NCBI GenBank assembly: GCA_024686215.1 | Contig: JAIBDN010000005.1 | Coordinates: 4,924-68,923, forward strand | Length of the DNA stretch: 64,000 nt | Reading direction: 5' to 3' | DNA from: Gammaproteobacteria bacterium | GTDB lineage: Bacteria > Pseudomonadota > Gammaproteobacteria > Pseudomonadales > Halieaceae | Shown: one piece after another, positions 1-64,000 of the stretch | How positions within the stretch are numbered: position 1 is the first letter of the stretch | Layout of the letters: each line of letters begins with the position of its first letter | Notes under the pieces: model-generated | The model's database searches: none | Told to the model about the DNA's origin: nothing | Seen by the model: only the letters and a program-made list of their open reading frames with translations | Program-made: the position numbers and the translations under genes

Positions 1-1340
1 CCCATCGGCGTATTGAGTATGTCACCCGCTGCAAATACCTCCTGGCCACGCACAAAAGTGCGTAGCACCACACCCCTCACTTTACGTCCTGCATAAGGCG
101 TCACTTTATGGCGATACTTGATCATGTCGGCGTGGATAACGTATTCAGCGCTGTCGTCAAACACACAGAAATCCGCATCGTAGCCCACCGCAATCCGGCC
201 CTTGCGCTGCCCCAGACCGGCAAACTCGGCCGGCCGCGTGGACATCCAGTCAACGATCTGCTCTATGCTATAACCGCGCTGCTGTGCCTCAGTCCAGGTC
301 AATGACAGGCCGAACTGCAACGAGGATATTCCACCCCAGGCATGTTCGATGTCACCGCTGTCGATGTGTTTTAACTGCGGTGTGCAGGGCGAGTGATCCG
401 ACACCACAAAGCCAATAGTGCCCTCTGCCAGCCCCTGCCACAGCCGCTGTCGGTTTTCATCCTCCCGAATAGGTGGGCAACACTTGAACAGGGTCTTGCC
501 GTCGGGAATATCCTCGGCAAACAGGGTCAGATAGTGCGGACAGGTTTCCGCGCTGATCTGCAGTCCCTGCTGCTGTGCCGCGTGCAATGCCGGCAGCGCA
601 TCAGCAGACGACAGGTGCACAACATGCAAGCGGGCGCTGACGTTTTCCGCCGCGGCATCCTGTGCCAGGGCGATCAACATCTCGATGGCTTCGTCCTCCC
701 AACGCCGCGGGCGTGACGCCAGGAAACTCTGATAAGACTTACCGATGAGCGGTGGCTCGCTCTCTTCCTTGTCCAGTTCAGCATGAATCAGGTACGGCAC
801 CTGGTGCTCGGCCAGGATGCGAATCGCGCGACGTAAATGGCTTGCATCCACCTGCGGGAAATCATCAATGCCAGAGTGAATGGTAAAGGACTTCACTCCC
901 AGCACCCCGGCGCGGATCAATTCATCCAGCGCATCCAGGCTGTCGGGTACCACGCCACCCCAAAAGCCACAGTCCACCCACAACTTACCCTGCAGTGAAG
1001 CTATCTTCTGACGCAGGGCGTCGGCGGTGGTGGTCACCGGCGTACAGTTCAAGGGCATATCGACCACTGTGGTAATACCCCCCGCCGCAGCTGCCTGGGT
1101 GGCGGTATTAAATCCCTCCCACTCAGTGCGACCGGGCTCGTTGATATGCACATGCGTATCAACCAATCCGGGCAGCAACACACCCGACGCAATCGTTTCT
1201 ACACGCACGGCTTCCACCTGAGCATCGAAATCCAGGATTCCGGCCACCTTACCCTGTGACACAACAACAGTCGCTGGCCTGATATGCCCGTCCACCAGGG
1301 TGCGCTCACAGCGCAATGCCAGCGCTGCACGCTCACTCAT
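1..1340 (-). CDS. allB: allantoinase (cyclic amidohydrolase); C-terminus cut by the window edge
   Basis: Absent from the ORF track because it runs off the window. My translation from ATG 1340..1338 gives MSERAALALRCERTLVDG...LPGLVDTHVHINEPGRTEWEGF...VVSDHSPC...GRIAVGYDADF. This aligns along its length with E. coli AllB. The start overlaps the xdhC stop (ATGAGTGA). Confidence 0.8.
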   Translation of the reverse strand, partial: MSERAALALRCERTLVDGHIRPATVVVSQGKVAGILDFDAQVEAVRVETIASGVLLPGLVDTHVHINEPGRTEWEGFNTATQAAAAGGITTVVDMPLNCTPVTTTADALRQKIASLQGKLWVDCGFWGGVVPDSLDALDELIRAGVLGVKSFTIHSGIDDFPQVDASHLRRAIRILAEHQVPYLIHAELDKEESEPPLIGKSYQSFLASRPRRWEDEAIEMLIALAQDAAAENVSARLHVVHLSSADALPALHAAQQQGLQISAETCPHYLTLFAEDIPDGKTLFKCCPPIREDENRQRLWQGLAEGTIGFVVSDHSPCTPQLKHIDSGDIEHAWGGISSLQFGLSLTWTEAQQRGYSIEQIVDWMSTRPAEFAGLGQRKGRIAVGYDADFCVFDDSAEYVIHADMIKYRHKVTPYAGRKVRGVVLRTFVRGQEVFAAGDILNTPM

Positions 1341-2244
1341 AACTTTTTCCTTGCACCGGCACCTCAGCTTTGCCCGGTTTATCAGCCGGGCCTGCCTCTA
1401 TCGCCACCTCAGCTGCTGCAGACATCAGCGGTTTCAACTCCCGCCACCCCACGCCGCGCTGGGTCTCGCGCGCCGGTCTGTCGCCCTGGTACTGGCTGAT
1501 CAGCTCCGCGGCAATAGATGTCGCCACTTCCATGGGCAGTTTGCCTGGCACCTGTGGCAGCCCCACGGGACAATGTACGTTCGCATACTGCTCCGCGGCG
1601 TAACCACGATGCTGAAAACGCATCTGGAAACGGCGCCACTTTGTCGCTGACCCGATCAGGCCGATATAGCGTGCATCGCCGCGCTTGATCACCGCCTGGG
1701 TAATATCAAAATCCAGCGGATGATTGTGCGTCATTATCAGGTAATAACTCTTGGCCGGCATACTCGCCACTGCATCGGCCGGCGCTTCACTTAACACTCG
1801 CTCAACGTTGGCAGGTAGCTGCGCAGGAAACTGCTCGGACCGGGAATCCACCCAGCGCACCCGACAGGGCAACTGCGCCAGAATACTGACCAGGGCTTTG
1901 CCCACGTGCCCGGCACCAAACAACATGAGATTAATCTCATTGCCGGGGAAGCTTTCGAACAGCACATGGGTGCTACCACCACAGCACTGCCCCAGGCTGG
2001 CACCCAGCGGGAATACCTCTATATGCTGCTGCGCCTCAGCGCAGCACAGCAGGTCACGCGCAATGTCCATCGCCTTGTACTCCAGATGACCGCCGCCAAT
2101 AGTACAAAAACTGCGATCGGCAGTGACCAGCATCTTGGTCCCGCTATCGCGGGGAGTCGAACCCCTGGCCCCCAGTACCGTGACCAGCACGTAAGCCACA
2201 CCACCACTTTCCAGATCGCGGGCAATATCCAACCACTCACTCAT
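1333..2244 (-). CDS. xdhC: xanthine dehydrogenase accessory/maturation protein XdhC
   Basis: The conserved part starts MSEWLDIARDLESGGVAYVLVTVLGARGSTPR at ATG 2244, which overlaps the xdhB stop (ATGA). The 42 extra codons of track ORF 1333..2370 lie inside xdhB. Confidence 0.85.
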   Translation of the reverse strand: MSEWLDIARDLESGGVAYVLVTVLGARGSTPRDSGTKMLVTADRSFCTIGGGHLEYKAMDIARDLLCCAEAQQHIEVFPLGASLGQCCGGSTHVLFESFPGNEINLMLFGAGHVGKALVSILAQLPCRVRWVDSRSEQFPAQLPANVERVLSEAPADAVASMPAKSYYLIMTHNHPLDFDITQAVIKRGDARYIGLIGSATKWRRFQMRFQHRGYAAEQYANVHCPVGLPQVPGKLPMEVATSIAAELISQYQGDRPARETQRGVGWRELKPLMSAAAEVAIEAGPADKPGKAEVPVQGKSYE

Positions 2245-4592
2245 AACCCGCCCTCCCCGCTTATCTCGCGCACAGCGCGCAGCACACACTCGGGCGTGGC
2301 GGGCGGATCCATGCGTGGGCTGACCCGGTAATCGCTCAGACTGGACACCGCATCGCGCAATGCGCTCCACACGGAGATGCCCAGCATCAGCGGCGGCTCA
2401 CCCACGGCCTTGGAGTGATAAATCGTTGCCTCCACATTGGGACTGTCGGGTAGCAACTCCACATTGAATTCGGCAGGGGCATCACCGATAGCCGGGATCT
2501 TGTAACTGGCCGGGTTCACCGTCTGCAACCGGCCATCGTCACCCCATACCAGTTCCTCGGTGGTCAACCATCCCATACCCTGGATGAAGGCGCCCTCTAC
2601 CTGGCCGATATCGATGGCGGGATTAAGCGACTGACCTACATCCTGGCAGATATCCGCGCGCAGTAGTTTGTATTCACCGGTGAGCGTATCTACCAGCACT
2701 TCAGAAACCGCCGCACCGTTGGCAAAATAGAAAAATGGGCGGCCCTGGGCTTTTTCCCGGTCGTAAAAGATCTTCGGTGTGCGGTAGTAACCCGTGGCCG
2801 ACAGGGAAATCCTGTTCAGGTAGGCCAACTGCACAAACTCGGCAAAGGCCATTTCCTGCTCACCGGCTATCAGCTTGTTGTTGTGCAAACGCACAGCGCC
2901 GACGTCTACAGCAAAGTGTTCGCTGGCAAAGGCCAACAGGCGCGACTTGATCTTGCAGGCGGCGTCGCGTGCCGCCATGCCATTCAAATCTGTTCCCGAG
3001 GATGCCGCGGTGGGAGAGGTATTGGGTACCTTATCCGTGCGCGTTGAGGTGCATAGAATGGTCTCTATATCCACCTGCAGCTCGTGGGCAACCACCTGGG
3101 CGACCTTGGTATACAGGCCCTGACCCATCTCGGTGCCACCGTGATTCAGCTGGATACTGCCGTCGGTGTACACATGCAGCAGCGCCCCTGCCTGATTGAG
3201 GTGCAGCAGCGTAAAGGAAATACCGAACTTGACCGGAGTCAGGGCAATACCTTTCTTTAATACCGGGCTGTCGCGGTTGAAAGCAATAATAGCTGCGCGA
3301 CGTGCCTGGTACTCCGACTGCTGCTCCAGCCGCTGCACCAGCCCGGGAATGATGTGCTGCTCTATTTTCTGGCCATAGTGGGTAGTATTGCGTTCACCCT
3401 CTTCGCCATAGAAATTGGCCTGGCGCACCGCCAGCGGGTCGCGACCCACCGCCCGGGCAATATCATCGAGAATGCCTTCTATAGCCACCATACCCTGGGG
3501 GCCGCCAAACCCGCGGAATGCTGTATTGGACACCGTGTTGGTTTTTACCCTGTGTCCCACCACGCGCGCCGCCGGCAGGAAGTACGCGTTGTCCGCATGA
3601 AACATGGCCCTGTCGACTATCGCATCCGATAAATCGGGCGACATGCCACAACCACCTGCCAATTCCAGATCCAGGGCCTGGATCACCCCATGATCATCAA
3701 ATCCCACCTGGTATGTGCCGCTGAAATGATGCCGCTTGCCGGTAGTGGTCATATCGTCTGCACGGGCCAGGCGAATTTTTACCGGGCGCCCCGTCTTACG
3801 CGCCAGCAACGCTGCTATACAGGCCCATTGATTGGCATTGGTTTCCTTGCCGCCAAAACCTCCACCCATGCGGCGCATATCGACGGTCACCAGGTGCATG
3901 GGAATATCCAGCACTTCGGCAATAAGTTTCTGTATCTCACTGGGGTTCTGGTTGGACGTGTACAACAGGATGCCGCCGTCTTCCACCGGGATCACCAGTG
4001 ACGCCTGCCCCTCCAGGTACAGGTGTTCCTGGCCACCCATACGAAACTCACCGCGCAGCACGTTAGCGGCTTGCGCCAGTGCCGCGGCAGCATCGCCACG
4101 CTGCTGGGTGTGACTGGGTCGCACAAAGCTGTCATTGGCCAACCCCTGCTCTATGCTCAGGTCCGCCGCTAACTCCTCGTACTCCACCTGCGCCAGAAGC
4201 GCCGCCTTGCGTGCCAGGTCATAACTGCTCGCGGCCACCGCGAATAGCGGCTGACCCCAGAATTGCGACACGCCATCTGCCAGCAGCGGATCGCCGGGGA
4301 ATGCCGGGCCGATATCGGTATGGCCGGGTACGTCGTCCAGGGTCAGCACACTGTGCACACCCTCTGCAGCCAACACCGCACCAAGGTCCATGCTGTTGAT
4401 CCGTGCATGCGCCTTGTTGCTCATGCCCACATAGGCATGCAGCACGTTCGCCGGTGTCGGCATATCGTCGGTATACAGGGCTTCACCACTGACATGCTTG
4501 TGGGCACTTTCATGCTTGAGATCAGCGCCTGGGGCGCCATGTATTGCGCTGCCGGCGAGCGCTTGCGGGTCTGCACCGGGTAGCTTACGCAT
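2241..4592 (-). CDS. xdhB: xanthine dehydrogenase molybdopterin-binding large subunit
   Basis: ~783 aa with aldehyde oxidase/xanthine dehydrogenase domains (RRMGGGFGGKE motif). I prefer ATG 4592 over the track's TTG at 4601. It overlaps the xdhA stop. Confidence 0.93.
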   Translation of the reverse strand: MRKLPGADPQALAGSAIHGAPGADLKHESAHKHVSGEALYTDDMPTPANVLHAYVGMSNKAHARINSMDLGAVLAAEGVHSVLTLDDVPGHTDIGPAFPGDPLLADGVSQFWGQPLFAVAASSYDLARKAALLAQVEYEELAADLSIEQGLANDSFVRPSHTQQRGDAAAALAQAANVLRGEFRMGGQEHLYLEGQASLVIPVEDGGILLYTSNQNPSEIQKLIAEVLDIPMHLVTVDMRRMGGGFGGKETNANQWACIAALLARKTGRPVKIRLARADDMTTTGKRHHFSGTYQVGFDDHGVIQALDLELAGGCGMSPDLSDAIVDRAMFHADNAYFLPAARVVGHRVKTNTVSNTAFRGFGGPQGMVAIEGILDDIARAVGRDPLAVRQANFYGEEGERNTTHYGQKIEQHIIPGLVQRLEQQSEYQARRAAIIAFNRDSPVLKKGIALTPVKFGISFTLLHLNQAGALLHVYTDGSIQLNHGGTEMGQGLYTKVAQVVAHELQVDIETILCTSTRTDKVPNTSPTAASSGTDLNGMAARDAACKIKSRLLAFASEHFAVDVGAVRLHNNKLIAGEQEMAFAEFVQLAYLNRISLSATGYYRTPKIFYDREKAQGRPFFYFANGAAVSEVLVDTLTGEYKLLRADICQDVGQSLNPAIDIGQVEGAFIQGMGWLTTEELVWGDDGRLQTVNPASYKIPAIGDAPAEFNVELLPDSPNVEATIYHSKAVGEPPLMLGISVWSALRDAVSSLSDYRVSPRMDPPATPECVLRAVREISGEGGL

Positions 4593-6033
4593 AGTGATCA
4601 AGCCTCACTGCAGTGCCCGGGTGGGTAAGCTCAAGGTACAGCCGCCTGAGCAGGTTTTGCGACACTGACAGCCGGTATTGTGCACTGGCGCGAAAATCTG
4701 AAATCGGCTGGAAGTCATTGCCCAGGGCGAGCATCGCTGCGTCAACGGCAGGCTCCTCCCAAGGCTGGCCAATCAGGGCCTGTTCACAATGGCTGGCACG
4801 ACGTGGGATTTCCGCCATGCCGCCAAAGGCGATGCGTGCATCCACCACTACCCCCGCTTGCACTTTCAAGTAAAACGCGCCACAGGTGGCAGATATATCA
4901 TCCTCCAGGCGTTTGCTGATTTTATAGACGCGAAATGCATAACCCGGGACCGGTCTGGGCACAACAATGCGCTCGATAAACTCTGACGGCTGCTGGGCTG
5001 TCACTTTGTAGCTGACAAAATAGTCCTGCACCGGTATTTCACGGGTATCACCCCCACAGCGCAGCACCAGCCTGGCACCAAGAGCTATTAGTACCGGCGG
5101 CATATCACCAATAGGCGAGGCGTTGGCGACGTTACCACCCAAGGTACCCTGGTTACGAATCTGCAGTGAGCCCAGGCGCTCCAGTAGTTCACGCAGCTCA
5201 GGATAATGCGCACAGAGAGCCTCCGCGCAAGCGCTGTAGCTGACTGCCGCGCCTATCTCAAGTTCATTTGCGCTGGTATAGACTTGCAACAGCTCCGGCA
5301 CCCTACCGGTGTAGATAAGCACGTCAAACTCACGCAGAGACTGGGTTAACTCAAGGCTGAGATCGGTACCCCCAGCGACCAGACTGGCCTCGGGGTATTG
5401 CAGCAACAACTGCGACAGGGAGGCCAGGCTGCAGGGTGCGAAGTACTGCTTGCCGCTCACCGGGTCGGTCCAGTTGATATCGGCTTCGGCATCATTAATC
5501 GACTGCAACGCGACCACGGTAGCCGCAGCGCGCGCGCTGAACTGGTCCTGCACAGCGGGTTCATACATCTGCACGGCCGCATCGATGATAGGACGATAAC
5601 CGGTACAGCGACACAGGTTACCACCCAGTGCCTCAATAATGCTGTGGCGTTCAGGCTGCTGGTGATTCTTGCGATAGGCAAACATGGACATGACAAATCC
5701 CGGCGTGCAAAAGCCGCACTGCGAGCCGTGGCAATCGACCATGGCCTGCTGCACAGGATGCAGCTCACCGTCGCGTTTCAAGTGCTCCACGGTGATTAGC
5801 TGCTTGCCCTGCAGAGTCGCCAGTGGGGTAATACAGGCATTGATAGCCTGATACTGCATGCTACCGTCAATGGCCTCACCCAACACCACGCTGCAGGCGC
5901 CACAATCGCCCGACGCACAACCCTCCTTGGTACCGACCTGCTGCAAACGTTCGCGCAGGTATTCGAGCACACTGGTATGCGGGTTGCCCGAATCCACACA
6001 GTGTTCACTATCATTAAGCAAAAACCTGACCAC
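4585..6033 (-). CDS. xdhA: xanthine dehydrogenase small subunit (2Fe-2S plus FAD-binding)
   Basis: 482 aa. Ferredoxin cysteine motifs CASGDCGACSV and CHGSQCGFCTPG are followed by an FAD-binding domain. Confidence 0.93.
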   Translation of the reverse strand: MVRFLLNDSEHCVDSGNPHTSVLEYLRERLQQVGTKEGCASGDCGACSVVLGEAIDGSMQYQAINACITPLATLQGKQLITVEHLKRDGELHPVQQAMVDCHGSQCGFCTPGFVMSMFAYRKNHQQPERHSIIEALGGNLCRCTGYRPIIDAAVQMYEPAVQDQFSARAAATVVALQSINDAEADINWTDPVSGKQYFAPCSLASLSQLLLQYPEASLVAGGTDLSLELTQSLREFDVLIYTGRVPELLQVYTSANELEIGAAVSYSACAEALCAHYPELRELLERLGSLQIRNQGTLGGNVANASPIGDMPPVLIALGARLVLRCGGDTREIPVQDYFVSYKVTAQQPSEFIERIVVPRPVPGYAFRVYKISKRLEDDISATCGAFYLKVQAGVVVDARIAFGGMAEIPRRASHCEQALIGQPWEEPAVDAAMLALGNDFQPISDFRASAQYRLSVSQNLLRRLYLELTHPGTAVRLDHYA

Positions 6034-6260
6034 TATATACTCACCCTGAAAAACCGTTCAGCTAACGTCTGATACCCAAACAAACAGGGATCAATATCTG
6101 CAAGAAGGCGACGGGACAGACCCGGAGCGCACCTGCCTCACACTATTGCACTGTGCCGGGCGTACAGACAAGCTACAAATACCTGTCATTACTGTCAAGT
6201 TTTTGACCAATTACAGGTCGCCATCAAGCAGCTACCGCTGCCCTGCCCGCACAGATGAAA

Positions 6261-6911
6261 CTATTTATCCGGCAACTTGAGGCCACAACCCTTAAGGATT
6301 ATACGTGTCAGATTATCCGACACGTCCTCGTAGTCATTACTGGTCAATTTCGACTTACCCAAACCGGCACACACCTGCAGGTTGAAATCAGCATAGTGCT
6401 GGGTCGCACTCCAGATCAGGAAAATCAGGTAATAGGGGTCTACCGCATCCATTTTCCCCTGCTCTATCCAGGCCTGAATGACACCCGCCTTGGCGTTAAA
6501 CCAGGGCCTGAATTCTTTTTTAAAGTAAACACTAAGGTTGGGCGCCCCATGGATAATTTCACTGGCAAAGATTTTTGATGCGTGGGGGTTGCTTCTGGAG
6601 TACATCACCTTGGCATGGATATAGGCACCCAGCGCCTCTGCCGGATCATCATCCGCGGTGATGCGACTGAAAGCATCGTTCCACAACTCGATAACACCGG
6701 TGAGGATAGCCATGTATAGGTCGAGTTTGCTGTTGAAGTAGTAGTGCACGTTGGTGCGCGGAATTCCCGCCCGCTTGGCGATACTGTTTATCGATGCACC
6801 CTGAAAACCATGCTCGGCAAACTCCTGCTCGGCGCTGCGCAGGATCTGGGCTTCATTATCCAGGCGGATACGGCCACTTTTATACACTTTTGCGCGCGAG
6901 TCTTTCGCCAT
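6261..6911 (-). CDS. TetR-family transcriptional regulator, RutR-like
   Basis: 216 aa. N-terminal HTH (INSIAKRAGIPRTNVHYYF). The C-terminal block LIFLIWSATQHYADF nearly matches E. coli RutR (LIFMIWASTQHYADF). It sits directly upstream of the xdh operon. Confidence 0.85.
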   Translation of the reverse strand: MAKDSRAKVYKSGRIRLDNEAQILRSAEQEFAEHGFQGASINSIAKRAGIPRTNVHYYFNSKLDLYMAILTGVIELWNDAFSRITADDDPAEALGAYIHAKVMYSRSNPHASKIFASEIIHGAPNLSVYFKKEFRPWFNAKAGVIQAWIEQGKMDAVDPYYLIFLIWSATQHYADFNLQVCAGLGKSKLTSNDYEDVSDNLTRIILKGCGLKLPDK

Positions 6912-7142
6912 TTTATTGTCCCTGAGTCAAAAAACTGACAGTCATGTCAGCTATTTGATTATTGCGCGAATCATCGCGCCCCTCAAGGAAAACAAGTTTA
7001 GCCTCACGGTGACCAACCAATGCTGCAGCCCCCGCGAATACTCCAGATAGCCATTGTTCGCAATTTTCACATAATTGAGAGGGAATTTTTACAACAAAAC
7101 CGCTAATTGGCGGTCTACACTTAAAGTGGTAGTGGTTAATTT

Positions 7143-7346
7143 ATGATCGAGAGCAAAATGAAAAGACTGGATGACGGCAAAACAAGCTTTGTTGAGTTTC
7201 TCAACAGCATCAAATTTGCCCAACACAACGACGCGAATCAGCGCGCCAAGTGCCCTACGCAGCACTTCGCCCATTTCAACCCGCGTGCCCGTGACAAAAG
7301 CGCGCTTAGCACTGAAGATTCGCAACTGATTCGCAGCGCCAACTAG
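7143..7346 (+). CDS. hypothetical small protein (62-67 aa)
   Basis: This is the only ORF in a ~550-bp gap with GC3-rich, host-like codon usage. It converges on the hydrolase gene, with a CCCTTCC...GGAAGGG hairpin between the two. The RBS is weak and I recognise no family. Confidence 0.3.
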   Translation: MIESKMKRLDDGKTSFVEFLNSIKFAQHNDANQRAKCPTQHFAHFNPRARDKSALSTEDSQLIRSAN

Positions 7347-7459
7347 GCGTCGCGACCCCTTCCTGCCTGACCGGTTGAACCCGGAAGGGTAAGTACGGCC
7401 CCGAAAAAACCCACACGAGCAAACACTTAAAACTCTTTTTGCGTCAGCCAAGCCGTGTT

Positions 7460-8290
7460 TCAGCGATTATGTGCCAGGCGCACGAAGGGTCTGATGCGCT
7501 CACTTTTACACAGGGCCCAGCGGTGTTGCGGCTCCACCAGGTGATTGGCAATAACGGCAAACACCAGCGGATTAAACGGAAAACCCACGTGACTGGCCAT
7601 GACCGCGACATTGGTGACATAGCGTGGATCGCCCTGACACCTGGCGATACCCGCCCCGACAATGCCATCGGACTCACTGTGTAAGGCCAGCACCGGCACC
7701 CGCAACTCACCGCCGCTATAGGTGTGCGCTACCCACCGCTCCAAAGCGGCGTCATCGACCTCATTGTTATAAAGATTGCCCATCACACTGTACAGCGCGG
7801 TACCACGCGGATCTCCATAGGGCGTGCCCAGGGTGATTGCCTGTCGCACCCACTGCGGGCAGCGATGCGCCAGGGCCACCGCATACAGACCACCGAGGCT
7901 CCAGCCAATAAGGGTAACCTTGCGCCCGGTAGCATTGAATTCCTTCTCCACCAGATCCGCAATCACATCCTCCGTCTCTGCACGGTGATCCAGAAAATCA
8001 TCGATATTTTGCGAGCGCACCTCAGCCGCGTTGCGGCCCAGCCCCCAGGGTATGGCGTTGTAGCCACGCTGGTTGAGAAATTTACGTAACTGGGACATGG
8101 AGCCATCGGCGCCCATAAAACCCGGCAGGGTCATAATGCTATGGCCGTCGCCGTCGGGCAGCGTCCTTAACAGTGGTCCCAGCATGGCGGTACTGCCCAT
8201 TTCCAGGATCACACGACCCAACTCCATCACACTGTGACGCAAACGGGGTGGGCGCAAATCCGGGGTAAAACTTTGGTACGTGGCTACCAT
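7460..8290 (-). CDS. alpha/beta-fold hydrolase
   Basis: GWSLGG nucleophile elbow. I chose ATG 8290 (MVATYQSF...) because a GGGAG RBS lies 5 nt upstream. The track ORF extends to 8377. Confidence 0.8.
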   Translation of the reverse strand: MVATYQSFTPDLRPPRLRHSVMELGRVILEMGSTAMLGPLLRTLPDGDGHSIMTLPGFMGADGSMSQLRKFLNQRGYNAIPWGLGRNAAEVRSQNIDDFLDHRAETEDVIADLVEKEFNATGRKVTLIGWSLGGLYAVALAHRCPQWVRQAITLGTPYGDPRGTALYSVMGNLYNNEVDDAALERWVAHTYSGGELRVPVLALHSESDGIVGAGIARCQGDPRYVTNVAVMASHVGFPFNPLVFAVIANHLVEPQHRWALCKSERIRPFVRLAHNR

Positions 8291-8438
8291 AAGGACTCCC
8301 TGTGAACAATTCACAGCCTCATTGTGGCCAGTATAGGGGCAGGAATACAGCGAAACCTGAGCAGCCCGGTTTAACAAATCATGCTAGAATTGCGCCCTTG
8401 GCAGCAATCCCTTGAAACCTTGATATAGCCCAAGCCCA

Positions 8439-9179
8439 GTGACCTCTGTGACTAATCCCCGCGATACCATCTACGCCGACCCGCTGTCCGAGACCGGCCT
8501 GTTCGCTTTTGACGACAACGTGGCCCGGGTTTTTCCAGACATGATCAAGCGCTCAGTGCCCGGCTACGCCACCATTGTCGCTATGACCGGCCTGCTGGCG
8601 GGCCGCTATGCCACGCCAGGCAGCGCCCTGTACGACCTGGGTTGCTCCCTGGGCGCTTCAACCCTGGCCATGCGCCAGAATCTGCGCCAGCCCGAATGCC
8701 GCATCATCGGCGTGGATAACTCCGCCTCCATGCTGGACCGCTGCCGCAGCATCATCGACACGGACACCCACGACACGCCGGTGGACCTGGTTTGCGCGAA
8801 CCTGCAGGACATCAGCATCGAAGACGCCTCGGTGGTGGTACTCAACTTCACCCTGCAGTTTATACCGCTGGAGATACGCGACGCGGTGCTACACAGCATC
8901 TACCAGGGTATGCGACCCGGCGGCATCATGGTGTTGTCCGAGAAGGTGACCTTTGCAGACCCGCACCTGGATGAACTGAATATCGACCTGCACCATCAGT
9001 TCAAGCGCGCCAACGGCTACAGCGAACTGGAGGTTGCGCAGAAGCGCAACGCACTGGAAAACGTGCTGCTGCCGGAAACTCTGCTGCAGCACAAAACACG
9101 TATCACCGAGGCCGGCTTCAGCAGTTGCGACGTATGGTTCCAATGCTTTAACTTCGCCTCTCTGGTCGCGCTGAAATGA
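8439..9179 (+). CDS. cmoA: carboxy-S-adenosyl-L-methionine synthase
   Basis: 246 aa. The N-terminus [26 protein letters not shown] and an SAM-MTase fold are typical of CmoA. The stop overlaps the cmoB start. Confidence 0.93.
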
Positions 9180-10174
9180 TCAATTACCAACCCTTGATAG
9201 AACGTTGGCAAGGCGGTGAACTTGATAGCTGGGCACTGGTCCTGGCCGAACAGATCGCCAAGGGGCTGGATAAAAAGCGCTATGGCGATCTGCCGCGCTG
9301 GCTGCAAGTGTTAGACGAACTACCCGATCTACAGCCCGATCGCATCCAACTCAACACTGCCCATGTGGGCGCCAGCCAGGACACCCCCCTGGATGAGGCT
9401 GCGACGCAACAGTTACGCGACACCCTGCAGGGACTGCACCCCTGGCGCAAGGGGCCCTTCGAGCTGTTCGGCGTACACATCGATACCGAATGGCGCTCCG
9501 ACTGGAAGTGGGATCGCTTGCAGGAGCGCATTGATCCATTGGCAGGCCGCCGTGTGCTGGACGTCGGTTGCGGCAGCGGCTACCACTGTTGGCGCATGCT
9601 CGGCGATGGCGCAGCGCAAGTGATTGGCATCGACCCCACCCCCCTGTTCGTGGTGCAGTTTTGGGCGCTGCAAAAATACCTGCAGCAGGACAACACCTGG
9701 GTGTTACCCCTGGGCATCGAACACGTGCCGCAGAAACTGCAGGCCTTCGATACCGTGTTTTCCATGGGCGTGCTCTACCACCGTCGCTCGCCCTTTGATC
9801 ATCTACAGGAATTGAAGGACTGCCTGAGGCCCGGTGGACAACTGGTGTTGGAGACGCTGGTGGTTGAGGGTGGATTGGGCGCCACTCTGCTGCCTGAGGG
9901 TCGTTATGCGCGCATGGGCAACGTTTGGTTTTTGCCCAGCACTGACACCTTGCTTAGCTGGCTGCGCAAACTGGGCTTTGTCGAGCCGCAACTGATAGAT
10001 ATCACGGTAACTTCAACCGAGGAACAACGCTCCACCGAGTGGATGAAGTTTCATTCACTGAGCAACTTCCTCGACCCCGAAGACAGGCAGAAAACTATTG
10101 AGGGTTACCCTGCACCACGGCGCGCCATCGTCACTGCCAAAGCACCCGGTAGCTGGCTGCCAACCAACGACTGA
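9176..10174 (+). CDS. cmoB: tRNA U34 carboxymethyltransferase
   Basis: 332 aa. Contains the LHPWRKGPF motif and [11 protein letters not shown], and is coupled to cmoA. Confidence 0.93.
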
Positions 10175-10208
10175 CCACGCTGCACCCTCCGGCCCCGCCA
10201 TAGCTACA

Positions 10209-12635
10209 TCAGTGTAGCGATTTCTCCCGGCGATGCTCATGAAACACAAACTCGAAAACCTCGCGATAAGTCCGTGCAAAGTGCACATTAATACCTTCGC
10301 GCAGGTAGTCGGGAAGCTCTTCAAAATCACGACGATTGGCATGTGGCAGAATCAATTCCATGATCTTGCTGCGCCGCGCGGCAATCACTTTCTCGCGAAT
10401 GCCACCCACGGGCAACACCTGCCCGGTGAGCGTGAGTTCGCCGGTCATGGCCAAAGGTCGCTTGATACGTTCCTTGCGTGCCAGCGACACCAGCGCCGTG
10501 GCCATAGTGACACCAGCACTGGGGCCATCCTTGGGTGTAGCGCCCTCCGGGACATGCATGTGCACCATGCTCATATCGAAAAAGTCCAGGTCACAGCCAT
10601 AGTCTTTGAGATGACCGATGACGTAGCTGTAGGCAATTTCCGCCGACTCTTTCATTACCTCACCGAGGCGTCCGGTGAGTTTGAAACCACGGTTAAGCGT
10701 GTGTATCTGGGAAGTCTCGATGGCCAGGGTGGCACCGCCCATGGACGTCCAGGCAAGACCCGTCGCCACACCCAGACCGCGCAAGGGCTTATCCGGCTGG
10801 AACGGGGGCCTGCCCAGCAGACTGTCGATATCTTTCTTGCCGACACGTAACTTTTCCTCCTCCTCTTCCAGCAGGCGCACGATGGATTTGCGCATGATAC
10901 GCGCCAGCTGCTTCTCCAGGGTGCGTACCCCGGCCTCGCGGCAATAGGAATCAATCACGTATTTCAGGCCCGCGTCATTAATTTTCAATTGTTCGCCCTC
11001 CAGGCCGTGACGCTGCAACTGCTTGGGCCACAGGTGTTTGCGCGCAATACTGAGTTTTTCCTCCGCTACGTACCCGGACAGGCGCAAGGTTTCCATGCGA
11101 TCCAGCAAGGGACCGGGAATGGTATCCAGTTGGTTCGCGGTACAGATAAACAACACTTTGGAAAGATCCACGCGCAAATCCAGGTAATGATCCAGGAATT
11201 CGCTGTTCTGCTCGGGATCCAGAACTTCCAGCAGTGCCGAAGCAGGATCGCCCTGGAAAGATGCGCCGATTTTGTCGATTTCATCCAGCATGATCACCGG
11301 GTTGGCGACTTCAACTTCCTTCAGCGCTTGCACGAACTTACCGGGCATGGCGCCGATATAGGTACGTCGATGCCCCTTGATCTCCGCCTCATCGCGCATA
11401 CCGCCCAGGCTGAAACGATAGAACTCGCGTCCCAGCGCATCCGCCACCGAGCGCCCGATGCTGGTTTTACCCACCCCAGGCGGGCCCACCAGCAACAAAA
11501 TAGAACCGGCAATCTCTCCCTTGAAAGATCCCACTGCGAGGAACTCAAGAATGCGCTCCTTGACGTCCTCCAGACCCTCATGATGCTGGTCCAGCACCGT
11601 GCGGGCATGTTTGAGATCCAGGTTATCTTCAGACAACACGCCCCAGGGCACCGCGGTCGCCCAGTCCAGGTAGTTACGCGTCACCCCGTATTCGGGCGAC
11701 CCGGTTTCCAACACTGAAAGTTTGTGCAATTCGTCGTGGATGCGTTTGGCGGCGGCCTCGGGCATGTCCAGCCCTGCGAGGCGCGCTTCGAACATCTCAG
11801 CATCAGAGGTGCGATCATCCTTGGAGATACCCAGCTCTTTCTGGATTATTTTCAACTGCTCACGCAGGAAAAACTCCCGCTGTTGATCGGAGACCTTCTC
11901 GTTAACCTGGCTGGTAATCTGCCCTTGCAACTCCGCTACCTCGCGCTCTTTACGCAACAGCGTCAACACTTTTTCCATACGTGACAACAGGGGCAGCGTA
12001 TCCAGAATTTCCTGCAACTGCTCTCCCGAAGCGGTGGTCAAGGCGGCAGAAAAATCGGCCAGCAAGCTGGGTTGGGTAGGGCTGAAGTTGGCCAGGTACT
12101 GTTTCAATTCCTCGCTGTACAGCGGGTTTAGCGGCAGCAGTTCCTTGATCTCCTTGATCAAGGCCATGGTGTAGGCCTTGATTTCATCAGAGTCCTTGTC
12201 ACCCTGGCTGCGCGGATACTCCACCTGGACCAGGTAGGGTGCGGTATCACTCAACCAGCGCACAATGCGAAAGCGTTTCACGCCTTGAGCCAGGAATTGT
12301 CCGTGCTGCAGTTGCTCGCCTTGCGGTGGACGGTGCAGGCGCACCACACAGCCGATCTCCGGAAACTGCCGCGTATCCAAGGACTGCGGATCCAGTTGAT
12401 CTACATAAGACAGGCCAATCAGGCTGTGACCGGCCTTACCTACCGCGTCCAGGGTGGCACCCCAGTCTCCAGGGTTGATCGCGACAGGCTGCACCTGCCC
12501 CGGAAAAAAAGGCCGGTTGGGGACCGGCATGAGATACAGGGTATCGGGTAGCACATCGTCGGCTACCGCGGGAGTATGAGCGCCCAGGTCCGGATCTACG
12601 ACCTCGGCGTTTATCGATTCATCCTGTTCGCTCAT
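10209..12635 (-). CDS. lon: ATP-dependent Lon protease (endopeptidase La)
   Basis: 808 aa. Has a LON N-domain, Walker A GPPGVGKTS, and the protease motif PKDGPSAG with the catalytic Ser. Confidence 0.92.
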   Translation of the reverse strand: MSEQDESINAEVVDPDLGAHTPAVADDVLPDTLYLMPVPNRPFFPGQVQPVAINPGDWGATLDAVGKAGHSLIGLSYVDQLDPQSLDTRQFPEIGCVVRLHRPPQGEQLQHGQFLAQGVKRFRIVRWLSDTAPYLVQVEYPRSQGDKDSDEIKAYTMALIKEIKELLPLNPLYSEELKQYLANFSPTQPSLLADFSAALTTASGEQLQEILDTLPLLSRMEKVLTLLRKEREVAELQGQITSQVNEKVSDQQREFFLREQLKIIQKELGISKDDRTSDAEMFEARLAGLDMPEAAAKRIHDELHKLSVLETGSPEYGVTRNYLDWATAVPWGVLSEDNLDLKHARTVLDQHHEGLEDVKERILEFLAVGSFKGEIAGSILLLVGPPGVGKTSIGRSVADALGREFYRFSLGGMRDEAEIKGHRRTYIGAMPGKFVQALKEVEVANPVIMLDEIDKIGASFQGDPASALLEVLDPEQNSEFLDHYLDLRVDLSKVLFICTANQLDTIPGPLLDRMETLRLSGYVAEEKLSIARKHLWPKQLQRHGLEGEQLKINDAGLKYVIDSYCREAGVRTLEKQLARIMRKSIVRLLEEEEEKLRVGKKDIDSLLGRPPFQPDKPLRGLGVATGLAWTSMGGATLAIETSQIHTLNRGFKLTGRLGEVMKESAEIAYSYVIGHLKDYGCDLDFFDMSMVHMHVPEGATPKDGPSAGVTMATALVSLARKERIKRPLAMTGELTLTGQVLPVGGIREKVIAARRSKIMELILPHANRRDFEELPDYLREGINVHFARTYREVFEFVFHEHRREKSLH

Positions 12636-12674
12636 GCTTGCATGACCCCTGATTAAGCTGACATTGAGTTAACT

Positions 12675-12704
12675 TATATGAGGGCCCAGGGGACGCTTTT
12701 CAAG
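12675..12704 (-). promoter_or_regulatory. sigma-32 (heat-shock) type promoter upstream of lon
   Basis: The minus strand reads CTTGAA, a 15-nt spacer, then CCTCATATA. The consensus is CTTGAA-N13-17-CCCCATnTA. The -10 element ends ~40 nt upstream of the lon ATG. Confidence 0.5.
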
Positions 12705-12810
12705 CGCAGTGCATGGCAGCACTGCAGGAATTGTACTGCCACAAGCAGGTCGATGAAAAACCAGAATGGAGTGCGCAGAGGAGGCGCACAAAGTGCCGGA
12801 GTGGGCAGGG

Positions 12811-13155
12811 CTACTCTTCGCCGCCTTGCTGGCCAGGATGGGCACCGGCAAAGGGGAAGCTGGAGACATTACCGCCACCAGGTGCGTTATCGGAAATTTT
12901 GCTACTGCCTTCCTTATCCACTTCGTCGATACGGATAATGGCCTGTAATGGAATGTAACTGCGTTTCACGCCGTTGAATTCATTCTTCAGCTTCTCTTCA
13001 CTGGGGTCTACCACAATCTGTGACCGCTCTCCGAAGACGAACTCCTCGACCTCGATAAAGCCCCACATATCACTCTGGTAGATTTGACGGGCGAACACTT
13101 CGAACACCTGGTTGCCGTTTTGAAAAATCACCTTGTAGACGGGTTGGTTGGCCAT
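12811..13155 (-). CDS. DUF1820-family protein
   Basis: 114 aa. The start MANQPVYKVIFQNGNQVFEVFARQIYQSDMWGFIEVEEFVF looks like the DUF1820 family as I recall it. Confidence 0.7.
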   Translation of the reverse strand: MANQPVYKVIFQNGNQVFEVFARQIYQSDMWGFIEVEEFVFGERSQIVVDPSEEKLKNEFNGVKRSYIPLQAIIRIDEVDKEGSSKISDNAPGGGNVSSFPFAGAHPGQQGGEE

Positions 13156-13355
13156 TATTTCCTCGTGCGATAGCTAACGCGCAGTGCGCGCGGCGGGCAC
13201 CTGATTTCAGGGGGCGGCAATATTACCACCATCAGCACAGATTACCAGCACGAAACAGCGTTGCAGCCTAGGTTTCGCGGGGCGAACTCTGTATAATCCG
13301 CTGCCCATTTTAGCATTGGAACAGGCCCAGCGATAAAAGCGCTGCCCGGAAACTT

Positions 13356-14687
13356 GTGAGCAAAAAGCTGTATATCAAAACCCACGGCTGCCAGATGAAC
13401 GAATACGATTCAGCCCGTATGCGTGATCTGCTGCAGGAAAGCCATGACCTGGTGCCCACGGACAACCCCGAGGAGGCCGACGTATTGCTACTAAATACCT
13501 GTTCTATAAGGGAAAAAGCCCAAGAGAAGGTGTTCCACCAACTGGGTCGCTGGAAACATCTGAAAAAGCAGAATCCTGACCTGGTGATCGGCGTAGGCGG
13601 TTGCGTGGCCAGCCAGGAAGGTGCGGAAATCGGTCGGCGAGCACCCTATGTGGACCTGGTATTTGGCCCACAGACCTTGCATCGCCTGCCGGAGATGATA
13701 GATCAACGCGGCCCCGGGGGCGCCATAGTGGTCGATATCAGTTTTCCGGAAATTGAAAAGTTCGACCGCCTGCCAGACCCCAAAGTCGACGGGCCAAGCG
13801 CCTTTGTTTCCATCATGGAAGGCTGCAGCAAGTACTGTACCTTCTGTGTCGTGCCCTATACCCGTGGCGAGGAAGTGTCGCGCCCGGTTGACGATGTGAT
13901 CGCCGAGGTCGCCCACCTGGCGGCTGGTGGCGTACATGAAGTCAACCTGCTGGGCCAGAACGTCAACGCCTACCGCGGCGAGAATCACGTGGACGAAATC
14001 GTCGATTTCGCCGAATTACTGCATTTAGTGGCACGTATTCCCGGTATCAAGCGCATCCGCTACACCACATCCCACCCGGTGGAGTTTTCCGACGCACTGA
14101 TCGCCGCCTACGCCGACATACCGCAGCTGGTAGATCATCTGCACCTGCCGGTGCAAAGTGGCTCGGACCGCATCCTGGCAGCGATGAAGCGCGGCCATAC
14201 GGTACTGGAATACAAGTCGAAAATTCGTCGCCTGCGTAAAATACGTCCAGACATCAGTATTTCATCCGATTTCATCATCGGCTTCCCGGGCGAGAGCGAG
14301 GCTGACTTCGCAGACACCATGAAACTGATCGAGGAGATCGGTTTCGACAATTCCTTCAGTTTTATCTACAGTGCCCGCCCCGGCACCCCGGCGGCGGAGC
14401 TGCCCGACGACACTGAGGAGACGACCAAGAAACAGCGACTGCAAATCCTGCAATCGCGCATCAACCAACACGCCCAGGAAATCAGCCGGCGCATGGTGGG
14501 CACCAACCAGGAAATACTGGTTACCGGTGTATCCAAAAAAGACCCCGGGCAACTACAGGGGCGCACAGAGAACAACCGCGCGGTAAATTTTTCTGCCGCT
14601 GACCACAAGCTGATAGGCCAATTCGTCCATGTGGATATCGTCGAAGCACTGCCCAACTCGCTGCGCGGTCGCCTCAGTGATAGTTGA
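13356..14687 (+). CDS. miaB: tRNA-2-methylthio-N6-dimethylallyladenosine synthase
   Basis: 443 aa. N-terminal MTTase cysteines (HGCQMN...NTCSIR) and a radical-SAM CSKYCTFC motif. GTG start. Confidence 0.95.
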
Positions 14688-14750
14688 CGCAGGTGAATTC
14701 CGGTATATGCTTACCTTTAAACGTTATGCCCACAGCGGCGACAGAGTACT

Positions 14751-15770
14751 TTGAATAGCGAACCCCCCCCCCAGTCGACGACCCAGCAAAGCCTTACTCT
14801 GGAACCCAATGACGCGCGCCATCTGACCCTGTTATGCGGACAGCTGGATACACATCTGCGCCAGATAGAGCAGCGGCTGGGCATCAGCATCAGCGCCCGT
14901 GGCAACCAGTTTCTGCTCAATGGCCCGGCGGTGAATGTGTCCGCCGGTGAGCAATTGCTGATCCACCTGTATGCTGAAGTGTGCCAGGGCGTAGGCTTGA
15001 GCCCTGAATCACTGCACTTGCAGTTACAGCAATCAGGGCTGGAAAGCCTGGTGGAGACTGCCGGGGACCCCTCGGTAGAAGCGATACAGTTGATACGCAC
15101 CAAGCGCTCCTCGATCAAGCCTCGCGGCAAAAACCAGCAGGCCTATGTGCGCGCCATCAAGCACAGCGATATTAATTTCGGTATCGGACCGGCGGGGACC
15201 GGCAAAACCTATCTGGCAGTGGCCTGTGCGGTGGAGTCTTTACTGGAGGAGCGAGTGCGCCGCATTCTGCTGGTACGCCCGGCGGTAGAAGCCGGCGAGA
15301 AACTGGGATTCCTTCCCGGAGATCTGAGCCAGAAGATCGATCCCTACCTGCGGCCACTGTATGACGCGCTCTACGAGATGCTGGGCTTCGAAACCGTCGA
15401 CAAGTATATTGAGCGCAATATCATCGAAGTGGCACCACTGGCCTTTATGCGCGGCCGCACCCTGAATAACGCCTTCATCATCCTGGATGAGGCACAGAAC
15501 ACCACGCGCGAGCAAATGAAGATGTTTCTCACGCGCATCGGTTTTGGCTCTACCGCGGTCATCACCGGAGATGCCACCCAGATCGACCTGCCCCGGGGCA
15601 CACAATCAGGGCTTACTCACGTCAGTAATTTCCTCGACGGGGTCGATGGTATTGGTTTCACCTACTTTGGCAACAAGGACGTGGTGCGCCATCCGTTGGT
15701 ACAGCGCATCGTGGAAGCCTACGAACTGCACGAGGACACCACCACGACCCTGGATAAAACCCGGCGATGA
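14751..15770 (+). CDS. phoH: PhoH-like ATPase (YbeZ)
   Basis: 339 aa. Walker A GPAGTGKTY. Lies in the conserved miaB-phoH-ybeY-corC-lnt order. The TTG start is uncertain. Confidence 0.9.
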   Translation: MNSEPPPQSTTQQSLTLEPNDARHLTLLCGQLDTHLRQIEQRLGISISARGNQFLLNGPAVNVSAGEQLLIHLYAEVCQGVGLSPESLHLQLQQSGLESLVETAGDPSVEAIQLIRTKRSSIKPRGKNQQAYVRAIKHSDINFGIGPAGTGKTYLAVACAVESLLEERVRRILLVRPAVEAGEKLGFLPGDLSQKIDPYLRPLYDALYEMLGFETVDKYIERNIIEVAPLAFMRGRTLNNAFIILDEAQNTTREQMKMFLTRIGFGSTAVITGDATQIDLPRGTQSGLTHVSNFLDGVDGIGFTYFGNKDVVRHPLVQRIVEAYELHEDTTTTLDKTRR

Positions 15771-16249
15771 AGCTGCAAGTGGATATACAGACCGCCAGCG
15801 TCGAGCCCGCCCCCGAAGAGGACGACATACGCAGCTGGATCGCTGCTGCCCTGGCGGGCGGTGCACGCAGTGCGGACAGCGAGATTTGTGTACGACTTGT
15901 CGATCGCGATGAAATGAGCAAGCTTAATCGTGATTACCGCGCCAAGGAGGGACCCACCAATGTACTGTCCTTCCCCTCCGATCTGCCCAGCGAGCTGGAA
16001 TTGCCGCTGCTGGGCGACATTATCATCTGCGCACCGGTGGTGCGCACCGAGGCCGCACAGCAGCACAAGTCGCTGCGCGCCCATTGGGCCCACCTGACGG
16101 TACACGGCACCCTGCACCTGCTCGGCTATGACCATATCGAAGAGCAACAGGCAGTAGCCATGGAGGCCCTGGAAACCCGTATTCTGGAACAACTTAATTT
16201 CGTCTGTCCCTACGGGGACACGCAAGCCTTGGAGCAGACATCCGGATGA
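15767..16249 (+). CDS. ybeY: rRNA maturation endoribonuclease YbeY
   Basis: 160 aa. Zinc motif HGTLHLLGYDH. ATGA overlap with phoH. Confidence 0.92.
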   Translation: MKLQVDIQTASVEPAPEEDDIRSWIAAALAGGARSADSEICVRLVDRDEMSKLNRDYRAKEGPTNVLSFPSDLPSELELPLLGDIIICAPVVRTEAAQQHKSLRAHWAHLTVHGTLHLLGYDHIEEQQAVAMEALETRILEQLNFVCPYGDTQALEQTSG

Positions 16250-17091
16250 ACGACGATCGAACTGGTAGTGATGCCAGTGACAAGTCCTGGATAGACAAGA
16301 TCACACTGTTATTTTCCTCCGAACCACGCAACCGCAATGACCTGGAGGATGTGCTGTCCATTGCCGCGGAAAACGAGGTGATAGACGAAGATGCCCGCAG
16401 CATCATGGAAGGGGCAATGCAGGTCAGCGACATGCAGACCCGCGATATCATGATTCCCCGCGCACAGATGATGGTGATCAAGTCAGACTGCACACTGGAG
16501 GAAATGTTGCCGCAGATTATTCGCTCAGCGCACTCCCGTTACCCGGTGATTGGCGAGGGTACCGACGACATTCTCGGTATTTTGTTGGCCAAGGACCTGC
16601 TGCCCCAGATACTCAACGAAGACAACAGCGGGGTCGACATTCGCGATCTCCTGCGACCCACCATGGTAGTGCCCGAGAGCAAGCGCCTGAATGTACTGTT
16701 GCGGGAGTTTCGCGAGAACCGCAACCATATGGCCATAGTCATAGACGAATACGGCGGTGTTGCCGGCCTGGTGACTATCGAGGACGTACTTGAAGAAATT
16801 GTCGGCGAAATCGAGGACGAAACTGATGCCGCCACTGACCATTTCATCCGCAAGATCACTAACGACGATTTCTTTATCAAGGCCCTCACCCCCATCGATG
16901 ATTTCAACGAGTACTTCAAAACAGATTTCAGCGAAGAAGAATTTGACACCATTGGTGGATTGGTCATACAGGCTTTCGGCCACATGCCAGGGCGCAATGA
17001 GACCACCACCATCGGGAATTACGAATTCCAGGTGATCAACGCAGATCAGCGCAAGATTCAAAGTTTGCGTATGCGTCCACTGCAACCCTGA
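16246..17091 (+). CDS. corC: HlyC/CorC-family magnesium/cobalt efflux protein (CBS pair plus CorC_HlyC)
   Basis: 281 aa. Contains HMAIVIDEYGGVAGLVTIEDVLEEIVGEIEDE. The start overlaps the ybeY stop. Confidence 0.9.
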   Translation: MNDDRTGSDASDKSWIDKITLLFSSEPRNRNDLEDVLSIAAENEVIDEDARSIMEGAMQVSDMQTRDIMIPRAQMMVIKSDCTLEEMLPQIIRSAHSRYPVIGEGTDDILGILLAKDLLPQILNEDNSGVDIRDLLRPTMVVPESKRLNVLLREFRENRNHMAIVIDEYGGVAGLVTIEDVLEEIVGEIEDETDAATDHFIRKITNDDFFIKALTPIDDFNEYFKTDFSEEEFDTIGGLVIQAFGHMPGRNETTTIGNYEFQVINADQRKIQSLRMRPLQP

Positions 17092-17107
17092 TAGCAGACG
17101 GCACTCC

Positions 17108-18628
17108 ATGCAGATAAAGACTGACGCCAGCCTATCCCCCCTGCTAATAATGCTACTGGCGCCATTTGCCGGCGCGCTGGTGACTCTGTCGCTGGCGCCA
17201 TTCAAGCTGTGGCCCCTGGGCATACTGAGCTGCGCCATCTTCGCCTACCTGCTATGCACCTGCAGCCCCGGCCAGGCCCTGTGGCGTGGCTGGTTATACG
17301 GCCTGGGAATGTTTGGCAGCGGTGTCTCCTGGGTCTATGTCAGCATCCATGTATACGGCTATGCCAGCGTGCCGCTGGCGATTATGTTGACACTGCTATT
17401 TTGCGCCGGGCTGGCCCTGCTTCAGGCCCTGTTTGCCTGGTGTTATGTCTTCCTGGTACGCCCACTGCCCGGGGGCATGCTGATGGGCTTCCCGGTGCTG
17501 TGGGTATTGTTTGAATGGCTGCGCGGCTGGCTGTTCACCGGGTTCCCCTGGCTCTATCTGGGCTATGCCCACGTTGGCACCTGGATCGCCGGTTGGGCGC
17601 CCATCATGGGCGTGTTCGCCCTATCCTTTATCTGCGCACTGACCGGCACCTGCCTGTTCCTCGGCTGGCGCAGCCGTGAGCCGATAGCCTGGGCTACCTA
17701 TGGCGTTATCATCGTTACCCTGTGGGGCGGCGGCGCAGTGCTGAAGCCCACCGTGTGGGTTGCCAGGGCCAGCGAGAAACCACTCAGCGTTGCCATGGTG
17801 CAACCTAACGTGCCCCAGGAAAACAAATGGAATTCCGCCTGGTACCAACCAATCGTTGAACAACTCAGCGAAGCCACCCTGCCGCAAATGGGCCGCGACA
17901 TAGTAATCTGGCCGGAAGCCGCCGTTCCCCGGCAGCTGCAACGTGCCCAGCCGTTTCTCGCCCCCCTTGCGGAACACGCCAGTAACAGTGGAACCACACT
18001 GATCACCGGCATCCCCTACCGCGAACCCGGCAGCGATCACTACTACAACAGCATTGTGGCCATGGGGCACGGCAGCGGCACTTATCACAAGCAGCGCCTG
18101 GTGCCCTTTGGCGAATATGTGCCTATGGAAAAGTGGCTGCGCGGTCTGATCACCTTTTTTGACCTGCCCATGTCATCCTTCAGCCCAGGACCTTCCGCAC
18201 AGCAACCCTTGCGCGTAGGTGGCTACCGCGTAGCGCCCTTCATTTGTTATGAAATTGTGTACGCAGATCTCGTGGCAAAAGCGGCCCGCGATACAGACCT
18301 GATTATCACTATCAGTAACGACAGCTGGTTTGGCAACTCCATAGGACCGCTGCAGCACATGCAAATTGCGCAGATACGCGCCCTGGAAAACGGCCGTTAT
18401 ATTCTGCGCGCCACCAACAACGGTATTTCGGCCATCATCGACCACCAGGGGCGCATAGTAAAACGCAGTGATCAGTTCGTGGCCACCACACTGGTAGGTG
18501 AAGTCAATGTAATGCTGGGCAATACCCCTTTCGGCAGCTTCGGCATCACACCGATCATCACCGGCAGCGGTATTACCCTGCTGCTGATGATACTGATGTA
18601 CGTGGGGTTCTGGCGCGACACGGAATAA
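17108..18628 (+). CDS. lnt: apolipoprotein N-acyltransferase
   Basis: 506 aa. Multi-TM N-terminus plus a nitrilase-type CN-hydrolase domain (VAPFICYE). Confidence 0.92.
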   Translation: MQIKTDASLSPLLIMLLAPFAGALVTLSLAPFKLWPLGILSCAIFAYLLCTCSPGQALWRGWLYGLGMFGSGVSWVYVSIHVYGYASVPLAIMLTLLFCAGLALLQALFAWCYVFLVRPLPGGMLMGFPVLWVLFEWLRGWLFTGFPWLYLGYAHVGTWIAGWAPIMGVFALSFICALTGTCLFLGWRSREPIAWATYGVIIVTLWGGGAVLKPTVWVARASEKPLSVAMVQPNVPQENKWNSAWYQPIVEQLSEATLPQMGRDIVIWPEAAVPRQLQRAQPFLAPLAEHASNSGTTLITGIPYREPGSDHYYNSIVAMGHGSGTYHKQRLVPFGEYVPMEKWLRGLITFFDLPMSSFSPGPSAQQPLRVGGYRVAPFICYEIVYADLVAKAARDTDLIITISNDSWFGNSIGPLQHMQIAQIRALENGRYILRATNNGISAIIDHQGRIVKRSDQFVATTLVGEVNVMLGNTPFGSFGITPIITGSGITLLLMILMYVGFWRDTE

Positions 18629-18639
18629 CCGCGCCGCAG

Positions 18640-19005
18640 TTACCTGGCGTCAGACTGCAGGATGTAGTCTTCCAGCTCTTTGTCGATACCGAACACGTGG
18701 CGCGTCAGCCACTCGGTTAGAAAAGTAGCGATGATCTCGCGAAACTGATCATCCAGCTGCCCCCCTACTCCCACCAGTTGATCGATTTCTGTGCGAAAGC
18801 GGTTGTGGGATTCTATATGCGCATCTCTGCCCGGGAATTCCAATTCCGCCATATACAGCTCTTCCAGGGCGAAGTGGTTCTCGGTGTAATCCTGTAATTT
18901 TAATAGCACCTGTGAGTCCGGGCCGGATTCCTTGATCAGATCCAGAATTTCGAACAGCACCTGGTGCTGGGCATCCTGCCAAATGATGTGACTGGTTTTG
19001 CGCAT
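18640..19005 (-). CDS. hemerythrin-like metal-binding protein
   Basis: 121 aa. The spacing of His/Glu/Asp ligands (HQVLF...HFALEE...H..H..F...H...D) is typical of bacteriohemerythrins. Confidence 0.7.
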   Translation of the reverse strand: MRKTSHIIWQDAQHQVLFEILDLIKESGPDSQVLLKLQDYTENHFALEELYMAELEFPGRDAHIESHNRFRTEIDQLVGVGGQLDDQFREIIATFLTEWLTRHVFGIDKELEDYILQSDAR

Positions 19006-19082
19006 GGCTTAATCTTGGACCCAAAACGTAGATTTGGCTATGTATCCGGGCCAACAATTTTTAGGAACACGGCATACCTGCC

Positions 19083-19196
19083 GCCCAGCAGATGTCAGGC
19101 TCTAGCCCTGGGCACGCCGTAAACCCGTCCTTGGGGACTTGGGCTGCGGCATCCTGCCTCACACAGCCCAGGACTAGAGCCTGACATCTGCTGGGC
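19083..19196. repeat. 114-bp palindromic extragenic element (31-nt terminal inverted repeats, 1 mismatch, 52-nt centre)
   Basis: The left arm is GCCCAGCAGATGTCAGGCTCTAGCCCTGGGC (19083..19113). The right arm (19166..19196) is its reverse complement. Confidence 0.75.
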
Positions 19197-19215
19197 TACC
19201 TCGAGCTCTAAGGAG

Positions 19216-19333
19216 GGTGATTGTGTTGGTATTTACCCTTCCAGGGGCGTCGGCGGCCATGGACGGGCGCCGCCGAGCCCCCATGGATGGGCTTGTAGCG
19301 TCCCCTGGAAGGGGAAATACCAACGCGATCACC
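19216..19333. repeat. 118-bp palindromic extragenic element (32-nt terminal inverted repeats, 3 mismatches, 54-nt centre)
   Basis: GGTGATTGTGTTGGTATTTACCCTTCCAGGGG (19216..19247) pairs with 19302..19333. The centre is partly homologous, in inverted orientation, to the centre of the neighbouring element. Confidence 0.75.
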
Positions 19334-19383
19334 CGGGGGAACTGCGAGCGAGAACCATCGCAGCCCCATCCAAATACTGATAG

Positions 19384-21927
<2,544 letters not shown>

Positions 21928-21940
21928 CCCCTCACTGAGA

Positions 21941-22465
21941 ATGACTATGCACAGGCGCCTCGTCAGTTACACCCTCCTATTGAGCCTGCCCCTGGTGCTC
22001 AGCGCCTGCGGCTTCCAGTTACGCGGCGTGGGCGATAATGCCACCACCCTGCCCGACGACTGGAAGAACATGCATCTTGTTACCAGCAACCCCAACGGCG
22101 AGTTTAGTCGTGAAGTGGAAACCCGTTTTGCCGCACAGGGCATACAATGGAACACCTGGGAAGATGCCAATTACCGATTGGACCTGGGGGCCGAGCGCTT
22201 CAGCCAACGCAATCTGTCACTTAATGCCGAGGCCCGGGTGGCGGAATTTGAGCTGACCATGACCGCGCGCTTCTCAGTGCTGGACGCCGACAACCAGGTG
22301 ATCATTGCAGCCACCGAGGTCGCCGTGGTCCGCCAGATGGAAAATGATCCGCGCAATGTGGTGGGCAAGGCCGAAGAAACCCGCATCATCAAGTCCGAGA
22401 TGCGCGGCGACCTGGCGCGACAAATCATGCGCCGCATCGGCTTCTTCGCTTCCAGCAACGGCTAA
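21941..22465 (+). CDS. lptE: LPS-assembly lipoprotein LptE
   Basis: Lipobox LVLSAC|G after MTMHRRLVSYTLLLSLP. Lies in the conserved leuS-lptE-holA order. The track ORF start at 21818 lies inside leuS. Confidence 0.85.
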   Translation: MTMHRRLVSYTLLLSLPLVLSACGFQLRGVGDNATTLPDDWKNMHLVTSNPNGEFSREVETRFAAQGIQWNTWEDANYRLDLGAERFSQRNLSLNAEARVAEFELTMTARFSVLDADNQVIIAATEVAVVRQMENDPRNVVGKAEETRIIKSEMRGDLARQIMRRIGFFASSNG

Positions 22466-23476
22466 ATGCGGCTCTACCCCGAAAAGCTCTCGACTCACCT
22501 GCAACAGCAACTGCTGCCAGTCTATCTGGTGAGTGGCGACGAGCCACTGTTGCTGCAGGAATACAGTGACCAGATTCGGCGGAAAGCACGCGAGCAGGGC
22601 TGCAGCGAGCGGGAGGTAATCGATGCCGGGGTTTCCGGCTTCAACTGGCAGGATATCCTGCACAGCGCCACCAGCATGTCATTGTTTGCCGAGCGCAAAC
22701 TGGTAGAACTGCGACTGCCTAGTGGTAAGCCCGGCGCCGAGGGCAGCAAGGCCCTGTGTGAATACCTGGATATCGCCAGCGGTGAAGACGTGTTACTGAT
22801 CATCGCCGGCAAAATCGACAAGCAATCCACCAACAGTAAATGGTACAAGGCACTGGACAAAGCCGGGGCCACTGTACAGGTGTGGCCGGTAGACGCCAAG
22901 GAACTGCCGCGCTGGTTGCAACAACGGGTGCGCAACGCCGGCATGAGCATCGATAACGACGCCCTGCAATTACTCTGCGAGCGCGTGGAAGGTAACCTCC
23001 TGGCTGCAGTACAGGAGGTAGAAAAACTCAAACTGCTGGCAACGGATGCGCAAATCACCGCCGCAACCGTCACCGCTGCAGTCTCGGACAATGCCCGCTA
23101 CAACCTGTTTGGCATGACCGACTGCGCCCTGCAGGGTGATGCCACTGCCAGCCTGCGCATGTTGCACGGGCTGCGCGGTGAAGGCAGCGAGCCCCCCGTC
23201 ATCCTTTGGGCGCTGCTACGTGAAATTCGCACACTGGTCCAGGCGCAGCAGGCCTGCGATCAAGGGCAAAGTCCGCAGCAGGCACTGACTTCTCTGCGCG
23301 TGTGGAAAAACCGTATGGCACTTATGCAGGGCGCCCTGTCGCGTCACGACAAATTATCGCTGGAGAATTTGCTGGAGCAGGCGGCACAGACCGATGGCAG
23401 CATCAAGGGATTTGCTGACGGCAAGCCCTGGGATAACCTGGAAACCCTGGTCGTCGAGCTCTCTGGCATCCAGTAA
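22466..23476 (+). CDS. holA: DNA polymerase III delta subunit
   Basis: 336 aa. Begins LYPEKLSTHLQQQLLPVYLVSGDEPLL. The ATG directly abuts the lptE stop. Confidence 0.9.
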   Translation: MRLYPEKLSTHLQQQLLPVYLVSGDEPLLLQEYSDQIRRKAREQGCSEREVIDAGVSGFNWQDILHSATSMSLFAERKLVELRLPSGKPGAEGSKALCEYLDIASGEDVLLIIAGKIDKQSTNSKWYKALDKAGATVQVWPVDAKELPRWLQQRVRNAGMSIDNDALQLLCERVEGNLLAAVQEVEKLKLLATDAQITAATVTAAVSDNARYNLFGMTDCALQGDATASLRMLHGLRGEGSEPPVILWALLREIRTLVQAQQACDQGQSPQQALTSLRVWKNRMALMQGALSRHDKLSLENLLEQAAQTDGSIKGFADGKPWDNLETLVVELSGIQ

Positions 23477-23630
23477 AATTCTGCGCCTGAAACTCAGGAT
23501 TTTCGCAGGCAACCATACCCAATTTCTCCGCCACCCTTACCACAGAGTGTACCTGTCGCTTTTTCAAGCCGATGCATTTTTGCCAATTTATACCCGTCAT
23601 CAAGGGCTTGTATTATTCTCAACTCACGAC

Positions 23631-23650
23631 TACTGTATATATGAACAGTG
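23631..23650 (+). promoter_or_regulatory. LexA (SOS) box upstream of imuA
   Basis: TACTGTATATATGAACAGTG fits the gammaproteobacterial CTGT-N8-ACAG consensus. It lies 31 nt upstream of the imuA ATG. Confidence 0.85.
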
Positions 23651-23665
23651 TATATAAACACAGTA
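23646..23665 (-). promoter_or_regulatory. second, weaker overlapping LexA-like box
   Basis: The reverse strand reads TACTGTGTTTATATACACTG, which matches TACTGTATATATATACAGTA at 16/20 positions. The second half-site is ACAC rather than ACAG. Confidence 0.45.
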
Positions 23666-23680
23666 TTCGGAGGCAGCATC

Positions 23681-24412
23681 ATGAACGAAGCATTGCAGCA
23701 GGTTATCAATCGTAACGACACCTGGCGTGGCAACCAGGGTCGCTTTGCCAATCAATTCCTGTCCGCCAATAGCGCGCAGCACCGGGATGACGGCAAGCTG
23801 CCCACCGGTTACTGCTCACTGGACAACGAACTACAGCAAGGCGGCTGGCCCCTGGGTAATACCATTGAGCTACTCAGTGATGGCTGCGGCCTCGGGTCCA
23901 TGGGACTGTTCCTGCCCGCCATGGAGGCTCTCAGTGCGCAGGGGCGCTGGCAGGTGTTTATCGCGCCGCCCTACACCCCCTATGCCCCCCTGCTGTCAGC
24001 GCGGGGTATCGATACGCAGCAGGTCCTGCTGGTACATCCAAAGTCCCGGGAGGACCTGTTGTGGGCCACCGAGCAGGCACTGCGCAGCAGCACCTGCAGC
24101 GCGGTTTTCAGCTGGCTGGGCAGCCACAATTACAGCTACACCGAGCTGCGTAAACTGCAGTTGGCCGCCGCCAGCGGCGACAGCCTGGGAATATTGTTCC
24201 GCCCCAACCAGGCCGCCCACAACCACTCCCCGGCCAGCCTGCGATTGCAAATGCGCGAATACCGCAAGGTGCACATCCTCAAGCAGCGCGGGGGCAACCA
24301 GGACATCGATGTGGATCTACCCCCTTCAGAGGATGTGCCACAGCAACCGCAATTGTGGGAGCTGCCCGCCTGGAACAGTGATCTGGCGCAACAGAGCACA
24401 GCTCTGGCGTAG
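23681..24412 (+). CDS. imuA: translesion-synthesis-associated protein ImuA (SulA/RecA-like)
   Basis: Matches Pseudomonas ImuA in pattern (PTGY..LD..L.GGWP...IAPPYTPYAP...LWATEQALRS..C.AV..W...ELRKLQLAA...FRP...SPASLRL...ILKQRGG). A GGAGG RBS precedes ATG 23681. SOS box upstream. Confidence 0.8.
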   Translation: MNEALQQVINRNDTWRGNQGRFANQFLSANSAQHRDDGKLPTGYCSLDNELQQGGWPLGNTIELLSDGCGLGSMGLFLPAMEALSAQGRWQVFIAPPYTPYAPLLSARGIDTQQVLLVHPKSREDLLWATEQALRSSTCSAVFSWLGSHNYSYTELRKLQLAAASGDSLGILFRPNQAAHNHSPASLRLQMREYRKVHILKQRGGNQDIDVDLPPSEDVPQQPQLWELPAWNSDLAQQSTALA

Positions 24413-24529
24413 AACCTGCTGCAGCCCTGTGCACAACAGGGCTGCAAAGATCTATACTGCTCCCCTGGTGAACGTGACTGCGCCATCGCAGCATGTCAGC
24501 CTGACCACACGCAATACAGGGGAAAAGTC

Positions 24530-24967
24530 ATGCAGGATCTGCCACACCACTACCACGTCAACGCCAATGCCGAAGCCCAGGGCAACATCGTCCTGAAAAC
24601 AGATAACCTGCCACAATTGATCTCCGCTCCCCCGGCAGAATTCGGCGGGCCCGGCGATCAGTGGTCACCAGAGCACCTACTGGTGGCATCTGTGGCCGAC
24701 TGCTTCATCCTTACTTTCCGGGCCATCGCCAGAGCCTCGAAACTGGAATGGAGCAACCTGGAAAGCTCCGCTACCGGCGTACTGGATCGCGTCGATCGGG
24801 TGACCTGTTTTACCGGATTTACGGTAACGGCCACACTGACACTGCCTGCAGGCAGTGATAGCAGCAAAGCCCAACGCCTGCTGGAAAAAGCCGAGGGAGC
24901 CTGTCTGATCACCAATTCGCTGACAGCTGAAGTCCACCTGGAAACCGAAATCATTGTCGCGTCCTGA
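24530..24967 (+). CDS. OsmC/Ohr-family protein
   Basis: 145 aa. Contains the OsmC-like blocks SPEHLLVASVADCF and AEGACLITNSL. Confidence 0.8.
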   Translation: MQDLPHHYHVNANAEAQGNIVLKTDNLPQLISAPPAEFGGPGDQWSPEHLLVASVADCFILTFRAIARASKLEWSNLESSATGVLDRVDRVTCFTGFTVTATLTLPAGSDSSKAQRLLEKAEGACLITNSLTAEVHLETEIIVAS

Positions 24968-24982
24968 AACGGGAGCCACCCC

Positions 24983-25441
24983 ATGGATACAGACCTGACC
25001 GGCAGTTGCCAATGCGGTGCTGTCGCTTTCACGGTGGCGACAGCGCCGCTGCTCACCTATGCCTGCTTCTGCCACAGCTGCCAGAAACGCACCGGTAGTG
25101 CTTTCAGTATGGGCTTGATTATTCCCACAGAGGCCCTGCAGCTAAGCGGTGATCTCACCGCCTGGAGCCGCACGTCGGATGATGGCAACAGCAACACCCG
25201 CTACAGTTGTAGCGACTGCGGTAATATCATCTACGGTGTCGGCGAATCCAGTCCGGGCCTGGCCAAATTGCAGGCGGGCTTACTGGAGGACACGCGTAAC
25301 GTTGAGCCTGAAGTGTATATCTGGGCAACCAGCAAGCAATCCTGGGTGACCCTGCCAGCACACGCCCAACCCTTCGACACCCAACCGGACGATGCCATGG
25401 AAATGCTGGCGGCCGCCCAGACCTACCGCGAGGCACGCTAG
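24983..25441 (+). CDS. GFA (CENP-V/glutathione-dependent formaldehyde-activating) family protein
   Basis: 152 aa. The Cys pattern CQCG...CFCHSCQKRTGS...CSDCG is typical of the GFA zinc sites. Confidence 0.8.
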   Translation: MDTDLTGSCQCGAVAFTVATAPLLTYACFCHSCQKRTGSAFSMGLIIPTEALQLSGDLTAWSRTSDDGNSNTRYSCSDCGNIIYGVGESSPGLAKLQAGLLEDTRNVEPEVYIWATSKQSWVTLPAHAQPFDTQPDDAMEMLAAAQTYREAR

Positions 25442-25444
25442 TAC

Positions 25445-25651
25445 ATGGATGAGTGGCTCACTGAATACGGTGTCACCCTTGGCGTGGGCGCCCTTATCCT
25501 GTTTATGCTGTTTATCGTGTGGGATCTGGCCAAGCGCAGCAACGCCGGCAAATTCGGCACCATGATTCTCTATATAGGCCTGGCCATGGGCATCGCCGGC
25601 TTCTTGATGAAGTTCATCATCACCTACCTGCTGGAAAACGCGGGGGTGTAG
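25445..25651 (+). CDS. small two-TM membrane protein (DUF2788-like)
   Basis: 68 aa with two hydrophobic helices. It starts 3 nt after the GFA stop. Confidence 0.65.
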   Translation: MDEWLTEYGVTLGVGALILFMLFIVWDLAKRSNAGKFGTMILYIGLAMGIAGFLMKFIITYLLENAGV

Positions 25652-25736
25652 ATCAGTGAGCGAGGTTAAGGGCCGCTCCCGGTATTACTCGCTCCATTGA
25701 TTACCAGGCAATGATGCTGGCAACCCTATTTGCGGC

Positions 25737-26045
25737 TTATTTCTCTGCCACCATATCGGTGCGAATCTGATACTCGGTGATTTCCTGTTCGTACTGCCCG
25801 GATAGCGCAGACACCCTCGCTGCCAGGGCACGATGCTGCCGACTATTCATCACCTTACAATCCATATAGGCCTCTGCCTGCAGTATGTAGCTCTCCGCAG
25901 CGAGTTGCGCCTCATACATGTCCTCTTTGCTTGCGACTGCGCCGTCGGGCAGCACTGGGGCGTCGCCCGGCCTTTTCACAGGGCAGGCAGCAGAGGTATT
26001 CAACGCCGCTAACATCAGGGCGGTTGCGAGTACGGTCTTCATCAT
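25737..26045 (-). CDS. hypothetical exported protein
   Basis: 102 aa. Signal peptide MMKTVLATALMLAALNTSAA, a GGAGG RBS, and two Cys in the mature part. I recognise no family. Confidence 0.6.
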   Translation of the reverse strand: MMKTVLATALMLAALNTSAACPVKRPGDAPVLPDGAVASKEDMYEAQLAAESYILQAEAYMDCKVMNSRQHRALAARVSALSGQYEQEITEYQIRTDMVAEK

Positions 26046-26394
26046 AAGACCCTCCTTTTGTAACTATAAGTAACATTACTTATGTGTTGTTACCAACTAT
26101 CCACATTTAGCCCTGCACACGCAATGCATTTATTATGATTTATTGGCTAAAAATCCCCTTAAAATTACCTGTATTTATTGTGATCCAGTAGCTCATCACA
26201 CGCACCACTTTGTAACATTTAGTAACAAAAAACACCAAGCCTACCCTGAGGCCAGTGTATTCGCCGCAATAGTGACCAACGCACACCCTGCAATTCGAAT
26301 ATACGAGGGAGGAAGGTCGCTATTATCCGCCTGCCGCACAGCCCATGGATGTTCGGCAGTAGACAAGCCTCCCGGTATCCCTAATACTGTATAT

Positions 26395-26414
26395 ATGTAC
26401 AGTACAATCTATAT
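26395..26414 (+). promoter_or_regulatory. LexA (SOS) box upstream of imuB
   Basis: TACTGTATATATGTACAGTA is a perfect palindromic CTGT-N8-ACAG box. It lies ~43 nt upstream of the imuB start. Confidence 0.9.
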
Positions 26415-26456
26415 AATGGGGACATTGCCCCCGCCAAATAATGTCCCACACCCACG

Positions 26457-27893
26457 GTGGACCAGGTGAGCCTGTGGCTTTGCCTGCGCTTTGCGCAACT
26501 ACCCTTGCAATGCCTGAGCCACACCGAAGACCAGCCGGTGATAGTGCTGGCGGGGCAGCGCGTGGTATGCGCCAACGACTGCGCCGCGACTCTGGGCATA
26601 CAAGCGGACATGACCAGCGCCACGGTGCGGGCACTGGCCGGGACCGATCCGGTACAACTGCTGGAAAGAGACGAGACTGCCGAGCAACGCCGCCTGCAAC
26701 AGCTGTGTTGCTGGGCATACAGCATCACTCCCACACTGCATACCTGGCGCAAGGATTGCCTGCAACTGGAAATCGGCGGGTGCCTGAACCTGTTCCAGGG
26801 ACTCGGCGCCCTGCTGGCGGAAGTGCGCAGCGGCATAGGCAAGCGCGGCTATTGCGCGCAATATGGCCTGGCGCCGACGGCCAAAGCTGCATGGCTACTG
26901 TCTTTTGCTGATGACGATACTGCGGCCGCCATACAACACCCCCTGGAAGAGCGCCTCGCCCCCCTCCCCCTGCGCTTACTGGATGACTTCTCCCCCACGA
27001 TAGACTCCCTGCGCCGCGCCGGACTACACTCCCTGGGCGACATCCTGGCGCTGCCACCAGCGGCACTGGCGCGTCGCTGCGGCAAAGCATTCACCCATTT
27101 TCTGCAGCAGATGCTGGGACAGCTGGAAGACTTGCAGATACATTACCAACCGCCCACCACTTTCAGCGACGAATACTGGTTCGGTTACGAGGTGAAGGCG
27201 AATGCTGAATTGTTGCCAGCGGCGCAGTTGTTGCTGCAATCACTGTGCCGTTTCCTGCGCAACACCCAGCTACAGACCAGCGAGATAACCTGGCAACTGG
27301 TAGGTATTGATCACCGGGTACATGAGGTCGCCGTGCGCAGCACCAGCAGCCACAGCGACTGGAGAAACTGGCATCAGCTCACCCGCATTCGCTTTGAACA
27401 ACTGCAACTGACCAACAGCGTGGAAGGCCTGACCCTCACCAGCCGGCAACTGCATGCCGGCGAGCTGGACAGCATCGACCTGTTCAGCCCCGCCAGCCAA
27501 CGCGAACCTCTGGCCGCCCTGCTGGATCGCCTGGGCAGCCGCCTGGGGCTTCAGGCAATCGAGAAAATAGGCTACCGCGACGAGCACCTGCCGGAACTGG
27601 CACTGCATATCAGCAACGACAGCGCCGGGGAAGCGCACGGCAATGAACCAGACTGCGCCCAGCGCCCTTTCTGGCTAATGCCACAGCCCCAGCTCCTGCG
27701 ACAGCAACGCCAGCAGTTGTACTGGAAGCGCGCACTCAAACTGCTATATGGCCCGGAACGTATTGAAGATAACTGGTGGCAAGAGGCGATCAGCCGCGAC
27801 TATTACATCGCCACGGATGACCTGGGGCAACACTACTGGATATTTCGCGATCGACTGGCGCAGCAGTGGTATATCCACGGAGTGTTTGCCTGA
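26457..27893 (+). CDS. imuB: Y-family polymerase-like protein ImuB
   Basis: 478 aa. The LWLCLRF...LPLQ N-terminus is typical of ImuB, it has its own SOS box, and it partners with imuA/dnaE2. Start is GTG 26457 or GTG 26466. Confidence 0.85.
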   Translation: MDQVSLWLCLRFAQLPLQCLSHTEDQPVIVLAGQRVVCANDCAATLGIQADMTSATVRALAGTDPVQLLERDETAEQRRLQQLCCWAYSITPTLHTWRKDCLQLEIGGCLNLFQGLGALLAEVRSGIGKRGYCAQYGLAPTAKAAWLLSFADDDTAAAIQHPLEERLAPLPLRLLDDFSPTIDSLRRAGLHSLGDILALPPAALARRCGKAFTHFLQQMLGQLEDLQIHYQPPTTFSDEYWFGYEVKANAELLPAAQLLLQSLCRFLRNTQLQTSEITWQLVGIDHRVHEVAVRSTSSHSDWRNWHQLTRIRFEQLQLTNSVEGLTLTSRQLHAGELDSIDLFSPASQREPLAALLDRLGSRLGLQAIEKIGYRDEHLPELALHISNDSAGEAHGNEPDCAQRPFWLMPQPQLLRQQRQQLYWKRALKLLYGPERIEDNWWQEAISRDYYIATDDLGQHYWIFRDRLAQQWYIHGVFA

Positions 27894-27954
27894 ACCTGCG
27901 CATCATGGGAACACCCAGCAAGGGCCGCGGTTAAAATTTCACCGGGAATCGTAA

Positions 27955-28113
27955 CTAGCGGGTGATCAGCCACAGCGCATGCAAGATACCCGGCACATAG
28001 AAGAACAGGCATAGCACAATATTAATCAACAGGTCCTTGCCCGCGCCATTGTTCAAAAACACAGCAACCGGCGGTAACAGGATCGCGAGAATCATCAGTA
28101 TCGCTTTATTCAT
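27955..28113 (-). CDS. YqaE/Pmp3-family small membrane proteolipid
   Basis: MNKAILMILAILLPPVAVFLNNGAGKDLLINIVLCLFFYVPGILHALWLI. The 52-aa form starting at ATG 28113 matches the family size. Confidence 0.8.
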   Translation of the reverse strand: MNKAILMILAILLPPVAVFLNNGAGKDLLINIVLCLFFYVPGILHALWLITR

Positions 28114-28200
28114 AACACTATTCCCTATAGACAATAAAAATGGCAAACATCAGGGCTCTACCTATGCATAGGCCGGCGACAAATTTTTGTGTGTCGGCTT

Positions 28201-28677
28201 TCATGCTGACGGTTGCCCTATTTCTGCAAAGATACCACCCACCAACTGCACCAGATCATCAGGGGCCAGCTCAATTTCCAGGCCCCTGCGGCCCGCGCTG
28301 ACATAAACCGTTTGGTGGTTTCTGGCGGATGTATCAATCACCGTTTTCAGGCGTTTTTTCTGTCCCAGCGGACTGACGCCACCCAGAACGTAACCGGTTG
28401 AACGCTCCACATCGACCTGCGCAGCCATCACCACCTTCTTCGCACCGGCCGCCCTGGCCATGGCTTTGAGACTGAGCATGGCGCATACCGGCACCACCGC
28501 TACAGCCAGGAATGCATTATCCAGGCTCACCACCAGGGTCTTGAATACCCGCTGTGGAGATACTCCCAGCTTCTCAGCCGCTTCCAGCCCATAGGACTCA
28601 CTGGCAACTGCATGCGCATATTCATGTATTTGATACTCAAGCCTGGCCTGCCTGACGATATTCACTGCTGGTGTCAT
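28201..28677 (-). CDS. ybaK: Cys-tRNA(Pro)/Cys-tRNA(Cys) deacylase YbaK
   Basis: 158 aa. YbaK/EbsC-type blocks (FKTLVV; GYVLGGVSPLGQKK). Confidence 0.85.
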   Translation of the reverse strand: MTPAVNIVRQARLEYQIHEYAHAVASESYGLEAAEKLGVSPQRVFKTLVVSLDNAFLAVAVVPVCAMLSLKAMARAAGAKKVVMAAQVDVERSTGYVLGGVSPLGQKKRLKTVIDTSARNHQTVYVSAGRRGLEIELAPDDLVQLVGGIFAEIGQPSA

Positions 28678-28811
28678 GTCATCCTTATTTGCTGTCGGGC
28701 CGCGCTATGCATGAAATCATTCCCGGCTGCGATAGCCGCCCATTTAAGACAATACGCAGGGCTATAACAAGCCCGCAGGAACAACAGACTTGAAATAATT
28801 GAATTATCATA

Positions 28812-28831
28812 TACTGTATATATATACAGTA
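28812..28831 (+). promoter_or_regulatory. LexA (SOS) box upstream of dnaE2
   Basis: TACTGTATATATATACAGTA is identical to the E. coli-type consensus. It lies 26 nt upstream of the dnaE2 ATG. Confidence 0.9.
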
Positions 28832-28856
28832 TTGCTGAATATCCCCCAAACCATAT

Positions 28857-31800
28857 ATGCCCTACGCCGAACTTCACTGCCTCAGCTGCTACAGCTTCCT
28901 GCGCAGCGCTTCCCACCCACAGGAACTGGTGGAACGCGCCGCACAGCTGGGTTATAGCGCATTGGCCATCACTGACGAGTGCTCCCTGGCGGGGGTGGTA
29001 AAAGCCCATGTAGCGGCAAAAGCACTGGACATGCAGCTGATTATCGGCAGTGAACTGCAACTGGATGAAGGCATTCGCCTGCTGGCGCTGGCACCGTCAA
29101 GGGCCGCCTACAGTGAGTTGTCCGGGCTGATCAGCATGGCCCGGCGACGCAGCCCCAAAGGGCAATACCGGGCGGCACTGCGCGATGTCATGTTCCACCT
29201 CAAACGTTGCCTGCTGATCTGGCTGCCTGACGCTGATAACGAGACCAATCGTGCCTGGGGCCAGCAGTTACAACGCCTGTGCAAGCAGCGGGTATGGCTG
29301 GGTATCAGCCACCTGCTGGGTAACAATGAGGTGGCACGCTACCAGTCACTGTGCCAGCTGGCTGCAGTTACCGGCCTGCCTATGGTCGCCTGTGGCGATG
29401 TACAGATGCACTGTGCCACACGCAAACCCTTGCACGATGTATTCACCGCCCTGCGCCATAACACCAGTATCGAGCAACTGGGTCGGCGGCGACTGGGCAA
29501 CAGCCAGCAACACCTGCGCGACCTGCACAAGCTACAGCGCCTATATCCCGCCGCACTGCTACAAGAGACTTTGCACATCGCCGGTTTGTGCAATTTTACT
29601 CTGGACGAATTGCGCTACGAATATCCACAAGAGGTAGTGCCATCGACATACACAGCCAACAGCTACTTGCGAGAACTGGTCACCAGCGGCGCGGCCATGC
29701 GCTGGCCTGCGGGCGCGCCACCTGACATACAACAGCGTATTGAGCGGGAACTGCTACTGATACAGGAACTGGAATACGAGTATTACTTTCTCACCGTGTA
29801 CGACATCGTGCGCTTTGCCCGGGAGCGCGATATTCTGTGCCAGGGGCGGGGCTCGGCGGCCAACTCGGTGGTGTGCTATTGCCTGTTCATCACCGAGGTC
29901 TCACCCGAACAGATATCCCTGCTGTTCGAGCGCTTTATCTCCAGGGAACGGGACGAGCCTCCTGATATCGATGTGGACTTCGAACACGAGCGCCGTGAAG
30001 AAGTCATCCAGTACATCTATCGCAAGTACAGCCGCAAGCGCGCGGCGCTGGCCGCCACCATCATCACCTACCGTTCGCGCAGTGCCGTGCGCGATGTGGG
30101 CAAGGCACTGGGCCTGGATCCGGTATTCGTGAATGACCTGGCCAAATCACTGGCCTGGTGGGACCGCAGCGCAGACCTGGCTAAACGCTTTGAGGAACAG
30201 GGCGTCGCACAACACAGCCGTCAGGCCGAGTTATTCTACCGTCTGGTACAGGAAATTCTCGGCTTCCCCCGCCACCTGTCACAACATGTAGGTGGCTTCG
30301 TCATTACCCGCAGCCCCATCTCCACCCTGGTGCCCGTGGAGAACGCCAGCATGGCAGAGCGCACGGTGATCCAGTGGGACAAGGAAGACATAGAATCCCT
30401 GGGCCTGCTGAAAGTAGACATCCTGGCACTGGGCATGCTGTCCGCCATCCGCAAGAGCCTGCAACTGGTGCATCGCTACCAACCCGGCATCAAAACTATC
30501 GGTGATGTTCCCAGGGAGGATCAGCCTACCTACCGCATGTTGCAGGCCGCCGACACCGTCGGCGTATTCCAGATAGAGTCCCGGGCTCAGATGTCCATGC
30601 TGCCGCGACTTAAACCGGCATGCTTTTACGACCTGGTGATAGAAATCGCGATCGTGCGCCCTGGGCCAATACAGGGGGATATGGTGCATCCCTACCTGCG
30701 CCGCAAGCAGGGCCTGGAGCAGATTACCTACCCCAGTGAGGCCATCAAGTCAGTGCTGGAACGCACCCTGGGAGTACCGATTTTCCAGGAGCAGGTGATC
30801 CGACTGGCCATGGTGGCAGCGGGCTTCAGTGGTGGTGAAGCAGACCAGTTGCGCAGGGCCATTACCAACTGGGGCAGAAACAGCAAACTACTCACCTTCG
30901 AGAAGAAGCTCACCCGGGGCATGATCGAACGTGGCTACGACGAGGATTTTGCCCGACGCTTATTTGAACAGATCAAGGGCTTTGGCGGCTACGGCTTTCC
31001 CGAGTCCCACTCTGCCAGCTTTGCCCTGCTGGCCTATGTCTCAGCCTGGCTCAAGTGCCACCACCCGGCGGCTTTCTTCGCCGGCTTGCTCAACAGTCAA
31101 CCCATGGGGTTTTACAGCCCTTCACAGCTGGTGCAGGATGCGCGCCGCCACGGCGTCAGCGTATTGCCGGTGGATATCAACCAGAGTGACTGGGACCACC
31201 AACTGCTGGACAGCCGCCAGGGCTTGTCAGCGCAGCCGCCATTGCGACTGGGCCTGCGCCTGGTAAAAGGCCTGAGCAGGGAAGGGGCACAACGTATCGT
31301 GGAAGCGCGCAGGCAAGCGCCCTTTCGCCAGGTCAGTGAGTTACGCCAGAGAACCCGCCTGGATAAACGCGATATGGAGGCCCTGGCAGACGCCGATGCC
31401 TTGCGCTCATTAAGTGGTCACCGCCACCAGTCCCAGTGGCAGATTATGGCCCTGGAGCAAGCGCGGCCACTGCTGCAGGACGAACTGCAACAGCCGGCCA
31501 GTTATTTCGATGATGCCGTGCAGTTACCTGCACCACAGGTCGCAGAAGAAGTACTGTCAGATTACCGCGCCACTGGCCTCACCCTGCGCGCCCACCCCAT
31601 GAGCCTGTTGCGTGAACGTTACCCGTTCAATCGTTGCAAACGCCATACGGACCTGGAAGATATTGGCAACAACCGTTTCGTGCGCATCGCCGGACTGGTC
31701 ACCTGCCGGCAGCGCCCGGGCAGTGCCTCCGGTGTGTTATTTCTTACACTGGAAGACGAAACCGGCAGCAGTAATATCGTGGTATGGCAGCGCACTCAGC

Positions 31801-31955
31801 AACAATTTCGCCAGGCGCTGATGACAGCACAGTTGCTACTGATCAAGGGCACAGTTGAAACCAAGGACAATGTCATTCATGTAATCGCCGGCGCATTGCA
31901 CGATTACAGCAACGAGTTGCAAGCGCTACAGCTTAGCTCGCGCGACTTCCGCTGA
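28857..31955 (+). CDS. dnaE2: error-prone DNA polymerase III alpha-like subunit DnaE2 (ImuC)
   Basis: 1032 aa. PHP domain start MPYAELHCLSCYSFLRSAS, pol III alpha core, and a size typical of DnaE2 rather than DnaE1. Confidence 0.95.
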   Translation: MPYAELHCLSCYSFLRSASHPQELVERAAQLGYSALAITDECSLAGVVKAHVAAKALDMQLIIGSELQLDEGIRLLALAPSRAAYSELSGLISMARRRSPKGQYRAALRDVMFHLKRCLLIWLPDADNETNRAWGQQLQRLCKQRVWLGISHLLGNNEVARYQSLCQLAAVTGLPMVACGDVQMHCATRKPLHDVFTALRHNTSIEQLGRRRLGNSQQHLRDLHKLQRLYPAALLQETLHIAGLCNFTLDELRYEYPQEVVPSTYTANSYLRELVTSGAAMRWPAGAPPDIQQRIERELLLIQELEYEYYFLTVYDIVRFARERDILCQGRGSAANSVVCYCLFITEVSPEQISLLFERFISRERDEPPDIDVDFEHERREEVIQYIYRKYSRKRAALAATIITYRSRSAVRDVGKALGLDPVFVNDLAKSLAWWDRSADLAKRFEEQGVAQHSRQAELFYRLVQEILGFPRHLSQHVGGFVITRSPISTLVPVENASMAERTVIQWDKEDIESLGLLKVDILALGMLSAIRKSLQLVHRYQPGIKTIGDVPREDQPTYRMLQAADTVGVFQIESRAQMSMLPRLKPACFYDLVIEIAIVRPGPIQGDMVHPYLRRKQGLEQITYPSEAIKSVLERTLGVPIFQEQVIRLAMVAAGFSGGEADQLRRAITNWGRNSKLLTFEKKLTRGMIERGYDEDFARRLFEQIKGFGGYGFPESHSASFALLAYVSAWLKCHHPAAFFAGLLNSQPMGFYSPSQLVQDARRHGVSVLPVDINQSDWDHQLLDSRQGLSAQPPLRLGLRLVKGLSREGAQRIVEARRQAPFRQVSELRQRTRLDKRDMEALADADALRSLSGHRHQSQWQIMALEQARPLLQDELQQPASYFDDAVQLPAPQVAEEVLSDYRATGLTLRAHPMSLLRERYPFNRCKRHTDLEDIGNNRFVRIAGLVTCRQRPGSASGVLFLTLEDETGSSNIVVWQRTQQQFRQALMTAQLLLIKGTVETKDNVIHVIAGALHDYSNELQALQLSSRDFR

Positions 31956-32015
31956 GTGGCGTAATGAAGCGTTAGCGGGCGTAAGACAGGAAGCCTGGCC
32001 ACGCCACAGTAACCC

Positions 32016-32597
32016 TCAATCCCAGCCTTCAACCCCCGACATATCGGGCAGCCGGTGCGCTATGCCCTTGTGGCAATCAATGCAGGTTTTCTCGCCGCTG
32101 GCCAATGCGGTGGAGTGTTGGTAAGAAGCGCGCGTACTCTGCCAGGTGAAATCCATATACTCGAAGTCGTGACAGTTGCGGCACTCCAGCGAATCATTGG
32201 CTTTCAGACGCGCCCATTCATTTTCCGCCAGATGGCGGCGCCGCGCGAGAAACTTCTCCTGGGTGTTGATAGTGCCCATCAGGAACGCCCAAACCTCTTT
32301 CGAGGCCTGCATTTTACGTGCAATTTTATCTGTCCAATCGTGGGGCACATGACAGGAAGAGCAAATAGCCCTGACGCCAGAACGGTTGGTGAAGTGAATC
32401 GTGGACTGCAATTCCTCGTACAGGTTCTCGTGGCAACTGGTGCAAAAAGTCTCGGAGTTGGTAAATTCCATGGCCGTATTGAAACCACCCCAGAACATGA
32501 TACCCATGACAAACCCGCCCAGGGTAAGGAACCCCAGGCTGAAATATTTGCTGGGACGGGAAATCGTGCGCCAGTAGCGTCGGATCAGGTCTATCAC
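32016..32597 (-). CDS. napC: NapC/NirT-family tetraheme cytochrome c
   Basis: 193 aa. N-terminal TM plus four CxxCH motifs (CTSCH, CSSCH, CRNCH, CIDCH). Confidence 0.92.
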
Positions 32598-32608
32598 GGT
32601 GTTATCCC

Positions 32609-33055
32609 CTATTCGCTATCGCGACGCAGTATTTCGTCGATGTCGACAAACTCATTTGCCAGCAGGGGCTTCACAGTATCCTGGGTAACATGACACTGCT
32701 GACAGAAATAGCGCCTGGTGGAGATATCTGCCAGGAAGTTGCCATCACGATCCTGGTAGTGGGTAACACTGACCATAGGTGCCTGGCTGTCCTGACTGCG
32801 GCGCCGACTGTGACAAGACATGCACTTGTTGGCATTAAGATCCACCTGGTACTGATCTACCTTATGCGGAATAGTCGGTGGCTGCATCGGGTAGGCGCGC
32901 TTGCGCTTGATGTCGCTATTATCCACACGGGCCATTTTCGCCGGCTCCAGTTCCACATCGATTGCGGCGTTGCGTGTAGTGGCGATATTCTGGGCCAGAG
33001 AACCCGCGGCAATGCCGAGGGCCAAAATGACTGTAGTGACTATGCTAATTTTCAT
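32609..33055 (-). CDS. napB: periplasmic nitrate reductase diheme cytochrome c subunit
   Basis: Signal peptide [14 protein letters not shown] and two CxxCH motifs (CMSCH, CQQCH). I chose ATG 33055, which has a GGAGG RBS. The longer track ORF overlaps napA. Confidence 0.9.
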
Positions 33056-33065
33056 CGCCTGCCTC

Positions 33066-35552
33066 CTATGCCTTTTCCACTTTGATTGCGCATTTTTTGA
33101 AATCCGTCTGTTTGGAGAGCGGATCGGTCGCATCCAGCGTCACCTTGTTAATCAATTGCGCGGAATCGAACCAGGGCACGAATACCAGCCCCTGAGGCGG
33201 CTTGTTACGACCACGGGTTTCCACCCGGGTACGAATCTCACCGCGCCGTGAAATAATCTTCACCTCATCACCGCGGCGCAGTTTACGCTTGCGCGCGTCC
33301 TCCGGGTGCATATAGACCACGGCACTGGGAACGGCTTTGTGCAACTCCGGAACGCGGCGCGTCATCGAACCGGAGTGCCAGTGTTCCAGCACCCGACCAG
33401 TGGACAACCACAGATCGTATTCCTCATCCGGACTCTCAGGTGCAGGCTCATACGGCAGGGCGAACACCACCGCCTTGCCATCGGGCTTGCCGTAAAACTG
33501 GAAGTCGCTGCCCGCTTCCACATAGGGGTCAGAGCCTTCCTTGAAACGCCAGAGCGTCTCTTTACCATTCACCACTGGCCAGCGTTTGCCGCGATTCTGG
33601 TGGTAGTTATCAAAGTCATCCAGGTCATGTGCCTTACCGCGGCCAAAGGCTGCATATTCTTCAAACAGCCCTTTCTGGATATAAAATCCGAAGTCCTCTG
33701 CCTCGTGATTGGCGTAGCCCTCTTCCATGTCGGACAGGGGAAAGCGATCCACCTGGCCGTTGGCATAGAGCACATCAAACAGGGTCTTACCCTTGTACTC
33801 AGGGTTGGCATCCAGAATGTCTGCAGGCCACACTTCATCCGTGGTGAAACGCTTGGAAAACTCCACCACCTGCCACATATCGGACTTTGACTCTCCCGGG
33901 GCATCTACCATCTGGTGCCAGAACTGCGTGCGCCGCTCAGCATTACCGAAGGCGCCTTCTTTCTCTACCCACATCGCAGAGGGCAGGATCAAATCCGCGG
34001 CCTGGGCCGTTACGGTGGGGTAGGCATCGGATACCACAATAAAATTATCCGGGTTACGATAACCGGGCAGGGTCTCCCCATTCAGGTTGGGCGCCGCCTG
34101 CACATTGTTGTTGACCTGTACCCAGTAGGCGTTGATCTTGCTGTCTTTCAAATCGCGGCCCTGCTTGACCGCGTGAGAACCATTCCAGTCAGGCAATATA
34201 CCCTCTGGCAGCTTCCACTTTTTCTCGGCAATTTTGCGGTGTTCCGGGTTCACCACCACCATGTCAGCAGGCAAACGGTGGGAGAAGGTGCCTACTTCTC
34301 TGGCGGTACCACAAGCCGAGGGCTGCCCCGTCAATGAAAAGGGGCTATTGCCGGGCTCGGATATCTTGCCGGTCAGCAAGTGCACGTTGTACAGCATATT
34401 GTTCACCCAGACACCGCGGGTATGCTGGTTAACACCCATGGTCCACAGGGACATCACCTTGATGTCGGGATCGGCATACATCTCCGCAAGAGCGCGTAAT
34501 TGCTTCACCGGTACACCGCTCAACTTGGAGACACTGTCCTCGTCGTAGTCGGCAACAAATGCGGCAAACTCCTCGAAGCTCATGGGTTCCGAGGCGCCAC
34601 TATCAGGGTTTTCCGCTTTTTGCTGCAACGGGTTCTCCGGGCGCAGCCCATAGCCAATATCCGCCGCACCTTTACGGAAGTTGACGTGCTTGCTGACAAA
34701 GTCCTTGTTGACCTTGTCATTCTGGATAATGTAGTTGGCAATGTAATTGAGCATGGCCATATCTGTTTGCGGGGTAAAGATCACCGGCAAATCCGCAAGC
34801 TCAAAAGAGCGGTGCTCAAAGGTCGACAGTACAGCTACATTTACGTGGGGGTTACTCAAGCGACGGTCGGTGATCCTGGTCCACAGGATGGGATGCATCT
34901 CCGCCATATTGGAGCCCCACAGCACGAAGGCATCCGCTGCCTCCAGGTCATCGTAACAACCCATGGGCTCATCGATGCCAAAAGTACGCATAAAGCCGCC
35001 CACCGCTGAGGCCATGCAGTGGCGAGCATTGGGGTCAATGTTGTTGGACAGAAAGCCTGCCTTGTATAACTTGGATGCAGCATATCCCTCCCACACAGTC
35101 CATTGGCCAGAACCGAACATGCCCACGCCGCGCGGGCCCTTTTCCTTGAGCGCCGCTTTGAACTTTACCTCCATAATATCGAAGGCTTCGTCCCAGCTTA
35201 CCGGGGTAAATTCGCCGTCCTTAGCGTATTTGCCGTCGGTTTTGCGCAGCATGGGTTGTGTCAGTCGATCCTCGCCGTACATGATCTTCGACAGGAAGTA
35301 GCCCTTGATACAAGCCAGGCCCTTATTCACCGGTGACTTGATATCGCCGTGGGTAGCCACTACCCGGTTATCGCGTGTGGCAACATTGATACTGCAACCA
35401 GTACCACAAAAGCGGCAGGGTGCCTTTGACCATTTCAGCTTGGTGTCTGTGGTTATCAGATTGGTAGCATTGGAAGACGCTGTGATTCCAGCGGCTGCAG
35501 CAGCAGTTGCAACGGCGTTGGCCTTGATAAAATCGCGACGGGTTGAGCTCAT
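33066..35552 (-). CDS. napA: periplasmic nitrate reductase catalytic subunit
   Basis: 828 aa. Tat signal [12 protein letters not shown], an N-terminal 4Fe-4S Cys cluster (CRFCGTGC) and a MoCo domain. Confidence 0.95.
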
Positions 35553-35848
35553 GTAGTTGCCTCTGTTTCATTATCAATCTGGTGATAGACCAGGACGGTA
35601 TTAATCACCCCGGACAAGTTTTCAATGGCGCTTATACGGTCCATGATGCCGGATTCGTTATCTGTTTCCAGTAGCACTACCAGCTTGCCCTGCTCAGTAT
35701 GTTCGGGCACCTCGGCGTCGGGCATGGCAGATATGCCAGCTATCACCGTAGTCACCGCATCCGCGCGACAATGCACTACCAGGCTGGAGATATGCACCTC
35801 TGAGCTTGAGACCTGGCCGCGCAGGAAATTCCGTCGACTCAATTTCAC
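35549..35848 (-). CDS. napD: NapA chaperone NapD (possibly starting at GTG 35797)
   Basis: The core [12 protein letters not shown]...VLVYHQ matches NapD. The track ORF adds 17 N-terminal codons containing SRRNFLRG (see findings). The stop overlaps the napA start. Confidence 0.85.
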
Positions 35849-35851
35849 CGG

Positions 35852-36040
35852 CTATACCCCTGGCGGGCCGAAGAACATCTGGCTGAACCAGACCAGGAAG
35901 CCGTAGCCTCCAACGATGGCAACAGCGAGCACCGGGGCTAACACCACCACCAGCAGTAAGAAAGACCTTGTCTCTAATTTTTTATCAGCGTCATCCACTG
36001 CCGAGGTTCTCCACGAATAGTCATTACCAACGGACTGCAC
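35852..36040 (-). CDS. napE: small membrane protein NapE
   Basis: The TM segment RSFLLLVVVLAPVLAVAIVGGYGFLVWF matches NapE. The start is uncertain: GTG 36040 or GTG 35998. Confidence 0.75.
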   Translation of the reverse strand: MQSVGNDYSWRTSAVDDADKKLETRSFLLLVVVLAPVLAVAIVGGYGFLVWFSQMFFGPPGV

Positions 36041-36239
36041 CGGCTGCGCTCTCTACACCCGATCCACAATAGCGCAAAAGTATAGCCCATCAATGCCATT
36101 ACAACGACCAGTGTAAGCAGCTTGCACGGCATTTATTTCATGACAACTGATTCAGGTCATACATGGGCTTGATATAAGCCGGCTATCATCTAAGCTTGAT
36201 AACAAAATTACGCGTTTAATAACGCTTTGGGAGAAACAC

Positions 36240-38159
36240 ATGAAATCTACCCTTTTGAGTGCCAGCGCACTGGCAGCCACATTGAGCGCTTTAGTGTTAC
36301 CGGCACAAGCGCAGGTACCTGTGCCGCCTGACGGGCAGATACTGTCCAAAGCGTATACAGGCACCGCCTATTCGCCTTACGCCGGGCGCGATTTCGCCAC
36401 CAATGTCTATTGGGGAGATACCCACCTGCATACCGATATCTCCATGGACGCCGGTGCCTTTGGCAACCGTCTGGGCCTGGATGAAGCCTACCGTTTTGCC
36501 CGCGGTGAACAGGTAGAGTCTACCAATGGCGGCCCTGCTCGCCTGTCCAGGCCGCTGGACTTCCTGGTGGTCGCCGACCACTCCGATAATATGGGGTTTT
36601 TCCCCGACATGCTGTCTGGTGCGCCGCATATTCTCTCCAACCCCACGGGCAAGGACTGGTATGAGCGGATTAAGGCCGGTAAAGGGGTAGGAGTAGCCAT
36701 AGAGTTGATCGGGAAATTCTCACAGGGAACCTTCGATCCCGGCCTGGTTTATACCCCGGACTCACAACCTTATAAGGATGCCTGGGCCAAGACTGTGGAT
36801 GCCGCGGAACGCTATAACGAACCCGGACGCTTTACCGCACTTATAGGCTATGAATGGACCTCACTGGTGAAGGGTAACAATATGCACCGGGTAGTGGTGT
36901 ACCGCGACGGCGGCGACAAGGGCGGCAGCATGGTGCCGTTCACCACTATTGCGCCACAAGGCAGCACCACGCCGAGCGACTTGTGGACCTGGCTGGAGAA
37001 CTACGAGGCCAAAACCGGCGGTGATGTGCTGGCCATCGCACACAACGGCAACCTGTCCAATGGCATCATGTTCCCCATGATAGAACAAAGTGACGGCAAA
37101 GCACTGGACAAAAACTGGGCCCAGCGCCGCGCCAAATGGGAAAAACTGTACGAAGCCACCCAGATCAAGGGTGACGGCGAGACACATGCATTCCTGTCCC
37201 CGAACGACGAGTTTGCTGACTATGAAACCTGGGATATCGGCAACCTGGATGTCTCTGAGGCCAAGACCGACCAGATGCTGGCCGGCGAATATGCCCGCGA
37301 AGCGTTAAAGCGCGGCATGGAACTGGAGGCAAAGTTCGGCACCAATCCTTACCAGTTCGGCATGATAGGATCCACCGATAGCCACACTTCACTGGCTACT
37401 GCCCAGGAAGACAACTTTTTTGGCAAACACTCCGGTGCGGAGCCTGGCCCGGAGCGCATGGTCCACCCTTTCATGAAGAATGAGAACGGCACCATCATGG
37501 GCTGGCAACAGGTAGCGTCCGGACTGGCAGGTGTATGGGCGCGCGACAACACGCGAGAAGCGCTGTTTGACGCCATGGAGCGCAAGGAGACCTACGCCAC
37601 CACAGGCAGTCGCATGAGGGTGCGCATGTTCGGCGGCTGGAACTTCACCCTGGCGGACCTGAACAATCGGCAGCCGGCCTTTGCGGGTTACAGCAAGGGC
37701 GTGCCAATGGGCAGCGAGCTGCCTCCCAAGGACATGAAACAGTCCCCCAGCTTTATGGTATTCGCTTTGCGCGATCCCCAAGGCGCCAATCTGGATCGTA
37801 TCCAGATCATCAAAGGCTGGCACGATGGCAAGCAACTACAGGAAAAGGTTTACGATGTGAGCTGGTCGGATGAGCGCAAACCCGACAATAACGGCAAGCT
37901 GCCTGCGGTTGGCAATACAGTGAACGTCGCGAATGCCTCCTGGAGTAATAGCATAGGCGCTGCAGAACTGGGCACCGTGTGGTCTGATCCTGACTTCAAC
38001 CCGGCGCACCGGGCCTTTTATTACGCGCGCGTACTGGAGATCCCCACCCCACGCTGGTCTACTCACGACGCCTTGCGCTTTGGTGTCGATATTCCCGAAG
38101 GGGCACCCACCAGCACGCAGGAGCGGGCCTATACCTCGCCTATCTGGTACAAGCCCTAG
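36240..38159 (+). CDS. exported DUF3604-family protein
   Basis: 639 aa. Signal peptide, then the WGDTHLHTDISMDAG block typical of DUF3604 (PHP-like metal site). Confidence 0.8.
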   Translation: MKSTLLSASALAATLSALVLPAQAQVPVPPDGQILSKAYTGTAYSPYAGRDFATNVYWGDTHLHTDISMDAGAFGNRLGLDEAYRFARGEQVESTNGGPARLSRPLDFLVVADHSDNMGFFPDMLSGAPHILSNPTGKDWYERIKAGKGVGVAIELIGKFSQGTFDPGLVYTPDSQPYKDAWAKTVDAAERYNEPGRFTALIGYEWTSLVKGNNMHRVVVYRDGGDKGGSMVPFTTIAPQGSTTPSDLWTWLENYEAKTGGDVLAIAHNGNLSNGIMFPMIEQSDGKALDKNWAQRRAKWEKLYEATQIKGDGETHAFLSPNDEFADYETWDIGNLDVSEAKTDQMLAGEYAREALKRGMELEAKFGTNPYQFGMIGSTDSHTSLATAQEDNFFGKHSGAEPGPERMVHPFMKNENGTIMGWQQVASGLAGVWARDNTREALFDAMERKETYATTGSRMRVRMFGGWNFTLADLNNRQPAFAGYSKGVPMGSELPPKDMKQSPSFMVFALRDPQGANLDRIQIIKGWHDGKQLQEKVYDVSWSDERKPDNNGKLPAVGNTVNVANASWSNSIGAAELGTVWSDPDFNPAHRAFYYARVLEIPTPRWSTHDALRFGVDIPEGAPTSTQERAYTSPIWYKP

Positions 38160-39136
38160 TCGATAGACTCGAAGAAGGCCCAAAGGACCTCAGCCGTATT
38201 GAATTCATGGCTGGGGCGGCCCAATATCCTGGGGCCGCTATAGTCAGGGTGGGGGATACCGTGTCCTCCACCCTCCACGGTCACTAACTCCACGGGGAGC
38301 AGGCCGGCGGCCTGCCAGCGCTCACTGTGTACCGAAGTACCGTCACCAGGGTCCCGATTCGGCCACTTGCGCTTGTCTCCGTCTCCGCTATAGCCTGCCA
38401 ACTCAGCCCAGTAGGCAACGCTGGCGCCGGCCGATTGCACTGCGCCCCTGCTGGTATCACCAAACAGATCGACGACACCTCCCGGATAGGGGTTCACCGG
38501 GTCTTCGGTACCATTGACAATAATGGTGGCCACCGGCTCCCCGCTGGCCTCGCATTCTGAATTCCCCTCCACTGGCAGGTTGGCCGCGATAGCGCCAATG
38601 CCCCTGACCAGCTCAGGTGCTTCAAAACCCAGGCGATAGGCCATATGGCCCCCGTTGGATATACCTGCCGCATAAACCCTGTCGGGGTCGGCAGCGTAGA
38701 GGCTGACCAAGGTTGCTGTCAGCCCGCGTAAATAACCCACATCATCGATACCCAGGGTATTCGCAGAAAAAGCAGCACTCGCGCGGCAATCGTTCCAGTG
38801 CCCTTCAAATCCCGATGGATAAACCGCAATGAACCCTTTCTGCTCAGCGAGGCGATCAAAGCTGTAAAAGCTGCCCGTGCGCATTTGCTCTCCCGAGTGC
38901 TTTGATCCTCGAAGCAGCAGTAGCAGTGCAGGTTTCTCATCTACCGACTGTGGAATATAGGCCAGCCACTCGCGCCGCCTGCCATCATGTTCCAGGCTTC
39001 CTCGCTCGATGACGCCGGGCAGCTGCGGTGGCGGCAACTCATCCCAGCGCAGGAACCACCAGGCCAGCACAGCGATTACGATGCACGCCAGCACCAGCAG
39101 GCACGCCAGTATTTTTAAAAATTTACCCATGCGCAT
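38156..39136 (-). CDS. membrane-anchored esterase of the PHB-depolymerase (LpqC-like) family
   Basis: 326 aa. N-terminal TM anchor and a GISNGG nucleophile elbow. The stop shares a CTAG tetranucleotide with the DUF3604 stop. Confidence 0.7.
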   Translation of the reverse strand: MRMGKFLKILACLLVLACIVIAVLAWWFLRWDELPPPQLPGVIERGSLEHDGRRREWLAYIPQSVDEKPALLLLLRGSKHSGEQMRTGSFYSFDRLAEQKGFIAVYPSGFEGHWNDCRASAAFSANTLGIDDVGYLRGLTATLVSLYAADPDRVYAAGISNGGHMAYRLGFEAPELVRGIGAIAANLPVEGNSECEASGEPVATIIVNGTEDPVNPYPGGVVDLFGDTSRGAVQSAGASVAYWAELAGYSGDGDKRKWPNRDPGDGTSVHSERWQAAGLLPVELVTVEGGGHGIPHPDYSGPRILGRPSHEFNTAEVLWAFFESID

Positions 39137-39178
39137 TGCTATTTGATGAAGTGGATAAGAACAGTCTAAACTAATTAT

Positions 39179-39922
39179 ATGCAGCGAATATACCTAAGCC
39201 CGGCCGTGCTTGCCTGCATCCTGCTGGTTTTAACGGCACTGGCAGCCGGTGCGGAGAATGATGACATGGCCGAACAACGACAAGCCATGCTGGAAGCGGT
39301 GCGCGAATCTGTCCGCCAGAGTGAGGACTACACCGGCTACAGTGAACTCAGCGACAACGTCATGCTCGCCATGGGCACTGTCCCCAGGCACGAATTTGTC
39401 GCGCCCGTGCACCGCGACCTGGCTTATCGCAACACGCCACTGCCCATCGAGTCGGGACAGACGATTTCACAGCCGCTGATCGTGGCCCTGATGACCGAAC
39501 TGTTGCAGCCACAGCCCGGCGACGTGATCCTCGAAGTGGGCACGGGCTCCGGCTATCAGGCGGCGGTGCTGGCAGAGCTGGTCAAGCACGTCTACAGCAT
39601 AGAAATCATTGAGGAACTGGCCACCAGCGCAGCGCAAACCCTGCAGCGACTCAACTACGACAATGTCACCGTACGCGCCGGGGACGGCTATGCAGGCTGG
39701 CCGGAACACGCCCCCTTCGACGGCATCATCGTTACCGCAGCCGCGGAGCACCTGCCCCTGCCCCTGTTGCAACAGCTCAAGCCGGGAGGCAAGCTGGTGA
39801 TTCCAGTGGGTGAGCATGACGGCTACCAGGAACTAATGCTGGTGGAGGTGGACGAGAACGGGGACGTCAGCCGCGAGTCGGTATTGCCGGTGCGGTTTGT
39901 GCCCCTGACCGGCGATCGATAA
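39179..39922 (+). CDS. pcm: protein-L-isoaspartate O-methyltransferase with N-terminal signal peptide
   Basis: PIMT blocks (VPRHEFV, GQTISQP, LEVGTGSGYQAAVLA). It carries a ~35-aa N-terminal extension that looks like a secretion signal. Confidence 0.85.
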   Translation: MQRIYLSPAVLACILLVLTALAAGAENDDMAEQRQAMLEAVRESVRQSEDYTGYSELSDNVMLAMGTVPRHEFVAPVHRDLAYRNTPLPIESGQTISQPLIVALMTELLQPQPGDVILEVGTGSGYQAAVLAELVKHVYSIEIIEELATSAAQTLQRLNYDNVTVRAGDGYAGWPEHAPFDGIIVTAAAEHLPLPLLQQLKPGGKLVIPVGEHDGYQELMLVEVDENGDVSRESVLPVRFVPLTGDR

Positions 39923-39929
39923 GGCTTAC

Positions 39930-39946
39930 GCTGCGCCGTGCGCAGC
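39930..39946. terminator. short GC hairpin between convergent pcm and argG
   Basis: GCTGCGC-cgt-GCGCAGC forms a 7-bp stem. The flanking T/A tracts are weak. Confidence 0.35.
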
Positions 39947-39955
39947 ATTAATTGC

Positions 39956-41055
39956 TTACAGCGGAGAACGCCCCTTGTTAGCCGCAATACGCATGCGCAA
40001 GGCATTGAGCTTGATAAAGCCCTCGGCATCGGCCTGGTTGTATGCACCGGCATCATCTTCAAAGGTGGCAATGCTCGCGTCAAACAGGCTGTCAGCTGAC
40101 TGGCGACCAACCACCATGACATTACCCTTGTACAGTTTAAGCCGTACCTTACCGTTAACCACGGTTTGTGAGTCGTCAATCGCAGCTTGCAGCATGCGGC
40201 GCTCCGGCGACCACCAGTAGCCGTTGTAAACCAGCTTGGCGTAGCGCGGCATCAATTCGTCTTTCAGGTGGGTAACTTCCCGGTCCAGGGTTAGCGACTC
40301 TACAGCGCGGTGTGCCTTAAGCATAATGGTGCCGCCGGGGGTCTCATAGCAGCCGCGGGCCTTCATCCCGACATAGCGATTTTCCACAATGTCGTCACGG
40401 CCAATGCCGTTGGCGCCACCCACTTTATTCAGCTGTTCCAGCACCGTAGCCGGGCTCATGGCCTGGCCATCTATGGCAACGATATCGCCGCGCTCAAAAT
40501 CCAGTTCGATATAGGTAGGTTGATCGGGCGCGCTTTCAGGACTGACCGTCCAGCGCCACATATCGTCTTCGGGTTCAGCCCAGGGGTCTTCCAGGATGTC
40601 GCCCTCGTAAGAAATGTGCAGCAGGTTGGCGTCCATGGAGTAAGGGGACTTCTTCTTGGCGGTGGAGTAATCAACTGGAATATTGTGAGTCTCACAGTAG
40701 GCCATCAACGATTCACGCGAACCCAGGTCCCACTCGCGCCAGGGTGCGATGACCTGGATGCCCGGCTTAAGTGCGTAAGCGCCCAGTTCAAAGCGCACCT
40801 GGTCATTTCCCTTGCCGGTTGCGCCATGGGAAATACGAAATCGCGCACGAATTCCTCACGCAGGTCGTCGATGTAGATTTCCTTGATCCCCATCGCCTGC
40901 GCCTTGGCACGGGCTGGCTCGACCTCTTCGCCCTGGCCAATATCAGCAGTGAAGGTGACCACCTCACAGGCATAATTGTCCTGCAACCAGCGGACAATGA
41001 CCGAAGTGTCCAATCCACCGGAATAAGCCAGGACAACCTTGTTTACATCTGACAT
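39956..41055 (-). pseudogene. argG: argininosuccinate synthase disrupted by an internal frameshifting deletion
   Basis: The N-terminal part ([19 protein letters not shown]...[12 protein letters not shown], from ATG 41055) and the C-terminal part ([23 protein letters not shown]... to 39956) are in different frames. They join at CCCATGG (40824..40830). About 39 conserved residues (FRAN.VYEG.YLLGTS.ARPLIAK...) are missing. Confidence 0.8.
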
Positions 41056-41167
41056 TTCATGCTCCATCGGGGCTGTGATCAAAAGGGCGCACATTCTACT
41101 CCCGAGCGGGCAAAATTCCCAGTCCGGAGGTTCAGCCGTGTTTCGAAGGACAGCGCTTTGCGGTAGC

Positions 41168-42247
41168 ATGCACACTGCTCACCTCAATGACAGGCTACAA
41201 GTGACTGAACTGACCATTACCCGGCCGGACGACTGGCATGTGCACCTGCGCGACGGCCCCGCCTTGCGCCACACCTGCGCCGACATGGCACGTTATTTCG
41301 GACGTGCGATTGTCATGCCCAACCTGAGCCCCCCCGTGACCACCGTGGCCGAGGCTGTCACCTACCGCGACCGGATTGTAGCGTCCATGCGCGGACTCCC
41401 CCATGCATTTGACCCGCTGATGACCCTGTATTTAACCGATACCACCGACGCCGCCGAAATCCAACTGGCGGCAGCGGCAAACATGGTACATGCAATCAAA
41501 CTGTACCCGGCTGGCGCGACTACCAACTCCGACGCCGGTGTCGCCAAGCTGGATAGTCTGTTTCCGACCCTCGCGGCGATGGAGGAGGTCGACCTTCCCC
41601 TGCTGGTGCACGGCGAAGTCACCGATCACGATATTGATATCTTCGATCGAGAAAAAGTATTTATCGACCGCCACCTGGCACCCATTGCGCAACGCTTTCC
41701 GGGACTGCGTATCGTACTGGAGCACATCACTACCAGGGACGCGGTGGCCTATGTGCGCGAGGCGCCCGACAATGTAGCAGCCACTATCACCGCACATCAC
41801 CTGCTGTTTAATCGCAACGATATGCTGGTGGGCGGCATACGCCCGCACTACTTCTGTCTGCCAGTCCTGAAACGCAACATCCACCAGGTGGAACTGATGG
41901 AGGCGGCTACTTCCGGGAACCCGAAATTTTTTCTGGGCACCGACTCCGCGCCGCATAACACTGCCAGCAAGGAAAACCACTGTGGTTGCGCCGGTATTTA
42001 CACCGCTCATGCGGCCATAGAGTTGTATGCAGAAGTGTTCGAGAACCTGGACGCACTGGACAAGCTGGAAGGTTTTGCCTCGCACTTTGGTCCCGACTTC
42101 TATCGCCTGCCGCGCAACAGCGATACCATCACCCTGCACAAGCAAGACTGGCAGGTGGCCCCGCAATTACCCCTGGGAGATGATTTTCTCACCCCGCTGC
42201 GCGCCGGGCAAAGCGTAGCATGGCGCGTCAGCGCTGCGGGTAACTGA
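41168..42247 (+). CDS. pyrC: dihydroorotase (class II, homodimeric type)
   Basis: [14 protein letters not shown]...AIVMPNL.PPVTT...[11 protein letters not shown]...LLVHGEV...FLGTDSAPH aligns with E. coli PyrC. Start is ATG 41168 or GTG 41201. Confidence 0.92.
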
Positions 42248-42251
42248 GATT

Positions 42252-42887
42252 ATGCTGGAGCCAGGTGAGAACCGTATCAGTGATCGCTTCCGCGGTTTTC
42301 TACCGGTGGTTATCGATGTGGAAACCGGCGGGTTCGTGGCCAGCACCGACGCCATACTCGAGGTAGCTGCCACCATAGTGCGCATGGATGACCAAGGGTT
42401 GCTCAGCGTACACCGCACGCACAATTTTCATGTGGCGCCCTTCGAAGGCGCCAACCTGGAACAATCAGCACTGGATTTTACTGGCATCGACCCCTATCAC
42501 CCCTTTCGCGAGGCCGTGCCCGAGGAAGAGGCCATGACCGACATGTTTCGCGCAGTGCGCAAGGAAATTCGCGAGCAGGGCTGCAGTCGCGCCATATTGG
42601 TGGGCCACAATGCCCATTTTGACGCAGGCTTCATTAATGCCGCGGTAGAACGCTGCAGCATTAAACGCAATCCCTTCCACCCGTTTTCCTTTTTCGATAC
42701 CGCCACCCTGTCAGGACTGGCCTATGGTCAAACAGTACTAGCCAAAGCCTGCGCCGAGGCCGGCATTGCCTTCGACAACAATGAGGCGCATTCAGCGGCG
42801 TATGATGCCGAACGCACGGCTGAGCTATTTTGCGATATCGTCAACCGCTGGAAGGAGTCCGGCGGCTGGATGCCCCAGTTCTCCTGA
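42252..42887 (+). CDS. rnt: ribonuclease T
   Basis: 211 aa. [17 protein letters not shown] is the DEDDh exonuclease motif I, typical of RNase T. Confidence 0.9.
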
Positions 42888-42914
42888 ACTGGGGGAGAGT
42901 ACTGGTAAGCCAGG

Positions 42915-43508
42915 CTAATCGCTTATCTGGTTGAGTATCAGATCCAACTCGCCCATTAATCCATCGATGGTGTCCAGGCCCAGCAACTCATATTTTATGT
43001 GCTCCTCCAGTGGCAACAGCTGCACCAGGGTACCGGCCACACTCCAGGCGTCGCTGTAGTCGATCGCCAGGTTCATACGCTGCACATGAGGGTGGGTTTC
43101 GAGACTCTCCAACACATCCAGCATCGGCTGCCAGCGCTCGTACATGACTGCCGGCTCAGGTGCCGATTGCACAACCACCTCCCCCACCACCAGACCGTTA
43201 CTGCGGGTGCTGGTAGTGTATAACTCGAAACGTCGGGCACCCTCTATAGTGACGCCCAGCAATCCATTGGGCAGCTGATCAAAATCTACAATGCGTGCAC
43301 AGGTCCCGTAATCACCGAGCTCCGGTGACGCCCTACCCTTTTCTGCTACTTCCGAACCACGACGAATCCACACCACGCCGAATTCACTGGCGGATTTCAT
43401 ACTCTCACGCACCAGGTCAAGATAACGCTGCTCGATGATCTGCAACGGCATACGCCCACAGGGCATCAGCACACTGGACAGGGGAAACAAGGGTAAAGCT
43501 TCAGTCAT
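42915..43508 (-). CDS. LON N-terminal (substrate-binding) domain-only protein
   Basis: LPLFPLSSVLMPCGRMPLQIIEQRYLDLV is a Lon N-domain start. I chose ATG 43508. There is no ATPase or protease part. Confidence 0.75.
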   Translation of the reverse strand: MTEALPLFPLSSVLMPCGRMPLQIIEQRYLDLVRESMKSASEFGVVWIRRGSEVAEKGRASPELGDYGTCARIVDFDQLPNGLLGVTIEGARRFELYTTSTRSNGLVVGEVVVQSAPEPAVMYERWQPMLDVLESLETHPHVQRMNLAIDYSDAWSVAGTLVQLLPLEEHIKYELLGLDTIDGLMGELDLILNQISD

Positions 43509-43519
43509 AGGTGGGGTTC

Positions 43520-43783
43520 TCAGGGTGCGCTCAACACTTCCAATTGTTGCAGGTTCAGTAATGCTTGTTCGCGGGTGTCGCCACAAACAGAGCGCTCCGG
43601 TGTGAACGCAGCACACAGGGCTGGTCGCCGGGAGTCATCGAATAAAGCGCAACCCATATCCTCGAGCAGGTGCACGCAAACTTCACCGGCCGCCTTACCT
43701 AGCGGCATACCAAAGAATGGTTGCTTGATCGATGGCGCAATGCAACATGCACCGCAGGCTTCACGACACTTCATCGTCGGCAT
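43520..43783 (-). CDS. YkgJ-family cysteine-cluster (zinc/iron-chelating) protein
   Basis: 87 aa. Contains CREACGACC...C...C...C. It overlaps the stop of the upstream RND gene. Confidence 0.7.
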   Translation of the reverse strand: MPTMKCREACGACCIAPSIKQPFFGMPLGKAAGEVCVHLLEDMGCALFDDSRRPALCAAFTPERSVCGDTREQALLNLQQLEVLSAP

Positions 43784-46382
43784 CCGGACCCAACGGCTTG
43801 ACCAGGAGAATCAACCGCGGCAGTAATAACAAGGCACCCAAAACAGCCGCAATCATCGCCAGTACGGTGAGCAAACCAAAATAAATACTGGGGTTGAAGT
43901 TGGACAGCGTCAGGGTGGAGAAACCTATCACTACGGTGACCGTGGTGTAGTAGACCGCCCGCCCAATACTGCTGTGACAACGATACAGTGTGGCCCGATA
44001 ACTCCGATCCACCTTAAACTCTTGCGTAAAGCGGTGCACATAGTGAATGCAGTCATCGACACCAATACCCACCACAATGGCCGCAATGGTTATGGTCATG
44101 ATATCCAAAGGAATACCGACCAGGCCCATCACGCCCAGAACCATACCCGCGGCCAGCAGATTGGGCGCCAGGGCAATCAACGCCAGGGAAAATGAACGAA
44201 ACAGGATCAGGAACATCAGCAATATGGCCAGGAATACCACCCCCAGGGTGAGTATTTGCGAACGGAACAGACTCTGCAACACGTTGTTATACAGCACCAG
44301 CATACCGGTAAACTGCACCTGTTCCGGAGCAAAGCCCATGTCGTCGATAAGATGCGCATGCAGGTCTTGCAGGAATTGGTCTCTGCGCAGGTTCTCGCTG
44401 GTCTCCTTGACCCGAACGGTAATCCTGGCCTGCTCCGCCTCGTCGGAGAAGTAGGGGGAGACCATCATTTGTTTGATATCGTCTGGCAGACTTTTTTGCA
44501 CGATAGCCAGCTCGACACCACCGATGTCATCGCCCAGCAGATTTTTCACTGCCGCAAAAACGGTAGACAGTGACAGCACCTTACCGGTTTCCGGCAGTGA
44601 GTCTATGTAGTTGTGCGCGGCGTCCAGCTCGCGCATTCCTTCCAGGCTGAACCAGTAACTAGGCACAAAGGCTTCTTCGGCGCTGGCAAACTCATCGTAG
44701 TCGCTAGAAAATTCATCGTCCCACTCTTCTTCGCCAGCGGCATCGACTGCAGCAGTGGCATCTCCGAAGTCATCAAACTCTTCTGCGAAAGGGTCATCAG
44801 CGGCCACTGGCAGCGTATCGGCAGCCGCTGCATTCAGCTCGAGACCGGGTAGTGGGGCATCCTGGTCCGGGGGAGTGAGGATAATATCCAATGGAATGGT
44901 GCCGCCCAGGCGCGAGTCCAGCAGTTCCATGCCCTGGTATATTTCCGTGGACTTGTGGAAATAGTCGATGAAGCGATTTTCGACTTCCAGACGACTAATA
45001 CCCAACAGGGTTAACGCGACCAAGATGCCGGTGACCAGAAAGATTGCACGACCAAAGTGGTCCGCGAGACGCGCAAAGTGCGCCGTCAGCACCGGGTCAC
45101 TGCCCGAGTGATGGTGCGGCTTGCCGGTTGGCCATACCAACATCAGACAGGGCACAATGGTAAAAGCCATCAACAGAGCCACCACAATACCTGTCGTCAT
45201 CATCCAGCCAAAATCAATGACCGGCTGAATTCCGGACACCACCAGGGACATAAAGGCGACGATCGTGGTGATGCCGGTATAAAAGCAGGGAATCGCCATT
45301 AGCTGCATACTGCGCACTACACGGTCGTGTAAATCTCCATCCGGGTCTTCCGCGTGCAACTCCCTGTAGCGCACAATCAGGTGAATGGATATCGCCAGGG
45401 TGATAATCAACAGCACCGCCACGAAATTGGAGGAAATAACCGTCATACGCCAATCCAGCGCGCCCAGTAATCCCAGCATAATTACCACGGTGGCGGAGCA
45501 GGTCACCAGCGGAATCACCACCCAGCGCACCCGCCTGAAGATAATCGCCAGGGCAACCAGCATAATCCCCAGAATGGCAGCGCCGAATACCACCAGGTCG
45601 CTGCCGACAAAGCTGACCATATCCACCGCGATCATCGGCACACCGCCAACAAACACACTGGCATATGCTGAGTAACGCGCGGCAACCTCGCGAACCTCTT
45701 GCACCAACTTGGCCTGGGCATCCAGCGACACCACAGTATGCGCTTTGAAGGCCGCCTCCACTTCGCGCAGTTCACGCTTTTCCTGGCTGGAGAGGCCCTC
45801 GCTATCGCGCTGCATGCGCAGGGCTTCTCGCCTACCCAGTAAATCGTAATAGAACTCGTCAAACTCCAGGTTGATTTGCACTGCACTGACCTTGCCGTCA
45901 CGGCTGGCCAACAAATCGGCGTAGATCGGGCTGGTGGTCAGTTCGCGCAGCACCAGTTCCAGGTCGATCCCCTCCTGGCGCAGGCTGGGCAAAGGCTCCG
46001 GTGAAGTAATATCCGACAGCGTAACTGGCGGGCTCTCCAGCAGGGGCACATCCAACACCGTTACGACCGAAGACACCCCCGACAAGGCGCGCAACTCCTC
46101 GGCCATCTGGTCAAGAGGCTGCAGGGAAGCGGGGGCCAGCAGTTCCGCATAGGGCTGCCAGGTGATAATCAGGAAGTCTTCAGAGCTGTATTGCGTGCTG
46201 ATCTTGCGATAGAACTCCAGTGCCGGGTCGCCCTGCAGCATCAGCGAATCAGCTGACGCATCCAGCTCTATCTTATGCAGTTGCGTGGAAAAACCGCCCA
46301 CCAGAAGCGCAATCAGCAGCAGTGCCAGGCGAGGCCGGCGCAAAATCAACCAGTCGTAGGCATTGAGCAACATATCAATCAC
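43761..46382 (-). CDS. RND/MMPL-superfamily transporter (12 TM, two large periplasmic loops)
   Basis: 873 aa. Two repeated 6-TM bundles of the MMPL / sterol-sensing-domain type, plus an acidic low-complexity loop. Confidence 0.8.
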   Translation of the reverse strand: MIDMLLNAYDWLILRRPRLALLLIALLVGGFSTQLHKIELDASADSLMLQGDPALEFYRKISTQYSSEDFLIITWQPYAELLAPASLQPLDQMAEELRALSGVSSVVTVLDVPLLESPPVTLSDITSPEPLPSLRQEGIDLELVLRELTTSPIYADLLASRDGKVSAVQINLEFDEFYYDLLGRREALRMQRDSEGLSSQEKRELREVEAAFKAHTVVSLDAQAKLVQEVREVAARYSAYASVFVGGVPMIAVDMVSFVGSDLVVFGAAILGIMLVALAIIFRRVRWVVIPLVTCSATVVIMLGLLGALDWRMTVISSNFVAVLLIITLAISIHLIVRYRELHAEDPDGDLHDRVVRSMQLMAIPCFYTGITTIVAFMSLVVSGIQPVIDFGWMMTTGIVVALLMAFTIVPCLMLVWPTGKPHHHSGSDPVLTAHFARLADHFGRAIFLVTGILVALTLLGISRLEVENRFIDYFHKSTEIYQGMELLDSRLGGTIPLDIILTPPDQDAPLPGLELNAAAADTLPVAADDPFAEEFDDFGDATAAVDAAGEEEWDDEFSSDYDEFASAEEAFVPSYWFSLEGMRELDAAHNYIDSLPETGKVLSLSTVFAAVKNLLGDDIGGVELAIVQKSLPDDIKQMMVSPYFSDEAEQARITVRVKETSENLRRDQFLQDLHAHLIDDMGFAPEQVQFTGMLVLYNNVLQSLFRSQILTLGVVFLAILLMFLILFRSFSLALIALAPNLLAAGMVLGVMGLVGIPLDIMTITIAAIVVGIGVDDCIHYVHRFTQEFKVDRSYRATLYRCHSSIGRAVYYTTVTVVIGFSTLTLSNFNPSIYFGLLTVLAMIAAVLGALLLLPRLILLVKPLGPDADDEVS

Positions 46383-47760
46383 AGGGGTTCTCCGCTTCCA
46401 AGCTAGTCAGTAGCTTCTGGTGAACACCACCGAAACTGCCATTACTCATAATTACAACCTGGTCACCCGGTTGACCGGTGGCAACAACCGCCGCCACCAG
46501 CTCATCAATATCAGTGGCCAACGCTGCCGGGACCGGACTGTCGGCTAGCACCGAATCCAGTGACCAATCCATGCCCGCGGGTTGGAACCAGAATACCTGA
46601 TCTGCATCGCTGGTGGCCTGGGCAAGTTGCTGGCGATGTTGTCCCATGCGCATGGTATTGGAACGCGGTTCAATCAGTGCGATCACCCGGCCACTGCCAG
46701 AACGCGCTCGCAGGCCCTGCAGGGTTGTGGCGATAGCGGTGGGATGGTGGGCAAAATCATCGTAAATTTCCATTCCAGCGACATTGCCCAGCAATTCCAG
46801 GCGCCGTTTGACACCGGAAAATTCACCCAGGGCAGCGGCGGCGATTTGCGGCGTAACCCCCACGTGATGCGCGGCTGCCATCGCGGTCAACGCGTTTTCC
46901 ACATTGTGCAGCCCGCAATAGGGCCAGTTCACGCGCACCGGTTCAGCGGCGCCGCGCTGCACGTTGAAACATGAACCATCTGCGTCCAGCAGTTGGGCAC
47001 GCCAATCCGCTACTGGGTCTTCCCCGATGCTGAAGGAGGTGGTCGGGGTCCAGCAGCCCATGGCCAGGGTGTCATCGATCGCCGCCACACCCTGCTGATG
47101 CACAATAAGTCCCTCCGCAGGTACACAGCGCACCAGGTGATGAAATTGCCGCTGGATGGCAGCCAGATCGGCAAAGATATCCGCGTGGTCAAATTCCAGA
47201 TTGTTGATTGCCAGGGTGCGCGGGCGGTAGTGCACGAACTTCGAGCGCTTGTCAAAAAACGCCGTATCGTACTCGTCAGCCTCCACCACGAAAAAATCGG
47301 TATCTCCCAGACGTGCCGAGAGACCGAAATTACCCGGCACTCCACCGATGAGAAACCCCGGGGACATGCCGGCATATTCCAGAATCCAGGCCAGCATGCT
47401 GCTGGTGGTGGTCTTGCCATGCGTACCGGATACCGCCAACACCCATTTATCTTGCAGTAGATGCTCGGCCAGCCACTGTGGGCCGGAGGTATAGGCCAGG
47501 CCGCTATTGAGCATGTATTCGATAGCGGGATTGCCACGCGTCATGGCGTTGCCCACCACGACGCAATCGGGCCGCGGCTGCAAATGCTGCGCTGCATAGC
47601 CTTCCATCAACTCGATACCGGCGGCACGCAGTTGGGTGCTCATGGGTGGGTACACATTGGCGTCGGATCCTGTGACCGTATAGCCCAGCTCTCTGGCTAG
47701 CAGGGCGATGCCCCCCATAAAGGTGCCACAGATACCCAATATATGAATATGTTCTTTCAA
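46375..47760 (-). CDS. mpl: UDP-N-acetylmuramate:L-alanyl-gamma-D-glutamyl-meso-DAP ligase
   Basis: HILGICGTFMGGIALLARELGY..GSDANVYPPMS aligns with E. coli Mpl from residue 3. A TTG start at 47760 with an AAGGGG RBS fits the family N-terminus. Confidence 0.9.
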   Translation of the reverse strand: MKEHIHILGICGTFMGGIALLARELGYTVTGSDANVYPPMSTQLRAAGIELMEGYAAQHLQPRPDCVVVGNAMTRGNPAIEYMLNSGLAYTSGPQWLAEHLLQDKWVLAVSGTHGKTTTSSMLAWILEYAGMSPGFLIGGVPGNFGLSARLGDTDFFVVEADEYDTAFFDKRSKFVHYRPRTLAINNLEFDHADIFADLAAIQRQFHHLVRCVPAEGLIVHQQGVAAIDDTLAMGCWTPTTSFSIGEDPVADWRAQLLDADGSCFNVQRGAAEPVRVNWPYCGLHNVENALTAMAAAHHVGVTPQIAAAALGEFSGVKRRLELLGNVAGMEIYDDFAHHPTAIATTLQGLRARSGSGRVIALIEPRSNTMRMGQHRQQLAQATSDADQVFWFQPAGMDWSLDSVLADSPVPAALATDIDELVAAVVATGQPGDQVVIMSNGSFGGVHQKLLTSLEAENPCD

Positions 47761-47934
47761 CGAATGCCCCTTATTCTGCAGCGCGCATGGTAGCACGCAG
47801 CATGCCAGGCCCACAGTTACCTGCCTTAATTACACCGATAGCTGTCCACAATCGATGGTATTTTACGTATCATACGCAGCCATCTGAATATCAGCTGGCC
47901 AGGGACGTGGTCAGCCACCACGGAACCCTGCTTC

Positions 47935-49197
47935 ATGTCGCGCAAAAATGTCTTTTATGCCCAGTCGGGCGGTGTCACCTCTGTTATCAATGCCTCAGCC
48001 TGCGGCGTCATCGAAACCGCCCGCAAACACCGCAGCAGTATCGGCAAGGTCTATGCCGGGCGCAACGGAATAATCGGCGCCTTGCGCGAAGACCTGATTG
48101 ACACCAGCAAGGAAAGCGCAACAGCCATTCGCGGCCTGGCCTCTACCCCTGCCGGAGCATTCGGCTCCTGCCGCCACAAGCTCAAGGGACTGGAAGAGAG
48201 CCGCGCCGAATACGAACGCCTGATAGCAGTGTTCAAGGCGCACAACATCGGTTACTTCTTTTACAACGGTGGTGGTGACTCAGCCGACACCTGCCTCAAG
48301 GTGTCGCAGCTCAGCGAGACCATGGGCTATCCGCTACAGGCCATCCACATACCCAAGACGATAGACAATGATCTGCCGCTGACCGATTGCTGCCCCGGAT
48401 TCGGCTCAGTGGCCAAATATATTGCCATATCTACCCGCGAGGCCGCGCTGGATGTGGCCTCCATGTGCGAAACGTCTACCAAGGTGTTTATCCTGGAAGC
48501 TATGGGCCGCCATGCGGGCTGGATTGCCGCCTCTGCCGGCCTGGCCGCCGAGCAAGACGGGGATGCACCACACATTATCCTGTTCCCGGAAATCGCCTTC
48601 AATCGGGAAAAATTCCTGGCCAGGGTGCGCCGCACGGTCAAGCGCCATGGCTATTGCGTAATCGTTGCCTCCGAGGGCGCACAATACAAAGACGGCACCT
48701 TCCTCGCAGAGTCCGGGCACAAGGATGCCTTTGGTCACTCCCAACTGGGCGGCCTGGCGCCTACCCTGGCGCAGATGGTCAAGGACGAACTGGGTTACAA
48801 GTATCACTGGGCGGTGGCCGATTACCTGCAGCGTTCCGCCCGGCATATCGCCTCCCGGACGGACGTAGAGCAGGCCTATGGACTGGGCGAAGCCGCGGTT
48901 GAAATGGCCCTGCAGGGCAAGAATGCCATTATGCCGTGTATTGTGCGTGGGAAGGGCAAACGCTACCGCTGGTCCATCGGTGAGGCGCCCCTGGACCAGG
49001 TAGCAAATCGGGAAAAGAAGATGCCACGTAATTACATCACCAGGGATGGTTTCGGCATTACCGAAGCCGCCCGCGAGTACCTGGCCCCGCTGATTGTCGG
49101 TGAGGCCTATCCCGAGTACCGCAATGGCCTGCCACGCTATGTGCGATTGAAAAATATAGCCGTTGAAAAGAAATTGAAAGCGACCTTTAAGCTGTAG
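47935..49197 (+). CDS. PFK-A-family phosphofructokinase (420-aa long type, possibly PPi-dependent)
   Basis: The start FYAQSGGVTSVINASACGVIE, the NGGGDSADT motif and PKTIDNDL are present. The phosphoryl donor cannot be decided from sequence by eye. Confidence 0.8.
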   Translation: MSRKNVFYAQSGGVTSVINASACGVIETARKHRSSIGKVYAGRNGIIGALREDLIDTSKESATAIRGLASTPAGAFGSCRHKLKGLEESRAEYERLIAVFKAHNIGYFFYNGGGDSADTCLKVSQLSETMGYPLQAIHIPKTIDNDLPLTDCCPGFGSVAKYIAISTREAALDVASMCETSTKVFILEAMGRHAGWIAASAGLAAEQDGDAPHIILFPEIAFNREKFLARVRRTVKRHGYCVIVASEGAQYKDGTFLAESGHKDAFGHSQLGGLAPTLAQMVKDELGYKYHWAVADYLQRSARHIASRTDVEQAYGLGEAAVEMALQGKNAIMPCIVRGKGKRYRWSIGEAPLDQVANREKKMPRNYITRDGFGITEAAREYLAPLIVGEAYPEYRNGLPRYVRLKNIAVEKKLKATFKL

Positions 49198-49316
49198 TCG
49201 ACTTTAGTCCAAAGCGGGGCGAAGTCGTCAATCTTTTCCTCAATCAGGCGAGATTTTGACCACCTTTGTCTGTACAATGCGCGCCTCCGTAGTGAAGCAA
49301 CTTCGAGGTAAAGTTC

Positions 49317-49961
49317 ATGTACAGTAATCGTGATTTCAACCGCTGGCGCCGTCACCCCTGGCACGGCCTACATACCCATTCCGAAGGAATGCCCAAGGAC
49401 ATCGTCCAGGTCTATATCGAGATGACTCCTGACGACGTGGTGAAGTACGAGCTGGATAAAGCATCCGGTTTCCTGATGGTAGATCGCCCCCAACGCACCA
49501 CTTCCAGCCCCCCGGCCCTGTACGGCTTTATTCCACGCACTTACTGTGCCGAAGAGGTGGCCAAGCGCTGCCCTGACGTAGACGTGGCCGATGGCGATCC
49601 GCTGGATATTTGCGTGTTCTCAGAACGGCACATCACCCGCGCCGACATCGTGCTGAATGCCCGCGTAGTCGGCGGCATCCAGATGATCGACGGAGGCGAA
49701 GCCGACGACAAGATTGTCGCAGTACTGGACGGCGACAACATCTGGGGTGACGTTCACGACATTGCGGATTTACCCAGCATCAAGACCGAACGCCTGCAAC
49801 ATTATTTCTCTACCTATAAAATGATTCCCGGCAAGGAAATCGACGTCAAGGTAGATTTTGTCTACGGCCGCGAGGAAGCCCTGAAAGTCATCGCCGCCGC
49901 AGAGCTGGATTACCAGAACCACTTTGGCCACCTGCATACGCAGGCCAAAGCCAGGGAATAA
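49317..49961 (+). CDS. ppa: family I inorganic pyrophosphatase (long form)
   Basis: 214 aa. Contains DGDPLD and YELDK, which are family I signature elements. Confidence 0.8.
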   Translation: MYSNRDFNRWRRHPWHGLHTHSEGMPKDIVQVYIEMTPDDVVKYELDKASGFLMVDRPQRTTSSPPALYGFIPRTYCAEEVAKRCPDVDVADGDPLDICVFSERHITRADIVLNARVVGGIQMIDGGEADDKIVAVLDGDNIWGDVHDIADLPSIKTERLQHYFSTYKMIPGKEIDVKVDFVYGREEALKVIAAAELDYQNHFGHLHTQAKARE

Positions 49962-50011
49962 AGCGACCACCTGCCCCCGACCGTGACACCGTCCCTATCG
50001 GGGGAACTACC

Positions 50012-50722
50012 CTACAGGGCCGGGCACCAGTCCTGCGGCACCTGCACATAGCGGCGCATAATCTCCGCCATATCCCCCTCTATTTCCGCACGCAGCAGTA
50101 GCTCGCCCGCGGCGTCCCAGCACTCGCGCAACAGATCACCATGCAATAGCCCGGAACAAGGCAGCGCCAGCGGTGCAAAACTGAGATGCCAACGCTCCGG
50201 CGCTACCCCGCCCGTGTCGCGGGCATAGGGTCGAAAAAAGCCCTGGGACTGATTTGCCTGCATGCGCTGATCAAGCCAACAGTGCAGCGCGTCAAAAACA
50301 CCGCCGCTGGAAACTTCCCGGGCGGATAACTGCACCTGGTAAGCAGTGGATACGGCGGCGGCATCATAGACATCGATATCGGTGCCCCAATGATGGCGCG
50401 AGCTTCCCGGAATAGCCGAATAGCGCAGGATGGCGCGCAATTGCTGCGCAGGCGTCAGGCTACTCATGCCAACGGGCTCGTCCTGCTCGTCATACACCGG
50501 GCGCTCTCCGCTGGCCTTGGCATTCCAGATTGCCAGCTGTCGCGCGTAGGAGCGAAAGCTGCTGGCAATCACCAAATCAAAACCTGCCTCCCGGGCATCC
50601 GTTTGTAGTAAAGCAAATGCCTGCCCTGCCTGCTCCCGCATGCGGTGACCACAAGGTAGGTCAACCAGGTGCGATTCATCCATCCCGGTCAGTTGTTGCC
50701 AGCTGAGTGCCGGTGTTGTCAT
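50012..50722 (-). CDS. M15-family D-Ala-D-Ala/LD-carboxypeptidase (VanY-like)
   Basis: SSFRSYARQ...SRHHWGTDIDV are the zinc-ligand motifs of M15B/VanY. Confidence 0.8.
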   Translation of the reverse strand: MTTPALSWQQLTGMDESHLVDLPCGHRMREQAGQAFALLQTDAREAGFDLVIASSFRSYARQLAIWNAKASGERPVYDEQDEPVGMSSLTPAQQLRAILRYSAIPGSSRHHWGTDIDVYDAAAVSTAYQVQLSAREVSSGGVFDALHCWLDQRMQANQSQGFFRPYARDTGGVAPERWHLSFAPLALPCSGLLHGDLLRECWDAAGELLLRAEIEGDMAEIMRRYVQVPQDWCPAL

Positions 50723-51447
50723 ACAACGCCCTCTTGCGCAGCCTGTGGTGGGTCCAGAGTGAAAGGCAGGGGTGTGGTCAGCACTATAGCGCCAGGCGTC
50801 ACTCGCGCGCCCCAGGCCTGCACTTCAACACCGTCGGACATGACCTCGCATAAGGCATCGCGGTAGCGCGGGTCGATATCTCCGGCAGCACTGACATGGT
50901 CGATCCCCTGGTGCAATACACAGAAAAACAACACTGCCCGGGTACGCTTATCCAGCACCGAGCGCAGGGCATACAGGTGCTTACGGCCACGCTCGCTTAC
51001 AGCATCGGGAAAAACACCCAAAGAGCCCTCGCGGCACAGCGTCACGGATTTCACTTCGACAAAGACAGCGCCAGCGTCTCCCTCCAGCAGCAGGTCAGCG
51101 CGACTGCCGCCCGCGTATTTCACTTCTGAACGAATATCAGGATACCCTGCAAAACCCGGCACTACACCCGCGACAAAAGCCTCGCGCACCACCTGATTGG
51201 CCTTTGCTGAATGGATGCAGGCCATACCACGGCTGGTTTCCACCAGTTCCCAGGTGTGCGGATACTTGCGCGTTTTCGAGTCGCTGCGCGACAACCACAC
51301 CGGCGACCCCGGTTCAGCACAACCGGTCATAGCACCGGTATTCGGGCAATGTACGGTGATCATTTCACCTGTGGGCAGTTCCACATCCGCCAGAAAGCGC
51401 TTGTAGCGGCGTAATAACTTGCCCTGCTGCAGAGCTGTAAAATCCAT
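50719..51447 (-). CDS. sfsA: sugar fermentation stimulation protein homolog
   Basis: 242 aa. The start GKLLRRYKRFLADVELPTGEMITVHCPNTG is typical of SfsA. Confidence 0.9.
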   Translation of the reverse strand: MDFTALQQGKLLRRYKRFLADVELPTGEMITVHCPNTGAMTGCAEPGSPVWLSRSDSKTRKYPHTWELVETSRGMACIHSAKANQVVREAFVAGVVPGFAGYPDIRSEVKYAGGSRADLLLEGDAGAVFVEVKSVTLCREGSLGVFPDAVSERGRKHLYALRSVLDKRTRAVLFFCVLHQGIDHVSAAGDIDPRYRDALCEVMSDGVEVQAWGARVTPGAIVLTTPLPFTLDPPQAAQEGVV

Positions 51448-51448
51448 G

Positions 51449-52624
51449 TCAGCGCAACACGCCTGCGAGACGCTCTACCGCCAACTCCAGGCGCTCCATA
51501 CCGGTGGTATAGGAAAAACGAATATGGCGTGCGGACAAGTGATGGCCGAAATCGAGACCCGGCGTGAGTGCCACGCCGTGCTCCTCGAGTAATTGCATAC
51601 AAAATGCCTGGCTGTCAGTAGTGAAACGGCTGGCATCGGCATAGATGTAAAACGCACCCTGGGGCGGACTGGGCACCTTAAACCCCAACTCTTGAACGGC
51701 GGGCAACAGAAAATCCCGGCGCTGGCGAAAGATTTCGCGACGCTCGTCGAGAATATCCCGGGTAGCGGCTTCGAAACCCGCCAGGGCGGCGTGTTGAGCC
51801 ATAGTGGACTGGGAGATGAACAGGTTTTGTGCCAACTTTTCCATTTCGTCTACCGCTGCCTCAGGCGCGACCAGCCAACCCAGGCGCCAGCCGGTCATAC
51901 CGAAGTACTTGGAGAAACTGTTGATGACAAAGGCGTCGGGATCCAGCTCCAGCACCGATGGGGTCTCGACAGCATAGGCCAGGCCGTGATAAATCTCATC
52001 CACTACCAGGTAACCCTGGCGCGAACGTACCTCTGCGGCCAGCGCGGACAAGGCATCCCGATCCAGCACAGTACCGGTGGGGTTGGCCGGGGATGCCACC
52101 AGCACACCGATGGTGTTGTCCTGCCAATTAGCGGCAACCAGCTCGGCGCTCAACTGGTAATTAGTGTCCGCGCCCACGGGCACCAACTGCCCGCGGCCTT
52201 CCACCAGGCGCAGAAAATGTCGATTGCAGGGGTAGCCCGGATCCGTCATCAGCATCCCATCACCAGGATTCATCAACAGTGCTGAAATCAGCAGCAAGGC
52301 GCCCGATGCGCCCGGCGTCACCATTATCCGCCGTGGCGAAATATCCAGGCCATACTGCTGCGCGTAGTACGCGGATAGCGCTTCACGCAACTGCGGGATA
52401 CCCGCTGCCTGCGTGTAATAGGTCTCGCCACGGGCCAGGGCCGCCCTGCCCGCCTCAACAATGGGCGCCGCCGTGGCGAAGTCGGGCTCTCCTGCAGCCA
52501 TATGCACAATATCTCGACCCGAGGCCGCCAGCGCAGTGGCCCGAGCCAATACCTCTACTACGCGAAAAGGCTCAATATCCGCAACGCGGCGAGCAAAGCC
52601 GCCGGGGCGCTGTTGATCCGCCAT
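51449..52624 (-). CDS. class I/II pyridoxal-phosphate-dependent aminotransferase
   Basis: Contains NPTG and SFSKYFGMTGWRLG (the PLP lysine motif). The start is ATG 52624 or up to 52636. Confidence 0.85.
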   Translation of the reverse strand: MADQQRPGGFARRVADIEPFRVVEVLARATALAASGRDIVHMAAGEPDFATAAPIVEAGRAALARGETYYTQAAGIPQLREALSAYYAQQYGLDISPRRIMVTPGASGALLLISALLMNPGDGMLMTDPGYPCNRHFLRLVEGRGQLVPVGADTNYQLSAELVAANWQDNTIGVLVASPANPTGTVLDRDALSALAAEVRSRQGYLVVDEIYHGLAYAVETPSVLELDPDAFVINSFSKYFGMTGWRLGWLVAPEAAVDEMEKLAQNLFISQSTMAQHAALAGFEAATRDILDERREIFRQRRDFLLPAVQELGFKVPSPPQGAFYIYADASRFTTDSQAFCMQLLEEHGVALTPGLDFGHHLSARHIRFSYTTGMERLELAVERLAGVLR

Positions 52625-52828
52625 AAACATCCCCACTGGTGTTAATACTGCTTATTCTAACAATAGCTGATCAGCGGCGTTAGCTCAGCGCAAAAACTAT
52701 GCGGAAATAGTGGCACCGGGGCAGCGAATCTGGTAGTTTCTCCGCCCTCGCTTGGGGGCACCCTTTTAGAACACCTCCAAGCACTTGTGAGTATCGTCCA
52801 GTTACCTTTGCCGTATGGGAAAATAACC

Positions 52829-53272
52829 ATGCCTCGAGCAGCCAAAAAAAAATCCAGCGCTGAGTTCAACAACTTCGAACCCTACAAACCCAAGCGGGGC
52901 GAAGAGTATATGAGTGAACCACAGCGTGAGCACTTTAAATCCATCTTGCTGAACTGGAAGTCAGAGTTGATGCAGGAAGTGGACCGCACCGTCAGCCACA
53001 TGAAAGACGAAGCGGCCAACTTTCCCGATCCCGCTGATCGCGCCACTCAGGAAGAAGAGTTCAGCCTGGAATTACGCACCCGTGACCGGGAGCGCAAGCT
53101 GATCAAAAAAATCGATTCCACCATGGAACGGATAGAGCAGGACGATTACGGATTCTGCGACGCCTGTGGTGTGGATATCGGCATCAAACGCCTGGAAGCC
53201 CGTCCTACAGCTACCCTGTGTATTGACTGCAAGACCTTGGATGAAATCAAGGAAAAGCAGGAAATGGGCTAA
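52829..53272 (+). CDS. dksA: RNA polymerase-binding transcription factor DksA
   Basis: Coiled-coil with an acidic tip (DPADRATQEEE) and a C4 zinc finger CDACG...CIDC. I chose ATG 52829. Confidence 0.92.
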   Translation: MPRAAKKKSSAEFNNFEPYKPKRGEEYMSEPQREHFKSILLNWKSELMQEVDRTVSHMKDEAANFPDPADRATQEEEFSLELRTRDRERKLIKKIDSTMERIEQDDYGFCDACGVDIGIKRLEARPTATLCIDCKTLDEIKEKQEMG

Positions 53273-53293
53273 CGCCCGGCAGGCACACCTCCT

Positions 53294-54193
53294 TTGCCCC
53301 GGCACACCGCGCAGTACCGGGGGCGCTTCGCGCCTTCACCTACCGGAAAATTGCACCTGGGCTCATTGATTGCAGCCCTGGCCAGCTATCTGGATGCTCG
53401 TTTTCACCGCGGTAAGTGGCTGGTGCGCATGGAAGACCTGGACCCACCCAGGGAGGAACCGGGAGCGGCACATGCCATTCTCAACAGCCTGCAACAACAC
53501 GGCCTGAACTGGGACGAACCAGTGCTCTGGCAGAGCCAGAACCATGCCAGCTACTGCGCATTACTGGACACACTGGAACAGCAAGGGCATCTGTTCAACT
53601 GCGCCTGCACCCGCGCTCTATTGGGCCCCAATGGCGCCTGCCAGGGGCGTTGTCAGGGGCGCACTCACCCCGCGGAAACAGCCGTAGCAACGCGAGTCAC
53701 TGTGCCACACGGCCACAATGTCGAGTTCAACGATCAACTACAGGGTGTCCAACACAGCCAACTCGGTGAAGATTTCCCGGACTTTGTAGTTAAACGCAAA
53801 GACGGCCTTTTCGCCTACCAACTTGCGGTGGTAGCAGATGACGCCGCTCAAGGTATCACCCATGTGGTGCGCGGCTGCGACTTACTTGACTCGACCGCGC
53901 GGCAGATTTATCTGCAACAACTGCTGGGCTACCGCATACCGCACTACTGCCACCTGCCAGTGATCACCAATGCTCAAGGCCAGAAGTTCAGCAAGCAAAA
54001 CCATGCCCCTGCACTGGATCAAGGTCAGGCTGCGCAGAATCTGCGCCAGGCGCTGCGCTTCCTGCACCAACCCGAACCACCCACTGAGCTGGACAGCGTC
54101 GCGCAAATACTGGACTGCGCTGCAGCGTGCTGGAATTTGCACAGCATCCCGGCCACGGCGGCCATTGCAGCAAGCACTGACGCTTACAGCTGA
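53294..54193 (+). CDS. gluQ: glutamyl-Q tRNA(Asp) synthetase
   Basis: YRGRFAPSPTGKLHLGSL...RMEDLDPPRE...KFSKQN aligns with E. coli GluQRS. TTG start. Confidence 0.9.
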   Translation: MPRHTAQYRGRFAPSPTGKLHLGSLIAALASYLDARFHRGKWLVRMEDLDPPREEPGAAHAILNSLQQHGLNWDEPVLWQSQNHASYCALLDTLEQQGHLFNCACTRALLGPNGACQGRCQGRTHPAETAVATRVTVPHGHNVEFNDQLQGVQHSQLGEDFPDFVVKRKDGLFAYQLAVVADDAAQGITHVVRGCDLLDSTARQIYLQQLLGYRIPHYCHLPVITNAQGQKFSKQNHAPALDQGQAAQNLRQALRFLHQPEPPTELDSVAQILDCAAACWNLHSIPATAAIAASTDAYS

Positions 54194-54263
54194 GCTTTAC
54201 CCCTTTGCACTGCTTGCGTAGTATCGGCTGCCACCGCATATAAACTGACGGAGACCGGGCGCC

Positions 54264-54440
54264 ATGTATATCAATCGAGCACTGCTGCTGGTAGTGGGAG
54301 TGGTGCTGATCTTTTTCCCCGCCGTAGAGAGCTGGATGGTCAGTTCCGAGTCCACCTGGTATCGACCCTATCTTATATGGCTGATGGTTATCGTCGCCGC
54401 TTACTGGAACCAGCGCACCCGGTATCCTGATGAGCTTTAG
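54264..54440 (+). CDS. 58-aa two-TM membrane peptide overlapping the cbrA start (cbrX-like)
   Basis: Below the track's 60-aa cutoff. My translation is MYINRALLLVVGVVLIFFPAVESWMVSSESTWYRPYLIWLMVIVAAYWNQRTRYPDEL. GGAG lies 10 nt upstream. The stop TAG 54438..54440 lies 8 nt inside cbrA (ATG 54430). Confidence 0.6.
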   Translation: MYINRALLLVVGVVLIFFPAVESWMVSSESTWYRPYLIWLMVIVAAYWNQRTRYPDEL

Positions 54441-57414
54441 CCTCACCCAGATACTGCTATTTATCATCGTCTACCTGACGGGATTATTTGGCGTCGCCTA
54501 CCTGGCGGACCGGGGCATCATCACGGAACGTATCACCCGGCATCCGGCAATTTACGTGCTGTCCCTGGGAGTATTCGCGGGAGCAATGGCCAGTAATGGC
54601 GTCATTGATCTGGCTCACCGCTTTGGCTACAACTTCATGCTCTACTATATCGGCGTGGTGGCTATGTTTGTCATGGCCACGGTATTACTGCTACCACTGC
54701 TGCGCCTGTGTCGGGTTCACCAGTTATCTTCTCTCGCGGATGTACTGAGTTTCCGTTTCCGCAGCAGCTGGGTAGGCGCAGGTATTACCATCGCCATGTG
54801 CATCACCCTGCTTCCCCTGCTGGCGCTGCAAATACAAACCGTGGCAGACAGCGTTCATATTTTGTCTGGCAGGGCCGATCATCTGTTCTCCCACGAAGGC
54901 CGACAGGACGGCCTGGCCCTGGTCTTTTGCCTGATCATTACCGTATTTTCCATTTTGTTTGGCACCCGTCATCGCTCTTCCCAGGACCGCAATACCGGTC
55001 TGGTGACAGCGATAGCCTTTGAATCCCTGGTCAAGCTGGGCGCCCTGTCAGTACTCATGATCGCAGCAATATTCCAGGTATTCGATGGCTTCACCGACTT
55101 AGAGCAATGGCTGCTGCAAAACGCCGATCAGCACCAGGCACTGGAGCAGTCAATGCCCGGTGATACCGCTCGCTCCCTGCTGCTGGTGTTTTTTGCCGGG
55201 GCCGTATGCATGCCGCACATATTCCATATGGCCTTTGCCGAAAATACCGATAGCGGCGATCTGCGCAAGGCCACCTGGGGATTACCGCTGTATCTGTTAT
55301 TGCTTAGTCTGCCTATTTTGCCGGTCACCTGGGCGGGCATCAAACTGGGACACGACCTGCCAATAGAATACAGCGGCCTGGCGATTGGCGCTGCACTGCA
55401 ATCCACGCCGCTTAGTGTCGCTGCATTCGTGGCTGGGTTATCTGCCGCCAGTGCCACAATTATTGTCACCACCCTGGCTCTGGCCAACATGTGCATCAAC
55501 CACCTGGTGCTGCCTTCCAGGTTATTGCAGATTGATCGTGAGCAGAATATCTACATCCAGTTGCAATGGCTGCGCCGCTTTCTCATCGGCATATTGATAC
55601 TGGGGGGCTACACTTTTTTCATTAGCCTCAGCGGCACACTGAGCCTTACTCAACTGGGACTGGCGGCCTTCACCGGAACGCTGCAATTTTTACCCGGGGT
55701 GATCGCCACACCCTATTGGCCCGGCGCTAACCGCAAAGGCTTGCTCGCCGGGCTATGCGGCGGACTCGTGATCTGGCTTTTGGGCATGCTACTGCCACTC
55801 GCCAGCGGCTATCAACCCACTATTCTGCTGATGGTGCACGACACATTCTTTGCTGACAGCGACACCCTGTGGACCACCATTGCAATGACCTCACTGGCGG
55901 TAAATACCGCGTTGTTCATACTGGTTTCAGTACTGACACGCACCAGTCAGCAGGAGAAGATCGCGGCGGAGATTTGCTCAATGGACGACCTTGCGCGCCC
56001 CACACGCCAAGCCTTGCCGGTGCAAAGTGCAGCGCAATTCAGCGCCAAACTGGCCCCGGCGCTGGGGGAAAAAACCGCAGAGTCAGAACTGCGACGTGCT
56101 CTTCGCGAATTGCGCTTTTCCGGAGAAGAATCCAGACCCTACGCGCTGCGGCGCCTGCGCGCTCGGCTGGAAGCCAACCTGTCTGGCCTGCTAGGCCCCG
56201 CCGTCGCCCACAGCATTATCGATCGCTGCATTCCCTTCCTGCCCGGCGCGCGCGAGAACATCGAGGATCTGCATCTGATTGAGCGCAACCTTGACGGCGC
56301 CAATTTCCAGCTCACCGGCCTGGCCGCAGACCTGGATAACCTGCGCCGACACCACCGCGAAACTCTGGACAAGTTACCCGTAGGTATATGTTCCATAAGT
56401 AGCGATGGCGAGTTACTGATGTGGAACCGCAGTATGCAGCAAATCACCGGCATCCCGCAGGAAGACGTACTGGGATCACTGCTGGAGTCATTGCCATCAC
56501 CCTGGACAGAATTGATCAGTGAATTTCAACAGGGTGAGACCAACACCCTGCCCAAAGCCGAGGTGCCCTATGAGGACGGCACATCGCGCTGGGTCAGCCT
56601 GCACCGGACCTCGGCGCAGACTGACGCCGATAGACTAAACGACGACATGGTTATTCTTATCGAAGATATCAGCGAACTGGAAATGCTGGAGGAAGAATTA
56701 CTGCACAGCGAGCGTCTGGCCTCCATTGGCCGGCTTGCCGCCGGTGTCGCTCACGAGATCGGCAATCCGGTGACCGGTATTGCCTGCCTGGCGCAGAATC
56801 TCGAGTACGAAGAGGACCCGCAGGAAATTCGCTATATGGCCCAGGACATCCTCAAGCAAACCGAGCGTGTTACCCGTATCGTGGAGTCACTGGTAAACTT
56901 TTCCCACGTCGGCTCTGAGGCCGGGGATACCCGGCTGGCACCTTGCAATCTTGCCGATTGCATTGATGAGGCCGTCCACCTGCTGGGCCTTGACCACGAG
57001 GCCAAGCCCGTGGAATTTAGCAATGACTGTGACCGCGAACTGGTGGTACTTGCCGACAGCCAGCGACTGCTACAGGTATTCATCAACCTGCTGGGTAATG
57101 CCCGGGACGCCTGCGATCTGTTTGGCCGCATTCTCGTTAATGCGCACGTCCAGGGTGACCAGGTCAGTATTACGGTCGAAGATAACGGCTGCGGTATTGC
57201 CACCGAGTTGCAAAGTCAGGTTTTCGAACCCTTTTTTACCACCAAAGATCCAGGGGAGGGCACCGGGCTGGGCCTCGCCCTGGTATTCAGCATCATGGAC
57301 GATATGAATGGCACCGTGCAGCTGGTCAGCCCTGCCGCCGACGGACCCAACCCGGGCACGCGCATCACCCTGCAACTACCCCAGACAAGTTACGGAAACA
57401 CCTTCGAAGTGTAA
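54430..57414 (+). CDS. cbrA: hybrid transporter-like sensor histidine kinase CbrA (SLC5/SSS-like multi-TM domain, PAS, HisKA, HATPase)
   Basis: 994 aa. ~13 TM N-terminal half, H-box AAGVAHEIGNP, N-box NLLGNARDA, and G-boxes DNGCGI and GTGLGL. Synteny is cbrA-cbrB-sRNA-pcnB-folK-panBC, as in Pseudomonas. Confidence 0.85.
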   Translation: MSFSLTQILLFIIVYLTGLFGVAYLADRGIITERITRHPAIYVLSLGVFAGAMASNGVIDLAHRFGYNFMLYYIGVVAMFVMATVLLLPLLRLCRVHQLSSLADVLSFRFRSSWVGAGITIAMCITLLPLLALQIQTVADSVHILSGRADHLFSHEGRQDGLALVFCLIITVFSILFGTRHRSSQDRNTGLVTAIAFESLVKLGALSVLMIAAIFQVFDGFTDLEQWLLQNADQHQALEQSMPGDTARSLLLVFFAGAVCMPHIFHMAFAENTDSGDLRKATWGLPLYLLLLSLPILPVTWAGIKLGHDLPIEYSGLAIGAALQSTPLSVAAFVAGLSAASATIIVTTLALANMCINHLVLPSRLLQIDREQNIYIQLQWLRRFLIGILILGGYTFFISLSGTLSLTQLGLAAFTGTLQFLPGVIATPYWPGANRKGLLAGLCGGLVIWLLGMLLPLASGYQPTILLMVHDTFFADSDTLWTTIAMTSLAVNTALFILVSVLTRTSQQEKIAAEICSMDDLARPTRQALPVQSAAQFSAKLAPALGEKTAESELRRALRELRFSGEESRPYALRRLRARLEANLSGLLGPAVAHSIIDRCIPFLPGARENIEDLHLIERNLDGANFQLTGLAADLDNLRRHHRETLDKLPVGICSISSDGELLMWNRSMQQITGIPQEDVLGSLLESLPSPWTELISEFQQGETNTLPKAEVPYEDGTSRWVSLHRTSAQTDADRLNDDMVILIEDISELEMLEEELLHSERLASIGRLAAGVAHEIGNPVTGIACLAQNLEYEEDPQEIRYMAQDILKQTERVTRIVESLVNFSHVGSEAGDTRLAPCNLADCIDEAVHLLGLDHEAKPVEFSNDCDRELVVLADSQRLLQVFINLLGNARDACDLFGRILVNAHVQGDQVSITVEDNGCGIATELQSQVFEPFFTTKDPGEGTGLGLALVFSIMDDMNGTVQLVSPAADGPNPGTRITLQLPQTSYGNTFEV

Positions 57415-57504
57415 CTTCTCGCAACACGCACAGCAGACCGCAGTGCTGGAATAATAAGGCCTGTAGGAGTATGTTGTGTCGTTAGTACACGGAGGTAACA
57501 CCCT

Positions 57505-58932
57505 ATGAAGAAAATCCTCGTGGTCGAAGATGAAACCGTCATTCGCACCGCCTTGCGACGTTTGCTGGAACGCAATGATTACCACATCAGCGAGGCGGGA
57601 TCGGTACAGGAAGCTGAGACCCAGCATAGCCTGGGAGATTTCGATCTGGTTATCAGCGACCTGCGACTGCCCGGGGCGCCTGGCACTGACCTGATCAAAA
57701 AGGCTGGCGACGTACCGGTGCTGATCATGACCAGCTACGCCAGCCTGCGCTCCGCAGTGGATTCGATGCGCATGGGTGCCGTTGACTATATTGCCAAGCC
57801 CTTCGACCACGGCGATATGGTAAATGCGGTAGAGCGCATCATCGCCGACCACCCCACCCCCCGTGCAGAGCAGGAAAAAGAGCGAGCCGCCAGCAGCGGC
57901 AAGCCAACCAGTATGACCGGTATAGTCGGCAACTGCCCCGCTATGCTGACCTTGTTTGACCATATCGAGAAGATCGCCCCTACCGACTCCACGGTGTTGG
58001 TGCTGGGCGAAACCGGTACCGGCAAGGAACTGGTTGCGCGCAGCGTCCACGAACACAGTTTGCGTGCTGGCAAAACTTTGATTTCGGTAAACTGCGCGGC
58101 TATACCCGACACCCTTATCGAATCCGAATTATTCGGCTATGAGAAAGGCGCATTTACCGGTGCCAACGCCAGCCGTATGGGACTGATAGAAGCCGCCGAT
58201 GGTGGCACCCTGTTCCTGGATGAAATCGGCGAACTACCGATGGAAGCACAGGCGCGGCTACTGCGCTTTATTCAGGAAGGGGAGATCCGCCGCATAGGCT
58301 CTGTGCACTCGCGCAAAGTCAACGTCCGCCTGATTTGTGCCACCCACCGCAACCTGCAGCAATTGGCTGCAGGGGGCCTGTTCCGGCAAGATCTTTTCTA
58401 TCGTATCAACGTGCTGCGACTTTCATTGCCGCCGCTGCGCGAGCGCGGCAAGGATATTCTGCATCTGGCTGAGCGCATGTTGCAAAGCCAGGCCGAAAAA
58501 CTGGGCAGAAAACTAATGAGCTTGTCACCACGCGCCATCCAGGCGATTACCACCTACCAATGGCCTGGCAATGTACGCGAACTGGAGCACGCCATAGAGC
58601 GTGCCGTGGTCCTCTCAGATGACCAGGAAATCGACAATGAGGCACTGGGCATAGACCTGGAGTTGGTCAATATTAACCGCATCCGCGGACAGCAGGGTAT
58701 TACCATGCCCCATAGTAAGCCGGCACTGGGTGGCAGCAATGAACCTCAGGAGGATTTGTCGCTGGAAGACTACTTCCAGCGCTTCGTGCTGGAGCACCAG
58801 GATTCCATGAGTGAGACGGAATTGGCACAAAAGCTGGGGGTTAGCCGCAAATGTCTATGGGAGCGCCGGCAGCGATTTGGTATTCCGCGCAGTAAATCCG
58901 GCACTGCCGGGCGACGCAAGAGTCATGCATAG
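57505..58932 (+). CDS. cbrB: NtrC-family sigma-54-dependent response regulator CbrB
   Basis: Receiver domain ([11 protein letters not shown]), AAA+ domain with GETGTGKE and the GAFTGA sigma-54 contact loop, and a C-terminal HTH. Confidence 0.9.
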
Positions 58933-58943
58933 CCCGGAAACAA

Positions 58944-58993
58944 GCGTTACCCTTTCCCTTAAGCGTTACATTAAGCGGAGTATTTAGGTAACA
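58944..58993 (+). promoter_or_regulatory. candidate enhancer (UAS) half-sites for CbrB
   Basis: Half-sites are GCGTTAC (58944), GCGTTACA (58963) and the inverted GGTAACA (58987). They lie 75-125 bp upstream of the sigma-54 promoter. The half-sites resemble the Pseudomonas CbrB site TGTTAC-N-GTAACA, but the spacing (18 nt) differs from what I recall (14). Confidence 0.4.
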
Positions 58994-59068
58994 CACAGCA
59001 CTTTCAAACACCTGGCTAACGCCTCGGAATATAGATAACTCGTTGTTTTACAATTATTTTATTAAAAC

Positions 59069-59084
59069 TGGCACGAGCAATGCA
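59069..59084 (+). promoter_or_regulatory. sigma-54 (RpoN) promoter
   Basis: TGGCACGAGCAATGCA compares with the consensus TGGCACG-N4-TTGCW. The GG and GC elements have exactly the canonical spacing. Confidence 0.8.
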
Positions 59085-59094
59085 TTTATGAGCG

Positions 59095-59386
59095 CGGTAC
59101 TAAAAATAAAAATAACAGATACCGCAATAAAAATAACATTCTGCACTATGGACCTGGATGGGGAAGTTCTCTTCCCCTTCAATTTCCGCCTTTGGGTCGG
59201 GATCACGCCAGTTTGCGTCTGGCGCCAGTATTTGCCCAGTAAAGGTAAAAAGTTACACAAATAACTGTTTGGGCATGCATATAAAAAGTGTTTTTATATG
59301 TGCCAATAACAATAACAGCACTAAGAAATAACAATAACTCCTACGTGAGACCTGGATGGGGAAAACTCTGTTTTCCCCTTCATTCA
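59095..59386 (+). ncRNA. crcZ: CrcZ-like A-rich Hfq/Crc-sequestering sRNA (two modules)
   Basis: Starts ~12 nt after the sigma-54 -12 element. Holds seven AAUAAC repeats within AANAANAA-type tracts. Has two related GC hairpins (59160..59177 and 59358..59378), each preceded by GACCTGGAT and followed by TTCAWTY. No credible ORF. Same genomic position as Pseudomonas crcZ. Confidence 0.6.
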
Positions 59387-59442
59387 CGCCCCTTAGCAGC
59401 CTGCGATGAAGCACCACCTGCAACGACGATTCACTCACTTCT

Positions 59443-60786
59443 GTGCTAAACTGCGCCGCAGTCAAATCAACGCCACAGGCCCATAATCGTTTGAACGTTA
59501 TCCCCCGGGATCAACACTGTATCTCCCGTAAGAATATCAGTGACAGTGCATTGAAGGTCATGTCTCGCCTGCGCAGCAAGGGCCACCAGGCCTATCTTGT
59601 AGGCGGCGCTGTGCGCGACCTGCTGCTGGGCGGACACCCCAAAGACTTCGATATCGCCACCGACGCCACTCCGGAGGCGATTCACGCGCTGTTCAGAAAC
59701 TCACGCATTATTGGACGACGTTTTCGTATTGTTCACGTGCGTTTTGGCCGCGAGATCATTGAAGTCACCACCTTTCGCGGGCACCACGACAGCGGCGACC
59801 AGGACAACAGTGAGCGCGGTGGCAACCACTCCCGGCAATCTGCCAGTGGGTTGCTACTGCGCGACAATGTCTACGGCACACTGGAAGAGGATGCGGTGCG
59901 CCGTGACCTGACGGTGAATGCCCTGTACTACGACTCCGGCAAGTTCGAAGTATTCGATCATGTACACGGCTTGCAGGACCTGCAACGCAAGAATATCTGC
60001 GTGATAGGAGATCCGGCGGTGCGCTTTCGCGAAGACCCTGTGCGCATGCTACGGGTACTGCGCTTCGCCGCAAAACTGGACTTCAGCATCGACCCGGGCA
60101 CCGCCAAAGCTATTCCGGGATGCTCCGCCCTACTGGGGGAAATTCCAGCAGCGCGCCTGTTTGATGAATTCCTCAAACTGTTTCTGGGAGGACATGCCGC
60201 CGCAACGCTGGAAAAATTACTGGAATACGACCTGCTGCAGTACCTCTTTCCACAAAGCAATGCCAGCCTGCGCAAAGACAGCCACGCACTTGCTCTGGTG
60301 CGCGCGGCCATGGGCAATACCGACCTGCGCATAGCGCAGGGCAAGCCGGTAACGCCTGCATTTATCCTCGCCGCACTGCTGTGGCCAGCCGCCAGCCATC
60401 TCGCGCAGCATAGGCAGCAGCAGGGCGACCCTCCCATGGTGGCCATGCACAGCGCTGCGCAGCAAACGATTTCCGAGGCGGCGCAGCATATTTCCATACC
60501 CCGGCGCTTCAGTCAGCCCATGCGTGAAATCTGGGAATTCCAATTGCGTCTGCAACGCCGCCAGGGGCGCAAAGCAGCAGAACTGGTTGATCACCGACGT
60601 TTTCGCGCAGCCTATGATTTCCTGCTGCTCAGGGAGCAGGCGGGAGAGGAAACGGGTAATTTGGGTAGTTGGTGGACCGAGTTCCAGGAGTTACCCATGG
60701 AGCAGCGCCTGGAACAGGCCGCCGCCAACAAGGGCAAATCGGACGGACGCAGAACGCGCACACGTCGCTCCCACAGCGATACATGA
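59443..60786 (+). CDS. pcnB: poly(A) polymerase I
   Basis: VIPRDQHCISRKNISDSALKVMSRLRSKGHQAYLVGGAVRDLLLG aligns with E. coli PcnB. The GTG start is uncertain. Confidence 0.9.
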   Translation: MLNCAAVKSTPQAHNRLNVIPRDQHCISRKNISDSALKVMSRLRSKGHQAYLVGGAVRDLLLGGHPKDFDIATDATPEAIHALFRNSRIIGRRFRIVHVRFGREIIEVTTFRGHHDSGDQDNSERGGNHSRQSASGLLLRDNVYGTLEEDAVRRDLTVNALYYDSGKFEVFDHVHGLQDLQRKNICVIGDPAVRFREDPVRMLRVLRFAAKLDFSIDPGTAKAIPGCSALLGEIPAARLFDEFLKLFLGGHAAATLEKLLEYDLLQYLFPQSNASLRKDSHALALVRAAMGNTDLRIAQGKPVTPAFILAALLWPAASHLAQHRQQQGDPPMVAMHSAAQQTISEAAQHISIPRRFSQPMREIWEFQLRLQRRQGRKAAELVDHRRFRAAYDFLLLREQAGEETGNLGSWWTEFQELPMEQRLEQAAANKGKSDGRRTRTRRSHSDT

Positions 60787-61277
60787 TTACAGCCTATATC
60801 GCACTGGGCAGTAACCTGCAGAACCCGCAGCAACAATTGCATCACGCCATCGCCGCTCTGGCCGCACTGCGCGACAGCCAGTTGCTGCAAGTGTCTGCAA
60901 TATACCGCAGCCCGGCTATTGGCCCTGGAGAGCAACCGCACTACCTTAACGCCGTCGCATGCATACAGACCGAACTGGACCCTGAGGCCCTGCTGGACGC
61001 ATTGCAGGCACAGGAACAGGCACAAGGCCGCAGGCGAGAGCTGCGCTGGGGCGCCCGCACGCTGGACCTGGATATTCTTCTCTATGCGGACCAGGTAATA
61101 GATACGCCGCGTCTCCAGGTGCCACACCCCGCCATTCAGCAACGCAACTTCGTGTTGTATCCACTGGCAGATATCTGTCCTGCGAATTTTGTGCTGCCCG
61201 ACGGTGCGGATCTTGATACATTAGTCAGCAACTGCCCCGTGGGGGAGCTGGAAAAAACCGGGCTGCAGTTACAATAA
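60783..61277 (+). CDS. folK: 2-amino-4-hydroxy-6-hydroxymethyldihydropteridine diphosphokinase
   Basis: MITAYIALGSNL...RWGARTLDLDILLY...PHP is the HPPK signature. ATGA overlap with pcnB. Confidence 0.92.
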   Translation: MITAYIALGSNLQNPQQQLHHAIAALAALRDSQLLQVSAIYRSPAIGPGEQPHYLNAVACIQTELDPEALLDALQAQEQAQGRRRELRWGARTLDLDILLYADQVIDTPRLQVPHPAIQQRNFVLYPLADICPANFVLPDGADLDTLVSNCPVGELEKTGLQLQ

Positions 61278-61308
61278 TCAATTGGAGTGAGTGGGGAGCC
61301 AGGCCCGG

Positions 61309-61989
61309 ATGCGCAATAGCACGGCCATAAATATCGACCTCAAGGGGCGCACACCACCGGCCTTCATTGCTGTGGAAGGCCCTATAGGCGTGGGCAAAAC
61401 CACGCTGGCCAAAAAACTGGCCGCCAGTTTTAATTACGACACGCTGCTCGAGGATACCGAAGATAATCCCTTCCTGGAAAAGTTCTACCACAACCGCAAG
61501 CAAGCGGCGCTGGCTACCCAGCTCTTCTTCCTGTTCCAGCGGGCGCAAAAAATACAGGATATGCGCCAGGCAGATATTTTCGAACCGGTGCGAGTCTCTG
61601 ACTTCCTGGTAGAGAAAGACCCGCTTTTCGCGCGTATCAACCTGGAACGTGATGAATTCCAGCTCTATGAAAAAGTCTATCAGCAGATGACCATCGATGC
61701 GCCACGACCAGATCTGGTTATCTACCTGCAGGCCTCTACAGATGTGCTGTTAGCGCGTATTGAAAGCCGTGGATTCCCTTTCGAGAAGTCCCTGGACAGG
61801 GACTATCTGGAGCGTCTGAACGAAGTGTACAGCGAGTTCTTTCTATATTACGATGGCGCTCCTCTGCTCATCGTGAATGCCAGCGAGATTGACCTGGTGA
61901 ACGGTGAGAGCGATTACACACACCTGGTGGATTACCTGTTGGATATTCGCAGCGGCCGCCACTACTTTAATCCCACGTTTTTCGGATAG
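61309..61989 (+). CDS. deoxynucleoside kinase family protein
   Basis: P-loop [10 protein letters not shown] and the dNK-type motifs DRDYLERL / FFLFQR. ATG 61309 lies 10 nt after GGGGAG. Confidence 0.8.
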
Positions 61990-61993
61990 CAGC

Positions 61994-62785
61994 ATGGGCA
62001 AAGTCACCATCAGCACCCTGGACAAGATGAAGGCTGCCGGGGAGAAGTTTGTTTGCATCACGGCCTATGATGCCACCTTTGCCCGCATAATTTCCCAGGC
62101 GGGCGCGGAAACTATTCTGGTGGGCGACTCTCTGGGCATGGTGTTGCAGGGGCACGACAGTACTATTCCCGTCACCATGGAGCACATGAGCTATCACACA
62201 GAGTGCGTGTGCCGGGCAGCTCCAGAGTCCCTGGTGATGGCCGACATGCCATTCATGACCTACTCCACCCCCGAACAGGCTATGGAGAATGCCACCCTGC
62301 TGATGCAGGCGGGTGCGCAAATGGTGAAAATGGAGGGTGGTACCTGGCTTAGCGAAACCATCAGTATGCTGGTAGAACGCGGCGTGCCGGTCTGCGCCCA
62401 CCTGGGCCTAACCCCGCAGTCGGTAAATACTTTCGGCGGGTTCAAAGTACAGGGCCGCACGCCCAAAGAAGCAAAATCCATTCTCGCCGACGCGGTGGAG
62501 ATCCAGGACGCTGGAGCCAGCCTGCTGGTACTGGAGTGTGTACCTTCCAATCTCGCTGCCGACATCAGCCGTAAAATGGAGATACCCGTTATCGGCATCG
62601 GGGCCGGCCCCGGCACTGACGCGCAGGTATTAGTGATGCACGACCTGCTGGGACTGTCCGACCACACCGCACGTTTTGTGCAAAACTTCATGGAGGGCCA
62701 GAGCACCATCCAGGGCGCCCTCAGATCTTTCGTACAGGCGGTCAAGGCCGGCGAATACCCGCGAGAAGAACACACCTACTCCTGA
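61994..62785 (+). CDS. panB: 3-methyl-2-oxobutanoate hydroxymethyltransferase
   Basis: [30 protein letters not shown]...LVGDSLGMV matches PanB. The track ORF start at 61904 lies inside the dNK gene. Confidence 0.93.
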
Positions 62786-63059
62786 GCCCCGAGGGCCACA
62801 GCCTACTGCAGCCGGACAGCAACCAGCCCGGGTGAAAGTTAGTATCTACTTACATAATGTGTCTTCTGAACACATTTAAAACCACTTAATTGCTTCCTTT
62901 GGTAACAGATTATGTGAATTTTTCATGAAAATTCGTTGCCGGGGTGTAGACCTTGGGGCATACTTCCGTTCCCGCTGCAAGTAAGCCGCAGAGGGAAGCT
63001 TGGCAACGTGTTTTTTCATTCGTTTAGCGTCACCATTCCGTAAGAGGGATAAGGTAGAT

Positions 63060-63944
63060 ATGCGAACTTACAGCACCAATGTTCAGTTACAATCCGCGCT
63101 TCGCGACTTTCGCCAGAAGGGCCAGACGATTGCTTTTGTACCCACCATGGGTAATTTGCATGAAGGTCACCTGGATCTCGTGCGCAAGGCACAATGCCTT
63201 TGCGACGTGGTCGTCGTCAGTATTTTCGTAAATCCCCTGCAATTTGGCGCCAACGAAGATCTGGACGCCTACCCACGCACCATGGCCGCGGATAAAGAAA
63301 AGCTATTCAGCGAGGGCGTGCATGTGTTGTACGCCCCTGCAGTGGAAGAAATCTACCCTGAGGGCATGGCTACACAGACCCAGGTACAGGTGCCCGACCT
63401 CGGTGATACCCTGTGTGGCAGCAGCCGACCGGGGCATTTCGACGGGGTTACCACCGTCGTCAGCAAGTTATTCAACATCGTACAGCCAGATCTGGCTGTA
63501 TTTGGGGAAAAGGATTTTCAGCAGCTGTCCATCGTGCGCAAAATGGTCAAAGACCTGTGCATGCCAATCGAAATTGTCGGCGTAGCCACCGTCAGAGATG
63601 AAGATGGCGTGGCCAAGAGTTCTCGCAACGGTTACCTGAATCCAGACCAACGCGCTATCGCACCGGTTATGCACCAAACTCTGAACAGCTGCCGCGAAGC
63701 CATCGCCTGCGGCTTCGACAACTTCCTCCAGCTTGAGTCCCATGCCCGTATGAAATTACTGCAGGCTGGCTTCGAGCCCGATTATTTCGCCATTCGCGAC
63801 GCACGCACTTTGCAGACAGTCACCGCAGAGACCGAAGAAATCGCCATTCTGGCCGCTGCGGGCCTGGGCGACACGCGTCTGATCGACAATGTGCGACTGG
63901 CACTTAACCCGGTGTCTGACTGGGGCATGCTGGCCGACGGCTAA
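63060..63944 (+). CDS. panC: pantoate--beta-alanine ligase
   Basis: FVPTMGNLHEGHLDLV (HIGH-like), FGEKDFQQ and SSRN motifs. I chose ATG 63060. Confidence 0.93.
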   Translation: MRTYSTNVQLQSALRDFRQKGQTIAFVPTMGNLHEGHLDLVRKAQCLCDVVVVSIFVNPLQFGANEDLDAYPRTMAADKEKLFSEGVHVLYAPAVEEIYPEGMATQTQVQVPDLGDTLCGSSRPGHFDGVTTVVSKLFNIVQPDLAVFGEKDFQQLSIVRKMVKDLCMPIEIVGVATVRDEDGVAKSSRNGYLNPDQRAIAPVMHQTLNSCREAIACGFDNFLQLESHARMKLLQAGFEPDYFAIRDARTLQTVTAETEEIAILAAAGLGDTRLIDNVRLALNPVSDWGMLADG

Positions 63945-64000
63945 AACCCCGCGGCAGTAGTTCTGCCGCCGTACCCTCACCTGGCGCTACCACCCCCAAC

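Follow-up and report, generated by a model that had tools for sequence, protein, structure and literature searches.

The imuA-imuB-dnaE2 mutasome examined here is split into three genes with an operator each, and this three-operator arrangement is real and conserved across the Halieaceae. In the 64-kb window (the whole stretch of DNA analysed), the cassette spans 8.3 kb, with imuA, imuB and dnaE2 lying apart, colinear and on the plus strand (Table 1). Judged from its motifs and gene models, the locus is very probably a split, LexA-controlled cassette run as three independent SOS promoters.

Organization of the split cassette

ORFs and family models bear out the original prediction that the three genes keep their order and strand but are separated. 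The canonical layout, one contiguous transcription unit, is replaced by a split configuration of the imuABC cassette. All three genes are apart with a box before each, as in the fully split category 'A,B,E2', and a LexA-binding motif lies upstream of every predicted mutasome transcription unit. The imuA-imuB interval measures 2053 bp and contains five features, while 963 bp and two opposite-strand genes separate imuB from dnaE2. The contents of both intervals had been read correctly: the OsmC, GFA and DUF2788 genes pass family cutoffs, the minus-strand secreted-protein gene is present, and pmp3 and ybaK, both on the minus strand, score above theirs. An AT-rich spacer had also been claimed, and nucleotides 25900-26299 are indeed 47% GC, compared to about 58-60% in the flanking genes.

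Table 1. Features of the split mutasome locus (window positions; bit scores are from profile or matrix matches)
Feature	Coordinates	Strand	Details
-35-like hexamer TTGTAT, imuA promoter	23608-23613	+	17 nt upstream of imuA box; predicted, consensus-based
LexA box 1 (imuA) TACTGTATATATGAACAGTG	23631-23650	.	27.2 bits; 7/10 palindromic pairs
Second LexA-like box at imuA CAGTGTATATAAACACAGTA	23646-23665	.	core GTGT-N8-ACAG, 23648-23663
imuA	23681-24412	+	243 aa, RecA/SulA-like; NF033429 ImuA_translesion equivalog, 212.5 bits vs cutoff 150; PF03846 SulA match
GC-rich stem-loop right after imuA stop	24420-24449	+	11-bp stem, no U-tract
OsmC-family peroxiredoxin-like gene (passenger)	24530-24967	+	PF02566, 61.7 bits
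GFA-family gene, glutathione-dependent formaldehyde-activating enzyme-like (passenger)	24983-25441	+	PF04828, 98.1 bits
DUF2788 small membrane protein	25445-25651	+	PF10981, 74.2 bits
Secreted/lipoprotein-like gene (sec102)	25737-26045	-	102 aa; signal-peptide-like N-terminus
imuB promoter (consensus scan)	26360-26388	+	-35 TAGACA 26360-26365, 17-nt spacer, -10-like AATACT 26383-26388
LexA box 2 (imuB) TACTGTATATATGTACAGTA	26385-26404	.	35.8 bits; 9/10 palindromic pairs
imuB	26466-27893	+	475 aa, GTG start; PF00817, 33.9 bits vs 23.2
pmp3 (proteolipid membrane potential modulator)	27955-28146	-	PF01679, 72.8 bits; gene callers use 52-aa form
ybaK, Cys-tRNA(Pro) deacylase	28201-28677	-	TIGR00011, 178.5 bits vs 153.25; divergent from dnaE2
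-35-like hexamers, dnaE2 promoter	28790-28804	+	TTGAAA 28790-28795 (16 nt before box), TTGAAT 28799-28804; predicted
LexA box 3 (dnaE2) TACTGTATATATATACAGTA	28812-28831	.	36.8 bits, the maximum; perfect 20-bp palindrome
dnaE2 (imuC)	28857-31955	+	1032 aa; NF004225, 1414.3 bits vs 939

Several of the intervening genes are themselves conserved in place. The osmC gene occupies the same slot in many relatives, and DUF2788 is the most constant passenger after imuA, with amino acid identities of 72-96% (mostly at least 80%) that exceed those of ImuA and ImuB. Profile searches with the 102-aa minus-strand ORF returned no family match; the gene is kept in position in many Halieaceae at 36-78% identity, and its orientation is predicted to block simple read-through into imuB. 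In the second interval, same-species contigs and a sibling species carry pmp3 at this same position.

The end of the first unit is harder to place. The 131-nt imuA-osmC interval folds with a minimum free energy of -54.2 kcal/mol (z-score -3.79), and the stem-loop following imuA may act as a partial terminator or form a hairpin at the mRNA end. A consensus scan also picked out a promoter-like TGCACA-17-TATACT at 24430-24458, overlapping the stem-loop. Given a stable hairpin and a promoter-like site between imuA and osmC, it is uncertain how far the first transcription unit extends, and osmC, GFA and DUF2788 may be carried on the imuA transcript.

The mutasome proteins

DnaE2 contains the PHP, Pol3 alpha, finger, HHH_6 and OB domains and is predicted to be an error-prone C-family polymerase. 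Its identity as the replicative DnaE was considered and rejected, as the corresponding model (NF004226) gave 609.9 bits, short of the cutoff of 1002. ImuB, whose homologues are likewise of 475 aa and are named ImuB by JGI and NCBI, lacks the DxD catalytic motif at its N-terminus (VSLWLCLRF) and by sequence is an inactive Y-family-like scaffold.

Splitting often precedes loss, which raises the idea that the cassette is decaying and that its three genes no longer form one working mutasome. Among the relatives, imuB is truncated by an IS in locus L080 and apparently frameshifted or extended in L032. Here, however, each of the three ORFs is complete and uninterrupted, and DnaE2 scores far above its family cutoff. 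Family-wide, ImuB is still 63-76% identical and has many residues that do not vary in the alignment, among them those of the clamp-binding-like motif LDSIDLF. The three-unit layout is, moreover, common to the Halieaceae, the divergent Luminiphilus type included. We therefore regard decay as most improbable.

LexA boxes and candidate promoters

Exact copies of TACTGTATATAT are located at 23631, 26385 and 28812, three matches where chance would give 0.06. A shared box core had been proposed for all three genes; its positions hold at imuA and dnaE2, while the one given for imuB, 26395, is incorrect, the true start being 26385. All three sites fit the gammaproteobacterial (E. coli-type) SOS operator, with a palindromic CTGT-N8-ACAG core and a TA-rich spacer, and they lie 25-61 nt before the start codons. 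We scored them with a family matrix built from 144 sites, whose consensus, TACTGTATATATATACAGTA, is identical to the dnaE2 box. Two perfect palindromes had been claimed, but only the dnaE2 box is perfect. When the 64-kb window was scanned with this matrix, no further site of at least 12 bits emerged beyond the three boxes. The core CTGT-N8-ACAG has four copies in the 64 kb, three of them at mutasome genes; the fourth lies within dnaE2, at 29390, does not reach 12 bits and was taken as a chance match. The lexA gene lies outside the window, and the DNA-binding specificity of the host LexA was assumed from the motif itself.

By consensus matching, each box is preceded at about 17 nt by a -35-like hexamer, with more than one candidate each for imuA and dnaE2. 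These elements recur in relatives. The TTGTAT hexamer of imuA matches a strongly conserved CTTGCATTC block at the same box distance in 67 Halieaceae imuA loci, and the imuB -35 block, cTGGACAA, 17 nt upstream of the -10-like AATACT, keeps a constant distance to the box in 72 loci with high information content. At dnaE2, CTTGAAA lies about 16-17 nt ahead of the box in L166 and L085 too, and a TtGAcA-like block is conserved before the box in other relatives. The -10-like AATACT of imuB overlaps the left half of its box. Comparison of the three promoter regions revealed no similarity outside the 20-mer, so the data lend no support to duplication of the imuA operator; these sequences agree better with de novo gain of the operators, or with an origin so ancient that it can no longer be traced.

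The imuB box begins 81 nt upstream of the start codon, a distance found in 35 of 72 loci. Around half of the Halieaceae species have this box embedded centrally in a longer palindrome of 34-42 bp, whose outer arms vary from species to species yet remain complementary (i.e. covary).

At imuA, a second, overlapping box had been overlooked in the earlier reading. The cores of the two boxes have one G in common, and the same tandem geometry is seen at L032, L003, L071, L064, L070, L062, L052 and L046. On the strict family matrix the second box scores only 10.8 bits, making it a weak site. Colicin genes have double operators, in which tandem overlapping SOS boxes bind two LexA dimers. The imuA operator resembles these in that its two CTGT-N8-ACAG-type cores overlap by one base pair, although the second core at imuA is degenerate (GTGT); we treat this resemblance as a lead.

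Operators track gene separation in related loci

We compared 166 related loci. The imuA upstream box is present in nearly all relatives, and of the 78 Halieaceae loci whose sequence extends upstream of imuB, 71 have an imuB box, mostly at the same distance (-81). Among the seven box-less loci, six have imuB abutting a run of same-direction genes that leads from a boxed imuA: imuB follows imuA by 23-165 bp in L058, L061, L066 and L076, comes directly after DUF2788 in L014, and overlaps a macro-domain gene in L078. The seventh is the IS-truncated imuB mentioned above. In the ImuB tree, boxed relatives surround every box-less lineage, indicating repeated secondary deletion rather than repeated gain. 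Among the 51 cassettes of distant relatives that have imuB upstream of dnaE2, 49 form an uninterrupted block that lacks internal boxes; the other two have gaps of 3.7-4.5 kb, and the dnaE2 box is present. A separated dnaE2 in relatives has a box in every case, 21-66 nt before the start codon. Thus, across the relatives, possession of an own box is tied strictly to gene separation, and these counts indicate that selection retains an own box only where the genes are separated. We looked among the relatives for the same split with no boxes and found none. Integron integrases adjoin dnaE2 in relatives.

The layout and boxes are kept in same-species contigs from five samples and in the sibling species (ImuB 88%), and Luminiphilus-type loci have the same three-box layout with another intervening gene (blc). 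Occurring across the Halieaceae, the split and its boxes are old. The comparison with related genomes, proposed as a way to date the insertions, thus gives a family-wide split, with interval contents that turn over between species. The claim that SOS control was kept after the break is supported by the comparison, in that each unit retains a LexA operator; duplication, one of the two routes it offered, is not.

This comparison bears on two other explanations of the internal boxes. One is that they mainly serve the divergent neighbours, box 2 the secreted-protein gene and box 3 ybaK-pmp3, with imuB and dnaE2 expressed otherwise. The ybaK and dnaE2 genes do diverge from a 179-bp intergenic region that holds box 3, at 135 bp from the start codon of ybaK, and box 2 is likewise placed in a divergent region, ahead of the 102-aa gene. 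However, 340 bp separate box 2 from the start codon of sec102, and in most relatives ybaK and pmp3 are not beside the dnaE2 box. The positions of the boxes are fixed relative to imuB (-81) and dnaE2 (about -24) regardless of upstream content, which varies among sec102, co-directional genes, blc, an integron integrase or nothing recognisable. These data make service to the neighbours highly unlikely. The other explanation is that the imuB and dnaE2 boxes are inert AT-rich palindromes or relics, with constitutive or read-through expression uncoupled from SOS. Such TA-rich palindromes do look like -10 elements and could persist as promoter sequence. Yet the full TACTGT-N8-ACAGTA is kept in about 70 species while its flanks diverge freely, and the box is lost precisely where co-transcription from imuA becomes possible. 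Opposite-strand genes between the units also make read-through unlikely, and we give this explanation very little credence.

Relation to known mutasome loci

The cassette is persistently LexA-regulated wherever present (PMC3323433). In the canonical operon, exemplified by Pseudomonas putida lexA2-imuA-imuB-imuC and Caulobacter crescentus imuAB-dnaE2, the proteins, order, strand and imuA LexA box are the same as here (PMC3901139), and almost all of the distant relatives recovered are of this type. The locus studied here differs in having two interruptions, three operators instead of one, and no lexA2 in the cassette. Split forms at separate loci, with one SOS box per gene, are on record (PMC3901139, PMC3919608), and the category in which all three genes are separated has been tabulated among 1669 genomes (bioRxiv 10.1101/2020.12.14.422803). 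The novelty implied by the original prediction was therefore overstated: the three-operator split configuration is already described in other bacteria and is not new in kind.

Two other characterized systems are close. In Mycobacterium tuberculosis, imuA'-imuB and dnaE2 are also split, each part under LexA control (PMC3901139), but the split is two-way, between distant loci, with imuA' in place of imuA and an actinobacterial SOS box. Myxococcus xanthus DK1622 has the A-B-E2 order and an own promoter region per gene, with SOS boxes at imuB and dnaE2 and with dnaE2 set apart by 6.57 kb of other genes (bioRxiv 10.1101/2020.12.14.422803). There, imuA and imuB are adjacent, imuA has no SOS box, and the motif is deltaproteobacterial, whereas in the locus studied here each of the three genes has a box and 2 kb intervene between imuA and imuB. 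Measurements in M. xanthus showed independent promoters with staggered UV induction, imuA being induced earlier than imuB and dnaE2 (bioRxiv 10.1101/2020.12.14.422803). For Halieaceae, our literature search found no paper on expression, transcription starts or LexA binding.

A model for regulation of the locus

In the model we favour, LexA would bind, and RNA polymerase would use, a promoter at each of the three units. Each promoter would consist of a -35-like hexamer about 17 nt upstream of an SOS box, CTGT-N8-ACAG. With this spacing, the left half of the box would overlap the -10/start-site region, and bound LexA would block RNA polymerase. Upon DNA damage, RecA-stimulated self-cleavage of LexA would free all three promoters, so that ImuA (RecA-like), ImuB (the inactive Y-family scaffold) and DnaE2 (the error-prone polymerase) would be co-produced though their genes are separated.

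It is doubtful, if conceivable, that the imuB operator has a second control layer (a cruciform or RNA hairpin) and that the imuA-imuB interval is a conserved slot recruiting stress genes to the SOS regulon. If this were true, the stress genes drawn into the regulon would be those for OsmC, GFA, DUF2788 and a macro-domain deacetylase. Alternatively, the palindromes may be a neutral by-product of template switching that perfects a quasi-palindrome with unconstrained flanks, the passengers not being SOS-controlled.

Under the favoured model of three independent SOS promoters, the operators are graded in quality: dnaE2 has the perfect consensus, imuB one imperfect pair, and imuA a weaker box plus an overlapping weak box. 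Based on the matrix scores, this inequality suggests that the components may be released at different LexA levels. By analogy with the M. xanthus precedent, independent tuning of the three mutasome components is plausible.

Three mutasome genes with three predicted LexA operators

Profile searches firmly identify three mutasome genes, all on the plus strand, within positions 23631–31955 (see the table). The predicted ImuB begins VSLWLCLRF, lacks the catalytic DxD motif found in active polymerases of the Y family, and carries a clamp-binding-like IDLF motif that is invariant in an alignment of homologues. The sequence TACTGTATATAT occurs once upstream of each gene, against a chance expectation of 0.06 matches. 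A scan of the 64-kb window with a position matrix, made from 144 boxes of relatives, found these three boxes only. Hence the three boxes of the original prediction stand, although the middle one starts at 26385 rather than 26395. Two of them had been described as perfect palindromes; this holds only for the dnaE2 box, with 9/10 pairs formed in the imuB box and 7/10 in the imuA box. A fourth CTGT-N8-ACAG, within the dnaE2 coding sequence, was set aside as a chance match, given its GC-rich spacer and low score.

A second, LexA-like site, with a degenerate core that has one G in common with the first, lies directly before the imuA ribosome-binding site. Eight relatives, representing two or more clades, keep this tandem arrangement (loci L032, L003, L071, L064, L070, L062, L052 and L046), and in loci that have it the first imuA box is weakened (…AACAGTG). 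Upstream of imuB, the hexamers TAGACA and AATACT form a predicted promoter, a pair also picked by a consensus scan. The imuB leader contains a motif, ∼15 nt past the box, that is kept in many relatives, as well as a longer inverted repeat specific to the window, GGGACATT-N14-AATGTCCC.

Features of the mutasome locus and of the corresponding loci in relatives (window coordinates unless a relative's locus, L plus number, is named)
Feature	Position	Strand	Details
imuA	23681–24412	+	NF033429, 212.5 bits (cutoff 150)
imuB	26466–27893	+	PF00817; GTG start; 475 aa, as in homologues
dnaE2	28857–31955	+	NF004225 'error-prone DNA polymerase', 1414 bits (cutoff 939)
imuA box	from 23631		27.2 bits
Second imuA site	23646–23665		core GTGT-N8-ACAG, 23648–23663
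imuB box	from 26385		35.8 bits
dnaE2 box	from 28812		36.8 bits
Rejected box	29390–29405		CTGTGGCGATGTACAG; <12 bits
Predicted imuB promoter	26360–26365, 26383–26388		TAGACA, AATACT
imuB leader	26419–26449		ATGGGGnnAnTGCCCCC
imuA–imuB interval			OsmC-family gene, GFA-family gene, DUF2788 gene, 102-aa signal-peptide gene (minus strand), 47%-GC spacer
DUF2788 gene	25445–25651		68-aa membrane protein
Stem-loop after imuA	24420–24449		11 bp, GC-rich, no U-tract; z-score −3.8
Spacer motif, two copies	26057–26075, 26209–26227		TTTGTAAC-N4/5-AGTAACA
imuB–dnaE2 interval			pmp3 and ybaK (both minus strand)
leuS–lptE–holA (left flank)	∼19350–23476		gene calls on same-species contig L161
Periplasmic nitrate reductase (nap) cluster (right flank)	∼32016–35552	−	gene calls on L161
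Macro-domain gene, L078	9489–10004		O-acetyl-ADP-ribose deacetylase; NF001664, 213 bits
imuB region, L080	4800–10000		5′ end of imuB truncated by IS elements; transposase-like genes adjoin; no box
Extended imuB palindrome, L004	9906–9953		
Integron integrase region, L085	8975–13096		upstream of dnaE2 or cassette
Integron integrase, L091	94–1155		upstream of dnaE2 or cassette
Integron integrase, L084	642–1487		upstream of dnaE2 or cassette
Integron integrase, L098	6108–7079		upstream of dnaE2 or cassette

The imuA–imuB split across the Halieaceae

ImuB homologues place the window in the Halieaceae (Halioglobus-like), with a top species-representative match of 76% identity. Contigs of the same species from five other samples match the locus at 97.8–99.96% identity, with gene order and all three boxes unchanged. 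In a sibling species (ImuB 88% identical), imuB is followed by pmp3, a cupin gene and ybaK, all on the minus strand, then by a box and dnaE2. Throughout the family, imuA has holA as its conserved neighbour on the left.

For 80 loci of the Halieaceae, we located the counterparts of the window proteins and scanned for boxes with the matrix. The imuA–imuB split is found family-wide, with intervals from ∼0.7 kb to >9 kb that hold shifting sets of osmC, GFA, DUF2788, the secreted-protein gene and others. Where sequence upstream of imuB was available, a box was present in 71 of 78 loci, typically at 81 nt from the start codon. The conserved block cTGGACAA precedes AATACT by 17 nt, and this hexamer runs into the left half of the box. 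Four of the loci with a box-less imuB (L058, L061, L076 and L066) have an imuA–imuB gap of 23–165 bp. The imuB gene of L014 lies 28 bp downstream of DUF2788. That of L078 is the last member of an imuA-DUF2788-macro-imuB chain, and its start overlaps the stop codon of the macro-domain gene before it; imuB of L080 is truncated.

On the ImuB tree, the closest relatives of every box-less lineage are boxed. The split with its box is therefore most simply read as the ancestral state of the sampled family, with contiguous loci arising by later deletion. The converse, a contiguous imuA–imuB pair as the ancestral state, is less parsimonious, as five box-less lineages are nested among boxed relatives that have one promoter architecture; we infer this from a neighbour-joining tree rooted at its midpoint.

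The most constant occupant of the imuA–imuB interval is DUF2788, found in the same slot in L001–L078 and L086. Its amino-acid identity (72–96%, mostly at least 80%) is above that of ImuA and ImuB (∼65–84%), and it was not seen within the cassette of distant relatives. When the AT-rich spacer was searched for repeats, only short two-copy motifs came up. Two copies of one spacer motif lie upstream of the minus-strand secreted-protein gene, where a regulator of that gene may bind. An Rfam scan of the entire window gave no matches.

Separation of dnaE2 from imuB

In most Halieaceae, dnaE2 lies >10 kb from imuB, and every dnaE2 with a visible start has its own box 21–66 nt upstream. The 963-bp gap of the window is shorter than that of all 80 species-representative loci; only L089, a Luminiphilus-type locus, is tighter (∼0.65 kb). 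We collected 80 further loci in a metagenome scan with DnaE2. The dnaE2 box is present in all close relatives among them, and Luminiphilus-type loci also carry three boxes in this layout, with an opposite-strand blc separating imuB and dnaE2. Among distant relatives (DnaE2 at most 60% identical) with imuB upstream, 49 of 51 loci are contiguous, with gaps of at most 343 bp and no internal box. The remaining two have gaps of 3.7–4.5 kb and a dnaE2 box, and several stand-alone or convergent dnaE2 genes are also boxed. A split of the same kind without boxes was looked for in ∼160 loci and none was found.

In three relatives, an integron integrase gene (TIGR02249, 315–415 bits against a cutoff of 265) immediately precedes dnaE2. 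A single LexA box lies before intI in L085, dnaE2 begins 3 nt past the intI stop codon without a box of its own, and the toxin-antitoxin-like small ORFs upstream resemble a cassette array. No intI was found in the window.

Extended palindromes at the imuB boxes of relatives

In many relatives, the palindrome reaches at least 6 bp beyond the imuB box (33 of 72 loci, versus 1 of 68 for imuA and 0 of 11 for dnaE2), giving a full palindrome of 34–42 bp with the box at its centre. Examples are L002, L004, L019, L031, L051, L054, L065, L088, L089 and ∼25 more; the window imuB box has no such extension. The outer arms, of which there are 30 distinct ones, vary in sequence by species yet stay complementary, with 337 Watson-Crick cells at pairs 3–10 compared to 226 ± 10 after shuffling. 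Luminiphilus-type loci carry unrelated arms. The extension could be a functional hairpin or cruciform, or a neutral product of template switching. To judge whether the extended palindromes act in RNA, mismatch types in the arms were counted: A:C (77) exceeds G:T (38). Such an excess would be compatible with minus-strand wobble pairing, a weak signal confounded by relatedness.

Origin and regulation of the split units

The additional operators had been proposed to derive from re-acquisition or duplication. Beyond the shared 20-mer, there is no similarity among the consensus promoter regions of imuA, imuB and dnaE2, which argues against a duplicated imuA operator; the extra operators would fit better with de novo emergence, or with an origin so old that it can no longer be traced. 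We also rejected the idea that the intervening genes were inserted recently by horizontal transfer, since their GC content is ordinary and the same genes fill the slot family-wide.

Three independent LexA-repressed promoters are the best-supported reading of the locus, with the operator predicted to span the −10 and start-site region at each. RecA-stimulated cleavage of LexA would release all three genes, and the three proteins would then act jointly, as established for the SOS system and the imuABC mutasome. Predicted operator strengths differ: the dnaE2 box is a perfect consensus, the imuB box is near consensus, and the imuA box is weaker and overlapped by another weak one. Because of this, staggered release of the mutasome components is plausible.

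The genes osmC, GFA and DUF2788 may belong to the imuA transcript. They follow imuA in the same direction and are closely spaced, and genes of this kind lie within a box-less chain from imuA to imuB in L014 and L078. Against this, the window has a stable stem-loop right after the imuA stop codon, overlapped by a promoter-like TGCACA-17-TATACT.

Implications for the family

Gene identities, box scans and the comparison of relatives confirm that the cassette is split and that each unit has a LexA box; apart from duplication and an implied novelty, the interpretation in the original prediction is supported. Comparable split arrangements are already in the literature. In Myxococcus xanthus, the three mutasome genes likewise have independent promoters, with imuA induced before imuB and dnaE2 (bioRxiv 10.1101/2020.12.14.422803). 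The locus thus adds a new, well-conserved instance to a configuration already known; it does not constitute a new type of system, and it leaves the known working of the system unchanged. For the Halieaceae, we found no publication that deals with the SOS response.

In >150 loci, internal operators occur precisely where co-transcription is broken, and they are lost where a deletion re-fuses the genes. This pattern provides good comparative evidence that co-regulation has been under selection. As a well-sampled natural experiment, it extends the established rule: the imuABC mutasome remains under LexA control under any gene rearrangement. Cultured Halieaceae (Halioglobus, Seongchinamella and Pseudohalioglobus) offer a system for asking if operator strength staggers the production of the mutasome parts.

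Follow-up and report, generated by a model that had tools for sequence, protein, structure and literature searches.

Is the argG gene of this marine, Halioglobus-like bacterium broken, and, if it is, was it given up by the lineage, damaged in one strain or altered on the way to the sequence record? The question concerns a single locus in the 64,000-nt stretch of DNA that we analyzed (hereafter the window), for which the original prediction proposed a frameshifting internal deletion of about 121 nt in argG and offered these three explanations. The ORFs, translations, Pfam matches, and tblastn alignments at the locus, together with the wild contigs described below, define the following features:

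39956–41055, minus strand: argG pseudogene (argininosuccinate synthase, type I), 1100 nt compared with 1221 nt in the intact gene
40825–41055, minus strand: native N-terminal part, codons 1–77 (M1 to M77), with the SGGLDTS ATP pyrophosphatase loop; its 3' end lies inside the repeat copy
40825–40835, minus strand: deletion junction, the sole surviving copy of an 11-nt repeat (TATTTCCCATG on the gene strand, CATGGGAAATA on the plus strand)
40705–40824, minus strand: end of the N-terminal product, translated out of frame into 39 aberrant residues (AQPAREMT...RVNR), with the stop codon at 40705–40707
39956–40834, minus strand: C-terminal part, codons 115/117–406 and the stop codon, shifted to the +1 frame with respect to the start codon
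41056–41137, no strand: divergent intergenic region between argG and a dihydroorotase-like (pyrC-type) gene, unchanged relative to the wild contigs
39179–39922, plus strand: PCMT-family methyltransferase, the convergent downstream neighbor of argG (ORF list and wild-contig gene calls)

Translation of the minus strand gives two argG frames that are 1 nt out of register, and an uninterrupted frame of about 400 aa is absent. The first begins at the ATG at 41055 (MSDVNK...) and ends at the stop codon at 40705–40707 after 116 aa in total. The second, offset by one base, is open to the stop codon at 39956–39958; it carries the C-terminal part of argG without the native start, and the nearest in-frame start in the ORF list is a GTG at 40798. 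The Pfam profile PF00764 is split between the two fragments, with profile positions 1–76 in the first (the N-terminal HUP/ATP-pyrophosphatase domain with AYSGGLDTS, E = 3.4e-24) and 113–162 in the second. Positions 77–112 are missing, leaving the nucleotide-binding domain (profile 1–162) incomplete, and the C-terminal synthetase domain is complete (PF20979, profile 1–218 of 219, E = 2.1e-82). The ORFs, the translations, and the split profile thus agree with the prediction that two ArgG blocks lie in different frames, and its coordinates are correct. By its domains the gene belongs to the ArgG family (PF00764 plus PF20979), of which it is predicted to be a pseudogene rather than a functional member. 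No second argG was found within the window by tblastn with the intact protein.

The intact form of the gene was obtained from wild contigs of the same species, which we gathered from ENA, JGI, and Logan assemblies via the exact protein of the neighboring methyltransferase (39179–39922). Every contig that spans the junction has an argG call of approximately 402–410 aa, and wherever the gene is complete the protein has 406 aa, with one start call giving 410 aa. In tblastn, the intact protein and the window are 100% identical at residues 1–77 and 115–406. At the nucleotide level, blastn of the wild contigs against the window returned two ungapped blocks of 99.6–100% identity, one ending at 40835 and the other restarting at 40825, with 110 extra contig bases between them. 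The Logan contigs, when aligned to the window, split at the junction with an 11-nt overlap, and those of runs X1–X4, X8, and X31 split likewise with a 121-nt surplus. In runs X7 and X67, the consensus of the loose ends before 40825 (TTCACCCTCGTACACGGTATTCGCCCGGAA) is that of the intact spacer. The noisy long-read contig L098 also holds the lost segment without a gap.

These comparisons fix the deletion at exactly 121 nt, made up of one 11-nt repeat copy and a 110-nt spacer. On the gene strand the intact locus reads ...GTA TTT CCC ATG TTC CGG GCG AAT ... GAC GCT ATT TCC CAT GGC GCA ACC.... In each of the eight intact loci extracted, TATTTCCCATG occurs as two perfect copies at a distance of 121 nt; the window keeps one of them, within the junction string TTTCCCATGGCGCAACC. 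Because 121 = 3 × 40 + 1, the deletion shifts the reading frame. The lost coding block comprises residues 78–116, and these 39 conserved residues are exactly the ones whose absence had been anticipated from Pseudomonas ArgG. The proposal of a CATG or CCATG microhomology was right in placing the deletion between short direct repeats and fell short on their length, since the repeat is a perfect 11 nt and not 4–5 nt.

We then considered what the missing block means for the enzyme. The intact protein matches ArgG structures with E values of 2.7e-192 (4NZP) and 9.8e-168 (1J1Z), and the lost residues align gap-free to residues 74–112 of T. thermophilus ArgG (PDB 1J1Z family) and 77–115 of human ASS (PDB 2NZ2). 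In the latter alignment Tyr88 here faces human Tyr87 (2NZ2 chain numbering, +1 offset), which is listed as a direct citrulline contact in a description that defines residues 1–172 as the nucleotide-binding domain (PMC13289927). The deleted block takes this citrulline-contact Tyr88 and the LLGTSIARP motif from the nucleotide-binding domain, in agreement with the expectation that substrate-binding residues had been lost. Immediately beyond the junction come Thr119, Asn123, Asp124, and Arg127, which contact aspartate and citrulline; they are out of frame with the start codon. Given the loss of substrate-binding residues and the frameshift, the window allele is predicted to be null.

An activity retained by the shortened gene, through an in-frame isoform, ribosomal frameshifting, or two complementing fragments, is hardly conceivable. 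Both fragments are perfect in sequence and translation from the GTG at 40798 could give a C-terminal fragment of 280 aa, but 121 is not a multiple of 3, and a frame-corrected product would still be short of 39 invariant residues in the nucleotide-binding domain, the citrulline-contact tyrosine among them (PMC13289927). Moreover, no such form occurs in any of the 79 related species.

An argG mutant needs arginine, and citrulline, being the substrate of ArgG, would not rescue it. Judged from the gene content of the window, the strain would need external arginine unless another argG lies outside this stretch. Peptone or yeast-extract media and cross-feeding communities readily support bacteria that cannot make arginine. 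No polar effect of the deletion is expected, since no gene follows argG in its transcription unit, the downstream neighbor being convergent and the upstream one divergent. The neighbors of argG, a pyrC-like dihydroorotase gene and rnt, resemble the arrangement in Pseudomonas.

Several features of the neighborhood were recorded alongside argG. A C/A polymorphism at 41183, just beyond the argG-side intergenic region, could lie within the 5' or upstream portion of the pyrC-like gene; the A allele is found in X1–X4, L083, and L084, and the C allele in the window, L081, L082, and L085. The PCMT-family protein (protein-L-isoaspartate O-methyltransferase-like, 39179–39922, plus strand) has a hydrophobic N-terminal leader, MQRIYLSPAVLACILLVLTALAAGAEND, suggestive of export or membrane anchoring, which would be unusual for Pcm. 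Farther along, a 639-aa DUF3604 protein (36240–38159, plus strand, E = 4e-243) adjoins a 326-aa protein (38156–39136, minus strand) that has an N-terminal membrane or signal segment and no Pfam match, and both are kept in all wild contigs. The window also contains SOS mutagenesis genes of the imuA/imuB/dnaE2 type on the plus strand, namely a SulA/ImuA-like gene (23648–24412), a Y-family IMS gene (ImuB-like, 26457–27893), and a gene for a 1032-aa second Pol III alpha subunit (DnaE2-like, 28857–31955). This cassette is non-contiguous, with OsmC, GFA, and DUF2788 genes intervening.

With the defect defined, we asked how widely it is shared. The 34-nt string of the intact junction is present in 10 fetched loci from eight distinct samples, and an intact argG was found throughout the same-species material, 99.6–100% identical to the window, from eight assembled samples and from the Logan contigs of eight runs. 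Among related species in a GTDB scan, the lost segment is present and in frame in all 79 that could be tested, with the motif (E/T)Y(L/R)LGTS(I/V)AR(P/S) nearly invariant; close relatives that naturally lack the segment in frame, a possibility raised together with the prediction, were thus looked for and did not appear in this set. The best matches of the scan, at about 90% amino acid identity, come from Halioglobus MAGs, and the window's own species is absent from the results. Five ENA/JGI contigs encode the intact 406-aa protein, and no NCBI genome does. The species itself is cosmopolitan and very homogeneous: more than ten studies of marine, seawater, salt-marsh, marine-sediment, and coral-reef metagenomes contain its DNA with an identity of at least 99.7%, and its longest wild contigs are shorter than 50 kb.

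These data bear directly on the first explanation, in which the species or clade has given up arginine synthesis, through genome reduction or as an adaptive auxotrophy, leaving argG as a fixed pseudogene. Marine bacteria are commonly auxotrophic as a matter of general knowledge, and we found no support for such a loss in this species. The intact alleles of the wild samples and of the related species refute a species-wide loss of arginine synthesis, and the remnant itself carries no secondary mutations and sits among intact neighbor genes of the same lengths as in the wild contigs. We regard a lineage-level loss as very improbable, and a genuine loss of the pathway as a lineage trait can be set aside.

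The next question was whether the window is a reliable sequence. Wild contigs around three further window genes were fetched, and all wild contigs were aligned to the window. The alignment covers 5721–11509, 12465–30601, and 33179–60722 (about 51 kb) at 99.7–100% identity, and the lengths of the genes on the wild contigs equal those of the window ORFs, including the neighbors of argG. Relative to the clean short-read wild contigs, the argG gap is the sole indel on the window side over these 51 kb. A single 1-nt gap was assigned to contig L091, as L092 and L093 agree with the window, and four further gaps are confined to a divergent tract of L081. Because the argG gap is the only indel over this distance, general assembly noise and genome decay are both excluded: the window is neither a noisy consensus nor a decaying genome. 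Overlapping ORFs at 23.6–24.6 kb and at 60.7 kb, considered as further frameshifts, proved spurious in view of the wild gene calls and the absence of indels over 12465–30601 and 33179–60722. Another apparent ORF overlap lies at about 61.9 kb, beyond the wild-contig coverage, which ends at 60722.

Substitutions tell more about the identity of the sequenced genome. In the 43,156 positions covered by at least three samples, the window has 19 private substitutions, and 109 sites are polymorphic relative to it; the window is a distinct genotype and not simply one of the sampled metagenome populations. None of the private substitutions falls in the argG remnant, compared with about 0.5 expected in 1100 nt. 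The remnant has not decayed further, which indicates that the deletion is not ancient and is equally compatible with an artefact. Two other patches of divergence were seen. At 51146–51379 the window carries four private substitutions in 234 nt (51146, 51196, 51376, and 51379), against a background of about 1 per 2.3 kb, a pattern suggestive of a short tract acquired by import or recombination. The divergent tract of contig L081 lies across the napA/napD/napE end (34677 to about 36200), where identity is only 98.9%, with the four gaps, compared with about 99.9% elsewhere, probably through within-species recombination.

We next examined the repeat. Among the direct repeats of the intact 1221-nt argG the 11-mer is the longest, and just one other reaches 9 nt or more, its copies lying 517 nt apart. 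When the codons of the gene are shuffled, 8% of the resulting versions contain a direct repeat of 11 nt or more within 200 nt. The repeat is thus unremarkable in itself, and what is diagnostic is that both endpoints of the deletion coincide with it, as those of a random or software-generated deletion would not. At the homologous site the related species have microhomologies of 3–8 nt, which marks the hotspot as incidental to the codons that this species uses for V-F-P-M and A-I-S-H-G. Hairpin-assisted slippage was rejected, as the deleted segment folds no better than its shuffles (z = −0.65). RecA-independent deletion between close short direct repeats is well documented in vivo in E. coli (PMC7145654, citing e.g. 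Chedin et al. 1994), and the candidate routes are replication slippage and template switching in post-replication gaps (PMC7145654). The anatomy of the argG deletion fits this process.

A plausible course of events can be outlined from these elements. The ancestral codons for V-F-P-M (residues 74–77) and A-I-S-H-G (residues 113–117) form, by chance, the perfect 11-nt repeat, whose copies are separated by 121 nt from start to start. The nascent strand would then have paired with the wrong copy while the DNA was being replicated or a gap filled, by a route that we infer to be slipped-strand mispairing or RecA-independent template switching. The outcome would be the deletion of one repeat copy together with the 110 nt between the copies, and the frameshifted allele would yield only the 116-aa truncated peptide from the native start and, in consequence, a dead enzyme.

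The same junction could in principle have been made outside the cell. In this alternative, a polymerase switched template between the 11-nt repeats during whole-genome amplification (MDA of a single cell or of low-input DNA), library PCR, or cloning, or the assembler picked a minority variant, and the real argG is intact. In-vitro template switching by polymerases leaves the same microhomology signature as slippage in vivo, and the lack of further decay in the remnant is what a fresh artefact would also show. The distribution of the allele is in keeping with this alternative as well, with the deletion in one public record only and every other sample intact. The frameshifted 116-aa product is recorded exactly once among about 15 billion proteins, on a single NCBI contig of 70,909 bp that must be the window's own record, and the deleted allele appears to be private to one assembly. 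Scans of the JGI metagenome_contigs gave no match to the deleted junction; the intact control also gave none despite its presence in 10 fetched loci, and these scans carry no weight here. In a run search with a junction-only query, in which 19 of the 39 possible 31-mers are junction-specific, all runs held three of the four sampled words and none held all four, and the word missing from all runs would be a junction word.

In run searches with the argG stretch and with a stretch of private SNPs, no indexed run contained 100% of the words, the best shares being 0.95 for the former and 0.91 for the latter. Four sediment runs (X43, X44, X47, and X50) hold the 44265/44280 alleles in a run search over 44235–44310, and the argG of the window's organism was not found in them. 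Nor was the organism found in the raw-read runs X23 and X24 or in run X42.

Against an in-vitro origin stands the requirement that the chimera dominate the read pile to reach the consensus, which would be unusual unless the event fell very early in MDA or coverage was very low, and no other chimeric join or indel accompanies it over the 51 kb. An assembler, for its part, could not make the junction from the repeat: assemblers work with k-mers and overlaps longer than 11 nt, which renders a classical mis-join unlikely. The assembly or consensus error among the proposed explanations fares poorly on these grounds, the repeat being too short and the rest of the aligned sequence free of indels, and we consider an artefact of any of these in-vitro kinds unlikely, though not negligibly so.

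The remaining explanation of the three, a strain-specific mutation, is the best supported. The otherwise clean sequence, a repeat too short for a mis-join, the distinct genotype of the window, and the ease with which auxotrophy is tolerated together favor a genuine allele, and the sequenced strain or population probably carried a recent and private argG null allele. The cells themselves would then have carried the deletion before any in-vitro step. A further reading goes beyond this one and takes the 11-nt repeat as a species-specific slippage hotspot in argG that repeatedly or locally yields arginine-auxotrophic, cross-fed lineages, with the deletion dominant in a natural sample. We put it forward only tentatively and hold it to be rather doubtful.

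A private argG mutation has practical consequences for the use of this genome. For annotation and quality control, the argG of this record is best marked as a pseudogene with an internal 121-nt deletion and a frameshift. The species may have no NCBI genome other than the window's, and a metabolic reconstruction from this genome would wrongly infer that the species is auxotrophic for arginine, whereas the sampled wild populations are all intact. If the mutation is real, it offers a textbook example of a direct-repeat deletion and a hint that the strain needs arginine in defined media. If the reading as a recurrent hotspot were true, the locus would be a natural example of auxotrophy emerging within an otherwise prototrophic species.

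Overall, the phenomenon is of a kind already known, an ordinary direct-repeat deletion that leads to a pseudogene, probably private to the strain. As in the deletions between short direct repeats described in E. coli (in lacI and in Lovett-type assays; PMC7145654), one copy is kept, the spacer is lost, and the length of the deletion equals repeat plus spacer. In contrast to the plasmid assays of repeat deletion, which typically use repeats of about 101 bp, the argG repeat of 11 nt is at the short end, and the argG event is known from sequence alone. Compared with the type I ArgG of gammaproteobacteria (Pseudomonas-type, about 405 aa) and with 4NZP, 1J1Z, and human ASS1 (2NZ2), the species' intact allele is a full-length enzyme of 406 aa, whereas the window copy is frameshifted and without residues 78–116. 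The case also resembles strain-private auxotrophies, whether acquired in the laboratory on rich media or through Black Queen-type loss, in that a single biosynthetic gene is inactivated while conspecifics are prototrophic. As in those cases, the loss would be tolerated wherever arginine is supplied.

Follow-up and report, generated by a model that had tools for sequence, protein, structure and literature searches.

The closest described counterparts of the RNA discussed here are CrcZ of Pseudomonas aeruginosa and P. putida (RF01675), CrcY of P. putida and P. fluorescens, CrcX of P. syringae, and CrcZ and CrcY of Azotobacter vinelandii, all of them A-rich sponge RNAs whose transcription is driven by CbrB and sigma-54. 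The number of CrcZ, CrcY and CrcX copies differs by lineage, and crcY and crcX are at other genomic positions than crcZ. A second group, CsrB, RsmY and RsmZ, follows a similar principle, in which an RNA controlled by a two-component system carries a short motif repeatedly and thereby titrates a global translational repressor. In that group the motif is a GGA displayed in hairpin loops, the bound protein is CsrA or RsmA, and transcription starts from sigma-70 promoters under GacA or UvrY. In Pseudomonas, the cbrB-crcZ-pcnB arrangement yields a free sRNA (PMC8871633), and both CbrAB and the order cbrA-cbrB-crcZ have been stated to be unique to Pseudomonadaceae (PMC8871633, PMC6296734). Searches for literature pairing CrcZ, CbrB or Crc with Cellvibrio found none, and those pairing CrcZ with Marinobacter gave nothing relevant.

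We analyzed a stretch of 64,000 nucleotides from a member of the Halieaceae (Cellvibrionales), referred to as the window. Its spacer between cbrB and pcnB in our view encodes the Cellvibrionales counterpart of Pseudomonas CrcZ, a CbrB/sigma-54-driven RNA that would titrate Hfq; we put the probability of this reading at roughly 0.78. The order of genes in the window is gluQ-cbrX-cbrA-cbrB-[spacer]-pcnB-folK-panB-panC, with the following genes upstream of the spacer:

54264..54440, + strand: cbrX, an ORF for a 58-aa membrane peptide that overlaps the start of cbrA by 11 nt
54430..57414, + strand: cbrA, a 994-aa sensor kinase
57505..58932, + strand: cbrB, an NtrC-type sigma-54 activator with receiver and AAA+ domains

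Judged by their sequences, these flanking genes are true cbr genes. The cbrX product matches chain X of PDB 10ED from end to end (E 2e-11), an entry whose identity as the CbrX-CbrA structure is confirmed by PMC13022988. CbrA combines an N-terminal SLC5-STAC transporter-like part with subsequent PAS, HisKA and HATPase domains: residues 1-608 match 10ED_A (Pseudomonas CbrA SLC5-STAC; 568 bits, E 3e-169), and Pfam places PAS, HisKA and HATPase_c within residues 643-986. The Pfam SSF model gave no match on CbrA, and a hydropathy scan found 15 hydrophobic windows, partly overlapping. In CbrB, Pfam recognizes Response_reg, Sigma54_activat and AAA_lid_14. The protein is 62-64% identical to those encoded directly 5' of Rfam-validated CrcZ (loci L137-L160), with which the gene order is shared. 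NCBIfam holds no curated CbrB model, and its top match, ntrC, falls below its own cut-off.

The spacer itself extends over 510 bp (58933-59442) from the cbrB stop to the GTG start of the pcnB ORF. On five contigs encoding the identical protein, the public annotation has no gene here; since four of the five begin pcnB at TTG 59491 (the remaining one at 59551), the true gap is about 558 bp. An earlier note on this DNA had seen no credible ORF in the gap, which agrees both with the gene calls and with the ORFs inside it being unconserved in 20 relatives. Its description of the spacer as the most AT-rich stretch of the window holds at scales of 300 bp (GC 0.373) and 500 bp (GC 0.416) but fails at 200 bp, where 26031-26230 has a lower GC of 0.345. 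The 5' part of the spacer contains a promoter region composed of three elements:

58945..58994, + strand: CbrB upstream activating sequence (UAS) with the subsites F1 CGTTAC (58945-58950), R1 GTTACA (58965-58970) and R2 GTAACA (58989-58994)
59036..59048, - strand: IHF-like site between UAS and promoter, reading TAA-CTCG-TTGTTT on the + strand against the consensus YAA-N4-TTGATW
59069..59084, + strand: sigma-54 promoter TGGCAC-N5-ATGCA, with the -24 GG at 59070-59071 and the -12 GC at 59082-59083

The half-sites reported earlier upstream of the promoter are indeed in place (GTTAC at 58946 and 58965, GTAAC at 58989), as is TGGCACGAGCAATGCA at 59069-59084 with GG-N10-GC spacing. With distances of F1-N14-R1 and R1-N18-R2, the UAS fits the published CbrB consensus TGTTAC-N12-14-GTAACA-N15-19-GTAACA (PMC8871633), its R1 subsite being one base off. 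That this subsite is degenerate in Halieaceae counts against a counterpart of CrcZ, whereas F1 and R2 are invariant in a cross-family alignment. A GTTAC-N34-40-GTAAC arrangement occurs once in the window, against 0.11 expected, and the distance from UAS to TGGCAC is 121-124 bp (mostly 122-123) in most loci, including those of the Pseudomonas type. The site at 59036..59048 is a putative IHF site; a TTG(A/T)TT block at this position is conserved in relatives and in most Pseudomonas-type loci, and a role of IHF at crcZ promoters has been noted (PMC8871633).

Taken alone, the sigma-54 pattern is no rarer than chance, with 4 matches at one mismatch where 4.3 are expected, which again counts against the CrcZ reading; the promoter call carries weight because it is conserved, not because the pattern is uncommon. 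Neither TGGCA nor TGC varies in 19 sequences from across the families or in 20 from Halieaceae. The promoter region of the window aligns to Rfam-validated CrcZ loci with 1-bp gaps only, GTTAC, GTAAC, TGGCA and TGC being invariant throughout, and F1, R2, the IHF-like site and the -24/-12 elements stand at equal distances in both. CrcZ of Pseudomonas thus shares with the RNA described here the set of F1/R1/R2, IHF-like site and sigma-54 promoter at matching distances. The composite of UAS and promoter was found in 64 loci and is absent from all 68 loci with NtrC paralogs; in 63 of the 64 it follows closely on cbrB, on the + strand.

Downstream of this promoter lies the predicted RNA, whose parts can be listed as follows:

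59096..59388, + strand: predicted CrcZ-like sRNA of about 290 nt, built from two similar modules
59096..59123, + strand: 5' hairpin GGUA/UACC, displaying (ARN)6 in its loop
59102-59119, + strand: the (ARN)6 tract in the loop of the 5' hairpin
59126..59137, + strand: (ARN)4 tract AAUAAAAAUAAC, predicted single-stranded, most columns invariant in 40 relatives
59149..59188, + strand: module-1 hairpin with outer helix, box GACCUGGAUGGGG (59151-59163), GGGGAAG/CUUCCCC stem (59160-59177) and tail UUCAAUUUCC
59189..59304, + strand: central region, variable and GC-rich, then a semi-conserved AU-rich hairpin (59271-59304)
59305..59338, + strand: two (ARN)5 tracts, AAUAACAAUAACAGC and AGAAAUAACAAUAAC, predicted single-stranded and nearly invariant in relatives
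59345..59387, + strand: module-2 terminal hairpin with GUGAG/UUCAC outer helix and second box GACCUGGAUGGGG (59349-59361)
59358-59378, + strand: stem GGGGAAAAC/GUUUUCCCC of the module-2 hairpin
59442..59452, + strand: extended -10 element TGTGCTAAACT, downstream of the sRNA

Six Rfam CrcZ matches share a 27-nt offset from TGGCAC, which was used to place the 5' end. The 3' end was set after hairpin 2 and is uncertain because this hairpin has a poor U tail. A covariance model built solely from non-Pseudomonas RNAs (model R1) matches the window at 59090-59200 and 59290-59401 and nowhere else in the 64 kb, so no second copy of the RNA was found there; its match on module 2, a sequence outside the training set, reaches 51.6 bits.

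The A-rich character of the transcript is pronounced. All seven AAUAAC copies claimed before are present, as AATAAC on the + strand at 59111-59338, compared with 22 on both strands in the rest of the 64 kb. The five matches to AANAANAANAA in the window all fall within the spacer and on the + strand, against 0.85 expected, and element-bearing loci carry 5-25 such A-rich motifs on the + strand and 0-4 on the - strand. Four (ARN)4-6 tracts are mostly predicted to be unpaired, being placed in a loop or single-stranded stretches by the centroid fold, so that several A-rich AAnAAnAA / (ARN)n motifs occupy unpaired regions of the transcript strand. On alignment these tracts are nearly invariant across the spacers of relatives, which is the conservation that the earlier note had asked to see.

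The predicted fold is stable (-85.9 kcal/mol, z -4.26) and contains both GC hairpins described in the earlier note, at 59160-59177 and 59358-59378. On an alignment that was not fitted to the structure, the covariation score in 40 relatives is 0.282, with compensatory changes in 12 of 19 pairs; shuffles give 0.206, none of the 500 reaching the observed value, and slid controls give no more than 0.144. RNAalifold on a MAFFT alignment yielded the GC hairpin only; the 5' hairpin and the outer helix were set by hand and then tested against these shuffled and slid controls. Four inner pairs of the 5' hairpin show compensatory changes (for example CG 18 / UA 14, or AU 16 / GC 6 / UA 5). The module-1 hairpin also covaries and matches in a scan for terminator-like structures, and it may act as a partial terminator. 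For the module-2 hairpin RNAalifold gives 11 pairs, 3 of them with compensatory changes, and it is a probable terminator as modeled. The central region is conserved neither in sequence nor in length among 20 relatives, save for a GGGCAU...UGUGUUUUUAUA block. In this region, between the two modules, TGGCGCCAGTATTTGCC at 59220-59236 was considered as another sigma-54 promoter and rejected, as its spacing is N11 and it is unconserved.

How does this RNA relate to CrcZ itself? At the gathering level Rfam has no match in the window; in searches of the 12 loci L001-L012 and then of 20 loci it has none outside those of the Pseudomonas type. The search with the Rfam CrcZ model proposed earlier misses its gathering score (24 bits against the 95 of RF01675) and still returns a local sub-threshold match, in which 59094-59189 aligns to model positions 278-377 (24 bits, E 2.3e-4). 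A second sub-threshold match lies at 59303-59384, the relatives L115 and L136 score 31 and 40 bits, and in a search of 14 related loci no Rfam family other than CrcZ reaches E<0.01. To speak of no obvious primary-sequence identity was hence slightly overstated. In the reverse direction, model R1 matches the last ~105 nt, the 3' domain, of validated CrcZ in 16 loci, on the + strand and at a constant position, with the caveat that A-rich low-complexity sequence and a GC hairpin inflate such similarity scores. The layout of this 3' domain is the same in both RNAs: first a hairpin whose loop is A-rich, next an unpaired A tract, and last a GGGG/CCCC hairpin.

The position agrees as well. The RNA sits directly 3' of cbrB and 5' of pcnB on one strand, the same cbrB-RNA-pcnB slot as crcZ in Pseudomonas, and in the equivalent place of six metagenome loci of the Pseudomonas type, Rfam validates CrcZ at 216-367 bits. 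CrcZ likewise has several A-rich (AAnAAnAA / ARN) tracts in unpaired regions. The RNA is shorter than CrcZ, as the earlier note had it, at about 290 nt against about 400 nt, and differs in its core, which is AAUAAC/AAUAAA here; unlike CrcZ, the RNA of the window has two similar modules flanking a variable GC-rich region, with a GACCUGGAUGGGG box in each, and its host belongs to the Halieaceae and not to the Pseudomonadaceae. Slot, promoter architecture, A-rich motifs and weak reciprocal similarity in sequence and structure together support a divergent CrcZ ortholog, and the suggestion of a distant family member sharing the logic and position of CrcZ stands.

The element is present in members of the Halieaceae (OM60/NOR5 marine clade), Spongiibacteraceae (Spongiibacter, Zhongshania) and Cellvibrionaceae (Teredinibacter). 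Among the roughly 60 variants collected there are forms with one module, two modules, tandem genes and long arrays. Copy number varies here too, relatives having a single unit, two modules fused together or a tandem pair of genes; unlike CrcY and CrcX, the extra copies are in tandem inside one spacer. A scan of genome contigs with full-length CbrB gave orthologs in only 12 of 80 loci, the rest being NtrC paralogs; because these swamped the scan, metagenomes were searched with the CbrB C-terminus alone. Since the spacer RNA matches CrcZ in position and promoter, the CbrAB-CrcZ switch of carbon preference would exist in Cellvibrionales also, and the RNA is probably unannotated in these genomes because the current Rfam model misses it in all these families.

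From these data the function is most likely that of a CbrB/sigma-54-driven sponge for Hfq, possibly Hfq/Crc, a role that CrcZ, CrcY and CrcX are described to have and that is predicted here. We infer transcription, its dependence on CbrB and RpoN, the binding of Hfq or Crc, and a physiological effect, which would be connected in the following way. On poor carbon sources, phosphorylated CbrB would occupy the F1/R2 sites (58945-58994), and a bend at the IHF-like site would bring it to sigma-54 RNA polymerase at 59069-59084. The transcript would begin near 59096 and give an RNA of ~290 nt, possibly together with a short form of ~90 nt ending at hairpin 1. The distal face of Hfq would bind the four (ARN)4-6 tracts that this RNA exposes in a hairpin loop and in unpaired stretches, with Crc taking part if the organism has it. 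Hfq would thereby be pulled off the A-rich sites of catabolic mRNAs, so that translational repression is lifted and catabolite repression relieved. A tblastn search of the window and the fetched loci, in which the Crc query was a PAO1 sequence identical to PDB 4JG3, located neither hfq nor crc, a point against the sponge reading.

Other readings of the same spacer have to be weighed against the CrcZ counterpart. The two modules might be separate sRNAs in the manner of CrcZ and CrcY, with module 2 made from its own promoter or by processing of read-through from cbrB or module 1. This is rather unlikely: hairpin 1 is terminator-like, five relatives (L003, L119, L121, L123, L127) have the full unit twice, both times with a separate UAS and sigma-54 promoter, and in Pseudomonas transcription from the cbrB promoter is reported to read through into crcZ (PMC8871633), but between the modules of the window there is neither a second UAS nor a correctly spaced GG-N10-GC, and a scan gave no sigma-70-like promoter on the + strand. 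It is very improbable that the sigma-54 promoter and A-rich transcript form a regulated pcnB leader (5' UTR) through which CbrB controls poly(A) polymerase, the hairpins being attenuators. The RNA is co-oriented with pcnB and directly 5' of it, and read-through is plausible because the U tract of hairpin 2 is poor and the terminator scan picks up hairpin 1 alone. Against this, nearly every Halieaceae locus keeps TGTGnTAnACT in the stretch that separates hairpin 2 from the start of pcnB; this strong conservation of the extended -10 element argues for an independent pcnB promoter, which TGTGCTAAACT at 59442..59452 probably is. Moreover, the units of the single-module relatives L115, L120 and L122 end in a canonical terminator, a module-1-type hairpin followed by six or seven U; one locus (L010) has no pcnB downstream of the element, in another (L007) the copy is 1.9 kb away from cbrB and the stretch fetched contains no pcnB, and the equivalent Pseudomonas arrangement gives a free sRNA. 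The chance that the spacer encodes a small protein and that its conservation is due to coding is minute. There are + strand ORFs of 73, 57 and 53 aa, and ATG triplets within the conserved box recur in relatives. Yet in the 20 relatives ORFs vary in presence, length and frame or are missing, which led us to reject coding; the central region has indels, gene callers report nothing, and conservation peaks in A tracts rich in UAA.

A further reading concerns the 13-nt box GACCUGGAUGGGG, found once per module, exact in 51 loci of several families across Cellvibrionales and always on the + strand. It could be that the RNA acts mainly or additionally through its boxes, by pairing with a target or binding a second protein of the CsrA/RsmA type, while the A-rich tracts recruit Hfq as a chaperone; we regard this as improbable. 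The conservation of the box exceeds structural need, because its 3' pairing partner varies, and it holds two GGA triplets. However, the window contains no complementary site, the box is absent from Pseudomonas CrcZ and largely buried in the predicted hairpin, and the A-rich tracts are equally invariant, in a number and length that suit titration. That the box is a recognition site for a second partner, making the RNA a dual-input regulator that joins the Hfq network to another global network, seems similarly doubtful; a GGA-binding protein of the CsrA/RsmA type, a nuclease releasing units of ~95 nt or a pairing target may be considered as partners. The two GGA triplets per box are the sole hint of overlap with CsrB-type RNAs. 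A sponge of the CsrB/RsmZ type was rejected because the repeated motif is ARN/AAUAAC, suited to the Hfq distal face, and not GGA, which occurs only in the two largely paired boxes instead of in many exposed loops; the promoter, too, is of the sigma-54 type.

With the reading as a CrcZ counterpart, the roughly 60 natural variants reveal which features of such a sponge are indispensable, and the alignment and covariance model can seed an RNA family of wider scope. The whole cassette of cbrX, cbrA, cbrB, a CbrB/IHF/sigma-54 promoter and an A-rich RNA occurs beyond Pseudomonadaceae. The 'reverse' catabolite repression of Pseudomonas, working by Hfq titration, may therefore also run in abundant marine heterotrophs and polysaccharide degraders.

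The neighbours of the cbrB-pcnB spacer form a true cbr locus, in the order gluQ-cbrX-cbrA-cbrB-spacer-pcnB-folK-panB-panC, in which pcnB, folK, panB and panC were also assigned by NCBIfam. The closest database matches of the window's CbrB are Halioglobus and Halieaceae MAG proteins, which places the organism in the Halieaceae (Cellvibrionales) and not in Pseudomonas. The product of cbrA is a 994-aa kinase with PAS, HisKA and HATPase domains, whose residues 1-608 match chain A of PDB 10ED (E 3e-169), according to its depositors the cryo-EM structure of the Pseudomonas CbrX-CbrA SLC5-STAC assembly (PMC13022988). The small ORF preceding cbrA matches chain X of this entry, CbrX, from end to end (E 2e-11), so the translationally coupled peptide is conserved outside the Pseudomonadaceae.

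Features of the locus and its spacer
53294-54193: gluQ, named by NCBIfam
54264-54440, + strand: cbrX, a 58-aa ORF with an 11-nt overlap with the cbrA start
stop directly before 58933: cbrB, 475-aa NtrC-type activator with receiver, Sigma54_activat and AAA-lid domains
58933-59442: cbrB-pcnB spacer, from the activator stop to the GTG ORF start of pcnB
58946 and 58965 (GTTAC), 58989 (GTAAC): half-sites
59069-59084: sigma-54 promoter TGGCACGAGCAATGCA, GG-N10-GC spacing
59151-59163 and 59349-59361, + strand: 13-nt box GACCUGGAUGGGG, one copy in the 5' arm of each module's hairpin
59160-59177: GC hairpin 1
59358-59378: GC hairpin 2
59442-59452: extended -10 element TGTGCTAAACT, conserved as TGTGnTAnACT, overlapping the GTG start of the longest pcnB ORF

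The earlier note had considered the spacer free of credible ORFs. Indeed, comparison with relatives found no conserved ORFs in the RNA region, and public annotation leaves the spacer without called genes on five contigs with an identical activator protein. In four of the five annotations pcnB begins at TTG 59491, so the real gap is about 558 bp; 59551 is also used. That the spacer is the most AT-rich part of the window (overall GC 0.57) is true at the 300-bp (0.373) and 500-bp (0.416) scales, but not at 200 bp, where 26031-26230 is lower (0.345). Together with the later public starts, the conserved extended -10 element indicates that pcnB is probably transcribed from a promoter of its own and that its N-terminus is probably shorter than in the ORF list; the element also argues that the RNA is not merely a pcnB leader.

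Scanning genomes with the full-length activator gave 12 orthologs (Halieaceae, Cellvibrionaceae, Cellvibrionales, Endozoicomonadaceae), and a metagenome scan with its C-terminal 109 residues added 80 loci. Most loci that reach far enough keep the order cbrB-spacer-pcnB. The CrcZ-like position proposed earlier is borne out by six loci with Rfam-validated CrcZ (216-367 bits) in the identical slot, whose CbrB is 62-64% identical to that of the window; these serve as Pseudomonas-type references. Exact-sequence matches place Spongiibacter (L124), Zhongshania (L128) and Teredinibacter purpureus (L136) among the Rfam-negative loci.

The sigma-54 promoter and the half-sites upstream of it are present as described. 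The hexadecamer alone is not rarer than chance (4 found, 4.3 expected with one mismatch allowed), and its meaning therefore depends on context and conservation. The published CbrB site, TGTTAC-N12-14-GTAACA-N15-19-GTAACA, comprises the subsites F1, R1 and R2 (PMC8871633); its counterpart in the window is CGTTAC-N14-GTTACA-N18-GTAACA, and subsite R1 is degenerate among Halieaceae. Most orthologous loci, including the Pseudomonas-type ones, have an F1-R2 block of 46-47 bp located 121-124 bp (mostly 122-123) upstream of TGGCAC. When relatives' spacers were aligned, as the note had proposed, 19 promoter sequences ran from the window to the validated CrcZ loci with gaps of 1 bp only and with GTTAC, GTAAC, TGGCA and TGC invariant. 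The composite GTTAC-N34-40-GTAAC-N68-76-TGGCA occurs in 64 loci, 63 times on the + strand directly past cbrB, and in none of 68 NtrC-paralog loci. A conserved YAA-N4-TTGATW block between CbrB sites and promoter is, as we infer from its fit, a putative IHF site. In three Pseudomonas-type loci (L143, L148, L153) P36 (Rfam RF01679) matches within the stretch from the cbrB stop codon to the crcZ promoter (about 2350-2418), overlapping the CbrB binding sites; the window has no P36 counterpart.

Two further sites lie elsewhere in the window. At about 26060-26260, read on the - strand, the AT-richest 200 bp (GC 0.345) hold five GTTAC/GTAAC hexamers, laid out as TGTTAC-N4-TGTTACA and GGTAACA-N12-TGTTAC-N5-GTTACA, before a - strand ORF (25737-26045, 102 aa) with a signal-peptide-like N-terminus; their orientation is unlike CbrB F1-R1, and no GG-N10-GC promoter was seen. 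A perfect LexA/SOS-box-like palindrome, TACTGTACATATATACAGTA (26400-26420), stands just upstream of a + strand ORF (26457-27893, 478 aa), which may, judging from this sequence, be an SOS-regulated gene, for example imuB-like or a Y-family polymerase.

Measured from the T of TGGCAC, the RNA begins 27 nt downstream in the six Rfam CrcZ matches, which predicts a 5' end at about 59096 in the window. The seven AAUAAC copies noticed earlier are found on the + strand (59111-59338), and all five matches to AANAANAANAA in the 64 kb fall within the spacer on the same strand (0.85 expected); four (ARN)4-6 tracts lie in the RNA. The fold of 59094-59392 reaches -85.9 kcal/mol (z -4.26), and its centroid places the A-rich tracts in a hairpin loop or single-stranded stretches. 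Two similar modules, with a non-conserved GC-rich region between them, make up the RNA; in each, A-rich tracts lead into an irregular hairpin (outer helix, box, GGGG/CCCC stem), and the two GC hairpins already recognised belong to this plan. When 40 module-1 sequences are aligned with MAFFT, without fitting to any structure, pairing is kept in 83.5% of cells, compensatory changes occur at 12 of 19 pairs, and covariation scores 0.282 against 0.206 when shuffled (0/500 as high) and at most 0.144 for slid partners. In the 5' hairpin there is strong covariation at the four inner pairs but not at the two outer ones, consistent with a start at 59096. Compensatory changes occur in the module-2 hairpin too. 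Since hairpin 1 passes a terminator scan of the window and hairpin 2 fails, the RNA could possibly exist as short and long isoforms.

The box, which contains two GGA triplets, is exact in 51 loci of several families (Halieaceae, other Cellvibrionales), always on the + strand, and absent from Pseudomonas-type loci and Pseudomonas CrcZ. It is better conserved than its variable pairing partner, so its conservation exceeds what pairing alone explains; the 64-kb window holds no site complementary to it.

Is the likeness to CrcZ one of descent or of analogy? The earlier note had recognised no primary-sequence identity and suggested the Rfam models as a check. At gathering level nothing in the window matches, but a local search gives CrcZ as the top family with a score of 24 bits (E 2.3e-4; window 59094-59189 against model positions 278-377), with a second, weaker match over module 2, and CrcZ is the only family with E < 0.01 in 14 related loci. 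Conversely, model R1, a covariance model built from 40 non-Pseudomonas module-1 sequences, finds the two modules and nothing else in the window, one or two modules in 14 further Cellvibrionales-type loci outside its training set, and, in 16 Pseudomonas-type loci, the 3'-terminal ~105 nt of validated CrcZ (28-37 bits), without exception on the + strand and at the same position. Both RNAs share an A-rich-loop hairpin, a single-stranded A-rich tract and a GC hairpin. From these reciprocal matches, whose modest scores are helped by A-rich composition, we read the relation as distant homology rather than mere analogy. The element is filed as a new, divergent member of the CrcZ kind from a new order-level lineage, below the Rfam threshold but agreeing in position, promoter and motifs.

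The copy number of the unit differs widely among lineages. Three loci (L115, L120, L122) carry one ~95-nt unit with a terminator end of six or seven U, the two-module form is the Halieaceae type, five loci (L003, L119, L121, L123, L127) have two full genes in tandem, both with a UAS (CbrB upstream activating sequence) and sigma-54 promoter of their own, and L005 has a ~250-nt repeat array with about 25 AAnAAnAA motifs. In some cbrB-bearing relatives (L006, L007, L008, L011) the cbrB-adjacent slot holds other ORFs or no A-rich RNA; these are a Cellvibrio and an Endozoicomonadaceae MAG and unclassified gammaproteobacteria, and linkage is thus not universal. L007 has a module-like match at 6346-6440, ~1.9 kb beyond cbrB, where the fetched stretch ends.

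ARN repeats bind the distal face of Hfq. In the best-supported reading, by analogy with CrcZ, CbrB and sigma-54 would drive transcription of the RNA, its ARN tracts would draw off Hfq, and repression of catabolic mRNAs would be lifted. Neither hfq nor crc (Crc query identical to PDB 4JG3) was found in the window or fetched loci. The full-text literature searched, with incomplete coverage, held no paper in which Cellvibrio occurs together with CrcZ, CbrB or Crc, and nothing relevant that pairs CrcZ with Marinobacter. GTDB puts these families close to the Pseudomonadaceae. Reviews call CbrAB and the cbrA-cbrB-crcZ arrangement Pseudomonadaceae-specific (PMC8871633, PMC6296734). The mechanism itself is already known; what the finding corrects is this stated taxonomic limit, and a rich comparative set is gained.
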